The notes under the pieces are model-generated. The model did no database searches. It had not been told where the DNA came from and was given only the letters and a program-made list of their open reading frames with translations. DNA of 64,000 nt from Podarcis pityusensis. Lineage: Eukaryota. Below, in pieces: positions 1-64,000 of this stretch (positions within the stretch are counted from its first letter, which is position 1; every line of letters begins with the position of its first letter). The position numbers and the translations under genes are program-made. The DNA is taken from assembly GCA_964106645.2 (NCBI GenBank), contig OZ067048.1; one strand, written 5' to 3'.

Positions 1-52
1 AGGAGAAAAGCAGCCTCCTTCTCCCCCCCCCTTTGGTCCCCTTCGTACTCAC

Positions 53-115
53 CGCTGAAATGAGGCCCTGGGACCACTGCCCGTCGTCCAGGGCGTTGGC
101 AGGGATGGCACCCAC
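53..115 (-). CDS. TLN1: TLN1 exon 54
   Basis: VGAIPANALDDGQWSQGLISA; 63 nt. Confidence 0.96.
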
Positions 116-3100
116 CTGGCAACAAAGAAGGCGGAGGGGGGTGAGACCAGAGGGTCCGCAAGAGGCCAGGCCTCCCCCAGATAGATAGATAGATACATTT
201 TATTCGCATTAGCCAACGGCCATAGCAACTTAAAACAAGCAATATATACAAATAAAATATATACAGTGGTGCCCCGCAAGACGAATGCCTCGCAAGACGG
301 AAAACCTGCTAGACGAAAGGGTTTTCCGTTTTTGAGTTGCTTCGCAGGACGAATTTCCCTATGGGCTTGCTTCGCAAGACGAAAATGTCTTGCGAGTCTC
401 GAGATTTTTTTTTCGCTCCCCCCCCCTTTTTCTAAGCCGCTAAACCGCTAATGGCCTTTTAGCAGCTAAGCCACTAAGCCGATAAGCCTTTAATAGCCGC
501 TAAACCGCTAATAGCGCTAATCCGCTAATCCGCTAATCGGGTTGCTTCGCAAGACGAAAAAACCGCTAGATGAAGACACTCGCGGAACGGATTAATTTCG
601 TCTTGCGAGGCACCACTGTACAAATAAAAAAAGACAGCAATGGGTATAAAGGGCAATCAAATGACCAAGATTATCGTTCAGATAGTGGCCCTTAATCTCA
701 TTGCACCCTCGATAAACCTAGCAACCTTCGCTGTTGTCCGATCATTTTGATCCGATAAAAGAAAGAACAATGTGGCCTCAGATGGGCGGCCTGGGATGGT
801 AAGTAAGAGTGGGGTGGTGATCTCATTCCTCAGATCTTTATAGAGGGCAGGACAGGAGAACTTGAGCCACTGGTCCCCCCCCCCCCCGGTCCACAGGACT
901 CACCTTCCCTTGGGCCACCAGCTCTCTCTGGGCGGCTGAGGCTGCTTTCACCAAGGCACTGGTTGCGGCCGCAATGGACTTGGCAGCCTCCAGAATCTGC
1001 TCCTCAAAGTTCAGGCTCTCATCTGCCTGCTGTTGGGGGGAGAGCAGAGTCAGCGGGGAGAAAGGGGAGGGCGGGATCACCTGCCATTGTTGCAGGATTT
1101 CGAAGCACCCCCAAACCCCACATTCAGAGACCAGGCCAACAGACCCCTGGGAGGGACTAGGGTGGCCTCCAGCAGCAGCCCCTGGGCAGACGGGTGAGGG
1201 GATGAGGGTGGCATCTGGGGGGCCCAGGGGACCTCCTGGGGGCAGCCCAGCTACCCACCTTGGGTTTTGCACGCGGCTTCAGCTGCTCCAGCTTCTTGGC
1301 GGCAGCCTCAATGGCAGCAGCGGCGCCCAGCAGCTCGTTCTCGGCGATGACGGTGGGATCCTCAGGGTCCACCCATTCCGTCCCTGGTGGGAGAGGGAAG
1401 CAGGAGTCAGGAGGGCAGAGAGCCGTTCCTCCCTCCCCCAGGAGCCCCAACAAGACCCCACCCATTTTGTTCAGGTGGGCATTTCTTTCTCCTGTTTCAG
1501 AGGGGTCCTTTCCAGAGAGGGGAAGCAGGGGGCCTCGCCCGGGGGAACCACCCACCTTTCATGGCCTCCGCTGCCTGGATGAGCTCCGTCACCGAGCCGG
1601 CCACTCGCTTGGAGTACGCAGCCAGCTGCTGCTTCAGGTCATGGCTGGGTTTCTGGAGGATCTGGAGCAAGATCGGGGGGGGGGGGGAGACAAGGGGTGA
1701 GCCATGCCCAGACCTACAGGGGGAGGGCGGAAGGTGGCGCGTGTCTTGGGGAGGGGAGGGTCCCCCCTGGCAGGGGCTCGCCTGCAGCAGGGCACCCAGG
1801 GGTGGGGGCCGTGGAAGACATGGGCTGCCCATTCCCAGGCACCCTGGAAAGAACCACAGGGGAAGCCCCCCGGGGGTGTAGGGGGTGAAGAGGAAAGTCC
1901 AAAGGAAGCCTGGGGAAAGGGGCAAGGAAGGTGCAAGAGGCTGAAGGAGGGAGGGGGCAGTTTTCCAGGGAGGGGAGAAGGTGGAAAGAAGAGCAATGGA
2001 GGTTCAAGGCCACACAGACTTCCCGGCTCCATGAGCTGCCCAGCAGCAGCAGGGCGAGGGGTCAGGGAGACCCTGAAGCTGCCTCCCCTGGAGCAGCCTG
2101 GGCACCTCTTGTCAGTTTGCATTTCTTAGTGCAGAAAGTATTGATCTGATGTGCAGAGATCTTTCCTATTCTACTGAATTCAAGAGGGTTCTGGAAGCAT
2201 CTCTGTGTGAAAGAAACAAGCAGAGGGTTCCTGATGTATGGGTTCTTCCTTCAGATATACTGAGTACAGTTGGCTTAAACTGGTTCTCTTATCCCTTCTG
2301 TCATGCTGACTATACTAAGAGGCCAGAAAGAGCCTGTTTTTCACTTTCTGTCTCTCTTCCTTCTGGTGTTCTGTACATAGTATGCTTAGTGTTATGCTTT
2401 AGACTTATTATAAATTAGTGTACGTTTAAGTTAAGTCTGCTGCACATGGATTTCTTATGGACAGGGCCAATCCTGAATGTATTGGATTTGTGACCATTCT
2501 GCTCATTTGCCTCCAGGAGCAGTAAAGCTCTGCTGGATGAAATATAATTGCCTATGGTCTATTTTTTGGGAATCTGCAACATGCTTGTTGCTCTGCTAAC
2601 TACACATCAGAGTTCTGCTCTGGATCAATATTGAGTAGAATTTCATTGACACCTCTAAGGGAGGCTGCTTGGCCTCAGATCTCAGAATCGCAAGATTTAA
2701 AGGGACCCCAAGGGCTCATCTAGTCCAACCCTTTGCAGTGCAGAAATCCCGGCTGCCCTGACCCTGGGTGACAAGGAACCTTCCGGGCCGCACCCCTGAG
2801 AGTGGGAAGACCTTCTTTTGCCCCTCCTCCCCCCAACACAGAGAGGCAGGCAGAGCTGCCGGCTCAGGCTAGTCATGGCTGAGCCGGGATTAGAACCCAG
2901 AACACCACTGTCCAACCCTGACCCAAGTGAGATGTTAGCCACACTGCAGTCGGGACTGGCTCCTAGCGGTTATTCACCACGGCATCCCAGAATCCAACAC
3001 AGCACAGCAGAACGGCAGGCACACAGCAAGGGCCCAGAGTTAAGGGGGGCAGGAGAGCCTGGCTCACCCCTTACTTCTGCCAGGAGACTCCCCCCCCATG

Positions 3101-6100
3101 CGCGTGAGCACACCCCCCAGGTGCCACACACTCCCATGCAGGGCACTCCATACTCACAGGCTGCCCAGAAGAGAAAGAAAGAGAGAGGAGAGAGAAGAGA
3201 AAGGGGGTGAGCAGGGAGGAGGAGGAGGAGGCTGCTGGGGGGGCAAAGGGCCCCCGCCCCGAGATCCAGCCTCCGCCACGCAGGGTACAGGGCAGAGGGA
3301 GGCACACGCACTCACCACCAGCACGTGCTCCAGCAGCTCCAGGTAACCGTTGGCACACTCCTTGCCAAAGCGCAGCGCCCGCTGCCGAACCTCCGCGTTG
3401 GCCTCTGGGTGGTAGGCAGCCTCCTGCAAAAGCCCCACAGGTGAGAAACAGCCTAATGCAGGAGCCTGGCAGGGTGGTGCCAGGGCTGGGGCACTGGGCA
3501 CAGGTTTGCTGGGCACAGGAGAGAAGCATCCAGAGCCACGCTGGGTCCGGAGAGCCCCTCTGGCTTAGCAGCTCTTCCAAGATCCTGGCCGAGCCTCCTT
3601 TGAATTGTAGAATTGTGGAATTGGCAGGGTTGACACATGTCTGGTTTCTCCAGACAGGTCTTCTTTTTGGGGTGCAACATCTCAGTCTGGGCGGATTTTT
3701 TGAATTTGCCAAAATGTCTGGGTTCTTGCAAACAGAGCCAGGAAGTGTGCGTGCGAGGATCACTCTTAACCTTTTCCTATTTCTACAGTGCGCCTGCATG
3801 GTGCATTTGGGGACTGGGCTCGTCATCAAACAGCAGGTCGGTCCTAGACCTCTCTGAGCTGTTGGCCATACTGGTGCCCAGGAAGCCGCCCCTGGGCAGG
3901 CGGGAAAAACTCCCTGAAGGAGGGTCTCTGCTGGCACCTTCTTGCTCTGGCTCCCCTTCCCCACCCCAGGGCCTTGTCCATTGATTGCAATGAAGCCAAC
4001 TCTATTTTGCAATATCAGAAAGATCTAAGAAAAGAAACAGAGCGCTGGCAAGTAAAGAGGACCCCCCCCCCCGCTCTCTCTGTCCTAATTAAAAGCTTTG
4101 GGGGGCATTTGGAGATGAACCAAATCACCTTGGGTACCTCTAAACACAATTCTTGAATGTAAGTTAAAATACACAGCTCTCATGGAAGACCAGGGAAAGC
4201 CCCCCTCCCCATTTTTGTGTGTGGGGTGTGTGCCCTATTTTATACATCTCAAAATCTTAGCAGACTGAAGAACCTAGAAAAGAAAGTGCTGGGGGTTGGG
4301 GGGGGGAGAGTGGAGGAAATGGCGGAAGCACTGGGCACCCCATTTCCCCCCTAAAAGTTTGCTCCTTTCCTTTGGTCACCGTTCTGCTTGGATCTTCATA
4401 TTGTATTTCTTCTTGCCCTTATGTGACCCCCAAACCAAGGAGATAAGTGACTATACAACCTTTAGAAGGCATCTGAAGGCAGCCCTGTGCAGGGAAGATT
4501 ATAAATGTTCCATGTTTTATTATGTTTTTGTGTATGTTGGAAGCCACCCAGAGTGGCTGGGGCAACCCAGTTGGGTGGGCGAGGTATAAATAATAAAATT
4601 ATTATTATTGAAGATGATGTCCCTATTTTCAATGGAGAAATGTTTGAGGGCACAATGTGCCCAGTGTGTGCGTGCCATGGAAGGTGCGGGGGCTCCATGT
4701 CCTCTTTTTCGCTCTTTAAAATAAGGCAACCCTATTCTAGTCCAACCCTCAGAAATTCAGGATTCGCACCTGGAGCCTCGTAAATGCACTGCCCCCATCC
4801 TCCGATGACTGTCCAAGGGGGTCCTGTGAGCTTGCCCCACCTGTTTCCAAGGATGTCCCCCTTCAGCTCCCCCCACCGTGAGCATGCCCCTCCGCTTCCC
4901 ACCTTGCAAGAGCGCAGCATGTCGGCAATGGCGCGGCGGCTCAGGTTGGCCGTGGCGATCACGTCCTCCTGCCGGCACGAGTTGCCAGCTGCCACAGCCT
5001 TGGCAGTCGCCATGGTGATGCCTTTGGTCATGCGGATGAAGTCCTCCGGCGTTGAGGTCTTGGCGGGCGGCACCTGGGAGCAGAAGACCTGCGGGGGACG
5101 GGAGGTGGTCAGCCTGGCCGGGAGAGGAGGTAGAGGGTGGGGCAGAGCAAGGGGGCAGCAGCCCCAGCCCCCCTCCCGCCAACGCACTCACCGCAAGCTC
5201 CTGGCGGATGTGCTCAATTGTGGCTTCCAGCGCTCGGGTCCCCTTGGTGGCTTCGTCCTCCACGGCCTTCACCGTCTTCAGCAGCGACGTGACGTTGGTG
5301 ACCATCACCTGCCAAGCAGAAAAGGGTGACCTTTGGAGGGGGGGGAGGAAGAGGGCTCCCTGCTCCCTACAGCCCTAGGGGAACTTCCTCCCTTGGGTGG
5401 CCATAGAATCTAAGCATTGCAGAGGGGGAAGGGACCCCTGGGGGTCATCCAGTACAACCCCTACCATGTCACAACCAAATCATCCCTGAGAGGTGGAAGC
5501 TCTGCTTAAAAAACCCCAAGGAAGGAGAGCCCACCCCCTTCTGAGGAGCCTGCTTTCCCTACACACCCCACTCTGCCCCACACACGTGCCCATGAGCTGC
5601 TGCAGAGTCTCCCACCTTGGCTGAGTTCTTCAGCTGGTAAACGGCCGGGTCATCGCCAGACTTGCCCGCGGCAGCCTTGGTGGCGCTGATCAGGTCCCCA
5701 AGGGCCTTGGCCACGTCCTTCACGGCATTGATCAAGACCACCTGAGCGCAGAGAGGAGAGGAGGAGGACATGAGCAGAGCCTGCAGCTGGATCAGGCCCA
5801 AGGGGGTCCCCCCACGGGAAGCCAGCAAGCAGGATTCGAGAGCAAGAGCCGTCAGATGGTCAACGGAAGGACAGACCCAAGGAGAGGGGTGACCCAGCCA
5901 TTGTGGCCCTTACCTGCGTCTCGGGGTCCTCCGAGCCCAGGCTGGCGGCCCCCAGCTTCACCACCTCGGAGAGGCGTGTGATGGTGGCCACAGAGGACTG
6001 GGCAGCCTGTGCCAGCTTCTCCTGGCTGGCCGTGGCGTTCTGCACCAGCACCTTGGTGTCCTCCACCAGCGCCTTGGCCGTCTTCAGGATGCCCTCCCTG

Positions 6101-9100
6101 CCAAAGAAATGGGGTGGGAGGGGTTAGGAGGTGGCCAGGAATTCTGGAAGGCCTGTTGGAGGCCACATGGGAACCGCTGGGGGCCACTACCTGTGGTCGG
6201 CAAAGGTCTCTGCGTTTTCGCGGTTGAGGGTCCCGGCTGTGGCAAACATGATGGTGGTGTCCAGATCCGCGATGATGCCAGAGACAGCGCTGGCCGCTGT
6301 GATGCAGGCCTGGGTTCCCCGGTTGCCTGCCTGGAGGGCGGCCAAGACGTGCGACACCTGCGGAGGGAGACAGGACAGCTGGCCTCCCATCGGCACTGGG
6401 CTGACCCCCAGCACGGTCCCAGGAGAAGATCCCAGGGGGAGGAGACAATGCAGGCGTGTGTTGGTGTGGGAAAATGTTAGGAGGGGATCTGCTGGATCCG
6501 GCCAGTGGTCCCTCTAGCCCAGCATCCTGTTCCCACAGTGGCCGACCAAAGGGAAACCAGTAAGCAGGATCTGAGCACGAGAGCCACTCGTTTCCAGCCA
6601 CTGCTGCCTCCAACCTCCGAGGGGAGAGCCCAGCCAGCAGAACCAGCTCCTCTGCCCAGAGGCCACTGGGTGCTGGTGTCACTGGGCCCTGGCCTCCCTC
6701 CCCCCCCCAGCCCAGGCAGGCAGGCACCTTCTCGGAGACCCTGCGGGCGCACTCAATCAGCTCCTTCTTGGTGTAGGTGTCGCTGGGGCTGCACTGGAGG
6801 GCTCCCGCCTTCGTCACCAGCGCCGCACAGCCGTGGCCCAACTCCTGTACCCGGTTCTTTATGTGGGAGCCAATCTGGAGGGGAAAGAAGGCTGTGGGAG
6901 CCTGGCTGCGTGGCGCTCATCTTCTGCCCACACCTCCGTGTGCGGCTGCTGCTTCTCTCCACCAGCCCCACCTGACCTCCAACCACCCCTTTCCCCATTC
7001 CAGCCGCCAGAGGCAACAAGGTCCTTCTCAGCCTTCTGGGTTCAGGAAGAGCAAGAAGAACCCAACGTTTGATGCCCTGCCAGCCTGAGGCTCACAGCTC
7101 TGGGCAAATCAACCAGCTCCCCACCACATCCCTGCCCCACTGCCCAACCACCAGGGACGTCCCCCCCCCTCACCTCATCATTCTCAGCCGTGATGGCAGC
7201 CGGCTTAGCCTGGAGCGCCAGCTGTCCGTAGTCGCTGGTGAGCTGGTTGGCCAAGGTGCCCAGTTCGTCCGGGTTGGTGGTGGATTTGGTGACCTGGAAG
7301 AGGGTAGGGGCAGTTGAAGGGGGAAGAAGAGAGAGGCACCCCCAAATCCTGGCAGAAGGCAGTCTGGCCAGGAGGCGGAAGGAAGAGGGGGGGTTCTCAA
7401 AGGGGCCTGGCCCAGATCCCCCCACGGAGGCCTCCCCCACAACACCCCCAATGCCTCACCATCTCCTGGACGGTCACAGCGATGGCCTTGGCGGTCTTCA
7501 CCATGGTGGTCTGGTAGTCCACAAAGGTCCCCTCTGGCTCTCCCACGGGGCCCTCATCCAGCTGGGCGGGAAGAAAGAGAAACATCTCCTTTCAGAGGAC
7601 ACCAAGGCTGCCTCTGACCCCCAAGCGGCTGAGCTCCGCTGCTGGCCCTGGAAGCACCCTGGCCTCTGCTGCCTCTGCAGTAGGAGGCCCACCCCTGGAC
7701 CCAAGAGGCACCCAAGAAGCTCCCAACGCCTTTCTGGAGACAACCCTGTGGGGGGAGGGAACTTCCTGGGGAAGCCCGGCAGGGAGTGCCGTATAAATCC
7801 AAGGTGGTGGGTTGGAACAAAGGCACCAGGAATTTCAACGTAAAAGGGAGCAGACGTGGTCTGATTACTTGTTCCATGTCCAAAGTGGAAATGAATCCAG
7901 CAAACACAACCGACTTCTGGGGAGAGGAAAGGGCAGATTGATCTCTTTCTGATTGATCTCTGCTGACAGATCATTACGTGGTGATTGACAGCAATCAGAT
8001 AGAAGGTCTGGTGATCAAATCACTCTGCGTTAAAGTCACGCAAATGCTCTGACCAAGGCTGTTTGAGCCAAGGAACTGACATCATGTTCAAACGCCACAT
8101 AATAATCCTTTATGGGTATAAGATCTGCATCTTCTCTTTTTTAAACATTTATGGGACAAGATAATCTGTAACTTAAAGAGATTTCTCTGTCTACTGATGA
8201 AATTTCACAATTGGAAAGAGCTGCTTTCCGTCTTTAAGAAGAAGAGAAGGAAAACTGGTTAAGTGTCCAAGGCAGAGCAAAAAGCCTGATTTATGGTTGA
8301 CAATAAAGATTAAACATATGAGGGAATTCCTCATGTGAAAAATCAATATTTGTTTTTCTTTCAAAAGAAGAAACTGGGAACTGAAAGAAAGATGGCCATT
8401 ATTTCCTGTGTGGGAAAAGATTATTGTAGTGACAGTGATCTTAAGGTGGAAATCTTAGAGTCGGGAATTATGAAAAGATTGAGTTGTTAATAACATCAAA
8501 AACATCCAAAGTATCCAGTTTGGCAAATATATCTTTGGCTTCCCCAGTGACTGTTGGTATTATTCGGCAGTTGATGGCTGAACAATTAGAAATGATCAGA
8601 TTGCTGAGAGCATTTGCAGATGACTTAGTATTGACGTTACAGGAGCCAGAATCTAGTACTAAAAGGGTTTTAGAATTAATTAGAATTAATTCAAGAATTT
8701 GGTCAAGTGGCAGGATTTAAATTGAACAAGCTAAAAACTAAGGTTTTAGAGAAAAATTTAACACCGATTGAAAGAGAGAGGTTTCAGAATGAGACAGGCC
8801 TGACTGTGGTTAAGAAAGTGAAATACCTGGGGATTAATATGGCAGCCAAAAATGGGAACTTATTTAAAGATAATTATGAAAAATGTTGGACGGAAGTGAA
8901 AAAAGATTTAGAAATCTGGTCAAATTTGAAGCTTTCACTGTTGGGTCGTATTGCTGTGATAAAAATGAATGTATTGCCTAGAATGTTGTTTTTGTTTCAG
9001 ACATTGCAAATTGTGGACAAGATGGACTGTTTCAAGAAGTGGCAGAGAGATATTTCTAGATTTGTCTGAAAAGACTATTTACAGAAATATTGTAAAATTA

Positions 9101-12100
9101 ATGAATGATAGAATGATGTTGGATAGTAATTAAGCGGTTTCCAGCTATAATGTTCTAAGAGAATATGAAAAAAGGGTTATAAATGGGTTAAAATCTAATG
9201 GTAAGGATTTGCTGAACCAATAAATTGAAGTGGAATACAAAAAAGGGAGGTACGAGGAGGTCCGGGAAACAAGCTAAAGGAAAATAAGTAATAGAAAATA
9301 TGTGTGTTTTTAACTGTTTTTATTTTTTCTTTTTCATTTTTCTTTTTCATTTTCACTGTAATATTTCAAAAAACTTTAATAAATATCTTATAAAAAAATT
9401 TAGAAATGATCAGATTGATGTTTCATGAAAAGGGAAAAGAAAAAGAATCAGAGAGATATGAAATGAAAAATGGAACCGGAGATTAGATTTCAGACAAAAT
9501 CGATGAAAAGTTGGTAAGACTGGAGAAAGCAGGTGGTGAAATGGAAATGCCTTTCATCTGGGGGCTTGGAGGAAAAGGGAAAGATAAAATAATAAATGGA
9601 AAGATAGATATGAATGAAAAAACACAGTTGACAATGACTAATAATAATAATAATTTGGAAACCCCTCTTGGATTTTCGTGGGAAAAAGAAATGAATGATT
9701 TTGAGACACGTGGACTCAGAATAAATATTACTGCACAGAAAGTGGAGAAGATGGATGTTATCATGGACAGAATGTCTTAAATAACATTTTTTATGTAACT
9801 GGTGGATGGAAAATTGGAGGTCCTTTTTATCTTTTTTAATTGTATCTTTCCGCTTTCTCTCTCTTTTCCTTTGCTTTCCTTTTTCTCTCTCTTTCCTTTC
9901 TTCCTGTTTCTTTCTTTCTTGTTCTGGTAGCTGTTTTCATTTCTGCTTTTATTTATGTTAGTTTTCTATATCTTACCATATTACGAAATCTTCAAATAAA
10001 AATCTTAATGTGAATGCAGCAAACACAATCAGGATTTGCTTTTGCTACTCTTTTAGTCTGCAAATGATACACAATTGATAACATTCCCCCTAATCTTCAA
10101 CTGTAGTGTAATTAGGCAATTATGTAAAATTCCGCTACGGTGGAGTGGGACAAAGAACATTTTTGTGGGAAGCAGAAAACTGCAGCCGAAGAAACAGTCC
10201 TACGTGTGACGAGGAGGCGGGAACAGACCTCCCTGCCTTCTCCCCTCCCCTTTGGGGGGGCCCATTAAAATTCAAAGGGGGGGTTGCGCTCTGGGGAAGG
10301 AGTCGCACCTGGTTGATGGCTTGAGTGATGGAGTCCACCATGCCGCCAACCACGCCTGCTGCGCTGGCCGCCTCGTTCAGGGTGGCCGTCAGGTCCTCCA
10401 CGGCCTCCTTCATCATCTGCGCAGACTCCTCGAGGGCTTCCTGCGTGTGGGCTGCTTGCTGTGGGGGGAGAAGGCGATGCATCACCTGCTTGCTCAGAAG
10501 CGCCTCGCTGCTCATCATTCCCATCTGAGCAGACACTGGTGTGGCGCCCCCCACCTGCCCGGCAGGCCCCTCTGGGAACGGCAGAGCCAGCCTCCCTCTC
10601 CCTGCCCCAGAAGAAGAAGAGGAGTTTGGATTTGATATCCCGCCTTTCACTCCCCTTCAGGAGTCTCAAAGCGGCTCACATTCTCCTTTCCCTTCCTCCC
10701 CCACAACAAACACTCTGTGAGGTGAGTGGGGCTGAGAGACTTCAGAGAAGTGTGACTGGCCCAAGGTCACCCAGCAGCTGCAGGTGGAGGAGCGGAGACG
10801 CGAACCCGGTTCCCCAGATTACGAGACTACCGCTCTGAACCACTACACCACCCTGGCTGGCACCTTGGGGTTCCCTCCGGCCTCCTTGGCCGTGTAGAGC
10901 ATCTGCAGGGCCGACTCTGCCAGCGTCTTCGTCTGGTCCAGGAGGTTCATCTGCTGCTGGCTGTTGAGGGTCTTGGAGGCAGCCCCCACGGCCGCCAGAA
11001 CCAGCGGCTGAAAGTACTGAGCCAGCTGAGAGACCTGGAGGGAGAGAAGGGGCAGGTGAACGGGGGGGGGGGGGGAGCAGAATCCCAGTCTCCCTGGCAG
11101 GGGGCACACAGCGCCAGGGAGGCCAGCCCTCCTGCAGCTCCTGCCTTAGGCACCCTGGGCGCAGAAGAGGGCCACGTCTGAGAGAGGACACCCCTCAACA
11201 GCTTTTGCCGTGTGATTCAGTCACAATGAGCAAAACCTCAGCAGAAGAGGAGAACCGCAAGGAGGGAGGCAGAGGAGGAGGAGGGAGAGGCAAAGGGGCT
11301 GCTCTGGCACTTCCCTTCAGCAGCCTGAAGAGTCTGCCAGGAGAACCCCTGGAATGCCACTCTATGCCACAGGAGGGCAGGAGATCTCCCCAGTGAGCGC
11401 CAGGGGACAAGCACCCCTTCTGGACTGAGTTTGCTGCTTTGCTCATCAGCCTGGTTGCCATGGCATTGAAGGCAAAGCCTCAGGTACGCCAGAGACCCTG
11501 GAGAAGAGATCTCTGGCCACACCTAAGGCCTCGCCCTCAATGCCAGGGCAGCTGGACTGCCCTTCGCTCTCCCGCCCGCAGCTCCTTCCAGAATCCCAGG
11601 CCCACAGAAGTCCCCTCTCTGGCACCAGAGGTCCAAAGCCTCCCCTTTGCTTGCTGGTATTCTTCCTCACTCCAAATATGCCATCATCCCTCACAGGAAG
11701 AGCCCAAGCCAGGCCACTGCCCCCCCTGGCACAGGGCTTCCTGCACAGGCTGGCAGCAGTGGCTCTGCAGGGATTCAGGCAGGTGGGCTGCCAGTGGGGA
11801 TGGAAGCAGGAACCTTCTGCCTGCCCAGCAGCTGCTCTGGCCCTTCCCCACCAGCAACTCTCGTTAGGCAGCCCTTGGCTCTGCCTTCTTCCAGCACCCC
11901 CCCATCCCTGCCCCCCACCAGCCCCCCATCTTCTTACCTTGTGCCCCAGCTGGGAGGCCTCGGCTCGCGCTGCCCCAGCCACCGGCTCAATGAGGTTGTT
12001 GATCTCCTGGACGGCCGTGAGCATCTGGTTGTGCAAGGCCTGCGAGGGAGGGAGGGAGAGTTCCTGGCAGGCCCATTTGGGGAAGGGGGCACGAAGCCCA

Positions 12101-15100
12101 CCCGCCTGATGCCATGAGTGGGGAAGACCCAGCTGTTCAGAGTCAGAGCCCCACAGGTTCCCCCCTCCCCACAAACACTAGAGCCCAGCAATCCCCCTGG
12201 CCCACAGGGGCAGCTCCTGACTGGGAAGGTGTTGCAGGCACAGCAAAGGGACTGGGCAGGATTTGTCCCATGTGGGCTGTGGGCCTGTTTTTCACCAGTG
12301 AAAGGATGTTTCCTATTCCAATGACTGGTCTCCTGCCCACCGCTGGCATCCTGGATGGCGGCTAATAGATTGAGGTTGAATCCTGACAAGACAGAAGTAC
12401 TGTTTTTGGGTGACAGGAGGCAGGCAGATGTGGGGGACTCCCTGGTCCTGAATGGGGCAACTGTGCACCTGAAGGACCAGGTGCGCCACCTGAGAGTTAT
12501 TTTGGACTCACAGCTGTCCATGGAGGTCAATTCTGTGTCCTGGGCAGCTACCAGCTCCATGGTAGCTGGTACGCAGGCTGAGACCCCACGTGCCCGCAGT
12601 CTGCCCAGAGTGGTGCATGCTCTGGTTATCTCCTGCTTGGACTACTGCAATGCGACCTACGTGGGGCTACCTTTGAACGTGACCCGGAAACTGCAGTTAA
12701 TCCAGAATGCGGCAGCTAGACTGGTGACTGGGAGCAGCCACCGGGACCACATAACATCGGCCTTGAAAGACCTACATTGGCTCCCAGTACGTTTCTGAGC
12801 ACAATTCAAAGTGTTGGTGCTGAACTTTAAAGCCCTAAACGACCTCAGCCCAGTATACCTGAAGGAGCGTCTCCACCCCCATCGTTCTGCCTGGACACTG
12901 AGGTCCAGCTCCGAGGGCCTTCTGGTGGTTCTCTCCTTGCGAGAAGCGAGATTACAGGGAACCAGGCAGAGGGCCTTCTTGGTAATGAAACCCGCCCTGT
13001 GGAATGCCCTCCCATCAGATGACATCTGATGTCAGCCCTGTTTAGGAAAGTTTTTAATGACTGATGTTTTAATGTATTTTTAATATTTTGTTGGAAGCTG
13101 CCCAGAGTGGGGAAACGCGGCCAGATGGGTGGGGTATCAATAATAAATTATTATTACTCGCTCACTCACCTCCTGAGAAATGCCCTCGCGAGGTGCCAAC
13201 TGCTGGCTGATGGCGGCCAAGGACGCCTGGTCCACGTCCCGAATGCACTTGGTCAGCAGCTCAATGGCCTCGTCGCATTCCCGCTGGCCAGGAGCCTTGT
13301 CTCTGCCAGGAGGAGGGCAGACCATCAGCGTGGCTGAACCCACCAAACACCCAGAGCGGCCAACACCCTCCCCCTGGCACAGCCCTGGCAGCGCGGGAAG
13401 GCATGGCGGGCACCCGGCACCCCCACCCGGCAGCTGTGGGTCTCACCTCATGTTGGTGATGAGCTTCTTGATGGAATCGGAGACGGTCCGCGAGTGTCCG
13501 GCCAGCACTGACCACTTGGGTGGGTCCTTTGGGTTGACGGCCAGAGAGCGAGCTGTCTGGATGAGGCCGGCGGAGCTCTCCAGCATGGTCTTGGCAGAGG
13601 AGATGATGGGCTCCATGGCTCTGCGCCCCTGCAGGGGTGGGGGGAGCGCCAGGTGGTCAAGGGGAAGCTGGTGAGCAAGTGGGGGCACAGCTGGGGCTCT
13701 GAGAAGCCCCCCACCAAGTCTAACTCCCTGCTCCCCCGAAAAGGATGCTGCCCTTGGCAGCAGAGGAAATTACCCCCCACCAGGCCCTGACTGGGTCCTG
13801 CCCCCCGACTTACCTCTGGGCTGATCTGAGCAGGAACGGTGGCAAACTCTGGGTTGGAGGCAAAGGCGGTCAGGTTGTCCACGGCCTCAATGAGGGGGGA
13901 AGTGGCCTCGCGGCAGCGCTCCCGGTTCTCTGGGGTGAAAGCGCCGTCCAGAGCCTGCAGGGAAGGACAGAGGGACGGGCAGCACTGGCCTTTGGGCTTC
14001 CTCCCCACAGATTAAGCCCACGGCCCAAGAGGACGTGGGGCTGCCAGGGTGGACTCCCCACTCCAGCAGCTCCTCCAGGGACAGGATCCCCTGAGCTCCC
14101 CATGAGAAGGACCAGGCCCTTTGGGTCGAATCCTTCAGCTCCAGCCAGCGCCGCCCCTCCCCTGAATCTGCTTTTTGTCAGACGCCAAATACTTCTGGGA
14201 TTGCTCAGCCAGCAGCTCCGTTCCTGGCAGGCAAATCTACTGGCGCAGCGACAGAAATGAGCCTCCTTTGACGTCCAGCGGCTGCACCAGCAAATTGTCC
14301 AGCCTGGCTCTGAGGCTTTTCTCCTTCATTTTTGTGTTCATGAAGGTAATGATCTAATCTCTAATCACTAGTCCTCGTGTGAAGGACGAAGGACCACTTT
14401 CCACTCTGTATCACAGCCCCTAAGCCCGCTTTCAGAGCTCCGGCTCCTGGCTCAAGACCGGCTCCCCACGCCGCTTCACGGGCTGAACCCCAGAGACTGG
14501 AGCAGGGAGCCCTTGCTCTGCGTGGGGAAACAGGGGGAGCTTTCCCTTGGGAGCTGGTGGTGGCAGAGCAAGGCCAGGGAGGGGCTGCCTCACCAATGCT
14601 TGCCCTTGACCAGAGAAAAAAGGGGGGGGGGAGAGAGCTTGAGAAAGAGAAAGAGATGGGGTGGGGTGGGGGAGAGAAAACACAAAAGAAAGAGGGAAAG
14701 AAAGAGAGGGAGAAAAGAGAAAAAGATTTAAAGGGGAATAGAGAAAGAGAGAGAGAAAGAAAGGAGGGCTTCCCCCTTCCCAGGCTCATCACAGTGTCAT
14801 CCCACCCACGTGACCCGACACCTGTCAATCAAGTACCTTGATGGTCTTGACCAGGTTGGCGGTGCTGTTGGCCACCTCCTTGGCAGACTGGACAAACTGG
14901 CGCTTGGCCACTGGGTTGGCGGTGCGAGATGAGGCCAGCCGGCAGGTGTTGCAGAGGGCAGAGGTGTGCTTGGCCACGATGGTGGCGGCTGAGAGGACCT
15001 GCGGGAGGCAGCGGAGGGTCCTCCACGTTAGGCCACGGCAGGCGGACGGCAGCCAGGGAGGTGGGGGGCCTGCAAGTCCTCCTGCCTGGCCCCTGGAGAT

Positions 15101-18100
15101 GGGCATGTGGAGACGCGTGGCACAGGGCACAGGAAAACCCTTCCTTCCTTCCCCACTTTTGGACCCCGGCTGGAGCCTCGCCATCACAGCAGGTCTCCAA
15201 CCTCCCAGTCCGAGGTACCTCCTTGCTCACGGCACCGTCAACATATGCAGCTGGCTTCCATCCTGGCCCCTTGCGGGACTTGACAAAGGACTAAACCAGC
15301 AACACACACACACGCCTCACAAGGGGCTCTGGCTGTGCTCCCCCCCCCACCCCACGGCTCCCTTGCACAGCTTGGGCGATGCGCCACCCAAGGGCTCACC
15401 TGGGACTGGGTGCAAGCCGGGTCAATCAGGTTCTGGCAGGCCATCTGGATGGCTTGGTTGGCTCTTGCAAACTGGGTGGGGTCCACCAAGCCTTGCTGTC
15501 CTGCCTGGCTATTGGGGTCCGAGACGCCAACCAGGTAGGCAGCCTGGGAGCAGAAGGAAGAGACGTAAGAGGTGGGGGCTGGGTGAGCAACGGAGCAGCC
15601 AGACGCTCTCCCTGCACCCCAAAAGGAGAGCCCCCACCCCCTCATTTCCCGCGGCCTCCCTACCTGGGCAGCCGCTTCCGTGAAGCCGCAGAGGGCCTTG
15701 GAGGCGGTGCTGATGGAGTCGCCAAACTCGGGCAGCTTGCTGTTCTTGGCATTCTGGGAGATGCCGGCCATGGCTTCCCCCAGGACCTGCAAAAATAAGG
15801 AGGGAGAGGGTGGGTGCCAGGCCTGGGAGGGGAAGCAGAGCCCCAGAGGAGCCTCCCAGGGCTGGGGTCACAGAAAGCAGCCACCGCCCACCCCCCAAAA
15901 GAGAGAGCCCCCCCACTCACCTTGGAGTTCTCCATGACACTGTCCAGACAGTTGAAGTACGACATGTCGTTGACGGCCTGCGTGGGATTCTCCAGCAGCT
16001 CTCGCACCGTCTGGGGAGGGGGAAAGGCAGCTCAGGGCTCCCCAACCACCACTGCAGGCCCCTCCTAGAGACTCCCCTCCCGCCTGGCAGGCTGTGGTCC
16101 CCCGACAGCAGCCCCCACCCCCCTTCGCTGCACAGAAGGCTACCTCCAGCTCCCGCAGGGCGTTGTCGCATTCCTTCTGGCCGGGCGCTTGCTGGGTGCA
16201 CATGGTGATCAGCTGGTTGATGCTGTCCGTCACGGCCCTGCAAGGACAGAGGCAGCCCATGAGCCCCCCCTGTGCCCCCCCAGCCATGGCCAGCCAGCCA
16301 CTCCGGGAAGGAGCTTCCACAGCCAAGAGACAACACAAAGCAGTCTTCCCTACTCTCATCCCCTCCCTCGCCCCCTCCAGGAGGGAGCCCCTACCTGGCA
16401 GCGGCTGCCAGCTGGTTCTTGAGGTTGGGGGCCGCAGGGTCAGCGGAGAGGGCCTTGGCGGCCAGGAGGAGCTTGCTGGACGACATGGAGATGCTCTTCA
16501 GGTTGGAGACCACCTGGGCCTGGGCTTCCCTGGACTGTGGGGAGAAAGGGAGGGAGGGAGGCAGAAGGAGGGGTCACTCGGCCATCCGCCCCAGGCCAGG
16601 GGGCCTTGCATTCACCCAACAGCCCCACTGCCAGCCAACCAGCTTGGCATCAACTCGTTCCTTGGGACGAGGGGCACTCCAGTCAGCACCTGCACCTGCT
16701 TTCTTTACTACGGTTGAAAAGCCACATAAAGCCAATCTGCTGTTTTACTAGGGAGCTGTCAGGGCTCCCAGGCCCAATCCAGCCAGGTGCTGAGCCTGAA
16801 TGGAGGAGCAGAGTGAGACTCCCCGCCTTGCCCTCCAGGCAAATGGACATTTTGGCAGAGCCCTGACTGAGCAGCCTGCCCTTCTTCCAGAGCCCGTCCC
16901 TCCGGGGAAGATGGTCCCCTGGCACTGCCCACCCGAGTCCCTCTCTAACCCCACTGCGTGCGCGCACACACACAGGTTCAATTTGCCCCCCTGCGTACAG
17001 CCCTCCCTCCACAAGGGGGTCTCTTACCGGCGACTGGCCGGCCATCTCCACACCGGCCTGCAGGAACTCGTTGAAGTCTTGGCCGAACTTGCCGGAGGCC
17101 TTGGCCAGGTCCTGGGGGGTCCCGCGAGACGCCTGCACCAGCTCCGTGGCCGACTGGTTGAGGCCAGCAGCCGCCTGGTTCAGGTGACTCTGGGCCTCCT
17201 GGAAGTTTTTGCCACTGGGGGGGAACTGAAGGGAGGGAGGGAACGAGAGTCAGCTTCAGGCACGGGACTCACAACAGGGCTACCCCCCCCCCCCGCTCCC
17301 TTGACATGCAAAGAGACACTGCCTATTGGCCAGAATAAATTACAGCAGCACCTCTTCCGTCTTCAGATACAAGCCCTGGGCTTCACTTGGACCAGGGATA
17401 AAAGCAAGAGTCAGGTCCACCTGCCCAGGTATTACTTGGCTGGGATGGATCTGCTGCTCTCTGTGCTGATATTTGTACCGCTCCTTTCATGGACGTGAAT
17501 TAATGTTTTCTTGTATCCATGGGACAGCAGGACGGACGACTGGGAAGAAGGGGCCAGATTCTCCCTCGTTGGAGGTTTTAAAGCAGAAATCCCATGGTCG
17601 CCTGTCGGGGATTCTCTAGCTGTAATTCCTGCACTGCAGGAGGTTGGACTAGATGAGCCCTGGGTGACCCTTCTGACTCTACAATTTGTATCCTGCCTCA
17701 GAATGGCTTTGACAACAAGGAGCAGGACAGAAAGGCTTTAAGTAACTGATGGGGTTTTGCTCTGCAGGATCACTAATGCTGGGGAAACCCAGCCAGATGG
17801 GCAGGGTATAAATAATAAATTATTATTATAACGCAGAGGCAGTCAATGGGGCAGCCCTAGAGCCGAGAGCGAGACGGGGGGCGACTGTCGGGGTGTGTTG
17901 TGCCGGGGCCATTTTCAAAGGGGAGGGATAACTGCAGCCCAGAGGAGGGGGGGCAGACACGCCGCCCTGCGTTGTACAAGGGCCCCTCAGTTTGCTAAAC
18001 TGGTCCCAGAGGTGAGGGGCCAGGAGACAGGCCTCCTCGAGGGCCCAGACCCCCCAGAGGGGATGCCCTCCCCGCCTCCCGCCAAGCCAGAGAGAGAAGG

Positions 18101-21100
18101 GAAGGGGCTCACCGAGTCAGCCAGGAGCCTCTTGCTGGCCTCGCCCACTGTGCGAATGGCGGCGTCCACATCCCGTTGGCCAGGAAGGCAGTTGACGCAG
18201 CGGTTGAGAGCCTGAGAGACGGCCTTGGCCACCTGCCAGGAGAGGGCAGAGAGGCTCAGTGGGGAGGGCCACAACCCCCCACCCCACCCACGGCCCCCAC
18301 GCCAGGCCGAGGCTCACCTGCGCCAGGCGCTGCTGGCTCTCGGGGTCTCCTGGCTTGGCCACGGCCTTGCGGGCCTCCTCTATCAGGTTGCCAGCCTTGT
18401 CCATGACGTCACCTGCGCACTCCAGCATGGCGGCCTGGACCTGCGGCTCCTCCGAGTTGGCAGCCACCCCGCGGGCAGCTTGGCTCAGGGAGCGCAGCGC
18501 ATGGGCCACATCGCGGGCAGCAATCCCTGGGGGAGGGAGGGAGGGGGAGAGGGCAGCGTCAGCCCCCCAGGCAAGGACCCTCCCTCCCCAAGAGGGGGCG
18601 AGGAGGAAGAGGAGGAGGATGGGTCCAATCCAGACCCAGGAGGAACAGAGGGATGTCTCCTGAACTAGGCATAGCAAGGGGGGAGCCTGCCACAGCTGGG
18701 GGGAGGAGCAAGGGAGGCTGCTGGTGGGGAGGGGGTTTGGGGGGCACGGAGGAGTACCTGTGTAGTTTTCGTTGCCCTGGGCAACCTCTCCCAGCAGCTG
18801 GGCAATGGCGGAGCTGACGGCCTTGGTGCTGTTCCCCAGGTCCTGGGCGCTCTTCTCCATCTGCAGGACACACAGAGTCAACAGGCCCCCGTGCCCCCAC
18901 CTGCCCCTTGTGCCTGCTGTGCCCACCCCACGCCTTCTGACCCCCCACGCCCTCCTCTGCTCACCGTCTCTCCCGGAAGAGGTTTCAGCTTGCCCTCTCT
19001 GGCCGCCGTCTTGGCTTCCTGCAAGTCCCTCTCCAGGCTCTGCACCAAGCTGAGGGCCGAGTCGATCTCCAGGGGGCCGCAGGCCTCTTGTGCCTGCCGT
19101 GGAACAGGAGGGTGTCATCCCCAGGGGGCGCTACATGTCATCCCCAGCCCCTGCCACCATCCCACACTGAGGGCCTCAGCATGGCTTCCTCCACAGAAGA
19201 CCGGCAGAAGACTCCGTGGGGAGGGAGGTCCCCTTCACCCCCCAGAGAACCAATGGCCACAAGACACAAGAGGAAGAAGCAGCAGCAGCAGCCGCCACGG
19301 CTGTGCAGAGGGCGGGGGGCTTGACGGCTGCTCCTCCTTACCTTCTGCGCTGCTGTGCGAAGTTCAGCCAAGGCGGCTGCCAGGTTCTTGGCGCACTGGC
19401 TGAGCTGCATGGCGGAGGCCTGGTCCGAGATGGTGGGCACTGTGGCCTTGGCTGCGGCCACCATCTTCCCGCCGGGCTGCAGCGGGGGGAGGGAAAGGAG
19501 AGTGGTGACCATGAGGAGCCCCCAATCCTGAGGAGCCCCCCACCCTGGGGTGCCCACGCAACCTGCCCCCTTGCCCTGTGGGCGCCCTCTGCTGCCCATC
19601 CCCTCACCTGCAGGAAGTTCTGGCTGGCAGCAATGAGAGCCAGCTGGGCGCTGGGGCTGTCGGGCTGTGACTGGCTCCCCCGGACGCCCTGGACCAGCAT
19701 GGGGATCTGGTCCGCCACCACCTGGAGGAGGGCGGGAGAAAGAGACAGTTGGGGGGCCTCCATCAGAAACCCATCTTGGTCCTTCTTGCCCCAGAGGGGC
19801 CAGGAGAGTCTCGGGCTCAGGGGGTGAGCCCACCAACACCCAAAGGAAGCAAGAGGCGCCCACAGTAGGAAGTACTTGTGGCCGGTGTTTCTGATCAATG
19901 TCATAGCAGCCATTCATTAACAACAACAACAACAACAACAAATTATTTATACCCCACTCATCTGGCTGGGTTTCCCCAACCACTCTGGGCGGCTCCCAAC
20001 AGAATATTAACAACAACAACAGCAAATCAATAAAACATCAGACACTAAAAACTTCCCTAAACGTGGCTGCCTTTATTTATTTACTTGGCAGCAGCCTCCC
20101 CTGTCAAATGAATGAATGTATGTTATGGTTAGTTATATCGCTATCAGTATTGCTATTAAAATTATTGTGTTACGCATTGTGTGTTTTTGTGCCGTAACCT
20201 GACCTGTGATCTTTGGATGAAGAGTGGTATAGAAATTTAATTAATAGCAATGGCCGCAACAGCAACAATAAGGAGAGGTTGGGATGGCCTCTCACCGCCC
20301 CCCCCCCCAGCCAGACACCCACACTGAGGCCAGGGGGCGGGGAGGGCAAGCTCAGCACTCTCTTCCCTCCCTCCCTCCCTCCCTCTCACCTTGCAGCTCT
20401 GCACCAGCTGCTGGTGGGCAGCCGGGTTCTTGTTGGTGGTGGCTGCATGCTGGGCGGCTGCGATGGTTTGGGTGGCGGCGGCGGCTGCTTGCTTGGCTGC
20501 ATGCTGGGGAGAGAGAAAGTGGGGGACGGGGTGAGGCCAGGAAGGCCCCTTGCTCTGCCCAGCCGGCCAGGCTGTGGCAAGCGACTGGCATGGGCACACA
20601 CACGCCACTTGCAGCACTCACCTCCAGCCGGTGCACCAGCTTCTTCTTGATGGCGTTCTGGGCGGCTGCGTTGGTGGCCATGCGCAGGCCCTCAGCCGCC
20701 TCCCGCAGGCGCTGCTGCTGCTCCTCACTGTCTGGGTGGGCTGCAGCCCCCTGGTGGGCAGGGAGCAGGAGGGGGAGACTGGTCAGAATGGCCCCGCCAG
20801 GCCACCCACCACCACCTCACAGGGACCAGGAGCAGGGAGTCTGAGCGGGCGGTGCCAGTGAGGCTCCCACCAGGAGCCCGGGGGGCACTGGCAAGGGGAA
20901 TGTATGTGGCTGGCACCAGAGGGCATGAGGACAGGTTGAGAGGGCATCACCCGGGGGAAGTGGACAACCCCCTCCCTGAAATGGGATGTGGCGAGGAGGG
21001 CATCATTGTGGGCACAAACGTGGCACTCAGTTGTTGCTTCCCAAGGAAGGGGAACCAATCCAGGGTTGGGGAGGCTCTCCCTGGCCACAGCGCCAGCACC

Positions 21101-24100
21101 CTCCTTCCACTGCCAGAAGCAGGACATGAAGTCGTGGTTCCTGAGTTGCCAGAGGGTGGTCTACAATTCTTTGACCCTGTTGCTGGGAACTCCAGGCGGG
21201 GAGCGTCACTGCTGCCGCCCTCAGGCCCTGCTGCTGGCTGGCCCCTGGGAAGAGGAGGCAGGGCTGGAGGGGCCTTATCCGGCTGCCAAGGCACAAGGGC
21301 AGAGGTCCAACAGGTAGGCCTGCGCCTGACCCCTCCACCTCGCTCCCCTGCCAGGCATCTGCCCAGCCCCTCCACTGACGCCACACCTTGGCTGCCTCCA
21401 CCATCTTGGCCGTGGCGTCGGCCAGGATCTTGGCCGCACTCAGCAGTTTGCGCGAGTTCTCCAGGTCCGTCTCCCCTTCGGCATCGGCCTTGATGGCGTT
21501 CACCAGGTCGGAGGTGGCTTGAGCCAGGATGCGGGCCTGACGCACCATTTCCCCTGGGGAGGAGAAGGAGGAGGAAAGAGGTGAGGGCCAGCCCCACAGA
21601 CGGACCCCGAGACGCCCTCAGCCATCCCTCCCGCCCACGTGGCCAGCCCCCCCCAGCCTCCGTGGCTGGGCCCCAAGGGGTCCCTCCCCCCAAGGCCCGC
21701 TCACCCGCATCCCCCATGGAGCTGAAGATGTTCTCCGTGACGTTGAGGATGGTGTCGGTGGCCTGGTCGTAGCGGCCGATGGGCTGCCCGCCCGTGGCAT
21801 GCTGCTTGATGTGCTCCAGCAGGTCGTTGAGGGCTTGTGTCACGGCCGTGGCTGCCACCCCCACCTGCTTCAGCAGCTGCTCGTCGCCCGTGGCCGCCTG
21901 CGACGCGTCCACACAGCTCTCCACCGACTTGGCCACCAGCTTGCCAGCTTCCACCAGCTGCTCCTGGCAGACGGGCGAGCTGATGGTGGGCGCCACCACC
22001 TGCCAAGGAGGAGGACGAATGGACAAGGCACAGGGCGGTCAGAGCAGTGGCCCAGCCTGCCCCAGCCCCACCAGCCCCACTTCCCACAGGGCTGAGAAAG
22101 CACCCTTTGGGGAGATGGCAGGGGCTGGCTTACGCTCCTCAAATGAGGGCCTTCTCCAAACGGAAGCCCAAACAGTGCCCTCCACCGAGGCAGGTGTTTT
22201 CTGGAAGAGGAACAACCAAGGCCAGCTGCTGCCCCAGACCCTGAGCAGGGCCAGGGTGCCAGGGGTGGGTGCTCAGGGCCTGCCACTCACCTTGGTGCAA
22301 GCCACCAGCTGGGAGGTGGAGAGGGCGCACTGCGTGGCGGCAGCAATGACCTGTGTCTGCAGCACCGAGTCCTCCGTCTTCTGGGCCACGTTCTTGGCTT
22401 TCAGTACCAAGGCGGCAGCGGCACTGGCCACGGCCTTCGCCAGCTGCATCAGCATGTCCTGTCGGGGGGGGGAGGAGGAAGAGGTGGCATCGGCTGGTTG
22501 CGCTCATGAAACATTCAGCAGGGAAACCCGAGCTGGGCAAGGAGGGCCCTTCCAGGCTCTCCTGGCGCAGGTGAGATCATCCTTCTTCCGCCTCTGCCAG
22601 CACAAACCTCACCCCTCCGTGCTCCTGCGGCACTCAGCCCCCCCCCCCAGACACCCCCCCCAACCACACCCTCTCTGGCCTCAATCACAGGCGCAGAGAG
22701 CACCGCGCACCAAACCCGTCACCAAGAGGAAGCGCCCACAGCCCCCCACCGCAAGGACCGGGAGGGGGGAGAGAAGATGCTCGGATTCCCCTGCTGCCAA
22801 AGCAGCCAAGACCCCACATGGGGCGCTGGGGGCAGAAGGAGCCTCCAGGCCGCCTGCCCTGATGCAGGCCCAGCGCCGAGAGGCTGGCAGGGTTCCCTGG
22901 CATCTGTGCAGGGAACAGGCAGCGCCAGCTGCTCTTCCAACAGAGGTCCCTGCTGACTTTGCTACCATGCCATGTGGCGGAGAGTCCCACAGGCAGCCTC
23001 CTGGGGGTCCTGCCAAATCTTGGCCTACGCGGACCCTCTGGCCGGTGATCTTGGGGGCTTCCTGGCTTGTGGGTCAGAGCCATCCCACCAACTGGAGGGG
23101 CCGAGGCTCCTGCAACAGGGGGAGCCGAGCATGAGCCAGCGAGAGCAAGAGCTTGCCCCAAGCCCCTTGGCCAGCGAGCCCCACTGATTGGCAGCAGCGC
23201 AGAGGAGGGCTCTGCCCCAGAGAGCACAGCCCCTGCTGGGCTCAGGCCCTTTACCGTCTTGGGGTCAGGGGCGGACAGGGTCCGAGGGCGCCGGCTCTCC
23301 ACCATCTGCACACGAATCCACAAGACAAGAGAGGTTACTGGGCCCAAGCGCCACCCCCCTGCCCATCCTGTGCCAGAGGGCAGGTGGCCTGCGCCAGGCT
23401 GTCCCCCGCCAGGTGTGCCCCAGAGGACTCCCGCTTGCCACTCACCTGGAAATGGGGGTCGGCGTCGCTCTCCCCGATCTGCTGCAGCAGTTCCCCACTC
23501 GTCTGCCCCACGGCGCCTGCAGCTTGCAAAAGGTTCTGCCGCGGCTGGAGGAGGAAAGGGCTGGAGGTTAGGGGCGGCCCCTGAAGGCAACCCACAAGAC
23601 CTAAACCCGAACAGGCAGACCCTCGTGGTAAAGTCCCCTTTGTCCAGCTGGGAATGGCTGTCACAGAAAGTGGGCAGAGTTGGGTGCCTGTCGCATCTCT
23701 AGAGGAACGCTGTCCCTCAGAATAGGGGCAGCCACACGGAAGGCTCCGCTCAGAGTTAATGTGGAGGTTTCTGGGGTCCATGGAGGCTCGATGGAGAATC
23801 ACAGCATCATAGAGTTGGAAGGGACCCCAGGGTCATCTAGTCCAACCCCCTGCAGAGGGCAGGGCTCTCCTGGGTGTAGGAGGGTCAAGGCGGCCTCTCA
23901 ACACATTAACCATGACATGTTGGCTGAGAACCTTTCGGCGCTGCCAGGCTTCTGAAGACATTTGCAAAAAATGTTTTCTGTAGAAGTTAACTGAGCTGTG
24001 GTTTTAGATGTTGCTGTGATTTTAATGTGCATATATGGAGTCACAAAGAGTCGGACACGACTAAACAACTAAACAACTAAACAACAACAAACCGTATTTT

Positions 24101-27100
24101 TTCGTGTATAACACGCCTCCGTGCATAAGACGCCCCCTCTTTTTTGGGACTCCAAATTGAGAAAATGGGGGGAGATTGCCCAGACTTGATGACCTTTTTT
24201 AGGGGGGGGGGGATTTGCTGAAAATTGCTCACCTGCAGGACTGCCACTGCCAATTGCACACATATCAATGAAGCCATCAATCGTATGCATGCTTGCCGAA
24301 AGCAAGTGCCAATCGCCCGCACACTTGCCCCAGCAGCCAATAGCCAGCGGACCTTGCTGCAACCACCTACCCCCCGCAAAAACGCCGCTGACAATCTACT
24401 GCTCATGGCAGCCACCAATTGCCCGTCCCACCTCTCCACTCTCTGTGTATAAGACGACCCTAAATTTTAAGCATAATTTTAAAATAAAATAACCTCATCT
24501 TATACACGGAAAAATACGTTATGTTTTGAAACCACTTTGATCTTTTTTTAAAAAAACGAGATTGCGTGATTCAAGTATAAAATCACAGGCCTGCAGAGTG
24601 GGAGGGGACCCAAAGGGTTGCCTAATGCAAGCCCTGCAAGGCAGGAATTGCACGGAAGAGGAGCTTTTCCTTGGACCCAAGCGGCCAGGCTCACCTCTGC
24701 GCTGGAGGGCTGCGCGGTCTTCAGCAGCTCTGAGACGGCCCCTGCCAGGTTCTTGGCCGCCTGCAGGAGCTGCCTGCCGTTGCCCCCCTCGTCCTCCATG
24801 AGGGCGGCCAGCAGCTTGACCCCCTTGGACATCTCTGTCAGGTTGGAGGAGATGGTGGTGACGGCGCAGCCCACGGCCGTGTAGTCCGTCTCGGCCGGGT
24901 CGCCCGCCGTCAGGTTAACCACGGAAGCCGTGCCGGCCGTGATGGCATCCACCTGGGAGTGGATCTCGTGCTTCGACTCATCCATCTTGTTCTTGCGCCA
25001 GGCTTTGGAGGCCTGGGGGGGGGAAGAAAAGGGGGCCGTTATTCCAGGACTCCACAGGGGAGGCTCCCCCCTGGAGGGTGCCCAGTCGCCCCCAAGGGCC
25101 CCTTCCCTTGGCCGGCCCCACTCACCGCGTCCTGCCCCATGGGGGGCAGCGTGTCAAAGTCCTCCAGGTTGGACTGGGCAGCATGGACCGCCTGCATGCT
25201 GGAGAGGATGGTGCCTGTCAAGGCCTGCTGGGCCGAGGTCTGCAAGGAGGAGAAGGAGAAGAAGAAGAAGGGGGCACAGCCTGGCCCTCTCCTGGAGCCC
25301 AAGGGCCCCTGAAAGGAGGGGGGCAAGCAGAGAGGCCTGGGTGGGGAGGGGCACCCGTGGGCTGCCATGTGGGTGGGGCTACATAAGCACCACTCCCAGG
25401 GCCCTCAGCTCCTGAAGGTAACAGGCCCCTTTCTATGTCCAGCTGTCCTTTGTCAACAACAAATTGTTGCTGTTTTTTGTGTTGAATATATGCTATATGG
25501 TCATTTATGGACCTAATAGGTATCTCAAGCCATTTGCACATAACAATATATGTGTTTTATCCAAGTAATTGTTGAACCGAAGTACAATTAAAAGATGTAC
25601 ATTAATTGCGAAATAGAATTAAAAAGAAGTATATTAATAGTGAAATAGTTATTAAGCTCTAACTTAAAATGATTTTTTAATCATAACAAACTTAATAATG
25701 CAAACACATTGGCATTTGGCAATAACAAAAGGTCCTTTAGAAACACAATTTACAAAGACTCATAATCTAGTCTCTAGGAACTTGCTATAATATGAAAAAA
25801 TAATAGGTGTAAATATATGATGCAAACTACGAATAATTATAAATATCAGAATGTAGGCCTACTATATATAGAAAGGAGCAAAGCAGGGATATTTGAGGGA
25901 GCAGGCTAGCAGGTGGGGCCCATGATTTACATCATAGGAGCCTACACAACACAAAACCTGGTATGTAGGTTTTATTTCATTTGTTTTTTATCTTATATTT
26001 TGGAAATGGACATCCAGGTTTTTTTCTTTAATTTTTGGGGGGGCCCCAAGAGAGTGGGGCGCTAAGCTATAGCTTGTTTAGCTTATATGTAAATCCAGCC
26101 CTGACCACTCCCCAGCAGCAGCCACGGGTGCAAACAGGCCCAAAGGGAAGAGGACTCTGTGAATCATTGATGTGTAGAGGTAGACAGGACCCCTTGCGGT
26201 CATCTAGCCCAACCCCCTGCAAGGCAGGAATTAAAGCATCCCAGAGGGACGGCCACTCAATGCTCTTTGTGCTTCTTCTCCCTCCCACCCCAACCATGGA
26301 TGATGTGCATGGGAGCGGAGGGGAGAGCGAAGGGCTCCTTACCAGGGGGGGCATGTGCCCACGGTGCATCTGCCCGCTGGTGATCTGCTGCTGGGCCTGG
26401 GGCATGGTGCCCATCTTGAAGTTCTCTGGCCCGCCGGCGCCCAGGCGGATGATGCCCGGCAGGGCCAGGGAGCCCGTCTCAGCCTTGTTGACCTGGTTGA
26501 ACTGCTGCTGGAGGACAGTGGACCTGCGAGGCAAGCGGAGGGAGGGAGGAGAGAAGAAGCACCCCCACTCCGGGCAGCGGCAGCCCCCCCCCCCGTCCCC
26601 CTCTCCCTCCAGACTTACTTTTTGGGGGAGACGGACTCCTCCAGCATGGTCGATTCCTCGTCCCCCTCCAAGCCAAAGTGGTCTTTGCTCTTTTTCTGTA
26701 GGGCAGAGAAGGGAGCAGGCAATGACTCCGCCATCCACAGATCAAGGCGGCCATGGGGCACAGGGCGCAGAAGAGCCTCCCAGCACCGCCAGGGCAAGGC
26801 AGCCCATCCTCCTGGTGGGGGACATCCTTCCCCTCGGCCGGCACCCTGCAATGCCAGCGTGGCCTTGCCCTCCCGCCCGCCCAGGCAGACGCCATGCCTG
26901 AGGTGGGCGCCCCTCTCCCTGCCTCCCCACAGCCTCACCTTCTTCAGGATGATGTCAATGTAGCCGGCAATGAGCTGGGCAATCTGCTCCCCCTCCGTCG
27001 TCTGGACAGAGTAGTAGCCGTCCTGGTAATCCCCAAAGTCCTGCAAGAGGAAAGGAAAAAGATATCTCTCTCTCTCTCCCCACTCCCCCCGGCCACTGTA

Positions 27101-30100
27101 GGGCAGCCACAAGGTGGGGAAAACTGTGAAGCCAGATGATGATGATGATGATGATGATACCCCACTCGTCTGACTAGGTTTCCCCAGCCACTCTGGGTAG
27201 CTTACAGAATATCTAAAAACAGAGTGTGAGCTGCTGGGAGCCCTGCTCTTCTCCCCCTGGCTGGGGACGGGGCCTGGCTGGCTCCATAAAGGACTGCTGC
27301 TGCCACGGCTGCTGGGCAGAGAGGCCTCCATTTTTGTTTTTGTTTTCTTTTTAAATTGCTTTTATTTTTTCCCCATGTCATTTTAAATTGTGATTGATAT
27401 TGTTGCAGAAATTACGGGGGTGGGGGCACATCTTTAAAGTTAAATGTTCCAAATATTATGCCTGAATGTATCCTTTCAACTTGACAGCTCAGGGAAGTTA
27501 CCTAGCTTTAACAAGCATATAAAATCAGGTCCTTTGCCAGTTTCCTCCATTCCAAAGCTATTTTCCCCTTGAAAAAGGACTCCAGGAAGTTCCCAGAGGT
27601 GACAATTGCTGAGCTGATTGTTGGCCAAGGAAAGCCTAATCCCATCACCAAACTTGCCAAGGGGCCAGACATGCAAGGGAAGTTCTATTGTACTTTGGGT
27701 GGTGGGACTTCAGAAGTGTTTGTCTATGCTAATCTTGCCCTGCCATGTCTGCTTATGCTAATCTTGTACCAAGGACTTGTCTGGACATGTTTGCCAAGAT
27801 TAACCCCTCCCCTTTTGTGACATGTCAATGATGTAGCAATGATGCTGTACGAACTGTATTCTGGGATATGGTGGGAAAGTTTTAAAAATCCTTGTCACCC
27901 CATTCTTGGGGTTCAAAATTCCTCTTTGAACCTGATGCGCAATAAACTACAGCTTTCTGCTCCGGTTGGTGGCTGGACTCCTTCCTTTATTCCGCAGGGA
28001 CCCGCGGGCTCTGCCCGACCAGCTGGGGGACTGAGCAGCCTCACACCTAGATTTTCCCCGTAACAATTTATGCGGAAATTGTTTTTCCATTTGGTTGTGT
28101 ACTTTTTGATGTGTTTTATTTATTGTTTATGTTGGGTGTAGTGAAGGGTTAACCTTCTATGTCTCGTGCTTGAGGGGACGGGCTTACAAGGGAAGTAAGC
28201 CAGGACTGAGGAAAACAGCTTGGTATGCTGTGAACTGAGTGGAAATCGAAAGCATGCAGTTCAGCCGCTGCAAGGGGAGAGAGAGGAGGCAGAGAAAATG
28301 CAGCTTAACACGGATGGCTGTTGTGGATTGTAAATACGCTATTTTGTTTCCAATAAAGAGATACTAGGATAGAAGAAACGTCTGGACTTATTTACCGCCC
28401 TTTCGACACACAGACGCTGTGTAATTCTGCTAATTGCTTTACGACCGCTCCAAAGCCACCCTGCGTAAACAGAAGCTGCAGAGGCTCGCAGGGGAAGCGT
28501 GGCTGGGCACCAAACAATAAAGCAATAAATCTATCCAAGAGTTTATGACTTTGGTTATGTTGATAATTACGTAAATCTTGTCATGTTGTAAGCCGCCTTG
28601 AGCATTGTTTTAACTATGGAAAGGTAGCAAACAAAACGATGATGATGATGAAACGTAATAAAAACATCAAGCATTAAAAGCCTCCCGATACAGGGCTGCC
28701 TTCAGATGTCTTCTAAAAGTTGCGCAATTCTTTATCTCCTTGACATCCGAAGGGAGGGTGTCCCACAGGGAGGGCGCCACCACCGAGAAGGCCCTGCACA
28801 GCTCCATCCTCATTCCAGACATTGTCTAGTGCGATGTTCAGCTGGTGATGCAGCACGATGTTGAAAACCGGCTGTTGCTCAGCCCTCCTGCCTGCCTGCC
28901 CTCTGCTTGCAGGATGCGGCCCCAGGCAGCCCAATTCTGCCGCTGCGCTTCTTCCAAAGGACACCCGGGGAGGGGGCAAAGAGAGTTGGAGATGGCGGGG
29001 GGAGGAAGAGGAAGGAGGAGGAAGGCCTACCAGCGTGAAGCTCTTGGGGGAGGCGGCCCAGCGCTTGATGTTGGTGAGGTTCCACTCCTGGATGACCTCC
29101 TTGGTCTTCTCATCCACCCGCATGACACATTCCTTGGTGATGCCCAGCAGGCGGGGGACCAGCTTGTTCTTGCCCTTCATCTTCTCCTGCAGGGGGGACA
29201 CGTGGGTCAGGCCCAAGGGGAGCCCTCAGCTCCCCCTGCACCAAGGGGGCACCAGCCACCCCAGAGCCGCCATGCCCACCTCAAAGGGCAAACCTGCAGG
29301 AGATGCCCCCACAGCCCCCCCTGCAAGGCACAGAAGAGCCAAGGGTGCAACAGCCCCACCTCAGCTGGAGGCAGGGGGCTTCCCGAGCATCCTGCTCCCC
29401 TGAAAGGGCAGAGAGATGGGGCAGGGCCCCCCTCACCTTGACCAGGAAGAAGGAGACCCCGTAGGTCTTGAGGGATCGGGCCAGCTTCACGTAGCGGACC
29501 TTCGCCTCAATCTCGCTCATGTTGCCGCAGTTCTTGTGGGCCTGAGGGCAGAACAAAGGGGGGTCATCCTTCTGCTCCTCCCACCCCCAGGGAAGGGGCC
29601 CCCCTCTCCCGCCAGAGCCGCCCCAAACAGCAGGGGTGTCCCAGTCCCCACAGGGGGTCCTCCGGGAAATGGGCAGTAGATCCTGTCAAAAGCAGATATT
29701 TTGCCAGCCACAAGGTGTGCCCCACCCCCAAGCCCACTCATCGGTGGAGAGGGAGGAGTGCCCCCCGTGAGCCCCCTTCCCCTGGAGGTCCAAGGGGTCC
29801 CTGGTTGCAGCCAGCCCCCCCCCCCCCCGCTTCCACTCACCATGAAAATCTTGCGCTCGCCTTTCTGCTTGATGTACTCCTTGGGCAGAAAGTCCTTGAG
29901 GCTGGAAAAGGGAGAGGAGAGGAGAAGGCATGAGGGGAGGGAGAGCAAGGAAGAACCCCAAACCTTTGCTGCCCAACCCAAACTCATCCCTTGGGGGGGG
30001 GCAGTCCTGCCCAGCGCAAGGAGGCCCTGCCCAAATGAAGGGAAGTGCAATGAAGAAGCCCTGGCGGACGGCTGTCCAACCTCGACTTGAAAAGGAAGGG

Positions 30101-32601
30101 GAGGCCACTCGCTTCTGCGCGGCACCCTGTGACTCGGTTTCCCCTGGCGCTCCGCTGCGAGGCCCACACCAAGCGGGCAGAGACCGGCAGGGGGCACTTA
30201 CTCCAAGAATCCCGGCTTGTGCTTCTGCTCATTGTGGGGGCCAAACTGGATCTGGCACTGGAATCCCGCAAATTCGCAGGCCTTGTCGAAGGAGACGGGG
30301 TGGGAGCCGTTCAGGATGTCGTCACGGGCCTGGAGAAGGGGGCGGGGGCACAGGGAAGTCATTCTCCTGAATTAATTCACAGTTCATTCATAGCTCCTTA
30401 ATGGGCCCTTCCCTCACACCCTCTCCCCAAGGATTTTGGGCTGGGGGGGAGGAGAGACCTGCTGCCCACTCCACCAACCCAACCTTCATGGCACCTGCCA
30501 GGTGTACCTTGGGGGTTATTTATTTTATTTCACAAAATTTATACAATGCTTGATTGTAAAAAAACACACCCAACAACCTCAAAGCAGTTAATAAAAAGAT
30601 AAAACATTAAAACTGAGTTCAAAGCGTACAGAAAGTAAAAATACTACAACAGGTTGGAACTCACTTCTACTTTCTAAGCATTCGGGGGGTGGGTCTACAC
30701 AAGAATGTTTTTAGCAAGCACCAAAACGTGCAAAGCAAAGGCACCTGCTTGATATCAAGAGGCAGGGAGTTCCAGAGGGCAGGTGCTGCCACACTAAACG
30801 ATCGAATGCTTACAAACGCAGAAAGTGGGGCTTATGTGGCATCTATGGCAGGGCCCGTCCCCCGAGCGGCCGCATGTGGGGTGAGGGGTTTCATAGGTAA
30901 ACTGGGGTTAGGATAAAGCCTGAGACTTGCAGGGTTGTGTGAAGGGAACAGTACCTGCACATAGAGCAGGTTGAGTTGCACAGGATCCCGCGAGTCCACG
31001 TTTTGGTCCGAGTAAAAGAACTTCCGTCGCAGGAGGAGGGTCTCGCTGTCATCGATGCCCTGCTCTCGGAGGGTGCGCCCGTGGTCCAGCCAGTTCACTG
31101 TTGGGGCACAGAGAACATTGGGAGGGGAAGCAGGGGGAAGGAGAGAGACCCCCCACTCTTTGCTCCTGGGTCCTTGTGGGTCGTACCCCCACCCCACCGA
31201 CTTACACTCATCGTCCGTGTGGAGTTTCTGCTTGAGCTTCTCCATCTTCTTCTCATCCCGCAGGAGCGTCTTGTCCTTCTTGAGGGTCCCCGTCTGCTCC
31301 TCCTTCTTCTCCTCCACAATTTCGCGCACCAGGGAGTACTCGTCGTAGTTCGTGATGCCTGCCGGGCGAGGAGACCCCCCCATGTCAAGAAGGTGGGTGG
31401 GGAGAGAGAGGTCAGCCCTGCCAGACTGGGAGACATCCCCAGTGAAGGGCCTCCCTCTTGCCTTCTGCAGAGCAAGACAACGTCTCCACCCCCATCGTTC
31501 TGCCCAGATGCTAAGGCCCAGCTCCGAGGGCCTTCTGGCAGTTCCCTCCCTGCAAGAAGTGAAGCTACAGGGAACCAGGCAGAGGGCCTTCTCGGTGGTG
31601 GCACCTGCCCTGTGGAATGCCCTCCCACCAGATGTCAAAGAGAACAACAACTACCAGACTTTTAGACTACCAGATGGGCATGGTATAAATAAATAAATAA
31701 ATAAATCATCATCATCATCATCATCTCTGTGTCAGGGGGAGCTAGAGACCTCTCTCCCTCCCTAGATCAAGACCCCCCCCCCCACTCACCGATTCTGGCG
31801 CAAATGGTCATGAGTATGTCTGTGACCGTCTTGGAGTCGTCCACCATGACCGTCTTGACCGTCCCGTCCAGCATCCGGATCTTCAGGGGCCTCTGCTTCT
31901 TCTTGTACTCCAAGGTGTCCTGGAATGTTGTAGGGGGGCATCAGAGAGGGCCGGAGGAGAGCAGTTGGGGGGGCACCGAGTGGGGGGGAGGGGAGGGGAA
32001 AGAGGGGGCCATGCAAAGGAGGAGATGCCCGCCTGGCAAGCGAGGGGGCGGCCAGGGGACAACCCTGGCAGGGAAGGGGGGACGCACCCCATTGCGGAGC
32101 ATGTAGTAGTCCAGGGCCTTCCCAGCTTCCAGCCAGATGCCTTTCTTGGGATCTTCGTCCGACAGGAAGAGGCCAAAGTCGGTGGCTGGAAAAGAGCAGG
32201 AAAGACTCTCCCAGGACAGGCCAAAGGGCAGGCCCAGAGGCTGCAGACGGAGGTCTAGGCAGGGCTTTGGGGAGGCCCAGCCCCCCCAGCCCCCCTGTGC
32301 TTGGGCCTGAGGACCTGCCTCTGCAGATGTCCCCCACTCCCCGCCTTTCTTCATCAGAAGGGCAGGCCCCCCTCTCTTGCCTGATGTGAAGAGATGCAGC
32401 TGAGAAGACATTCAATGCCCCCCCAATAATCAGCTGCTCCAGCCTACCCAACCCCCCTGCCCCCGACTTACGCTGGCCCATCTGCGCCTCCGGAACTCGC
32501 TCCCGGATCATGCGGCAGGCGTCGTACACCATGGTGGACGGCTCAAACTGCATCGTCTTCACCACGTTGCCAATGCTGATCTTGAGGGATAAGGCAACCA
32601 T
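53..32601 (-). CDS. TLN1: Talin-1, multi-exon CDS (2395 codons in window; 3' end beyond position 1)
   Basis: Spliced translation MVALSLKISIGNVVKTMQFEPSTMVYDACRMIRER...VGAIPANALDDGQWSQGLISA matches the talin-1 FERM head and rod. Perfect Kozak GCCGCCACCATGG, compact introns, head-to-head with CREB3 as in mammals. Confidence 0.98.
264..618. mobile_element. Tc1/mariner (Tigger-like) MITE nested in a LINE 3' fragment (about 181-860, minus strand)
   Basis: TIRs CAGTGGTGCC(C/T)CGCAAGACGAA, TA TSD on both sides; host reads CPALYKDLRNEITTPLL... on the minus strand. Confidence 0.85.
904..1029 (-). CDS. TLN1: TLN1 exon 53 (I/LWEQ domain)
   Basis: QADESLNFEEQILEAAKSI...LVAQGK; 126 nt. Confidence 0.97.
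1259..1383 (-). CDS. TLN1: TLN1 exon 52
   Basis: GTEWVDPEDPTVIAENELLG...PRAKPK; 125 nt. Confidence 0.97.
1556..1661 (-). CDS. TLN1: TLN1 exon 51
   Basis: ILQKPSHDLKQQLAAYSKRVAGSVTELIQAAEAMK; 106 nt. Confidence 0.97.
2110..2651. mobile_element. Solo LTR (542 bp)
   Basis: TGTCA...TGACA termini, perfect 5-bp TSD CCTCT, AGTAAA signal at 2521. Confidence 0.8.
3316..3423 (-). CDS. TLN1: TLN1 exon 50
   Basis: EAAYHPEANAEVRQRALRFGKECANGYLELLEHVLV; 108 nt. Confidence 0.96.
4435..4608 (+). mobile_element. L2-type LINE 3' fragment
   Basis: Same tail (GAAGCC..CCCAGAGTGGCTGGGG..(TAT)n) as the 12350-13155 copy. Confidence 0.7.
4903..5088 (-). CDS. TLN1: TLN1 exon 49
   Basis: VFCSQVPPAKTSTPEDFIRMTKG...MLRSCK; 186 nt. 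Confidence 0.97.
5192..5308 (-). CDS. TLN1: TLN1 exon 48
   Basis: VMVTNVTSLLKTVKAVEDEATKG...RQELA; 117 nt. Confidence 0.97.
5616..5741 (-). CDS. TLN1: TLN1 exon 47
   Basis: VVLINAVKDVAKALGDL...QLKNSAK; 126 nt. Confidence 0.97.
5914..6097 (-). CDS. TLN1: TLN1 exon 46
   Basis: EGILKTAKALVEDTK...SEDPETQ; 184 nt. Confidence 0.97.
6191..6357 (-). CDS. TLN1: TLN1 exon 45
   Basis: VSHVLAALQAGNRGTQAC...ETFADHR; 167 nt. Confidence 0.97.
6728..6874 (-). CDS. TLN1: TLN1 exon 44
   Basis: IGSHIKNRVQELGHGC...ARRVSEK; 147 nt. Confidence 0.97.
7174..7293 (-). CDS. TLN1: TLN1 exon 43
   Basis: VTKSTTNPDELGTLANQLTSDYG...AENDE; 120 nt. Confidence 0.97.
7460..7561 (-). CDS. TLN1: TLN1 exon 42
   Basis: LDEGPVGEPEGTFVDYQTTMVKTAKAIAVTVQEM; 102 nt. 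Confidence 0.97.
8604..9399 (+). mobile_element. L1-type LINE, 5'-truncated with internal deletion
   Basis: RT motifs AFADDL and KYLGI, KMNVLPRMLFLFQ; AATAAA plus A tail; 18-bp TSD TTAGAAATGATCAGATTG (8586-8603 and 9400-9417). Confidence 0.88.
10309..10458 (-). CDS. TLN1: TLN1 exon 41
   Basis: QAAHTQEALEESAQMM...ITQAINQ; 150 nt. Confidence 0.97.
10612..10857 (-). mobile_element. tRNA-derived SINE (Squam3-like) with (CTT)n tail
   Basis: Near-identical to the copy at 36574-36828; tRNA-like A/B-box head. Confidence 0.85.
10864..11034 (-). CDS. TLN1: TLN1 exon 40
   Basis: VSQLAQYFQPLVLAA...KEAGGNPK; 171 nt. Confidence 0.97.
11938..12039 (-). CDS. TLN1: TLN1 exon 39
   Basis: ALHNQMLTAVQEINNLIEPVAGAARAEASQLGHK; 102 nt. 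Confidence 0.97.
12350..13155 (+). mobile_element. L2-type LINE 3' fragment
   Basis: WMAANRLRLNPDKTEVL...LDYCNA...LQLIQNAAARL...LHWLPV (RT C-terminus), (TAT)n tail. Confidence 0.9.
13170..13302 (-). CDS. TLN1: TLN1 exon 38
   Basis: DKAPGQRECDEAIELL...REGISQE; 133 nt. Confidence 0.96.
13447..13628 (-). CDS. TLN1: TLN1 exon 37
   Basis: GRRAMEPIISSAKTML...KKLITNMR; 182 nt. Confidence 0.97.
13814..13954 (-). CDS. TLN1: TLN1 exon 36
   Basis: ALDGAFTPENRERC...PAQISPE; 141 nt. Confidence 0.97.
14837..14998 (-). CDS. TLN1: TLN1 exon 35
   Basis: VLSAATIVAKHTSALCN...NLVKTIK; 162 nt. Confidence 0.97.
15400..15543 (-). CDS. TLN1: TLN1 exon 34
   Basis: AAYLVGVSDPNSQAGQQGLVDP...CTQSQ; 144 nt. Confidence 0.97.
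15664..15786 (-). CDS. TLN1: TLN1 exon 33
   Basis: VLGEAMAGISQNAK...GFTEAAAQ; 123 nt. Confidence 0.97.
15921..16010 (-). CDS. TLN1: TLN1 exon 32
   Basis: TVRELLENPTQAVNDMSYFNCLDSVMENSK; 90 nt. Confidence 0.97.
16144..16237 (-). CDS. TLN1: TLN1 exon 31
   Basis: AVTDSINQLITMCTQQAPGQKECDNALRELE; 94 nt. Confidence 0.97.
16395..16534 (-). CDS. TLN1: TLN1 exon 30
   Basis: SREAQAQVVSNLKSISMSSSKLLLAAK...QLAAAAR; 140 nt. Confidence 0.96.
17028..17225 (-). CDS. TLN1: TLN1 exon 29
   Basis: FPPSGKNFQEAQSHLNQ...EMAGQSP; 198 nt. Confidence 0.96.
18113..18232 (-). CDS. TLN1: TLN1 exon 28
   Basis: VAKAVSQALNRCVNCLPGQRDVD...LLADS; 120 nt. Confidence 0.96.
18318..18526 (-). CDS. TLN1: TLN1 exon 27
   Basis: GIAARDVAHALRSL...PESQQRLAQ; 209 nt. 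Confidence 0.96.
18758..18860 (-). CDS. TLN1: TLN1 exon 26
   Basis: MEKSAQDLGNSTKAVSSAIAQLLGEVAQGNENYT; 103 nt. Confidence 0.96.
18965..19093 (-). CDS. TLN1: TLN1 exon 25
   Basis: AQEACGPLEIDSALS...KPLPGET; 129 nt. Confidence 0.96.
19342..19476 (-). CDS. TLN1: TLN1 exon 24
   Basis: PGGKMVAAAKATVPTISDQ...RTAAQK; 135 nt. Confidence 0.97.
19608..19721 (-). CDS. TLN1: TLN1 exon 23
   Basis: VVADQIPMLVQGVRGSQ...SQNFLQ; 114 nt. Confidence 0.97.
19915..20075 (-). mobile_element. L2-type LINE tail
   Basis: Reverse complement of the same L2 3' end. Confidence 0.65.
20390..20503 (-). CDS. TLN1: TLN1 exon 22
   Basis: HAAKQAAAAATQTIAAAQH...QLVQSCK; 114 nt. Confidence 0.96.
20622..20750 (-). CDS. TLN1: TLN1 exon 21
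   Basis: GAAAHPDSEEQQQRLREAAEGLRMATNAAAQNAIKKKLVHRLE; 129 nt. Confidence 0.97.
21387..21553 (-). CDS. TLN1: TLN1 exon 20
   Basis: GEMVRQARILAQATSDL...KMVEAAK; 167 nt. Confidence 0.97.
21705..21999 (-). CDS. TLN1: TLN1 exon 19
   Basis: VVAPTISSPVCQEQL...NIFSSMGDA; 295 nt. Confidence 0.97.
22291..22458 (-). CDS. TLN1: TLN1 exon 18
   Basis: DMLMQLAKAVASAAAALVLKAK...SQLVACTK; 168 nt. Confidence 0.97.
23255..23305 (-). CDS. TLN1: TLN1 alternative cassette exon 17b-like (17 aa)
   Basis: tgtgcag|ATG...ACG|gtaaag; 51 nt, phase 0-0, MVESRRPRTLSAPDPKT after Gln665. Confidence 0.75.
23446..23544 (-). CDS. TLN1: TLN1 exon 17
   Basis: PRQNLLQAAGAVGQTSGELLQQIGESDADPHFQ; 99 nt, ends at codon 665. Confidence 0.96.
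24035..24090 (+). mobile_element. BovB (RTE) LINE 3' tail
   Basis: GTCACAAAGAGTCGGACACGACTAAAC...(AAC)n. Confidence 0.75.
24092..24519. mobile_element. Mariner/pogo-type MITE
   Basis: TIRs CGTATTTTTTCGTGTATAA / TTATACACGGAAAAATACG. Confidence 0.75.
24695..25012 (-). CDS. TLN1: TLN1 exon 15/16 (single fused exon)
   Basis: ASKAWRKNKMDESKHEI...NLTAGDPAETDY...AQPSSAE; 318 nt uninterrupted. Confidence 0.96.
25126..25239 (-). CDS. TLN1: TLN1 exon 14
   Basis: TSAQQALTGTILSSMQAV...PPMGQDA; 114 nt. Confidence 0.96.
25397..26103. mobile_element. hAT non-autonomous element
   Basis: CAGGGC...GCCCTG termini, perfect 8-bp TSD ACCACTCC. Confidence 0.85.
26343..26523 (-). CDS. TLN1: TLN1 exon 13 (head-rod linker)
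   Basis: STVLQQQFNQ...GQMHRGHMPPL; 181 nt. Confidence 0.96.
26619..26695 (-). CDS. TLN1: TLN1 exon 12
   Basis: KKSKDHFGLEGDEESTMLEESVSPK; 77 nt. Confidence 0.96.
26939..27040 (-). CDS. TLN1: TLN1 exon 11
   Basis: DFGDYQDGYYSVQTTEGEQIAQLIAGYIDIILKK; 102 nt. Confidence 0.97.
27401..28065 (+). mobile_element. Probable ERV solo LTR
   Basis: TGTT...AACA termini, TATA-like TTTAAAAA about 27881, AATAAA at 27941; TSD imperfect. Confidence 0.55.
28640..28797 (-). mobile_element. L2-type LINE fragment
   Basis: CAGGGCTGCCTTCAGATGTCTTCTAAAAG...GAGAAGGCCCT shared with other L2 copies. Confidence 0.7.
29031..29186 (-). CDS. TLN1: TLN1 exon 10 (F3)
   Basis: EKMKGKNKLVPRLLGITKE...WAASPKSFTL; 156 nt. Confidence 0.97.
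29437..29541 (-). CDS. TLN1: TLN1 exon 9
   Basis: AHKNCGNMSEIEAKVRYVKLARSLKTYGVSFFLVK; 105 nt. Confidence 0.97.
29841..29901 (-). CDS. TLN1: TLN1 exon 8
   Basis: LKDFLPKEYIKQKGERKIFM; 61 nt. Confidence 0.96.
30202..30329 (-). CDS. TLN1: TLN1 exon 7
   Basis: ARDDILNGSHPVSFDKACEFAGFQCQIQFG...KPGFL; 128 nt. Confidence 0.97.
30955..31097 (-). CDS. TLN1: TLN1 exon 6
   Basis: NWLDHGRTLREQG...LNLLYVQ; 143 nt. Confidence 0.97.
31206..31358 (-). CDS. TLN1: TLN1 exon 5
   Basis: GITNYDEYSLVRE...KLHTDDE; 153 nt. Confidence 0.97.
31478..31725 (+). mobile_element. L2-type LINE 3' fragment
   Basis: RLHPHRSA..LRPSSEGLL...[19 protein letters not shown]. Confidence 0.85.
31790..31919 (-). CDS. TLN1: TLN1 exon 4
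   Basis: DTLEYKKKQRPLKIRMLDGTVK...CARI; 130 nt. Confidence 0.97.
32088..32185 (-). CDS. TLN1: TLN1 exon 3
   Basis: PTDFGLFLSDEDPKKGIWLEAGKALDYYMLRNG; 98 nt. Confidence 0.97.
32472..32601 (-). CDS. TLN1: TLN1 exon 2 coding part (exon starts 32635), F0 domain
   Basis: MVALSLKISIG...EAQMGQ; 130 nt; AG/GT. Confidence 0.97.
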
Positions 32602-32962
32602 GGTGGCGGCTGGGGGGTCCCCTCTCCTGCTTCACCTGCGGGGCAAAGAGGGGCCATAGCCGCTGGTGAGCAAGACCCCCGGAGAGGCTACAAGTCCCTT
32701 CAGCCAGGAAGCGCTCAAGGAGGTGCTGAAGCAAAGGTTGGTCAACTGACAGGGGTCCTTTCCAGCTCAACCATTCAATGGTTCCAAGGCTCCAAGCCCA
32801 CTTGGGTGGGGAGCCACTCTTCCCCCCACAAGGGCCAGGCTGGGACATCGGAGGGGGGGCACAAGGCAGAATCCCACTTGTCTTTTCACAGCTGAGCCTG
32901 AGGTTCAGTGAAGCCTCCGGCAGCGGCGTAGGAAGCCTCTTGGGCACCTGCGGTGGCATGCC

Positions 32963-33477
32963 CAGGGGCAGGGCGAACCACCCATAGGGATGGAACAGGG
33001 CGCTCGGCATTCCGTGCCGTCCCTATGGGCGCTGCACGCCCTGTGCCGTGTCGTCCCGTGCCGCCCCTATGCCACCGGGGGTATTTGCGTGATCGGTGGT
33101 CAGATTTTCACAATCGGCGAGTGGCGCTGGCACCCCCGGCTGCTCGGCGGGCAGTGCTTGCACCCCCGGCTGCCGCAGCTGGGAATGAAAGCACTGCCCA
33201 CCGGGGGTGCCAGGCAGCGCCGCCCGCTGATCATGGAAATCCGATTCCCAATCGCATAAAACCCGCTGGGGATGCGAGCGCTGCCTGCTGGGGGTGCCAG
33301 GCTGATCAGCAGGCGTATTTGCGCGATCAGCGGGCATATTTTCATGACAACGACCGCACCAATCACAAAAATCTGCCCACTGGGGGTGCGAGCGCCACCA
33401 TGCAGGTCCACTGGGGGGGCTGTGTCCCCCCCAGGCATAACACCCGGGGCGGACCTCATCCCCTTGCAAAGCCCCTG
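32963..33477. repeat. GC/CpG-rich element with internal direct and inverted repeats, probable non-autonomous DNA transposon
   Basis: CAGGGGC...GCCCCTG ends; repeated GGGGGTGC and TGCG(C/T)GATC units; no clear TSD. Confidence 0.45.
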
Positions 33478-33947
33478 GCTGCAGTTTGGGGGATGGGAGG
33501 GGGGAGAAGGTGGCAGAAAATCAGCGCATCCCCCCCCCCCACTTCCAATGAATCTCCCTCTATTTTTGTTTGCAGGTTGCTGAGCAATGCTGGGTTTCCC
33601 TTGATTATAAAGGCGGTTTGGCAAAAGTGCAAGACGGAGCTGGACCCAAGACAAGCTACCCGGGTCCCCAACACAAGTCACCCTGAATGGAAGGAAGGGT
33701 AGCAGTTCCAGGAAACAGGGCAGTTCTAGCTCCAGCCAAGACCCTCCTCAGTTTTGTGCAGTGTTAGAAACTCAAGATATATAAACTAGGCGCCAAATGG
33801 CTCCTTAAACCAGGGTTACAGTAGCCAAAATGGAAGGTCTAGTTGCCATTTTTGTGCCAGATGGCTCAAAAGTCGACTTTTTGGTTCCTGAAATTCATTC
33901 TGGTTGTGCAGATAAAACACAATGGATAGAATTCTACGGGATATGCA

Positions 33948-34090
33948 GAGCCAGGATAGCTCAGCTGGTTACAGCGTGGTCCTGATAACACCAAAGTTGC
34001 AGGTTTGATTGCTGCATGGGGCAGCTGCAAACTCCTGCATTGCGGGGGTTGAGCTGGATGATACTCGGGGTCCCTTTTTTGCAACTGGAT
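33948..34090 (+). mobile_element. tRNA(Ile)-like-head SINE with CR1-like tail
   Basis: TAGCTCAGCTGGTTACAGCGTGGTCCTGATAACACCAAAGTTGCAGGTTTGAT followed by CCTGCATTGCGGGGGTTG. Confidence 0.7.
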
Positions 34091-35963
34091 GGCTGATTCA
34101 GGGGGTCTGCAGGGGAACATGGGAATAAAAGAACGTCTTTGTTTTTTGCTGCTGCTGTTGCGCAGCCGGGCGAATCAGCTGCTATCCTGCAGACTCCCTG
34201 ATTCACCCAGCAGAAAGAAAAAAACAAAGAATAAATAAATAAATGTTGCATCTGTCTTTAAATATATAAATGGCTAAACATTCTGTTTTGGTACCTGCAA
34301 TCCAAATCCCAGGAGCCATTTGGCTCCTAGCCTGTGTATCCCAGTTTCTAACACTGCTATGAGGATGTGTTGTTTGTGTATGAAATAATCCAGACCCGAG
34401 GATCCCCAGGCAGGCACCTCCAGATGGTGGGGATGTCAGGCGCCATCCTGGCACCCGGGCATCTTCCTTTGGTCGCAAGCGGCTGATAGCCAGGTGCAAA
34501 AGGCGCCTGGTGGATTTTGATCGTTGGCCAGTGCCCACCTATTCCAGGACCCCGAGGTCCTGCTCCTGGTTCGCCCCTCCAGTTCAGACCCCTTAAAGGG
34601 TATATGCTGCAACAATATGCATTTTTACAAACTACCAATTCATTTTTAAAAAGGACAATGCACAATCAAGTCATTAAAACACCATATAATTATAAAATAA
34701 TAAAATGGAGAACAAATGACCAACCCCAAATCAAACTGATTCTGCAGAAAAAGCTTGGTGAGAAAGAAATGTTGTCATCTGGGGGCAAACTGCCCAACTG
34801 CAGGTGCCTGGCTGGCTGCAGGAGGAGTGACGATCCAGAGGGCAGGTGCAAAGCCCCCCATGTTGGCTGTGGGGGAGCTGGGGGGCCTCTGCAGGCGAGG
34901 GAGCAAGTGGCCCCTGCGGCTGGGAGGCAGCAGCCCCAGGACTGAGCAGGAAGGAACAGCGAGTCGCTCTGGAGTGACAGCCCTGCTGTCCAAGAGGAAG
35001 GGGGCCTGCCAGGAGCCCCGGCTGATAAGACCCTGCGGCAAAAAGGAGCCAGAAAAGTGGCTGGCGAGGATGACGGAGAAACCGCAGGAGGGAAGCGTGT
35101 GGCTCCAGGCTTCACTGGAAGAAGAGCCTGCAAGATCGGGCCAAAGGGGGCACTGAGTCCAGCTCCTGTTCTCATGGCCGCCAGCCAGGTCCCTTTGGGG
35201 GGAACCTGCAAGCAGGACTCGGGCACCAGAGCCCTCTCCCTGCCGCCTTCTGGCAGTCAGAAGCATTGGTGCCTCCGCCACGGAGGCTGAGAGGAGCCAA
35301 TGGGGCAAGGAGCCCAGGGAATGGAGGAGGCAGCCAGCCAACACGGATCCTGGCAAACTCCCCCCGACACTTCTTCCAGGGACCCCCGAGGCTGGGTCCC
35401 CTCTTTTCAAGGGCTCATCTGAACAGGAGGTCCTCTTCCACCCGAGGGGCAGGGACCAGGGACCCTCCTTGCTGGCTGCCTTCCAGGGCCCTCAAGGGCA
35501 CCAAATCTTGGCTCCGTAAGCCAAGGGGCACCTGGAGGCACGGTGAGAAACGCAAAGATAGAAGCTCAAACGATGCCTTCATCCTCAGTTACGGTCACCA
35601 CAGCTGTCTAGCTGCCTTTTCCCCCAGAGAGATTTATTATTATAGGTTTACAACACATTAAAACATCAAATAAAAGGATCCAGAATTAAAAAGGTGCCCA
35701 GGCATCTCCATGCCAGTCAGATGGTGGAGACGGCAGTTGCCCAACCTGGTGGCAGAACACCTTCGCTTGGTCGCAGCTGGACCCACACCGGACGAAAGAC
35801 GTGCCTGGCGCCCAGGAGATTTCAAACACTGCCTGAACTGCCTGCTGCACCTTAGACCAGGGGTCACCCACATGGCAACTGAGTGGATGCTGGTGCCCAC
35901 TTTCCCTGGTGACTACAATGTGCTCCCCTTTGCAGAAATTAAGCAGGAAAGAAACACGCTGTA

Positions 35964-36187
35964 CAGTGGTACCTCTGGTTAGGAACTTAATTCATTCCAG
36001 AGGTCCGTTCTTAAGCTGAAACCATTCTTATCCTGAGGCGTGCTTTCGCTAATGGGGCCTCCCGCTGCGCAATTTTCGTTTACATCCCGGGGCAAAGTTC
36101 GCAATCAGGAGACCTACTTCCGGGTTACCAGAGTTCGTAACCCAAAGCGTTTGTAACCCAAAGCACTCGTAACCAGAGGTACCACTC
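35964..36187. mobile_element. Tigger-like MITE
   Basis: TIRs CAGTGGTACCTCTGGTTA / TAACCAGAGGTACCACT, TA flanks. Confidence 0.85.
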
Positions 36188-36573
36188 TATTCCTAGCCAA
36201 CAGAACAGGGTGTGGTGTGCCTTCTGTTGTGGTGTTTGTGTGTGTGGTGCCCACCTGTGGCTTGCAGGTGGGGGACAGGAAGGTGGGCGAGCCTTGCCTT
36301 AGACTCAGCTGTCTAGACAAAGGTCTCCTGGTCAGGAATCCACCCCAGCTCCCTCCTGGGCTGGGTTAAACCAACCCTTCTGCCCACCTGATCTCCACCA
36401 GCCCAGCTGAGCACCTGAATAACCGCAGGATGTGGGCAGCTGCAGCCTGGCAAGGGAAGCCAACTGTCTGGGGGGTTGGCTGGCTCCTACCAGGACAGGG
36501 ACCCTCTGGGTTTGGGGAAGGGGCTGCTGACACCACCACCTGGGCAATAAAGGAACAGAGAAAGAGGTCTCCC

Positions 36574-36828
36574 AGCCAGTGTGGTGTAGTGTTTAAGAGC
36601 GGTAGTCTCCTAATCTGGGGAACCGGGTTCGCGTCTCCGCTCCTCCACCTGCAGCTGCTGGGTGACCTTGGGCCAGTCACACTTCTCTGAAGTCTCTCAG
36701 CCCCACTCACTTCACAGAGTGTTTGTTGTGGGGGAGGAAGGGAAAGGAGAATGTTAGCCGCTTTGAGACTCCTGAAGGGGAGTGAAAGGCGGGATATCAA
36801 ATCCAAACTCTTCTTCTTCTTCTTCTTC
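36574..36828 (+). mobile_element. tRNA-derived SINE (Squam3-like)
   Basis: GCCAGTGTGGTGTAGTG...GGTTCG head, (CTT)n tail. Confidence 0.85.
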
Positions 36829-39800
36829 CTTGTAGCTCCAAGGGACCAGATCCCCCCAGCCTGCCCAGCTCACCTCCTCTGTGGTGTCCCAGTGCCTAGA
36901 CCCAGGGAGCTTTATTCTGCCCTCTCCTAGGAAGCTGCTCCAAGCACCAGAGGGGCCCCTGCCAGGCCAGGAGGGAGGGAGGCACTCTCTCCCTCATGCA
37001 CTGGTCTCCCGCCCTGGCCAAAGTGGTCTCCCAGCTCCCAGAGGCCTTTGGGGGCCTGCTTTGGGTTCACCCACTTGCCCCCTGGCACCATGCCTCACTG
37101 GGCTGTGAACCGGCTCGTGAGCACCCAATTCTGAGCAGCACAAGCCCCCCCCCCAGCCAGGCCCAAAGTGTCTCACTTGGCTGCGCAGGTCTTGGCCAGC
37201 TGTGCTCCACCACTGGAAAGAAGCAGCTTCCGAGCCAAACGGGCCTCCCAGGGCCCTCAAGCACTGGCCCTCCTGCTGCCCCCGGGCTCCGCTCTGAGCA
37301 GTCTCTGCAGCCAGGATTCTGCCTGCCTCTGCCTGCCTGGGCACACAGCTCCTGCTGCTGCTTTGGGCTCCTCACCCCCTCCGCCTCCTTCCTCCTATCT
37401 CCTCCAGCCCATTTCCTGACCCGAGACCAGCGACCAGCCTGGCTCTCCCCTGGCCTGAGCCTCTTCCGCCCCCTTATGGCTCTCATCCTCTGCCAGGAAC
37501 TGAGCTCAGGGGCAGGAAAAGGTCCTGCCAGTGACCCCGGAGGCCCAGAGTCCGGCCTGCCGTGGCCCTGGGACAAGGCCAGGAGCACAGAGGGAGTCCC
37601 CAGGAAGGGAAGGATCCTTCAGAATTGGGTGCCATGCTTGTCCCATGTGGTTGGGCCATACGTGGTTGGGAGACTGTGGGAGCACACACAGAGGGTGTCC
37701 AGGCAGGGGGTGCAAGCCCCCAAGGCGGCTCAAGCTCCCCACACATGCCAGCTACGGGCCAAAGAAAATGCAGGGCTCCTCTTCTTCGTTCTCATCAAGG
37801 AAACGGACTCAGAAAGAGTTTGCCAGACGCTCCTTTTGCGGCTTCCGCTTTCCGTCTGCTGCTGCGCTGACTGTGGGGTTTGAGGACCTAGAACTTGCTA
37901 GCCATTCTGGGAGGCCGGTTGCCCCCTGAAGGCAGCGGATGGGAGTCAGCAGGCAGGCTCCAGCCTCACCCTCAGCGTTGCAGGCACAGGGAGTGGGCGG
38001 TGGGTGGGATTTTGCAAGAAGGGAGAGCAAAGGGAAACGATTCTGAAGCGGCAGAGGAAGCACGAGAAAGGCAGCAGGAGTGTTGCAGGGCCCCCAGCCA
38101 GGCAGGGGCTGCTCCTGGGGGCCAGCGCCCGCTCTGCCCTGGCCCCAGGGTGAAGGGGAGGCGCCAGCAGCAGCAGAAGCTGTACGTGGCCCTGGAGGCG
38201 GAGGCGGAGGCGGATGAGGAGCCCTCCCCTCCCCTCCACAGAAACATTCCAGGCCTGCATTCTTGAGCAACTCAGCAGTCCAGCGCCTGCAGAGGCCCAG
38301 GCTCCCCATTGGCTGACAGAGCCCATCAGGCAAGGGGAGGGTGCCCCCCCGCAGGCCAAGGAATGTCGGAAGCACCCTGGCAGAGGGCGGCACGTGTGGC
38401 ACAAAGGCACCAACCCCCCACCCATGCGTGCCACCAACCCCCCTTCCACCAAGGAAACAGGGAGAAGCAGACCATTCCAGGCACAAAGCAACGCTTGCGC
38501 CCCTCTGCACAGACCTCCTGCCACCCCCTGACTTTCTCCCCACGCTCGCCCTGGCTCTGTGGCCAATGGGGAGTCTGGGCTGGCAACCGGATCAGCCGCT
38601 GCCCTTTTGCCCAGGAAGTCTGCCAGCCGGGCTGCCCAAGCCCAGAGAGAGGCAGTGTGTGTATCCGCAGCCAGCGCAGGATGCCTCTTCCAACCGCCTC
38701 CAATTAGGGGCATTACTCAGCACATGCCGCCTCCGGAGGGATGGGATCCATGTCAAGAGCCAGCAGGAAAACCAGCCTTTCACAAGAGGAAGGAGGTCAC
38801 ATGTGGGCAGCATCACGGAGCTGAAAGGGGCCTGGGAGGCCACCCCACCCCGCCCAATTTGGTAAATCCAGAGCCAGGGTCCCCCGCTGCATGAAGACCC
38901 TCTGGCCAGTCAGGGCTTGTACCTTCAAGGGTCTTTGCCCTCTCCCCGATGAGGACAATGGCAAGAGCCCCTGGGATCTCTCTCCAGAAGAACAGCCAGG
39001 CGCCCCCTTCTCCCAGGGGGGCCTCGCCAAAGCCCCTTCGCCCTCTCCTGGCAGATGTTTGGGTCAGCCAGACTGTGTGGAAAAGAAGGCCCATCCAGGC
39101 CAGCCCTGCCCGGCTTCCCACAGCAGCCTCTCCTGGGGAGCTCAGGATCCAACCCTGGCTATTTGGCTGCCAACACCTGCTCATGGCAGGTAGAGTGTCT
39201 CCCCCCCCCCCGGTGGTCACAGAGGCTCTGTTTGCAACTAGCACTTCCAACTGGCATTAGTTTAAGCTGTGCATCTGCCCAACGGTTCTCCCAGGCTCCT
39301 TCTACTAATCCCCGCCTGGCGCCTGGTCTCTTGCCGAAGCTCTTCCTTCGCGGCCACCAGAGCTTCTTGCATCTACAAGATAAGTCGTCTTCTGACACAC
39401 ACAAGGCAGAGAGGAGAGGCCTGGGGCTGCCGTGTCAAAGGTCGTGCAGATCCCGGGAGGCAGAGGGGAGTTGGTGCCTCCCCAGTCATGCCCACGGGTG
39501 TCAGTGCCCATGCTCAGACAACCCAGAATCTCAAGACAGGAAGGTCCAGCGAGAGGCAGCAGCTAAACGTGGGGGAGGGGGCAGCCCCAGGCAGATGCTC
39601 TCCCAACTGCCCCCCTCAGCTGTGAGCTACCAGAGGCCCCTTGACAAGAGGCCCCAGAGGGAACGCTGTGAGGGGCTGGGCTCCTCAAAAGACCAGCCTA
39701 CCAGCCTGCTCCATGCTAGGATTGCTGCTCTGAGTCCCAAGGCACCAGGGACAGCCCTCCTGCTCTCAGGGCCCCAGCAGAGATGGAAGATGCGCAGGGA

Positions 39801-42800
39801 GAAATACCAGGCACCCTCCCCCCCCCCCATGCCTTGAAGCTTCGCCTGCAGATGCTGCAAGGTGAAGCAGAGAGGATCTTGTGAGAGACAGCGGGGGGGG
39901 GGGGCTGGCGGCCAGGCAAGTCCCCCAAACAGGAAAAAACACGTCCTTGCTGACAGGCAGCTGCAGAGGGGAGCCAGCTCCACGCTGTCTAAGGTGTCAC
40001 CCAAGAATGCAGGCCTGAGTCAAGGCCTTGGCTTCTCGGGCGGATCCAGGGCCAGGAAAGGACTCCTCAGGAGGAAAAGTCAGCCAGCAAAGCAGAGCTC
40101 TGGAGCCCATGCCAGGAGAGGCGTCCAGAATCTGCGACCAGAAGGTGCAAGTGGGGATGAGGCAAAGGCACAGAGGGGGAAAGGGCTCCCCACGGCTGCT
40201 GGTCCTGGTGGGGCGATTCCTGCCACCTCCAACAACCCAGCAACAAAGGTCTGACCCCCAGGAGCCAGAGCAGGATTGGGCCTTTGGGCTTTGCTTGTGG
40301 GCTTCCTCCTCAAGAGGCTCCTGGCAGGTCAGGGTGGGCAGGTGGGTGCTGGCCAGAGGTCCAATTCTGCTGCAGGGCTCTTCCTCATACGGAGGGGCCA
40401 ACAGAGAGCAGGATGGGAGCAGGGGGCCCCTGAGCAGGTCCGAGGAGCCACAAGGGGGGGGGCGGATGAGAATGGGAGCCTCCACAGGCTCCACACCAGA
40501 TGGTGAACCCCTGAAAGAAGATCAGGAGTGGGGGGGGAGACTCTGTACACTGAAAGAGAAGGAGCAGTTCCCAGAGAAAGAAACCCCATTGCTCTAGGGG
40601 GAGCCACAGAGAAGCAGCGCCGGATTGCAGGGGGCTGGACTAGATGCCCCGCCAGATCCCTCCTGACTCTACAATGCTATCATTCTGCGAGGGAGTCCCT
40701 GAGGGGACAGGGCTGTGCAGCCAAGGTCCCGCACCTCTGTAGCACCCCAAGTTCAAGTGGGTTGGCCCCTTCGCAAGCTGGCCTCCATGTGCCCCACGGT
40801 ACCCCAGCCACTCCTCCTCCCAGGCCTCCGGGGGAAGGCTTGACCCCAGGGCAGAAGACAAGCCCCCCCCCATCCTTCTCAACCAGCCCCCATCCTTTTG
40901 CCAGAGTTGGGAAGTCCCCCTCACCCCCATCCTCTCCCAAGCTCTCCAGGACTCAGGATCGCTGAGAAAGCCAAGCGTTCGCGGGTTCTGCTTGAGAGCA
41001 GGGCTCAAAATTAGCAGGGAGCCAGGTGCATTTTGCGCCTAAAGATGCTCCATTTGCGAGCATCTCAAAAGGTCTGGGTGCCATTTTTTGTGCCAGGCTG
41101 ACACTCAAGGATTACTGAAGTGTACATGATTTGAAGCCTCAATGGATATTTTAAGGACAGACAATATGTTAAGAGTAAGTGTTTTGAAAACTGAAGTACG
41201 GTACCAATATTTCTGTGGTAAACACCAAATTAAACATGTATTAACAATTTATACTATAAATGTAATATTAACAATGTCTTACTTATGTGAATTGTGTATT
41301 AATTCATGCTATATTGAAAGTATTATACGTGTTGGTAATGTGTATCAGTTTTTTGTTGACTGTTTTCTTTTCTTTTTGGAATTAATAAAGCATATTATAT
41401 ACATTCATGCTTATTCAAATAATAAAAAGTGTTGCCGCCCCGCCCCATGACGACTAGACATTGCGTTTTGGCATCCACAATCCAGGTCCCAGAAGCCATT
41501 TGGCTCCTAGCTTTTCTATCCCAGTTTCTAACGCTGCTTGGGAGGGCCCCCCCCCCGGAGGAGTGGGAGGGTCTTCTCTGCCCCACATCCAAGTCTCAGC
41601 GTCAGTGTTAGAAACTGAGATATAACATCCAGGAGCCAGGTGGCACCTTCAGTCTAGATTATAGTTTCCAGGACGATGGGTCTAGGCAGATTTTGCATAG
41701 CAAATGGTTTGTGTGCCTTGAGTTTTTGGTGCTGCGATGCACTGAAGATCAGCTGACTGGTGGGGCGTTGCAGCCGTGCCAGCCAGCCAGCCAGATGGAG
41801 ATGTCAGGTGCCAAACCTGGAGACCAGACATTGCCACTTTCTCGCAAAAGGTCGGTTGTCTGTCGTGAAACGCGCCTGGTGCCCAGCTAATTTCAAAGGC
41901 TGCTCAGAGCCTCCCCTCCCGATAGCAAGGGGGCTGACAGCACACTTGCCAATTGCCAGGAGGGGAACTTGATGCTCTATCAATCTCATTACCTTCTGCG
42001 CTCCGGCCTTTTCATCTTAAACTGTTTCTGGGACGTCATAATTGTTTTCAGCATCCTCTGTAAACTGCCCCAATAAGTGTTTTGTTTTGTTTTTTAATAG
42101 AAGGGCAGGTTATAAATACATTTAACAAGCAATCGGGATTGAAAGTAGCCACCAGCTTGGCTAGCCTTGAAAAGGGATCAGACACATGCATGGAGCAGAG
42201 TGTGACCCACAGCTAGGGACCACAAGAGCTCTGTTGTGCCTCCAGATGCTGGGATTGCAGGTTCCCCACTGGGGCATCTGGGCAGCCGGTGAGAACAGGA
42301 TGGTGGGCTAGCTGAGCCTTGGCCTGATCCAGCGCGGGGGGGGGGTGAGAAAGGGAGGTGCCTTTGGCTCATGGGGGGAGGCGGGGGGGCTGCTGCCCTC
42401 TCATGTCTCTTCCAATGGCTTTCCAATGGGGGGCTGGTTTGGGTTGCTGTTTCCTCCCTGGTGTCAATTCCCTGGTGGGGCAAACCATCCCTTTGAAGCT
42501 GTTTTCCAAGAGGGTCAAGCACAAGCTTTGTAAGGGAAAATGATGCGAAGGGAAAGAGCAGCCCCCTCCCCAGGGCGGGAGTCCTGATTCAATCTGCCCC
42601 CCCAAAAAAAACAACAACACACACACGTTTGCAGCTACTTCTAAAAAGAGTTTAGAGGCCCCTGCTCTCCAGGGACTTTTCAGTTTGGTTCTCACCCTGC
42701 AAGGTCAGTGTCTGGAGTGGGGGAACCATCCGAGACCCCAAGTGAGCTCCCCACAGCTGGCAGGGGGGCAGTGAAGGTCCACAGCAGAGGCAAGCCTGGA

Positions 42801-43708
42801 CTGAAGACCACCTTCTTCCCGTCCCCCTCTTAATGCGCCCAGTTTGTGCCAAGAGCGCTCTGGGCCCGGCTGGGTGCATTGGGAGAGTTTGCCCTGAGCT
42901 GCCAGGCCTGCAGAGGAAGAGGAGGAGGGAGGGGCTTGCAAGCCTCCCCCTCACAGCTGCGGGGGGGGGGACCTCTGCAAGGCCTGCTGTCTCTGCACAG
43001 GAAGTTGTGCAAAGCAGCGTGGTTAGCGCTCAGCTCAGCAAGCGGCTCTGCAGGCCTCTGGGGAGGTGGGGAGGCAGCCGCACAACCATCCCCTGCTTTG
43101 GCCAATGTATTGATGGGCCTTGTGCAATCTCTCGGCCTCACCAGCTCACCAGCAGGGGCCAAGTTCCTGCCAGAACTGCATGCACACACATTCACAATCT
43201 CTCACATGCACACGCTGGGATTTCTCGTGCAAAACACTCAGCACTCAGGCCTGACGGGAGCCTTTGGGAACCAGCAATTCTGTACACAGCCCAGGGAGGG
43301 CGCAGGGCAAGGCGGCTCAGCCGGCATCCTCCCCAGCCCCAGCCCAGCCCCCCTTGAGGTCCCTGTTTCCGCTCCCCACCCCCACTTGGGCCAGAAAGAG
43401 CAGGAAGAGGAACTTCAGGCTGGGAGGGAACAGCTCAGCCCCCCCCCACTTCCAAGTCACAGGCTTCTCCACTGAAGAGACCCCAAAATACTTTTCAAAA
43501 CCCCTAGTCATCTTTGCTCCAGCTCTAGTCAAGCTGCAGTCCCAGAAGGAAAACTCAGTGGAAAAAGAGTCGACAAACTTACTGTACTGGGAGGTGGAAA
43601 TCAGTGGCAGAAGCTCAGGTATATAATCTCATTGCCAAATGGCAGCTTAAACCTAGGCTGCTGTCGGTACAATGGAATGTATAGGTTCTGTTCCCCCCCC
43701 CCATGGGA

Positions 43709-43770
43709 TGTTGTTGTTGTTGTTGTTTAGCCGTTTAGTCGTGTCCGACTCTTCGTGACCCCATGGACTG
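43709..43770 (-). mobile_element. BovB (RTE) LINE 3' tail
   Basis: (GTT)n-TAGCCGTTTAGTCGTGTCCGACTCTTCGTGACCCCATGGAC. Confidence 0.8.
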
Positions 43771-46088
43771 GAGCTATTATTATTATTATTATTATTACTA
43801 CTACTACTAGTACCATTTCTATACCACTTTATATTTTAAAGAACAAATCTCAAAGCCATTTACAGCACATTAAAACATCAGATAAAACAATCCAGAATAA
43901 AACTAATTCAAGCTTCAAGGAAAAAATATTTCAGATCCTTCTCTAAGGAACGTTTTATTTTCCTTACTCACCAGCCTGGCATCCAGAGATCTCCATGCAG
44001 TCACAATGGGACCCACGCCAGACAAAAAATGCACCTGGCGCCTGGCTAATTTTGAACGCTGGTGGAAATAGCTGGTGAAAGCCTTCCCTACTTGGGTGCC
44101 CAGCAAAATGTCAACCCCATGGCCCTTCTCCACCTTCGTCACATCACTCAGCACATGATCACACAAGGGACTGCGCCCAACCCATCAGGCACAAGGAAAT
44201 GCTGGACGCCTCCCAGGCCTGACTCAAGACTTCTCAAGAAGCAGAATGCAACCCAGAGAACCTACAAGGCCACTGGGCCTCAGCGGAAGAGGCATCTGCA
44301 CCCCAAGATCCACACGCTGCACCAATGAGGCACCTCTCAAACAGGGGTGCCAACTTGAATAGAATATTGGGGGGCCCAGGTAAGCCCCACCCCACATAAT
44401 TGCATGCACGCACACCGTTTGAATGATGCAAGACCAGAGGGACCAATGGCCTGGTCCAAGAGCCTGGGAGTGACAGATTTGCAGGCGGAGGTTCAACCGG
44501 GCCCCACTCCTGCCCTCTTAGGAGCAAGTTGCTCCCTGGGAGCTCTCCTTGGTGCTGCAGCAGCCAACCTGCCTTGCTCCACCGGCTCCTCCTTGGGACC
44601 CGAGCAGCACACCGCCATGCTCTTGCAACTCACACATGAACTGGAGGGTTGGAAGGACTCCTGAGGGCCATCTAGTCCAACCCCCGGCAACACAGGAACC
44701 ACATTGAATGCCTATCAATGAAAGACCACAACTGAGTTGAGAAGGCAAGCAGGAGCACAGAGAGAGCCAAGATCCATCATTCTGGGCTTGGACAAGCCAT
44801 GCACTGACACAGGGCGACTCAAGGGAACTCAAACATGCATGAATGGGCACCCCAGGCAGCCACCGCCTTCTCTTCCACCCCCATCGCTGCCATCAGTGGA
44901 TCCTGAGTAGCCCAGCAACCAATCAGAACAAAGCACCAGCCGCCTGGAAGTCCCAGTATCGTCTTGAGCCCATGTCAGAGAATCTTCCATGGCAACGAAG
45001 GCAGCAGAGAAATCCCCGTCTCCATTTACCTGAGAGCAGGGCTGGCCAGGGGGGCCTTTCTGCATGGGCAGGTGGTATCACCCCCCCTCCGGCCCTTGCT
45101 TGCCATGCTGGCTGGGGCTGATGGAAGGGAGAGGGCGGTGAGCAGCACTTGCAGGGAATAACTCTCGCCAAACACCCACCCACACCAGGGAGGAATTTAT
45201 TGGTTCTGAGAGCCAGGATCTCCAGGGGGCTCCTGCGGCCAGTTTGCATCATGCTCTGCTGGCAAAGTAGCTTGAATTTAAGCCCCAGATTCAGAGGAAT
45301 GGGATCAGCAGTGATCCTCTTTAGAGGAAGAGATTTCAGCTCATGCAGCCTGCGGGTGTCGGTCAGTTGCTCCGAGGTTTCAGACCAGCCTTGAGTTCTG
45401 TCTGACCTGGTTGGTGAAAACCACAAGGCCGATCAGCCTGGGGCGGCAGAAGCTGCCAGGACCTATTTAAAAATTAAATGGTACCATTTCTTGCAAAGGA
45501 AGCAGGCATGAGACGTCCGCCCAAGCGATCCTGACTGGACTTGCTGCCCTCCTGGATAATTATTAGCCGGTCTTGGTCTTCAGCACTGCCATTTCCTAGC
45601 AAATTATCTGAGCAGGTTGTGGCAACTCAACTCTCGGCTTTCTAAAGGATTTGGGATCCAACTTATCCAAAGTCAGACCTGGCTTTGGAAAGGAGTTTTG
45701 GATGCTTTTGCTCAGAACTGGGCGGTTGGTTCTTCTGGATCTCTCCGTGGCCTTTGACGCCACTGACTCTAGACTGCTCAGGATGGGGACGGGAGGCAGA
45801 GCCTTGCGGAGGGTGCCAGCCTTCCTGATGGATGCTTGACCTCTGTCCGCTGCCCTAAAGGACTCCTCCGGGCTCCAATCCATCCTTTCTCCTCTCTGTA
45901 GAACACCAGGGAGACATTCTCCAGGGATGCCAGTCAGGGTTCAAAATTAGCCAGGTGCCTTTTGCGACTGGGGACTGTCAGAATGCGAGCACTTCGAGAA
46001 GTCTTGGGACTGGGACTCAAGAATAAAATTGCTGCAGCAGCTGCTGAGAGCATGGGAGGAGAAAGGCTCCCCCCCCCCCACTCCAGAG

Positions 46089-46724
46089 CAGGGTGGATTG
46101 ATTTAAATCAAATTGGTTTAAATCACGATTTAAATCACTAGTCAGTAAGACTTGATTTAAATCATTTTTTTACAGAAAAACTCATTCTTGCTGGTATAAT
46201 CTTAATATTTACAACCAGATGAAGGTTTCATTTTTGGAATAATAACATTTCAGAGTAGTTTGTACAGTTATATAAAAAATTGCTGATTTGGTTATACTAT
46301 TAGAAACACAAAGACAGGTGATTATGAAATTTTTGCTTATATTTGGGCAATTTTTCTGCTGTACTTTATTGGAAGGAGAAAAATAATCATTTCCTTAATA
46401 ACAATTTAAACAATTTATTTAACTAAAACAATAACATTATAGCATATGTATCCATGTTTGTTAACTGATGTGGTTAAACAATAAAAAAAAACTTTAGAGT
46501 GAGTTTTAGCACACATGAAAGACTTAAAACAAATCCTTATTTCCCGATGAATAGCCTTTTGACTATAATGTAACTTAAATGGAAAATTATCTTTAGAAAG
46601 ATTTTTCCTCCAAAAGCATTTTATTTTAAAAATCTGATTTAAATTTTAAAAATCCAATTCAAATTTTTTTTAAAAAAATATTTATTTATTTATTGGGAAA
46701 AATCATTGGTTTTTATCCACCCTG
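46089..46724. mobile_element. hAT non-autonomous element (AT-rich)
   Basis: TIRs CAGGGTGGAT / ATCCACCCTG; 8-bp TSD CTCCAGAG / CTCCCGAG. Confidence 0.85.
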
Positions 46725-47489
46725 CTCCCGAGTAGGGAGGGTCACTGCTGCATGTGCAGGGAAGTGCTGCTTGCCAGCCGCCGTGCGAGTCACCAGGCTG
46801 GAGCTGAGGGTGCAGCAGGAGAAAGGCCTCCCCACCCAACTCCAGAGGAGGATCCCTACTGTACAGCCAAGCGCCGCTTCCCCCACCAAAGAGCGAGTCA
46901 CCCTTGCAAAAAGAACAACATGGTGACTCGCTTTCTGCTTCTGCGCCCATAACCTGGGTTCCAGGAGCCATTTGGCCATCAGCTTTTCTACCCCAGTTTC
47001 TAACACTGATGTCACCAGTACGCAAAGGACTCTCACGCCTCTCCTTCCTCCTTTTCCTTGGATGCCAAGGAAGCAGAAAGAGCTTTCCAAGGGGTCAGTT
47101 CTGTCTGGATGGGGCGGCCCTCTCCTTCAAGGCTCCCACAACGGCTTGGCCTGGGGGGAGGCTGCTTCCCCTGTCCCTGTGCCAAGGGATTCCAACAATC
47201 AAACAGGCCCCTGAACGCTGATTACTATGATGACATTTTGTATAAAATACCTGTAGACTGGCAGTTCTCAAAGCAGTGTTTGAAATTAGCCAGGCGCCAG
47301 GCACATTTTGCACCTGGTTTTTGACTTCTTGCCACCAAGTGAAGATGCCCGGTGCCAGGATGGCGCCTGATGTCTCCACCACCTGGAGGTGTATGCCTGG
47401 GGATCCTTGGGTCGCGACTGTTTTCACACACTAACACCCCATCCAGTAGAATGCCATCAGTTATATTTTATCTGCACAACTGGAACGGG

Positions 47490-48010
47490 AATTGTAGCTC
47501 TATATGGGAATTAGGGGTTTACTAACGACTCTCAGCACCCTTACAGATAATAATGTTCCAAAAGAGTTGGTTAACTTATTTATGTATACAGCGACAACCA
47601 CGCAATCTGGCCGAAGGTGGAAAGGAGGAGAGGTGCCAAGAAAGGAAGGTTGGCTTTTGGAAATGATGCAGTATGCAGAACTGGCCAGATTAACAGCAAA
47701 GATCAGAGACCAAAATGATGAAAAAAATCCTGAGGACTGGAAACTTTTCACTGAGTATTTAAAGAACTGCTGTAGCGAAATGAAAAAGCGAGCAGGACTT
47801 GAAATATGAGCAACAGCATGAATTATTAAGACAAATAGGTTAAATTGGGTGTATTAAATAAGGGAAATGTGCAGCATTCAATGGTAAATAAGGAAACCAT
47901 GGAAGAGGAGGACAGGAAGTCAATAGATAAAGTAACTTACGGCTTATGTTAAAATGTGTAAAGTTTTCTTTTCTTTTTATTAAGAAAAATTAATAAATAA
48001 GATTTAAAAA
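47490..48010 (+). mobile_element. L1-type LINE 3' fragment
   Basis: LFMYTATT...EMMQYAELARLTAKIRDQ...EDWKLFTEYL, homologous to the 61022-61762 ORF2 end; AATAAA tail. Confidence 0.8.
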
Positions 48011-50799
48011 ATACTAGAGTTCCCGGGTTCCATTGTGGACAGGACTGTTTAATGTGGTATAATACAGCTTTAGACAGAGCCTCAGAGCAGACCTACCAAA
48101 ATGAAGAGTTTCTTCATTTCAGTGGGTCTACTCTGAATACAGTCCGTGGTTTTTAATTTAAAACCACTGGCGGAGATAATGCAGGGGCCTGTCCTGTTGA
48201 ACCACAGGCCCTCTTCACTAAACAGGGCTGTGGGGGCTTCAAGGAGCTGCCCACCTAACTTCCCAAAGAGGGAGAGAAGGAAAGACAGAGGCATGGGGGG
48301 CGGGGAGGGATGGGGGGATACAGCTTGGCATCTGCTGGAAGAAGCCACTGGATCTGCCCCCCAACACCTCATCCGCCCGCCTGGCAGGCACGGGGAGAGG
48401 AGGCTCAGTCTGAAGAAGCCGGAAAAGATTGCTGGGAGGTTCCTGACTCTCAGAAACAGGATCTCCAAAACTGTTTCCCTTGAAGACTCACTTCTGCCTG
48501 CTTGTCTGCTCAGACAGTCCATTTCTGCAAAAGGCATCCGAGGGAACTTCTGCAGCCCTTTAAGTCAGGGCAAAGAGCAAAGGGGGAAGAGGCTGTGCAA
48601 ATGCTCAGAAAGACCAGGGCTGCCTAAACACGGTCACTGCACTTGGGAGCAAACTCCCCTGAATTCAGTGGGCACTACAACTAAACTGCACAATGCTCGC
48701 AGCTGGGGCAGACTCTCTCCAAGTCTACACAAGCGCCACAACCTGAAGATGAACCGTGAAAAACGTGTGCCAAATCTTTTCAAAGGGAAAGAAGTGAAGC
48801 CAAGCCGGGAAGCCTCTTCTGCAGTGTCCCAAGACTCACTGTAATAAAACGTCATCTCACAAGTATTTTTTTCATTTCTTAAAGTAATCATAGTCTGCCG
48901 TTTCTGAGCGTGGGAAAAGGGAACAAGGGGAGCAGGGAGTCAGAGGAGGGGGTTCCCAGAGGGCAAGCAGCCAAGCAACAGCCCCCCCACCCACCCACCA
49001 CAAAGCCCACCTGCTTCTGACTTTGGCAGGAGCACAGGAAGGGGGCAGAGTGGGCAGGAAAAAGTGTCACACACTTGGGAAATCTCTTGGCAAACTGCTG
49101 ATCTCTCCCCCCCCCCTTTAAAAAACCCTGTAGCAGGTTCCATGGATGGAGACCTGCAGCCGGTCTCGTTCTTGTCCAGCCTCATCGCAGCCCTTCAAGG
49201 CAAAGAGCAGATTCCAGCAGGGAGAGGGAAGCTCTGCTGCCTGAAAACATTCACCCTCCTCACCCCCCCCCCTTGCAATCCGAGGCGTAAACAATGACTG
49301 CTACCAAATATGGAATTTGTAGCCGGCCAGCCACAGAGGCAGGAGCCCCACAGGCTTCCAGCCTCCTCCAGGCAGCCGATGCAGAGGACCACGGAAAGAG
49401 GGCCCCCCATGCCAGTGACTCAGTGCAAAACCTGCCCTGAAGAGGTGGCACGTGGTGCAAAAGCAGGACCCCAAGCGGGAGAGAGCCCCATTCTCAAGGG
49501 GGCTTCATAGGCACAAATCGATTTTCTATGGCAGACATTGCACCAATATTGGCATTTCCACACACAACACCCTCAGGCAAATCAAAGAACCAGGCCCAGG
49601 CACTTCTGCTCCCTGCCAGGCCCACAACCATCTCTGCTCTCTGAAGGTCGCCCCCCCAGGCCACAGGTCTCTCCCCCTGCCCCAGAAACACAAAACGTCC
49701 TGGGTCCTCATCCTTCACAGGCTGGGTGCATTCCTGGGCTTGTGAGGGGCGCAGCCCAGGGGCCATGATTCTGCCCTACACACCGGCCACCGTGGGTCCC
49801 TTTCCAGCTGCCCCTTTAGACCTCGCCATCAGCTGCCACCCACGGTCTCCTGCCACTGAAAGCGCAGGTGGTGCCAGGCCAGCCTGCTCTGAAACAGAAG
49901 CCCAGAAGGTCCTCACCACACGAGGGCCGAGCCCAGCCAAGGAGCAAGGACCCCAGGGCTCAGGGGACCCCTCTGTGCCCACCCAGCCCCAACCTGCCTC
50001 AGGGTCTCCATGGGGAAAGCTCAGGGGCGAGAGAGACAGAGAGCCCTATTCTCTGCAGCCAGGCTGGCCTTTAAGTGGAGCAGGGAAGGGGGGCGGCGTC
50101 TGCCAGCATCTTACACCCCACGGGGCCTCCGCCTCTGGGTACAATCGCCACCTTGTTCTGGGATCAGGGCACCAGCCAGCCTGCGCAGGACACATGTCAC
50201 AAACAGCTTAGGGGATCAGCAGGCTCCGCTCTGGAGGGAGCAAGGAGGGCACAGAGCCCAGGTGGGGAGGGGGACAACTGGAAGCCAGGCTGCGGAGTGG
50301 ATCAGGTGGGCAGCTGTGAGGGTCCCCGCAAAGGGAGGCCGCTGCAGCTTCTGAGCTCCCCAAAGACAAAAACGGAGACAAAAACCGCACTACAAATGAG
50401 GAAATGATTAATTTAGCAACTAGCATCAGGCAGAGAGCAGGCCGGAAAAACAGAGGGGCTTCAACACAGAGCAAGGAACAAACAGCTAAAACTTTACTCC
50501 AGTAAGAAAGGAGCAAACGGGAGCCAACTTTTAATCTGTTTCCCTGCGCTAAAGGAAGATGGCAAACTGCTGGTGGCTGTTCTTCCGTTGGGAGGGAGCT
50601 TTTTGGGGCTGGGGGAGCTCTGATTTCCCCTGCAAATTTCCCCTGCCCGGGTACTTTTTAGCTCGTCGTGGCTCAGAGCGAGGGGCTACTAAGAGTGAGT
50701 GGAAACGGCTCCAGCAGCTGAGTGCGGATCTCTGAACGCGCAGGGAACAAATAGGGGCAGAAAGTTCGGCCTGCAGGCTAGAGAAACAGAAGGACTTCC

Positions 50800-52400
50800 A
50801 CGTCTGTCCGGAATGCCAGGAAGGCGCCCCACCCCCGGGAAAAGGAGGGCAGCTCTGCCCTGGAAGCGCCAAAGTGGGACCCGCGCCGTCCAGGGCCTGG
50901 CGCGCAGCCCCGCGAGTCGGGGGCGACTAAGCCTAAGGGGAGAGCCTTGCAGAAGTGGCTGCAAATCGTCAGGGAAGCAGCGCCGTCGGAGGAAAGGCGG
51001 GAGCAGGACTGGCCGCGGCACTTCGCCAAGCCACGCGCTCCGCCTCCGCGCTCCCGTTTCGCGCGCAGCCCGCCGAAGGCAAAAGCCCGACAGGCAGCGG
51101 GGCCTCGACGGCGGCGTGGCGAGCGAGGGGCCGGCAGATCGGGAAGCGGCGTCCGCCGGAGACTCTGCAGGGCAGCAGCCTGCCGCTCGCCGGGGCGGAA
51201 CCCGGCCGGGCCTGATCCACTTCCTGCCCAAGGGGCGCCCTCCAGGGCCGCGCCCAAGCCCAGGCGCCCCGCGGCAGCAAGCGGCGCCCGTCCGCTTCCC
51301 GAGCTAGGGAGCCCCGACGAGGTGGTCGTCGCCGCCGCCGCGGGGATGGGAGGTTTGCGCACATCTGGCAGTCACGTGCAAGCAGCCGGGACCGGCCCGA
51401 GCAGGAGGAAGCCGAGACCCTCCTGGAGGCGGTCTTCGCCCGCCCCGTCCCGCTCGGAGCCTCGCCCCGCGCCCCCCCTCGCGGCGGGGCCGGGGCCGGG
51501 GCCCTCCGCCAGGAAACGGCCCGTGCCCCGCGGGGCAGAGACCCTTCCTCCCCGCCGGAGAGCTCTTCCCGAGGGCGGCGGAGCCCGCCTGGGCCCGGCC
51601 CCGAGGCTACGGGAAAGCCGTCGGGGCAGGAAGCCAGGAGGGTGGGACCTGCCCTGCCCCAGCCGCGCTGCGCCCAGAGGCGGCCGGGGTGCGCCTGGCA
51701 CGCGAGCGGGAGGCGGCCGCCGGGGAGGCACTGGGGCACCCGCGGGCCGAGGGAGGAGTCGCGCGGAGCGGGAAGGGACCCGCCGGCGGAGCCAGACCCG
51801 ACGGAGCCCGGACGCGGACGCCGCCCCGTCGCCGCCGCCGCTCGACTTCTTCTTTTTCCCTCCCTCCCTCCCCGCCCGCCGGGGGGGCGCCTGCTCCTCC
51901 TCGACCCCCAACTCCTGTCCGGATCAAGGGAAAGAGAGTGAGGCGGGGGGCGCCTTCCTACCTGGGGGGACGCGGCGGCGGCGGCGGCGGCGGCGGCGGC
52001 TCCTGCGGGGCGCGACTGGCTTCTGGGGGGAGGAGCGCCGAGGGGCGGGAGCGCGCCCTCCCCTCCTCCTCCGGGTCCCCCAGACCCGCCCCCCGGCCGA
52101 GGGACAAGCGCCGCCCGCCCCGTCTGCCCGCGGCGCAGGCGCAGAGCCGAGAGGAAGCCGCCGCGGCCATGTTGGGTGCGGGCGCCGGGCTCTTTCCCCG
52201 GCGGCGCTGGGCGGCGGCGCCCTCGGCCAATCAGCTGGCGCGACGAAGCCTGGCGGGGCCGCCCCGCCGCAGTGCGCTGAGCAGAGGCTGAGCAGGCTCT
52301 CGCCGGAACAGAAGCCGACTCCGAGGGTCTGGCTTCGTCTTTGGGAGCCCAGAGTAGGGACGGAAAGGCACCGGCGCCGGAGGCGGGGGGAAAGCCCCTC
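50800..52400 (-). promoter_or_regulatory. CpG island / TLN1 promoter
   Basis: Very high GC and CpG density; CCAAT 52227-52231; GC boxes; (CGG)9 at 51972-52000; boundaries approximate. Confidence 0.85.
51962..52170 (-). other. TLN1: TLN1 non-coding exon 1 (5' end approximate)
   Basis: Donor CAG|GTAGGA at 51962/51961 inside a CpG island, with CCAAT, GC-box and YY1/NRF1-like motifs just upstream. TSS not determinable from sequence. Confidence 0.65.
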
Positions 52401-53212
52401 TCAGCTGAGGACAGGGCGAAATTCAGCAAACAAACGCCATGGCATGTCCCTCTGGACAGAGGTGCTTACAAGCCGAATGTCAGTGTACAGGGAAAAGCAA
52501 GAATCACCAGTATCGAAGCAATTGTTCTTCGGCATCAACTTCGTTGGACTGGTCATGTTGTGCGGATGCCTGATTCTCGTCTTCCAAAGCAACTACAGTT
52601 CTACCTCTGGATGCGAACGGCATCCGTTCCGGAGCCCCATTCACATCCTAAAGCGAATGCAACCTGCGTCTTCAGGGGTCGTGATTTGCTGCTTCCACGC
52701 ATGCGTGTGACGTCATTTTGAGCGTCTGCGCATGCGTGAGCGGTGAAACCCGGACGGAACGCGCTCCATTACTTCCGGGTCGCCGCGGAGCGCAACCCGA
52801 AAATGCTCAACCCGAGGTATGACTGTACTCTAATCCCAACTCAAGAATGGAAAGCGAAATACTGGTGGGAAACAAAAGGTTTAAAGATGCTCTCAAGGCA
52901 AATCTTTAAACATGTAGTATAAACACTGACAGTTGGGAAACACTGGCCTATGAGCGCACCAATTGAGGTGTCATGGACTTTGAAGATGCTCGAACTCAGG
53001 ACGCAAGGGAGAAACGTGCTGAGAGAAAGGCACGCTTGGCAAACCCTCACCGTGATCAACTCTTACCTGGAAACCTATGTCCCCACTGTGGAAGGATGCA
53101 TGGATCCAGAATTGGCCTCCACAGTCACTTATGGACTCACAGCTAAGACCGTGTTCATGGAAGACAATCCTACTCGGCTAGGAGGAATCACCAAAGAAAG
53201 GAAGAAGCAGCT
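52400..53212 (+). mobile_element. RTE-clade LINE 3' fragment interrupted by a MITE
   Basis: SIEAIVLRHQLRWTGHVVRMPDSRLPKQL, resuming after 52827; (GAA)n tail. Confidence 0.85.
52596..52825. mobile_element. Tigger-like MITE
   Basis: CAGTTCTACCTC...GAGGTATGACTG TIRs with TA TSD. Confidence 0.8.
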
Positions 53213-53429
53213 TACAAGCCTCAAGACCTGAAGGGCCACCTCTCCCCCTAGGAAGGGACCCAGGCTCTGCCATCCTCCTCCTTCTTCGAGAGGATCAGAG
53301 AAGGCAACACCAGAGCAGGCCTTTTCTGCAGTGGCTCTCCGTTTGGGGGAATGCTCTCCCTAAGGAGGTTCAGCTGGTGCCTTCATGATCCATATTTAGG
53401 AGCCAGGCCTTTGAGTGATTAACATTAAA

Positions 53430-53775
53430 TGGGCACTGTGGGTCAAACCACAGAGCCTAGGACTTGCCGATCAGAAGGTCGGTGGTTCAAATCCCCGCTA
53501 CGGGGTGAGCTCCCGTTGCTCAGTCCCTGCTCCTGCCCACCTAGCAGTTCGAAAGCACATCCAAGTGCAAGTAGATAAATAGGTACCGCTCCGGCGGGAA
53601 GGTAAACGGGGTTTCTGTGTGCTGCTCTGGTTCGCCAGAAGCGGCTTAGTCATGCTGGCCACATGACCCGGAAGCTGTACGCCGGCTCCCTTGGCCAGTA
53701 AAGCGAGATGAGCGCCGCAACCCCAGAGTTGGCCACGACTGGACCTAACAGTCAGGGGTCTCTTTACCTTTACCC
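53430..53775 (+). mobile_element. Sauria SINE
   Basis: Head AAACCACAGAGCCTAGGACTTGCCGATCAGAAGGTCGGTGGTTC, GGCCACATGACCCGGAAG core, (ACCTTT)n tail. Confidence 0.9.
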
Positions 53776-53789
53776 CTGTCGAGAAGGCC

Positions 53790-54480
53790 TTCTGTCTGGT
53801 CAACGACCCAGTTAAAAAGCTGCACTGTTCTTTTCTTCCTGCAACTTACCAATTTCTGATCCCCAAGAGAATTTCTCTTCCTATTCCTTGGCTGCTAAAT
53901 TTACCCAGGAGTCTTTGGTGAGGGATTTTGTCAAAAGCTTTTTGAAAGTCCAAGGACCCAATGTCAACTGGATCACCTCTACATGGATGCTTGTTAAAGA
54001 ACTTCTTCTTGTTGGTCTTGATGCTTTTAGCAACATTCTCCTCAAAATATTTTCCTTAAAGCACCCTTTACTGTCCGCTTGCCCTTTTTTGGCCAGAGTT
54101 TTGTGTTCTTTTTCTGCTCTATTCATTTGAACAACAGTTCCAATTTTTTAAGGGAAGCTTTCTTGCCTCTCATAGTTTCTTTGACTGGTCTTTGTGGTTT
54201 GTTCCCTGATCGGTGGTACACACTCCTCTTGAGTTTCTAATCCTGTGTTTAAAAAAAACAACACTCCCAGGCATTTTGGAGTGATTTGACCCTCTTGACT
54301 TCACCTTTCAGCTTCCTTTTTACCAGCTTCCTCATTCTGGGGAATTTTCCTTTTTGAAATCAAATGTGACTGCGTTGGAGTTTCTTGGCAATTGACCATT
54401 TACATGTAGATTTAATTTAACAGTGGTATGATCACTTCTTCAACAGCAAATATTCCCACTTCTGCAAACATTTCTGGCAC
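53790..54480 (-). mobile_element. CR1 LINE ORF2 fragments (degenerate)
   Basis: Minus strand reads GDPVDI..LDFQKAFDKIPHQRLL (CR1 RT). Confidence 0.8.
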
Positions 54481-54828
54481 CTGTATTGGCTGGTTTCAGA
54501 GGCAATGGAATAGGCTGATATTCCTTACCCTAATGCAACACAATTAGACTTGTTCACACTGGAACAAAAGGCATCTCTCTATTTTTGTAACATCTTTTGG
54601 AGACAGGCCAGATCTGCATACCAGACACTGCTATTACCCACTCCCTATCTTGCAACAAGATGCTCATGTCTCCTTATACAAATAAAACATTAAATTGACC
54701 TGAGTTAACCAATCCACCTTTGTAGATTAGTTATATATTTAAAGCATATACTATGTTTAACATTGAAACTTTTAGTATGCTCAGATGTGAGCCACACACT
54801 TCCTTATGTCATTTTTGATAATATGTCT

Positions 54829-55168
54829 AAAAGGTAAAGGTACCCCTGACCATTAGGTCCAGTCATGGACGACTCCGGGGTTGCAGCACTCATCTCAAGC
54901 CGGCGTTTGTCCACAGACAGCTTCTGGGTCATGTGGCCAGCATGACTAAGCCACTTCTGGTGAACCAGAGCAGCGCATGGAAATGCCGTTTACCTTCCTG
55001 CCAGAGCAGTACCTATTTATCTACTTACACTTGACATGCTTTCAAACTGCTAGGTTGGCAGGAGCAGGGACTGAACAATTGGAGCTCACCCCATCGTGGG
55101 GATTCAAACCGCCAACCTTCTGATCGGTAAGCCCAAGGCTCAGTGGTTTAGATCACTGTGCCACCCGT
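54829..55168 (-). mobile_element. Sauria SINE
   Basis: Reverse-complement copy of 53430-53775 with AAAGGT tail. Confidence 0.88.
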
Positions 55169-55565
55169 GTCTGCATAACATCTATCCAGATGTTGGCATC
55201 TGTCCGTCTCAGGAGACAATGGAGGAGAAAGGCGCCTTTGGGGATGAAGTCAAACTGGGTGAAGGTTACAGCTCCTGCTGTGGTTGTAGACACCCATGTG
55301 GGAGAGACATGTTTTCATGTAGCTGGGGCAGAGGAAGGCGTCTGGTTGTGCTAATGCAGATGCACCGCTGCATTTATTATTATAGGAGTGCAGAGAGAAG
55401 AATTCATTATTTATATTCTTCCCATCTGACTGGCTAACTCCCCTCCAATGTAAAGGCCACTAGGCAGTAGAGATCTTGCCCCCCCCCCAATTATATTCTA
55501 CTACGTAATTTCCTTTCAAGATCAAATCAGTATTATTTTGATCTGTGGTTGTGGGGCCCCTACTT

Positions 55566-55695
55566 CAGGCTTCTTCAACCTTGGCCCTCCAGATGTTTTT
55601 GGCCTACAACTCCCATGATCCCTAGCTAGCAGAGGTCAAGGATGGTGGGAATTGTAGTCTCAAAACATCTGGAGGGCCGAGATTGAGGAAGCCTG
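55566..55695. mobile_element. Small palindromic hAT MITE
   Basis: CAGGCTTC...GAAGCCTG long inverted repeat; 8-bp TSD CCCTACTT / GCCTACTT. Confidence 0.85.
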
Positions 55696-56499
55696 GCCTA
55701 CTTAGTAATCTGGCTCTGCTCCCACAGCTGTCACAGAGGAAACTCGGGTGAAAAACTGAACTGTCAGGCTCCGTTTCTGCTGCATAGAAATCAGGCTTAA
55801 ATTCGTCCCCCCAAGCAAAACAAAGTGTCACACTCCTGATTGGCTCAGCATCAACCCATCTCACACCTAGTCCCGGGGGCCACGCAATGTGAAGTCCAGT
55901 GTGGCCCCCTTTCTGCCCTGTTCTAGGGCCCAGTCCTTTCGGGGATTCACTTTGCGCCCGTGGGCATCGGGACAAGCGGGGCTGCCAAGGCCCAGGCGGC
56001 GGTGCAGACACAGCTCTCGGTTCCGTTTGCTGCGGGGATTTCTGGATCAAGCTGCTGAGCCCCTTCCCTGGCAGAATGCCTCTCCCAGAGCCGTCCAGGA
56101 AACACCGCTTTCAGGTGCAGACACCTCGAAATCCCTGCGCCACACGAGAAGCTGCCGGCGTCAAGCCTCGCGGGTCCATCTCGCTCTGCCGTGTCCCCCA
56201 CACGGGCCGGCAGCAGCTCTCTGTCCTTTCTGGCTGGGGACCTGGCCAGCCCGCCTTCCGTCTGCTGAGCAGAGCCTCTGCCTCGGAGCAGCGACCCTTA
56301 TTTTATTTTATTTTTTCTATACCGCTTTATATTTTTCAGAAAAATCTCAAAGCAGTTTACAGCATATTACATCAATAAAACATCAATAAAAGAAAGTCAA
56401 ATATAGAGTATACAGTCAAAGCAACATAACAGAAAACTCAACTATTATCGTACAGCTTTTCAAGTCAAACATTACAAAGGTCAGCTCCAGAATACCTCT

Positions 56500-57200
56500 T
56501 CCTTCCCCGGGCGGAGCTGGAGCGAGGGAAGTCCCTCTGACGACAGATCCAAGCCCCGCCCCCCAGGCCCGGCCGGCCGAAGGGGGTTTCCCGGCCGCGA
56601 GCGACACTCGCCTCGGCCAATGCGGCCCCGGCCTCTCCGCCGCTTCGCCAATCAGTGCGCGGGGAGGGCGGGCCTCGGCCAGTTCCGGCCCTCGAGTGAC
56701 GTCGCTTTTGCTGCGTTGGAAGGAGAGCGGAGGAGACGGAGCGGAGGCGCCGCGGGCCGCGCAGGTGGGTGGGGTCCCGTCGGGGTCCCGTCGGGGTCCC
56801 GGGGCTTCCCTTCGCCCCCTCCCCAGCAGATCTGCCCCGGGACCCCTCCCGCCCGGCCCTTTCTCTCCGGGGACCCAGGAGTCCGGCGCCGCCCCGCCCC
56901 TCTCTCTGGGGCCCCGACGGGGCGGCGGCTGCCTCCGCCTCCTCCGGGCTGGCCGCCCCCACTGCCCGGCCAAGGCGCGGATCGGGTGGCGGGGCCTCCT
57001 GTTCCCGAGGGGGAGGGCAGCCTCGGCTCGAAACCCCACGTCCCGGGGCAGCCAAGCCCGGAGGGGTGACCTGCCGGAGCCCACCCCCGTTGGGCAACCT
57101 GGTGGTCCTGGGAAGGGAGCGAGCGCCCGGCTGGTCCCTTCGGCCTTTGCGGAATCCTAGACGGATAGAAGTGGGCAGTTGGGAGGGACCCCCGAGGGGC
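56500..57200 (+). promoter_or_regulatory. CpG island / CREB3 promoter with non-coding exon 1 ending at 56764
   Basis: GC box CCCCGCCCCC about 56554; two CCAAT boxes (about 56617 and 56648); CRE-like TGACGTCG at 56697; donor GCAG|GTGGGT at 56764. Confidence 0.75.
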
Positions 57201-58973
57201 ATCTAGTCCACCCCCTGCAATGCAGGGGTTACAGCTAAAGCATCCCTGACAGGTGTCTACGCGACCTCGGATTCAAAGCCTCCAGCCGAAGTGAAGGACG
57301 ACCCTTTTTGTGGCCCACCCCACCTGCCCAGCTGGGGCTCGGCAGCGAAGCTCCTTCCTTTAGTTCTGGGAGCATCTTCTTGAGGACAGGTAAGCAAAAT
57401 GGGGACTGACAAAGGTGAAACTCGGCTGCCCTATTGCTCTCTGTACTATTCCACCTGAGGTGTTACTGGTAAAAGTGATATTTCAAGTGATATTCCAAGT
57501 GATATTCCAAGCCCCCCCCCCCCAAGCTCCTGCTTCTCACCATTGCTCCTCTGCACAGCTGTCTCTGTGGTGGCAGGACGGGGGGGGGGGGTGAGAGAGG
57601 GAGAGCTCACCCTCCAGATCTCTTGGGCACAACCTCAGGGGCCCAAGCTGCCTGCATTTGACAATGTTATGGAAATTAATGATGTGCCGTTATAAACATA
57701 CAGGGATGAGTGCATTTGCAAATACACGTCTCCAGGTGTGCCAACTGGATTTTTTTGGGGGGGGGACACACCCAGGTAAGCCCCGTCCCACAGAATCGAT
57801 CACATGACGCAGTGCACGTACACCATATGAATGGCAATGCCCATTAACTTTGGGGGTGCCTGGCCTCCTAAAAAAAATTATTGGGAGGGGCTGAAGGGAC
57901 CTCGGCCCCCAGGCGTCACTACTCTGCCCTTGTAGACAAAACACCACGGCCTCTGCCTGCAACTCCAGCTAATGCAATAGGAGCTGTTGTGGAAATGGAC
58001 TTTGCAACATAACTTGGTGAAATATCACTTTTACCGGTAACACCTCAGGTGGAATAGTACAGAGAGCAATACGGCAGCCGAGTTTCACCTTTGTCAGTCC
58101 CAAAGCAGGAAATGGTTCCTGAGCCTCCTCTCTCTGTAAAACTGGTTTTAGAGGTATTGATAACTCTGCATGATGTGTGAAAACAGGTTCTGGAGTCAAG
58201 GTATTTCAAAAGAATGGCTTAGGCTGGCCAGCAAACGGGAATCAGTAAATGTTTCCAGGTATGTTGACAGACAGGAGACAAGCTACACTCAAATTTCTCT
58301 TTCTGTGATGCTTGTATGATTCTTTTAGTGGGTTTTGGTTAAGGGGTTGAGGAAAGCTCTTAAAAGCTGTTATTCACCTTTGTTCTGGGTCATCCTCACC
58401 TCCTTGTAAAGTGGGGGGGGGGGCTCTGTTGCAATAGAAAAATAAAAATCTGCCTGCTTAGACTGGGTCCTGCCTCCAGCCCTCCTTCTCTGACCATTCA
58501 TGGACATTGGGGACTCTCTTAATGGGCAGCTGGACTGCGAAAGCTAACCTCAATTTTTCATGTAACAATGGCCGTTGCCCATTGGTGGAATTGGGCCATT
58601 TCTGCTTTCCTCAGCACTCAATCATTTAGTGTGGCAGCATCTACACCCTGGAACTCCCTGCCTATTGATATCCGGCAGGTGCCTTGTAGTCTTTTTGGAG
58701 CCTGCTAAAAACATTCTTCTTTTGACAAGCCTACCCTGAAAATGCTTAGAAAGTTGATGTGAATTTTAATCAGTTTTAATATTTTAACTTTCTGTATTTT
58801 TAAAGTGCTCTTGTAATTTTTTCTTGATTTTCTTGTTTTATCTTTTTGTAAAGCTGAGGGTGAGTTTTTTTGAACAAGTGGAGTACATGCTCAAATAAAT
58901 AGTCCGTTTTCCTTGGGGGCTCCTGGCCCTGCTGCCTGACCCTGACACCCTCCGTCTCCCTCCCTCCCTCCAG

Positions 58974-59108
58974 ATGTTGTGCCCAGAGGAAATGGCTTCT
59001 CTGGCAGATGAGGACCTCCTTGACTTCCTCCTCCAGGATGGAGGTCCCTCAGCTGATCTGGGCAAGGGAGGCTTCCTGCCAGAAGACTGGGACTTTCCAG
59101 GGCCCGAG
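58974..59108 (+). CDS. CREB3: CREB3 first coding exon
   Basis: ccctccag|ATG; [21 protein letters not shown]...FPGPE|gtgagt; 135 nt. Confidence 0.88.
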
Positions 59109-59655
59109 GTGAGTGCCAGCTGCCTTGGGCAAGCCAGGGGTGGGGTTGCTGCTGCTCCAGCTCCCCCCCCCTTGCCTCACGACCTCCTTTCCCTCCAGGC
59201 CTTGGGCGAGGAGGAGGTGGACGACTTTCTGAGGTGCCTCCTGAGCCCTTTTGCAGAAGAGTCCAGCGGCTCGCCGGACCCCTCCCCTCCTCACAGCAGC
59301 AGCAGCAGCCTTGCCGAAGAGCAGAACTTCTCCTGCAGCCCTGCAAGCTGGGAGGGGTCCCCCACTGGCAGCCCCGCCGGCTCCGAAAGTGTCCAGTCCG
59401 ACCACAACTACTCCCTGCACCCGACGCTGCCTGGGCCCCCCAAAGGTCCTGCGCTGGAGAACGTCAGCTCCTCCTCGGATGTGGGCGACGGGGATGTCGC
59501 CATTGACCTGGGTGAGTGCCCAGGGCATCTGGGGTGGGGGGTCCATGCAATGTCCCTTGGGGCAGGCGCTGAGCTGGGCCAGAGCAGGCAGGCGCTGAGC
59601 TTTCCCCTGTGCTTGCTGACGTGGTGCTGCAGAACCTCTCTCTCTCCTTCCCTCC

Positions 59656-59708
<53 letters not shown>

Positions 59709-62700
59709 CTGAGTAGCTTCTTTAGGACCAGGAAGGAGAGAGTAGGAAGAAATGGACAGTTCCCCCAGCAGAGGGAATCAAGGGGTATCTGGACTGGGAC
59801 CAGTGCATAAATAATAATAGTGGTAATAGTAATAGTAGTAGTAGTAGTAATTATAATAATAATAATAAATCTATTTATTTATTTATACCTTGCCCATCTG
59901 TCTGGGTTTCCCCAGCCACTTGGATCAGCTTCCAAAAAAAAGATTAAAAATACATTAAAACATCAGTCATTAAAAACTTCCCTAAGCAGGGCTGCCTTCA
60001 GATGTCTTCTAAAAGTCTGGTAGTTGTTTATTTGCTTCCTGGTGGGAGGGCATTCCACAAGGCGGGCGCCACTACCGAGAAGGCCCTCTGCCTGGTTCCC
60101 TGTAACCTCACTTCTCACAGGGAGGGAAGCACCAGAAGGCCCTCGGGAGATGGACCCCGGTGTCCGGGGTGGAGACGCTCCTTCCGGTCTACTGGGTCGA
60201 AGCCTCCAGAGCAGGAGAAAACAAGCTGGCTCCATCTTTGATTTGTCACTCCTGCTTGGGAGCTTCCCTGGGGCAGGAGGAGGATGCTGGACAAGGGGGC
60301 CCACTGCCCTGGTCTGACTCGCGGCTGGTCACTCTCTCTGCCCCCCCATCTCTCAACCCCCCCCTCCGCCCGGGAGCTGCCATCGCCCTGAGCAGGGTCT
60401 GATGGGCTGGAGAGCTGTTCCCTTTGGGATGCCTTGGAAGGCGAGAGGCAGCGGTTGGGCTTGTTGTTTGCACACACCTTTTCCAGCGGCCAATTAGCCC
60501 CACTTCCTCACATGCGCCGAGCGCCCTCCTCAGTGGGCAGGTGAACAGTAATGGACGCACAGAGAATGCAAGCGGTGAGGGAATGAAATGCAAAAAGCAA
60601 GAGATTTTTTTTTTTTAATGATATTTATTAAAGTTTCACATAGAAAAAGACACATCAATAAGAAAAGAATTTAAAAATAAAATGAAGAATACACAATACA
60701 AAATACAAAAAGAAAAAAAAGAGTTAAAAAACAGTTAAAAACAATTCCATCTTTTCATCACTACTTTTAAATTTACTTATTTTCTGGACCTCCTCATACC
60801 TCCCTCTTTTGTATTCCAATTCGTTTGTTTGTCCAGCAATTCCTTTCCCTCCTTTTTGATCCCAGTCCTTAATCTTAATATAATGTAACATTAAATTTTT
60901 ACCTATTAATAGCCAATTTTCCATTCTTTTTACCTTTTTAATCCTAATCATTAATATTAATCTGTATATAACTTTAAAGCCTGTACAGCTAGAAACCGCT
61001 TAATTTCAATCCATCATCACTCTAACATTCTTTAATTTTGCAGTATTTCTGTAGGTAATCTTTAAATTTCTTCCAATCTTCTTCCACCAACTCTTCTCCC
61101 TGGTCACGGATTCTGCCAGTCATTTCCGCCAATTCCATATAGTCCATCAATTTCATCTGCCATTCCTCCAGTGTGGGTAGCTCTTGTGTCTTCCAATACT
61201 TTGCGATAAGTATTCTTGCTGCTGTTGTTGCATACATAAAGAAAGTTCTATCCTTTTTTAACACCGATTGGCCGACTATGCCCAGGAGAAAGGCTTCTGG
61301 TTTCTTCAAGAAGGTATATTTAAATACCTTTTTTAATTCATTATATATCATTTCCCAGAAAGCCTTAATCTTTGAGCACGTCCACCAAAGGTGAAAAAAT
61401 GTACCTTCAATTTCCTTACATTTCCAACATTTATTATCAGGCAAATGGTAAATTTTTGCAAGCTTGACTGGGGTTATGTACCACCTGTATATCATTTTCA
61501 TAATATTTTCTCTTAAGGCATTACATGCCGTAAATTTCATACCTGTGGTCCATAACTGTTCCCAGTCAGCGAACATAATGTTGTGTCCAACGTCTTGTGC
61601 CCATTTAATCATAGCAGATTTCACCGTTTCATCCTGAGTGTTCCATTTCAGCAGCAAGTTATACATTCTTGACAAATTCTTAGTTTTGGGTTCTAACAGT
61701 TCAGTTTCTAATTTTGATTTTTCCACCTGGAAGCCAATTTTCTTGTCCAAATTGAATGCCCCAAAAGCAAGAGATTGCCCCACGGTGAAACTGTTTCTGT
61801 GACCTCATTCACAAAGGAGCGTTGGCAGTGCTGATTTTGGGCCCGATCCGTTTGGGGCCAGGAGCAGCCTCTTTCTTGGCTGGCGCGTGGGATTGGGGTG
61901 GAGCCACGAGCGCTGCCATGTTCTCATGACATCCTTGCACCGCCCGGGGCAAAGTGTGCCAAGGAAGGAGAGCAGAGGGGTGTGTCCCCCCCCCGGCAAG
62001 CCTGGGCCCTCTGGCCTCGTGGCCCCTTCCACCCCTGACTGTGCGGCCCCCTTTCCTCTTCCAGAGATGTGGGAGATCATGGAGACTTCGTCAGAGTCCT
62101 GCTTCAGCGATCGGGACAGTGCTCTTCCAGTCACAGTTTCCATTGAGGAACCGACACCCCAGCCAAGTGGGGGGGACCTGCAGGTACAAGACAGCCGTGT
62201 GCCCCCCTCTGCCCCCAATATGCCTGGCTCTCGGGGGAGGCTCCCACAGGGGCTTCCCTTCTCCTGCCTCTTGGGGGGTGCAGCCTGGCAGACGCCCACC
62301 CAGCCCTACCTCTGAATGTGGTGCTTTTTCAGTTTGACTTCCCTCAGCTGATTCTGACGGATGAGGAGAAGAAGCTTCTGGAGAAAGAGGGCGTCTCGAT
62401 CCCTTCCAACCTGCCGCTGACCAAGGTGGGTGCCACAAACTCTGCACGTGTGCGTGCGCACCCTTGCCCTGAGGTGCGCTTCTGGGCACGGTGGGCAGAG
62501 GCAAGTGGGAAATGGGGGTGTAATTCCTGGCTGCAATTCCTGCTTCTCCCGGGGGGGGGGGGCTTTCTGGATGGGCTCTCTGTTTTTCTCTGGTGAGGTC
62601 CAGGTGCTTGATTCCAGAGTAAAGGAGGGCCCTTCCTACCAGGGGGTGGTGCTTTTATAGCCAGCCTCCTGTACTTCCCGGGGTGAATGCCCCTTGGGGG

Positions 62701-62907
62701 TTTTTGGGGGGCACGTCCTCTTTGCTCCTGGGTGAACTGGAGGAGGGTTGCTGGCTGCCAGCCTGGCCCTGGCTGACCCTCAGAGCCCTGTGCCCTGCAG
62801 GCCGAGGAGCGGGTTCTGAAGAGAGTTCGCCGGAAGATCCGGAACAAGCAGTCAGCCCAGGACAGCCGCCGGCGGAAGAAGGTCTACATGGACAGCCTGG
62901 AGAGCAG
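58974..62907 (+). CDS. CREB3: CREB3 (Luman/LZIP) ER-anchored bZIP transcription factor, 5' part (continues beyond window)
   Basis: Acidic LxxLL motif (DLLDFLL), HCF-binding motif DHNY (59400-59411), [15 protein letters not shown]...LPLTK segment, basic region [22 protein letters not shown]; head-to-head synteny with TLN1. Confidence 0.92.
59199..59511 (+). CDS. CREB3: CREB3 coding exon 2
   Basis: [15 protein letters not shown]...VQSDHNYSL...DVAIDL; 313 nt. Confidence 0.9.
59636..59701. repeat. (CT)n microsatellite
   Basis: Direct read. Confidence 0.95.
59820..60190 (-). mobile_element. L2-type LINE 3' fragment
   Basis: Reverse complement of the L2 tail and [14 protein letters not shown] segment. 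Confidence 0.85.
60607..61762 (-). mobile_element. L1-type LINE, 5'-truncated, young
   Basis: Uninterrupted ORF2 C-terminus with CCHC motif (CWKC...HLWWTC); polyA tail; 14-bp TSD AAAAGCAAGAGATT (60593-60606 and 61763-61776). Confidence 0.92.
62065..62183 (+). CDS. CREB3: CREB3 coding exon 3
   Basis: [14 protein letters not shown]...GGDLQ; 119 nt, phase 1-0 consistent. Confidence 0.8.
62333..62425 (+). CDS. CREB3: CREB3 coding exon 4
   Basis: [31 protein letters not shown]; 93 nt. Confidence 0.93.
62801..62907 (+). CDS. CREB3: CREB3 coding exon 5 (bZIP basic region)
   Basis: [35 protein letters not shown]; 107 nt. Confidence 0.95.
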
Positions 62908-62951
62908 GTGAGGAATCAGAATGGGGGAGTTGGAAGGGACCCCAGGGGGTC

Positions 62952-63849
62952 TGTGGCGGGCATGGCGGCGCTTTTCCTCTCACGCCGTTAAGCCCGCTGT
63001 CATCTAGATAAATTGCCCCCACCTCACTGAACAACCCTTTACCCGAAAGTTTCTTTTCCTTTCTGCTTAAAAATTCTAGCCCAGAGTATCCTGCGGGGGA
63101 CCTTTGTGAGGGGATAACTAGAAAGTTGGAGTCTCAGACAGGTTTTCTTTAAATAAACAATAAAGCTTTATTTAAGGCAAGATAGTATATAGCACATATG
63201 GATTAAACTTAGGTTACTTCCAGAATACAGTGCGATTTCACTTTATTTCGTCCTCAGTTGTTTTTGCATTATAGGTTTGGTTCTTTCTTTCAGTTCTCCA
63301 CCCCCTTTAACACTCCTGAGGCACTTTAAGAAATAGACCCAAGGGCTCTCCACCCCCCTCCCTTCACTGGGCTTGGGAGTTGCTTCTTCTCCTTAGAAGA
63401 ATCTCCCCCCCCCCCCCCGGACTAGATTGGAGTCCCAAGGAGGCTGTTCCTTTCCAGCTCCTTCTTCTCCTTGCTCAACATCGGCCTCCCTGTAAAATTC
63501 CGGTCTACTCCTCCCCCAGGAGTCCACACTCTGTCCTTCCCAATACGCTCAGAGCGGAAGTTGTTTTTTCCCAGAACCAGCTCTTTCTCCCTTTCGCTCT
63601 TTCTCCCTCAACCTGCCTCCCTACCTGTCTCCCAGCCTCTCCAACCTCTTTCCAACCAACTCCCAACTAACTGTCCTCAAATCCTTTCCTTTTAAACTCT
63701 CCCTCCTGGAACCTCAGCCAACCAGAGGCAGCCTTAACTATTTGCTTCCTTAACCATTTGCTGGTAGGGAAAGAAAGAAAGAAGGGGGGGGGGCAGAGAG
63801 AAACACTTGTTGATTCAACCTGTCCAGCAAAACCAACTTTTTTGTCACA
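62952..63849. mobile_element. Solo LTR-like insertion (898 bp) inside a CR1 tail
   Basis: TGTG...CACA termini, 5-bp TSD GGGTC; splits the CR1 3' motif GAAGGGACCCCAGGGGGTC|ATGTAGCCCA. Confidence 0.75.
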
Positions 63850-64000
63850 GGGTCATGTAGCCCAGCCCTCTGCCATGCCAAAATCGCAGTGCCAGAGTCC
63901 CTGATAGGTGGCCATCTGACTGACTTGTGCTTCTAAACCTTCACTGAAGGAGCATCCACCACCTCCCAAGGGAGTCCAGGGGGGAAGTGGGGGGGGCAGA

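Follow-up and report, generated by a model that had tools for sequence, protein, structure and literature searches.

A three-nucleotide talin-1 microexon in Podarcis pityusensis, almost certainly conserved from fish to birds, that would add one proline to rod domain R12

Talin-1, the central force sensor of integrin adhesions, is encoded by TLN1, which was called previously single-isoform by Gallego-Paez et al. (2023), who described exon 17b (PMC9997659, available part). Like the microexon reported here, exon 17b is an in-frame cassette exon in the talin-1 rod, and it has been argued to alter mechanosensitivity; unlike the microexon, it is 51 nt long, enters the rod elsewhere, after Gln665, and has been studied experimentally (PMC9997659). 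A word search of that paper for "microexon", "R12", and "proline" returned no occurrence. By analogy, the talin microexon would work most like the microexon of cytohesin-1/2/3, which is also a conserved 3-nt exon adding one residue within a folded domain (PMC6314551, available part). In the cytohesins, the exon acts as a diglycine/triglycine switch that places a glycine in the PH domain, has a high PSI in cell lines, and has a proven effect on lipid specificity (PMC6314551); in talin, by contrast, the added residue would be a proline in a helix of a force-bearing bundle, and PSI is apparently low.

For talin-1 itself, a 3-nt exon has been reported in mammals. Li et al. (2015) noted in human TLN1 a micro-exon of 3 nt whose splice sites are conserved among mammals; exons shorter than 6 nt were then left out of their analysis, and their discovery data sets came from human brain, muscle, and nerve, the tissue for the TLN1 exon not being stated in the available part of the paper (PMC4317164). 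In the MicroExonator mouse table of Parada et al. (2021; supplementary file 2), a 3-nt CCG exon is entered as chr4_-_43534160_43534163, within intron 43533968-43534389 (∼420 nt) of ENSMUST00000030187, with a coverage of 57, one match, a vertebrate conservation of 2.36, and no entry in GENCODE; the exon is assigned to cluster E2 ("Excluded"), and brain, heart, skeletal muscle, and adrenal show no difference for it from embryonic to postnatal stages (PMC7821500, available part). The available parts of these two sources neither name the intron or the residue nor discuss function or non-mammalian conservation. The mouse row gives no gene name, and we take ENSMUST00000030187 to be Tln1; the intron presumably lies ∼2.5 kb from the Tln1 3′ end, where intron 50 would be expected.

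The stretch of DNA analysed here (the window; 64,000 nt of contig OZ067048.1, assembly GCA_964106645.2, from P. pityusensis) contains most of TLN1 on the minus strand, and full-length lacertid talin-1 proteins map to it as 52-53 segments running from position 32601 to 53. By protein search, the exon 50-51 region of the window was 99-100% identical to talin-1 of Podarcis, Lacerta, and Zootoca. The relevant exons are as follows:

23305-23255, minus strand: orthologue of exon 17b
3316..3423, minus strand: TLN1 exon 50 in human numbering, 108 nt, encoding EAAYHP...LEHVLV and ending in phase 0
1556..1661, minus strand: TLN1 exon 51, starting in phase 0 with ILQKPSHDLK...

Numbering was anchored on the segment ending in Gln665, which corresponds to human exon 17 (PMC9997659, available part). 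From this anchor, and provided that no later introns differ, the segment 3423..3316 is exon 50 and the full intron 50 occupies 3315..1662 on the minus strand (1654 nt); the placement of the microexon in intron 50, proposed in an earlier note on this DNA, was therefore correct in human numbering. The exon 50 product corresponds to human talin-1 residues 2221-2255 (PDB 6R9T) and also matches the R11-R12 crystal structure 3DYJ. On the 2542-aa lacertid talin-1, the insertion point was likewise rightly given as following residue 2255; when exon 17b is included, the proline would follow residue 2272. Within intron 50, the microexon and its surroundings are organised as follows:

3161..3315, minus strand: upstream intron of the microexon-included form, short (155 nt)
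3207..3213, minus strand: branch-point-like TGCTCAC, the A at 3208, 48 nt upstream of the acceptor, being the candidate branch nucleotide; putative function
3167..3207, minus strand: pure, CU-rich polypyrimidine run of 41 nt within a 71-nt AG-free zone, a likely U2AF/PTBP site (predicted binding)
3161..3163, minus strand: acceptor CAG
3158..3160, minus strand: 3-nt microexon CCT (Pro), seen in the sequence and matched by isoforms, with the predicted product LEHVLV-P-ILQKP
3152..3157, minus strand: donor GTGAGT (GTGAGTA follows CCT)
3135..3140, minus strand: TGCATG, matching the RBFOX consensus and lying 18 nt beyond the microexon (predicted binding)
3097..3101, minus strand: second GCATG, at +57 from the microexon
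1662..3157, minus strand: downstream intron of the microexon-included form, 1496 nt

The TGCTCAC, CAG, CCT, GTGAGTA, TGCATG, and GCATG elements lie where the earlier note had placed them, whereas its estimate of about 35 nt for the pyrimidine tract fell short of the 41 nt found. The CCT triplet sits between a canonical AG and GT (CAG-CCT-GTGAGT), and its length is within the 3-27 nt range of microexons. With phase 0 on both sides, the reading frame is kept and no stop is introduced; isoforms of relatives carry the proline in full-length proteins, which bears out the proposal of a frame-preserving 3-nt exon. Eight AG-NNN-GT words occur in intron 50, and only at the CCT site are a pyrimidine tract and a GTRAG donor found together. 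When the site was compared with the 52 mapped acceptors of the gene, its pyrimidine fraction (1.0) was above their maximum of 0.92, and its 71-nt AG-free zone was longer than that of 51 of them. PWM scores were lowish, in the lower fifth for the gene (acceptor above 9 of 52, donor above 10 of 52). A TGCATG within 70 nt downstream was found at none of the 52 real TLN1 donors, and the 25.3 kb of TLN1 introns contain five TGCATG in total.

The motif YAG-NNN-GTRAG preceded by at least 80% pyrimidines occurs once in the 25,322 nt of TLN1 intron, and at least one such 3-nt site was present in 2 of 200 dinucleotide shuffles of the 25.3 kb. A factorised calculation gave a chance expectation in TLN1 introns of 0.009 for length 3 and 0.26 for any length from 1 to 30 nt. 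Given that the site criteria were chosen post hoc, and that the expectation over lengths 1-30 reaches 0.26, the sequence by itself is only suggestive as to the reality of the microexon.

Protein models from relatives were then compared at the exon 50-51 junction. From a set of 392 proteins, 52 that failed to span the junction or to fit the pattern were excluded, leaving 340. An extra residue was found in 40 of these 340 junction-spanning talins, and in 40 of 40 it was proline; this proportion is not a frequency, because the sample, drawn from the best 120 of 2206 and the best 120 of 1587 matches plus cluster look-ups, was enriched on purpose for proline-containing forms, at which the second search was aimed. 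The 40 proteins belong to 25 species, namely 3 lizards, the Chinese alligator, 11 birds, the spotted gar, and 9 teleosts, so that conservation at the protein level extends across lepidosaurs, archosaurs, gar, and teleosts. In Lacerta agilis and Zootoca vivipara, talin-1 isoforms read LLEHVLV-P-ILQKP, and their sister isoforms lack the proline after residue 2255. The lacertid models are identical around the proline to the exon 50-CCT-exon 51 product of the window. NCBI RefSeq models with a single proline at the same junction include XP_033020520.1 (Lacerta agilis), XP_034956389.1 (Zootoca vivipara), XP_016853738.1 (Anolis carolinensis), XP_025050767.1 (Alligator sinensis), XP_025000407.1 (Gallus gallus), XP_015193087.1 (Lepisosteus oculatus), and XP_020563504.1 (Oryzias latipes). 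Such NCBI predicted models draw on RNA evidence; those with the proline are automatic predictions that carry no description, tissue data, or function.

Same-gene isoform pairs differed by the proline alone in 18 of the 18 cases tested (3 lacertid; 4 alligator or anole; 11 from medaka, gar, shad, halibut, chicken, and ptarmigan, with one halibut partner sequence common to two species), so that included and skipped forms both exist as predicted annotation models of relatives, not as reads. A shifted splice site was considered as the source of the residue in this window and rejected: moving the donor by +3 would add Val and moving the acceptor by -3 would add Gln, and the proline must therefore come from the CCT exon. 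Among the matches listed, none with the proline came from a turtle, snake, gecko, amphibian, or lamprey or from TLN2, and no mammalian protein was listed; in the junction-spanning TLN2-type rows, mostly partial models, the insertion was found in 0 of 26. In the first protein search, comprising 97 matches of up to 2000 aa, no insertion was seen, and the proline appeared only among full-length NCBI isoforms. A metagenome scan for orthologous introns yielded one locus among at least 588 pattern matches, which was TLN2-type, covered the last 2 kb of the intron only, and contained no convincing microexon. Two further junction or isoform differences were observed in these comparisons: a Val is missing at the junction in three Ensembl-type rows, and elsewhere in talin another one-residue isoform difference, Gln1787, occurs in Varanus, a gecko, and two snakes.

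The age of the annotation appears to matter. All 23 proline-containing rows for which an accession was shown fall in the series XP_015-XP_048, whereas among listed rows with accessions of XP_050 or later, which are not a random sample, the proline was found in 0 of 47. In both Anolis carolinensis and gar, an older X1 model has the proline and a newer X1 model does not. We infer from this pattern that a change in the annotation pipeline dropped the exon from newer NCBI models. The expectation that standard annotation would miss the exon thus holds for these recent models and fails for the 40 NCBI isoforms that carry the residue.

The exons reported in human TLN1 and in mouse share with the window exon their 3-nt length and conserved splice sites, and the mouse CCG, if it is in phase 0, would be a proline codon as CCT is. 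It is very likely that the window exon and the mouse/human 3-nt exon are the same, the mouse intron being matched to intron 50 by its approximate place in the gene. CCT in the window and CCG in mouse differ by a synonymous change, both encoding proline, and CC is not favoured by the splice consensus; these two points suggest, from sequence comparison, that selection may act on the proline residue itself. The microexon is almost certainly conserved from fish to birds, and likely in mammals. The exon is therefore not new, contrary to the earlier note, which knew of no description: it stands in databases as 40 NCBI isoforms from 25 species, and probably in two papers, having been reported as a 3-nt TLN1 exon in human and probably in mouse. 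In the literature on talin, TLN1, and TLN2 microexons and on R12 autoinhibition, with subscription journals mostly outside the search, we found no functional study of the TLN1 3-nt exon; nor did we find in print where it falls in R12, how it is conserved across bony vertebrates, or what it does. The supplements of PMC12626420 (12 of 13 files), PMC10639058, and PMC5630039 (23 of 27 files) contained no TLN1 3-nt exon. A bioRxiv paper on QKI and PMC9580925 mention TLN1 in other contexts.

The surroundings of the exon suggest how its inclusion might be regulated. The microexon would be skipped by default, given that so short an exon leaves no room for enhancers, that its -2/-1 positions at the donor are non-consensus, and that the CU-rich tract is open to PTBP1; the mouse row and the dominance of models lacking the proline also point to default skipping. 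Inclusion would occur in cells with little PTBP1 in which RBFOX occupies the (U)GCAUG elements downstream. SRRM3/4 (nSR100) targets have as their signature a UGC close upstream of the acceptor, and in the window the sole TGC within 60 nt upstream lies at -53. RBFOX elements downstream and PTBP1 upstream are the typical layout of alternative micro-exons (PMC4317164, available part), and in the window the exon is preceded by a CU-rich tract and followed, in its flank, by (U)GCAUG. On this layout, RBFOX/PTBP control may hold or may not, and we regard the two outcomes as evenly poised. A switch-like neural inclusion was not seen: the mouse exon is classed as Excluded and is unchanged in brain, and in the available zebrafish neural microexon tables the talin entries are a tln1 exon of 18 nt and a tln2a exon of 6 nt, with none of 3 nt (PMC12626424). 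The SRRM4 (nSR100) neural class was rejected on account of the missing UGC near the acceptor and the missing neural switch in the mouse and zebrafish tables. The neural and muscle splicing programme envisaged in the earlier note likewise finds no support in the mouse E2 cluster, which shows no brain, heart, or muscle difference, or in the zebrafish neural lists. The microexon is a member of the conserved vertebrate frame-preserving alternative microexons.

To describe what the proline might do, R12 was modelled by AlphaFold with and without it, using 14-row alignments. Both models were five-helix bundles, with an rmsd to 3DYJ of 0.8 Å without and 0.9 Å with the proline. Helix 4 of R12 spans residues 2229-2258 in these models, and the insertion lies three residues short of its end, in the last turn, as expected from the proposal that the proline lies near an R12 helix end. 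By DSSP, the helix was still continuous in the model with proline. Local pLDDT fell from 94 to 83 upon insertion, and the number of residues at or above 90 fell from 91 to 51; the evidence is weak, with 1 of 13 companion alignment rows carrying the proline, and the drop may reflect only the scarcity of such rows. On a helical wheel, Leu2257 faces the core, and with the insertion Ile takes the core position and Pro a side position, while the L, Q, and K at the helix end are rotated by ∼100 degrees. The proline would thus take the side position of Ile2256, with Ile moving to the core position of Leu2257; the core would be kept, helix hydrogen bonds would be lost, and the helix 4-helix 5 hairpin would gain one residue. 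Helix 4 would be kinked without unfolding of the bundle, giving a slightly looser R12 "lid".

Cryo-EM of autoinhibited talin-1 shows R12 covering the F2-F3 PIP2 site as a lid that is loosely attached through E2288, E2294, and D2297, and weakening this lid raises vinculin and actin binding (PMC6856716, available part). As the acidic end of helix 5 caps the PIP2 site of FERM F2, a less stable R12 could favour opening and access for vinculin and actin. The F2 contacts (E2288, D2297) lie ∼30 residues downstream of the insertion, at the far end of helix 5, and any effect of the proline would therefore be indirect. It is possible, though we hold it only tentatively, that the proline has a measurable effect on R12 stability or autoinhibition; with similar reserve, it might modestly destabilise R12 and so favour opening.

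Taken together, these data make it almost certain that CCT is a genuine 3-nt cassette exon of talin-1. The explanation that we favour as a whole, and consider probable, is a conserved cassette exon whose proline produces a minor, cell-type-restricted isoform with a looser R12 lid. A chance motif or an annotation artefact is most improbable: the expectation of 0.26 for any exon of 1-30 nt in these introns, and the ambiguous mapping of ∼22% of 3-nt inserts in general (PMC4317164, available part), would allow for it, but an identical residue at an identical junction recurs in independent annotations of 25 species, and placement is unique both in intron 50 of the window and in the mouse row (one match). 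The earlier note had also suggested a recursive (re-splicing) point, from which the inserted triplet would normally be removed again. Recursive splice sites have a GT directly after the AG and lie in very long introns. Here a strong acceptor does adjoin a consensus donor, and mature mouse mRNA mostly lacks the exon (PMC7821500, available part), but CCT separates AG from GT, so that use of the donor includes the proline; moreover, the intron is only 1654 nt long (∼420 nt in mouse), mature isoforms with the proline are annotated in the 25 species, and the Val-less Ensembl-type rows represent loss of a residue and not clean re-splicing. Re-splicing does not fit this locus and is very unlikely.

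Two further accounts accept the exon and dispute its effect. The +Pro protein could be a negligible by-product of an exon that is real and conserved, with selection acting on an intronic element (branch point, tract, or decoy sites), for example on the timing or fidelity of intron 50 removal. The mouse "Excluded" cluster with its total coverage of 57 (PMC7821500), the absence from the available zebrafish neural lists (PMC12626424), and the newer NCBI models without the residue all lean this way; on the other side, each of the 25 species encodes proline here, as does the mouse row despite its changed third base, and a role in RNA only would not obviously fix the codon; the exon was common enough to appear in the transcript-based models of many species. 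We consider this account unlikely. Somewhat less probable is an effect of the proline on a surface through which R12 binds F2, an adjacent rod domain, or another ligand, rather than on the mechanical stability of R12, in the manner of the one-glycine cytohesin microexon. The fold kept in the model with proline, the rotation of the helix-end side chains, and the cytohesin precedent of changed lipid specificity (PMC6314551) would agree with such an effect, but in the available parts of the talin literature examined we found no ligand-binding site described for the helix 4-helix 5 hairpin, no ligand is known for unfolded R12 (PMC8697387, available part), and the known F2 contacts are distant (PMC6856716).

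Returning to the cassette exon that we favour, the isoform with proline is likely minor and cell-type-restricted, and, given the excluded cluster in mouse, it may be too rare to matter. A bolder version, which we regard as somewhat unlikely, is that strong inclusion in a specific adult cell type kinks R12 helix 4, makes the domain unfold at lower force, and leaves talin pre-opened to membrane, vinculin, and actin; the one-residue splicing switch would have been kept since the fish-tetrapod split. To the known exon, this analysis adds that it maps to R12 and that it extends beyond mammals, and it cautions that recent automatic annotations appear to have dropped it. From gar and teleosts through to birds, a single proline has been retained at this junction, in a helix of the domain that keeps talin closed, and such conservation would be odd without a role. 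As a one-residue change, it is a minimal and clean perturbation, suited to the magnetic-tweezer and autoinhibition assays already available for R9-R12. Should inclusion always be very low, the exon is a curiosity only; if the proposed effect is true, it would provide a second mechanosensitivity-tuning isoform of TLN1, overlooked by the talin field and by current annotations.

The talin-1 isoform carrying one extra proline after residue 2255, encoded by a 3-nt microexon, was found in older NCBI accessions (XP_015-XP_048, where an accession was visible) and in 0 of the 47 newer ones (XP_050 or later) among those listed, which suggests that 3-nt exons are systematically dropped by current annotation pipelines. 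Other features in and around TLN1 were also recorded, as follows.

1031-1029 (-): tandem CAGCAG (NAGNAG) acceptor of the exon beginning QADESL
10458-10456 (-): codon for Gln1787, first in its TLN1 exon
23305-23255 (-): lizard counterpart of human TLN1 exon 17b, a cassette exon of 51 nt, MVESRRPRTLSAPDPKT, inserted after Gln665
25012-24695 (-): single 318-nt coding exon, where human numbering apparently requires two exons before exon 17
57564-57541 (-): AG...GT stretch of 24 nt that lies 5' of the TLN1 coding region and has a good pyrimidine tract
about 58900-62900 (+): exon-like ORFs resembling CREB3
260-620, 8000-10100, 12330-13150 and 61022-61804: transposable-element-like intron insertions

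In Varanus, Paroedura, Pantherophis and Notechis, paired isoforms differed in having or lacking Gln1787, as expected of a NAGNAG acceptor. In the window, the acceptor of the exon with this residue reads CAG|CAA, at which a NAGNAG-type shift would not be possible. One-Gln variation is possible at the tandem acceptor of the QADESL exon.

An intron may have been gained or lost at the 318-nt exon, which presumably matches two human exons, judging by the numbering and sizes of the human exons. The 24-nt stretch could be either a non-coding upstream exon or a chance occurrence. The plus-strand ORFs may belong to CREB3, the head-to-head neighbor of TLN1; a Pfam scan of one piece of them gave no match. 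The intron insertions include an apparently LINE-like, AT-rich fragment with remnants of short ORFs, plus other repeat-like stretches.

Further small insertions were seen in fish talin-1 protein models (P0274/P0275 and P0353/P0287). The Denticeps model has six additional residues after 2332, possibly encoded by the 18-nt neural tln1 microexon in zebrafish lists, and the Alosa model has 13 after 2075.

Human exon 17b is an in-frame 51-nt cassette exon (Gallego-Paez et al. 2023, PMC9997659). Its lizard counterpart was present in annotated lacertid talin-1 isoforms. Because talin-1 isoforms longer by 17-22 residues were found in birds, crocodilians, turtles and fish, this exon, like the proline microexon, looks to be of old origin.

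Follow-up and report, generated by a model that had tools for sequence, protein, structure and literature searches.

Identification of an optional talin-1 exon

The 64-kb stretch of DNA analysed here (the window) contains lacertid TLN1, the gene for talin-1, and within it a 51-nt exon (23255..23305, reverse strand) that is optionally spliced in a close relative. This exon is very probably the lizard counterpart of human TLN1 exon 17b, its product being a predicted loop between rod domains R1 and R2 that likely makes them open at lower force. As in human, the exon has 51 nt, is in frame, follows Gln665, is optional and encodes residues that are predicted to lengthen the R1-R2 linker by a disordered segment. 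The exon of the lizard is not new in itself, as it is already present in the automated RefSeq annotation of the closest lizards; what seems to be new in print is the evolutionary depth of exon 17b, found in all tetrapod classes and probably in bony fishes, together with a pattern in which length is kept rather than sequence.

Human exon 17b was described by Gallego-Paez et al. in 2023 (PMC9997659; bioRxiv 10.1101/2022.09.06.506802), who cite Ensembl transcript ENST00000706939. According to the accessible part of their report, the insert shifted the unfolding peaks of R2 and R1 from ~15 and 25 pN to 13 and 21 pN, increased the binding of vinculin D1 and left RIAM binding unchanged, and was modelled as a longer linker with the first R2 helix one turn shorter. 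Inclusion was tissue-biased (skin, pancreas) and controlled by TGF-beta/SMAD3, and the exon was presented as a cancer-associated splice event (PMC9997659, same part); it was also reported in nasopharyngeal carcinoma (PMC13534237). The available text of PMC9997659 left undecided if the effect of the 17 residues is that of a binding motif or comes from destabilisation of R1R2 alone; its main text, to the same extent, contained neither 'conserved' nor 'vertebrate', and its comparison was limited to primates. In the portions of the papers at hand, conservation of exon 17b was mentioned for primates and 'mammals' only. In the literature covered, which includes few subscription papers and no cross-species splicing database, the exon was not found described for any animal other than mammals.

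Gene structure and position of the exon

A gene model was derived from the long isoform of Podarcis muralis placed on the window DNA, exon phases being taken from the spliced alignment starting at the ATG at position 32601. With the 51-nt segment included, TLN1 comprised 2391 stop-free codons and 52 introns, all of them bounded by GT-AG (52/52). The identity of the host gene was established by comparison of its translation with Lacerta agilis talin-1 X2 (2384 of 2391 residues identical, 7 differences) and P. muralis talin-1 X1 (2383 of 2391, 8 differences).

Exon 17b has ...gtgtgcAG on its 5' side and GTaaag on its 3' side, is in phase 0-0 and has the stop-free translation MVESRRPRTLSAPDPKT, 17 residues that insert in frame between Gln665 and Asp666. 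A stop-free AG/GT segment of this length and phase, placed after Gln665 (CDS 1995), had been pointed out by a first-pass annotation, and it was re-derived here from the window letters and the spliced alignment. The upstream exon (23446..23544, reverse strand), equivalent to human exon 17, ends with Gln665 at CDS nt 1995 in phase 0. An intron of 140 nt (23306..23445, reverse strand) separates it from exon 17b, and a second one of 796 nt (22459..23254, reverse strand) leads to the 168-nt equivalent of human exon 18 (22291..22458, reverse strand). The latter begins with Asp666, a position assigned to the first helix of R2 on the basis of the accessible text of PMC9997659. When exon 17b is not spliced in, exons 17 and 18 are separated by a single intron of 987 nt, the next constitutive exon starting at 22458.

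Some minor features of the gene were recorded along the way. The Gln665-ending exon is the 15th coding exon here and number 17 in human, and the exon at 25012-24695 measures 318 nt; it is possible that lizard TLN1 has one intron fewer than the human gene, if the latter has a single 5' non-coding exon. Repeat fragments occupy parts of the TLN1 introns (23795-23855, 24035-24200, 8100-9066 and 12325-13031), and read depth was very high over the intron repeats at 23.8 and 24.0 kb. Open frames near 8.7-9.1 kb and 12.3-13.0 kb resemble pieces of LINE reverse transcriptase.

Splicing evidence and chance level

Four of 24 listed sequencing runs were aligned to positions 21650-25100 of the window at 88% likeness. 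Run X23, of which 12% was used, consists of raw RNA-seq reads from a close relative differing by ~2% in exons. Both junctions proposed by the first-pass annotation were found there: three reads with three distinct starts joined exon 17 to exon 17b (23446->23305), and six reads with six distinct starts joined exon 17b to exon 18 (23255->22458). One further read skipped the exon, giving an inclusion of ~80% as estimated from 10 reads. Neighbouring constitutive junctions were covered by 4 and 2 reads, and all junction reads were on one strand, as expected for TLN1. Run X1 consists of contigs, presumed to be RNA by guess; one of them, spliced over four exons at a depth of 21.6, skipped exon 17b, so that inclusion differed between X23 and X1. 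An unspliced X1 contig (22918-23441, depth 6.2) ran across exon 17b and intron sequence and may represent pre-mRNA, intron retention or DNA. The other two of the four runs, X9 and X21, showed no junction in 21650-25100 and were uninformative.

The sequence pattern of exon 17b is by itself no better than chance. Its 987-nt intron held 60 frame-preserving, stop-free AG..GT candidates of 24-150 nt, three of them with a length of 51 nt, and the other 50 TLN1 introns held 34 candidates of 51 nt in 24,377 nt, that is, 1.4 per 987 nt. Splice sites were scored by matrices built from TLN1's own sites. By summed score, exon 17b ranked fourth among the 60 candidates of its intron, and none of the 34 segments of 51 nt from the other introns reached its strength at both sites. 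The acceptor of exon 17b, which is rich in G/U and has 10 pyrimidines in 17 positions, scored below all 51 other TLN1 acceptors, and its donor, ACG/GTAAAG, above only one of 51 others. Such weak sites are expected of a regulated exon, yet they fit a decoy too. A fortuitous intronic segment with the look of an exon would be in keeping with these weak sites and with the ~1.4 segments of 51 nt expected in an intron this large; junction reads at both edges of the exon, together with homologous tetrapod peptides at the identical position, refuted this explanation and leave it virtually no probability. It is the RNA junction reads and the conservation that place exon 17b above chance.

Sequence motifs were counted for ESRP, RBFOX and QKI. 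Neither TGCATG nor ACTAAY was found in the two introns flanking exon 17b. TGG occurred 9 times upstream of the exon (3.7 expected) and GGTG 7 times in the last 350 nt of the downstream intron (2.1 expected). Because these counts are post hoc and uncorrected, control of the lizard exon by ESRP, an epithelial splicing regulator, is a guess.

Distribution among tetrapods

The 17-residue peptide of the window was found letter for letter, and at the same site, in the long isoforms of L. agilis (XP_033020519.1) and P. muralis (XP_077792732.1), both being automated RefSeq models. A wider search made use of a bird talin region containing the insert, a query that favours 17-aa inserts. It matched 102 proteins and, with one frog protein added, an insert was present after Gln665 in 103 of 103. 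Its length was 17 aa in 100 of them, 16 aa in Eleutherodactylus, 18 aa in Geotrypetes and 13 aa in Chrysemys. The Chrysemys insert (P0221) was dropped as a probable mis-spliced model, as was Podarcis model P0206, in which the first 4 insert residues are altered. Among the insert-bearing tetrapod cluster members listed, 27 of 27 had 17 aa.

Squamates, turtles, crocodilians, birds and mammals have models with an insert at this site, and so do amphibians (16-18 aa); a comparison across clades had been suggested by the first-pass annotation. Long and short forms were present within one species in axolotl, Pleurodeles, Lissotriton, both alligators, Emydura, Paroedura, Eublepharis and Anolis, as well as in gar, salmon and tuna, and both isoforms were also modelled in mammals; all such isoforms are automated database models.

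For comparisons between clades, 46 tetrapod proteins were chosen by hand so as to represent most genera only once; 44 of them carried a 17-aa insert. Insert similarity exceeded that of jointly shuffled controls in all ten pairs of tetrapod clades (z 2.5-10.2, p 0.001-0.014, uncorrected), including squamates versus amphibians (z 3.8) and squamates versus mammals (z 4.1, p 0.001 with 1000 shuffles, the mammals being non-human). The earlier proposal of a counterpart to human exon 17b was therefore borne out by site, phase and length, and by the similarity of the peptide to non-human mammalian inserts. Sequence turnover was fast relative to the flanking exons. Median identity to the window peptide, out of 17 residues, was 13 in squamates, 10 in turtles and crocodilians, 9 in birds, 6 in mammals and 4 in amphibians, versus 97, 96, 96, 92 and 90% for the flanking exons in the same order; the lizard insert shares 4-6 of 17 residues with those of non-human mammals. 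Fairly conserved columns among the 44 inserts of 17 aa were Arg5 (40), Asp14 (34), Pro15 (35) and Thr17 (42).

Ray-finned fishes and age of the exon

Fishes were searched with a fish region that ends at the junction and is blind to the insert. The best 120 of 804 matches included 103 new proteins, of which 100 were parsed (P0306, P0326 and P0356 were left out, and P0249 as well). Among these parsed matches, 81 had no insert and 12 had a coherent basic insert of 19-22 aa directly after Gln665; the carriers among the matches listed were gar, eels, salmon, characins, catfishes, a silverside and a pipefish, and further carriers, tuna, shad, sardine and Dallia, came from the cluster members. The insert is optional, as illustrated by the long isoforms of gar (XP_015193083.1), Atlantic salmon (XP_045549606.1) and tuna (XP_044190548.1), short isoforms being modelled in the same species as long ones. 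In contrast with the lizard insert, the fish inserts, known from protein models, are longer, more basic (mean net charge +3.8) and almost devoid of proline. Seven UniRef-only inserts of 3-18 aa among the listed fish matches were unrelated and were set aside as probable mis-spliced models, and the inserts of P0583, P0061 and P0114 were also dropped as probable mis-splicing; most of the dropped inserts begin with Val, as read-through of a GT donor would give.

Homology between the fish and tetrapod inserts was borderline at the level of sequence. When the fish inserts were tested against each tetrapod clade, two of five pairs gave p<0.05, with z 2.2 for amphibians and 2.2 for turtles and crocodilians, and no similarity above shuffles was detected with squamates, birds or mammals (p 0.55, 0.33 and 0.19). 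In profile tests, 3 of 25 fell under 0.05 and 22 were not significant. The gar insert aligned ungapped with the amphibian profile over an Arg-Gly-Thr-Arg core (p=0.002, or ~0.05 with all 25 tests taken into account) and, with an identical offset, to turtles and crocodilians (p=0.03). An independent origin in fishes, with an exon dating only to the tetrapod ancestor, would account for the difference in length, for the many non-significant tests and for the absence of similarity to three of the five clades, and fishes do have other optional TLN1 exons. It would leave the exactly shared insertion point, the optional and basic nature of both inserts and the gar alignments to coincidence, and appears unlikely. 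Because of the identical insertion position and the borderline similarity, descent of both from the same ancestral exon seems a good deal more probable.

The first-pass annotation had placed the exon in the amniote ancestor or earlier. It is indeed ancient, and this estimate was an understatement: the amphibian inserts and the same-site insert of fishes indicate an exon older than amniotes, one that likely goes back to bony fishes. Constraint on length, claimed in the same annotation, held for tetrapods and did not extend to bony vertebrates as a whole, given the 19-22 aa of fishes. The single shark protein found (Rhincodon, P0111) and a frog short form had no insert, which is no evidence of absence at the gene level. 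Among the 50%-identity representatives, in which vertebrate talins were collapsed, no named isoform from shark, lungfish or coelacanth, nor one of TLN2, was found, and six distant talins carried unrelated inserts near the Gln665 site.

Predicted structure and functional implications

An AlphaFold2 model was built for Lacerta residues 481-809, insert included, from a 25-row alignment. Mean pLDDT was 85.6, falling below 50 over residues 658-681, and the bundles were otherwise confident; a 3-residue helix was placed at 662-664 and the R2 helix resumed at 680. The insert is thus predicted to be a disordered extension of the R1-R2 linker that shortens the first R2 helix and leaves both bundles folded, which matches the human model as described in the available text of PMC9997659. 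A search of PDB sequences returned 12 talin sequences, the best alignment (6R9T) being gapped at the insert.

A mechanism can be proposed on this basis. Inclusion of exon 17b would add 17 residues after Gln665, and these would form a floppy loop between R1 and R2. By analogy with the human isoform only, the loop would likely loosen R1-R2 and lower the opening force. Vinculin sites of lizard talin-1 may then be exposed at lower force, and inclusion in lizard may be tissue-biased, both as extrapolated from human. Selection would keep the site, the frame and, in tetrapods, the length of the insert more than its sequence. As position and length are fixed while sequence turns over fast, a mainly steric effect is probable and is favoured over a motif. 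Extended to the whole group, this suggests, tentatively and with somewhat less than even confidence, a splice-controlled mechanical dial inherited from the bony-vertebrate ancestor, in which the length and not the sequence of the insert sets R1-R2 opening.

Another possible explanation is that the insert is mainly a short linear motif, a phosphorylation or ligand site, the mechanical change being a side effect. The lacertid peptide contains RxRxxS and R-T-x-S-x-P, which match the Akt/RSK and 14-3-3 mode I consensus motifs. All 14 squamates had RxxS/T, as did 4 of 5 turtles and crocodilians, the four conserved columns listed above are compatible with a motif, and the human insert was reported as surface-exposed and possibly able to bind a ligand (PMC9997659, accessible part). 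However, RxRxxS/T occurred in 6 of 14 squamates, in none of the 32 other tetrapods and in 3 of 13 fishes, and R[ST]x[ST]xP in 6 of 14 squamates, 1 of 5 turtles and crocodilians and 0 of 27 birds, mammals and amphibians, among which RxxS/T itself occurred once. Across these 14 squamates, 32 other tetrapods and 13 fishes, no basophilic kinase or 14-3-3 motif was conserved, and the kinase sites put forward in the first-pass annotation find support only locally, in part of the squamates. Moreover, conservation of the first and last insert residues may reflect constraint on the splice sites and not on the protein. A motif as the main function is consequently improbable. Still less probable is a real but nearly neutral exon, a tolerated loop that stays in frame only since frameshifts are harmful. 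Its fast turnover compared with the flanks, the many entries without insert (81 of 100 parsed fish proteins among the matches listed) and a human force shift of just 2-4 pN would suit such neutrality, but the exon was kept in every tetrapod class sampled, in gar and in at least six teleost lineages, had a single length in 44 of 46 tetrapod inserts, was included in 9 of 10 junction reads of one lizard run and skipped in another, and is tissue-regulated in human (PMC9997659, same part).

Retention of the exon from fishes or amphibians to mammals, with a fixed position, a nearly fixed length and a sequence that changes fast, speaks for a role in normal physiology and for a steric effect. Its depth and the length-over-sequence pattern bear on the choice between binding motif and destabilisation, as posed in the available text of PMC9997659. 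Zebrafish, frog and chicken may serve as models for exon 17b, and a single construct can be given the natural inserts in turn, their variants constituting a ready test series for length as the dial. These data are of use mainly to talin specialists and will hold little surprise for most others.

Other optional segments in talin-1

A candidate 3-nt micro-exon, CCT (3160-3158, reverse strand), would add a Pro after Val2272 of the long isoform. It has a long pyrimidine tract and the donor GTGAGT, with TGCATG present at 3140, and isoform pairs differing by this Pro were present in Lacerta, Zootoca, chicken, alligator, gar, salmon, shad and Denticeps. The accessible part of PMC4317164 mentions that TLN1 of mammals has a conserved micro-exon of 3 nt, and the two may be the same. 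Models of Varanus, Paroedura and echidna have Gln1804 as an optional residue, probably as a result of tandem acceptors; the window acceptor at 10459 (CDS nt 5409) reads cacag/CAAGCA, a sequence in which the Gln1804 alternative is unavailable. Finally, two further optional inserts, after ...DPETQ and ...RAKPK, were present in fish talin-1 models P0283, P0285, P0291 and P0558.
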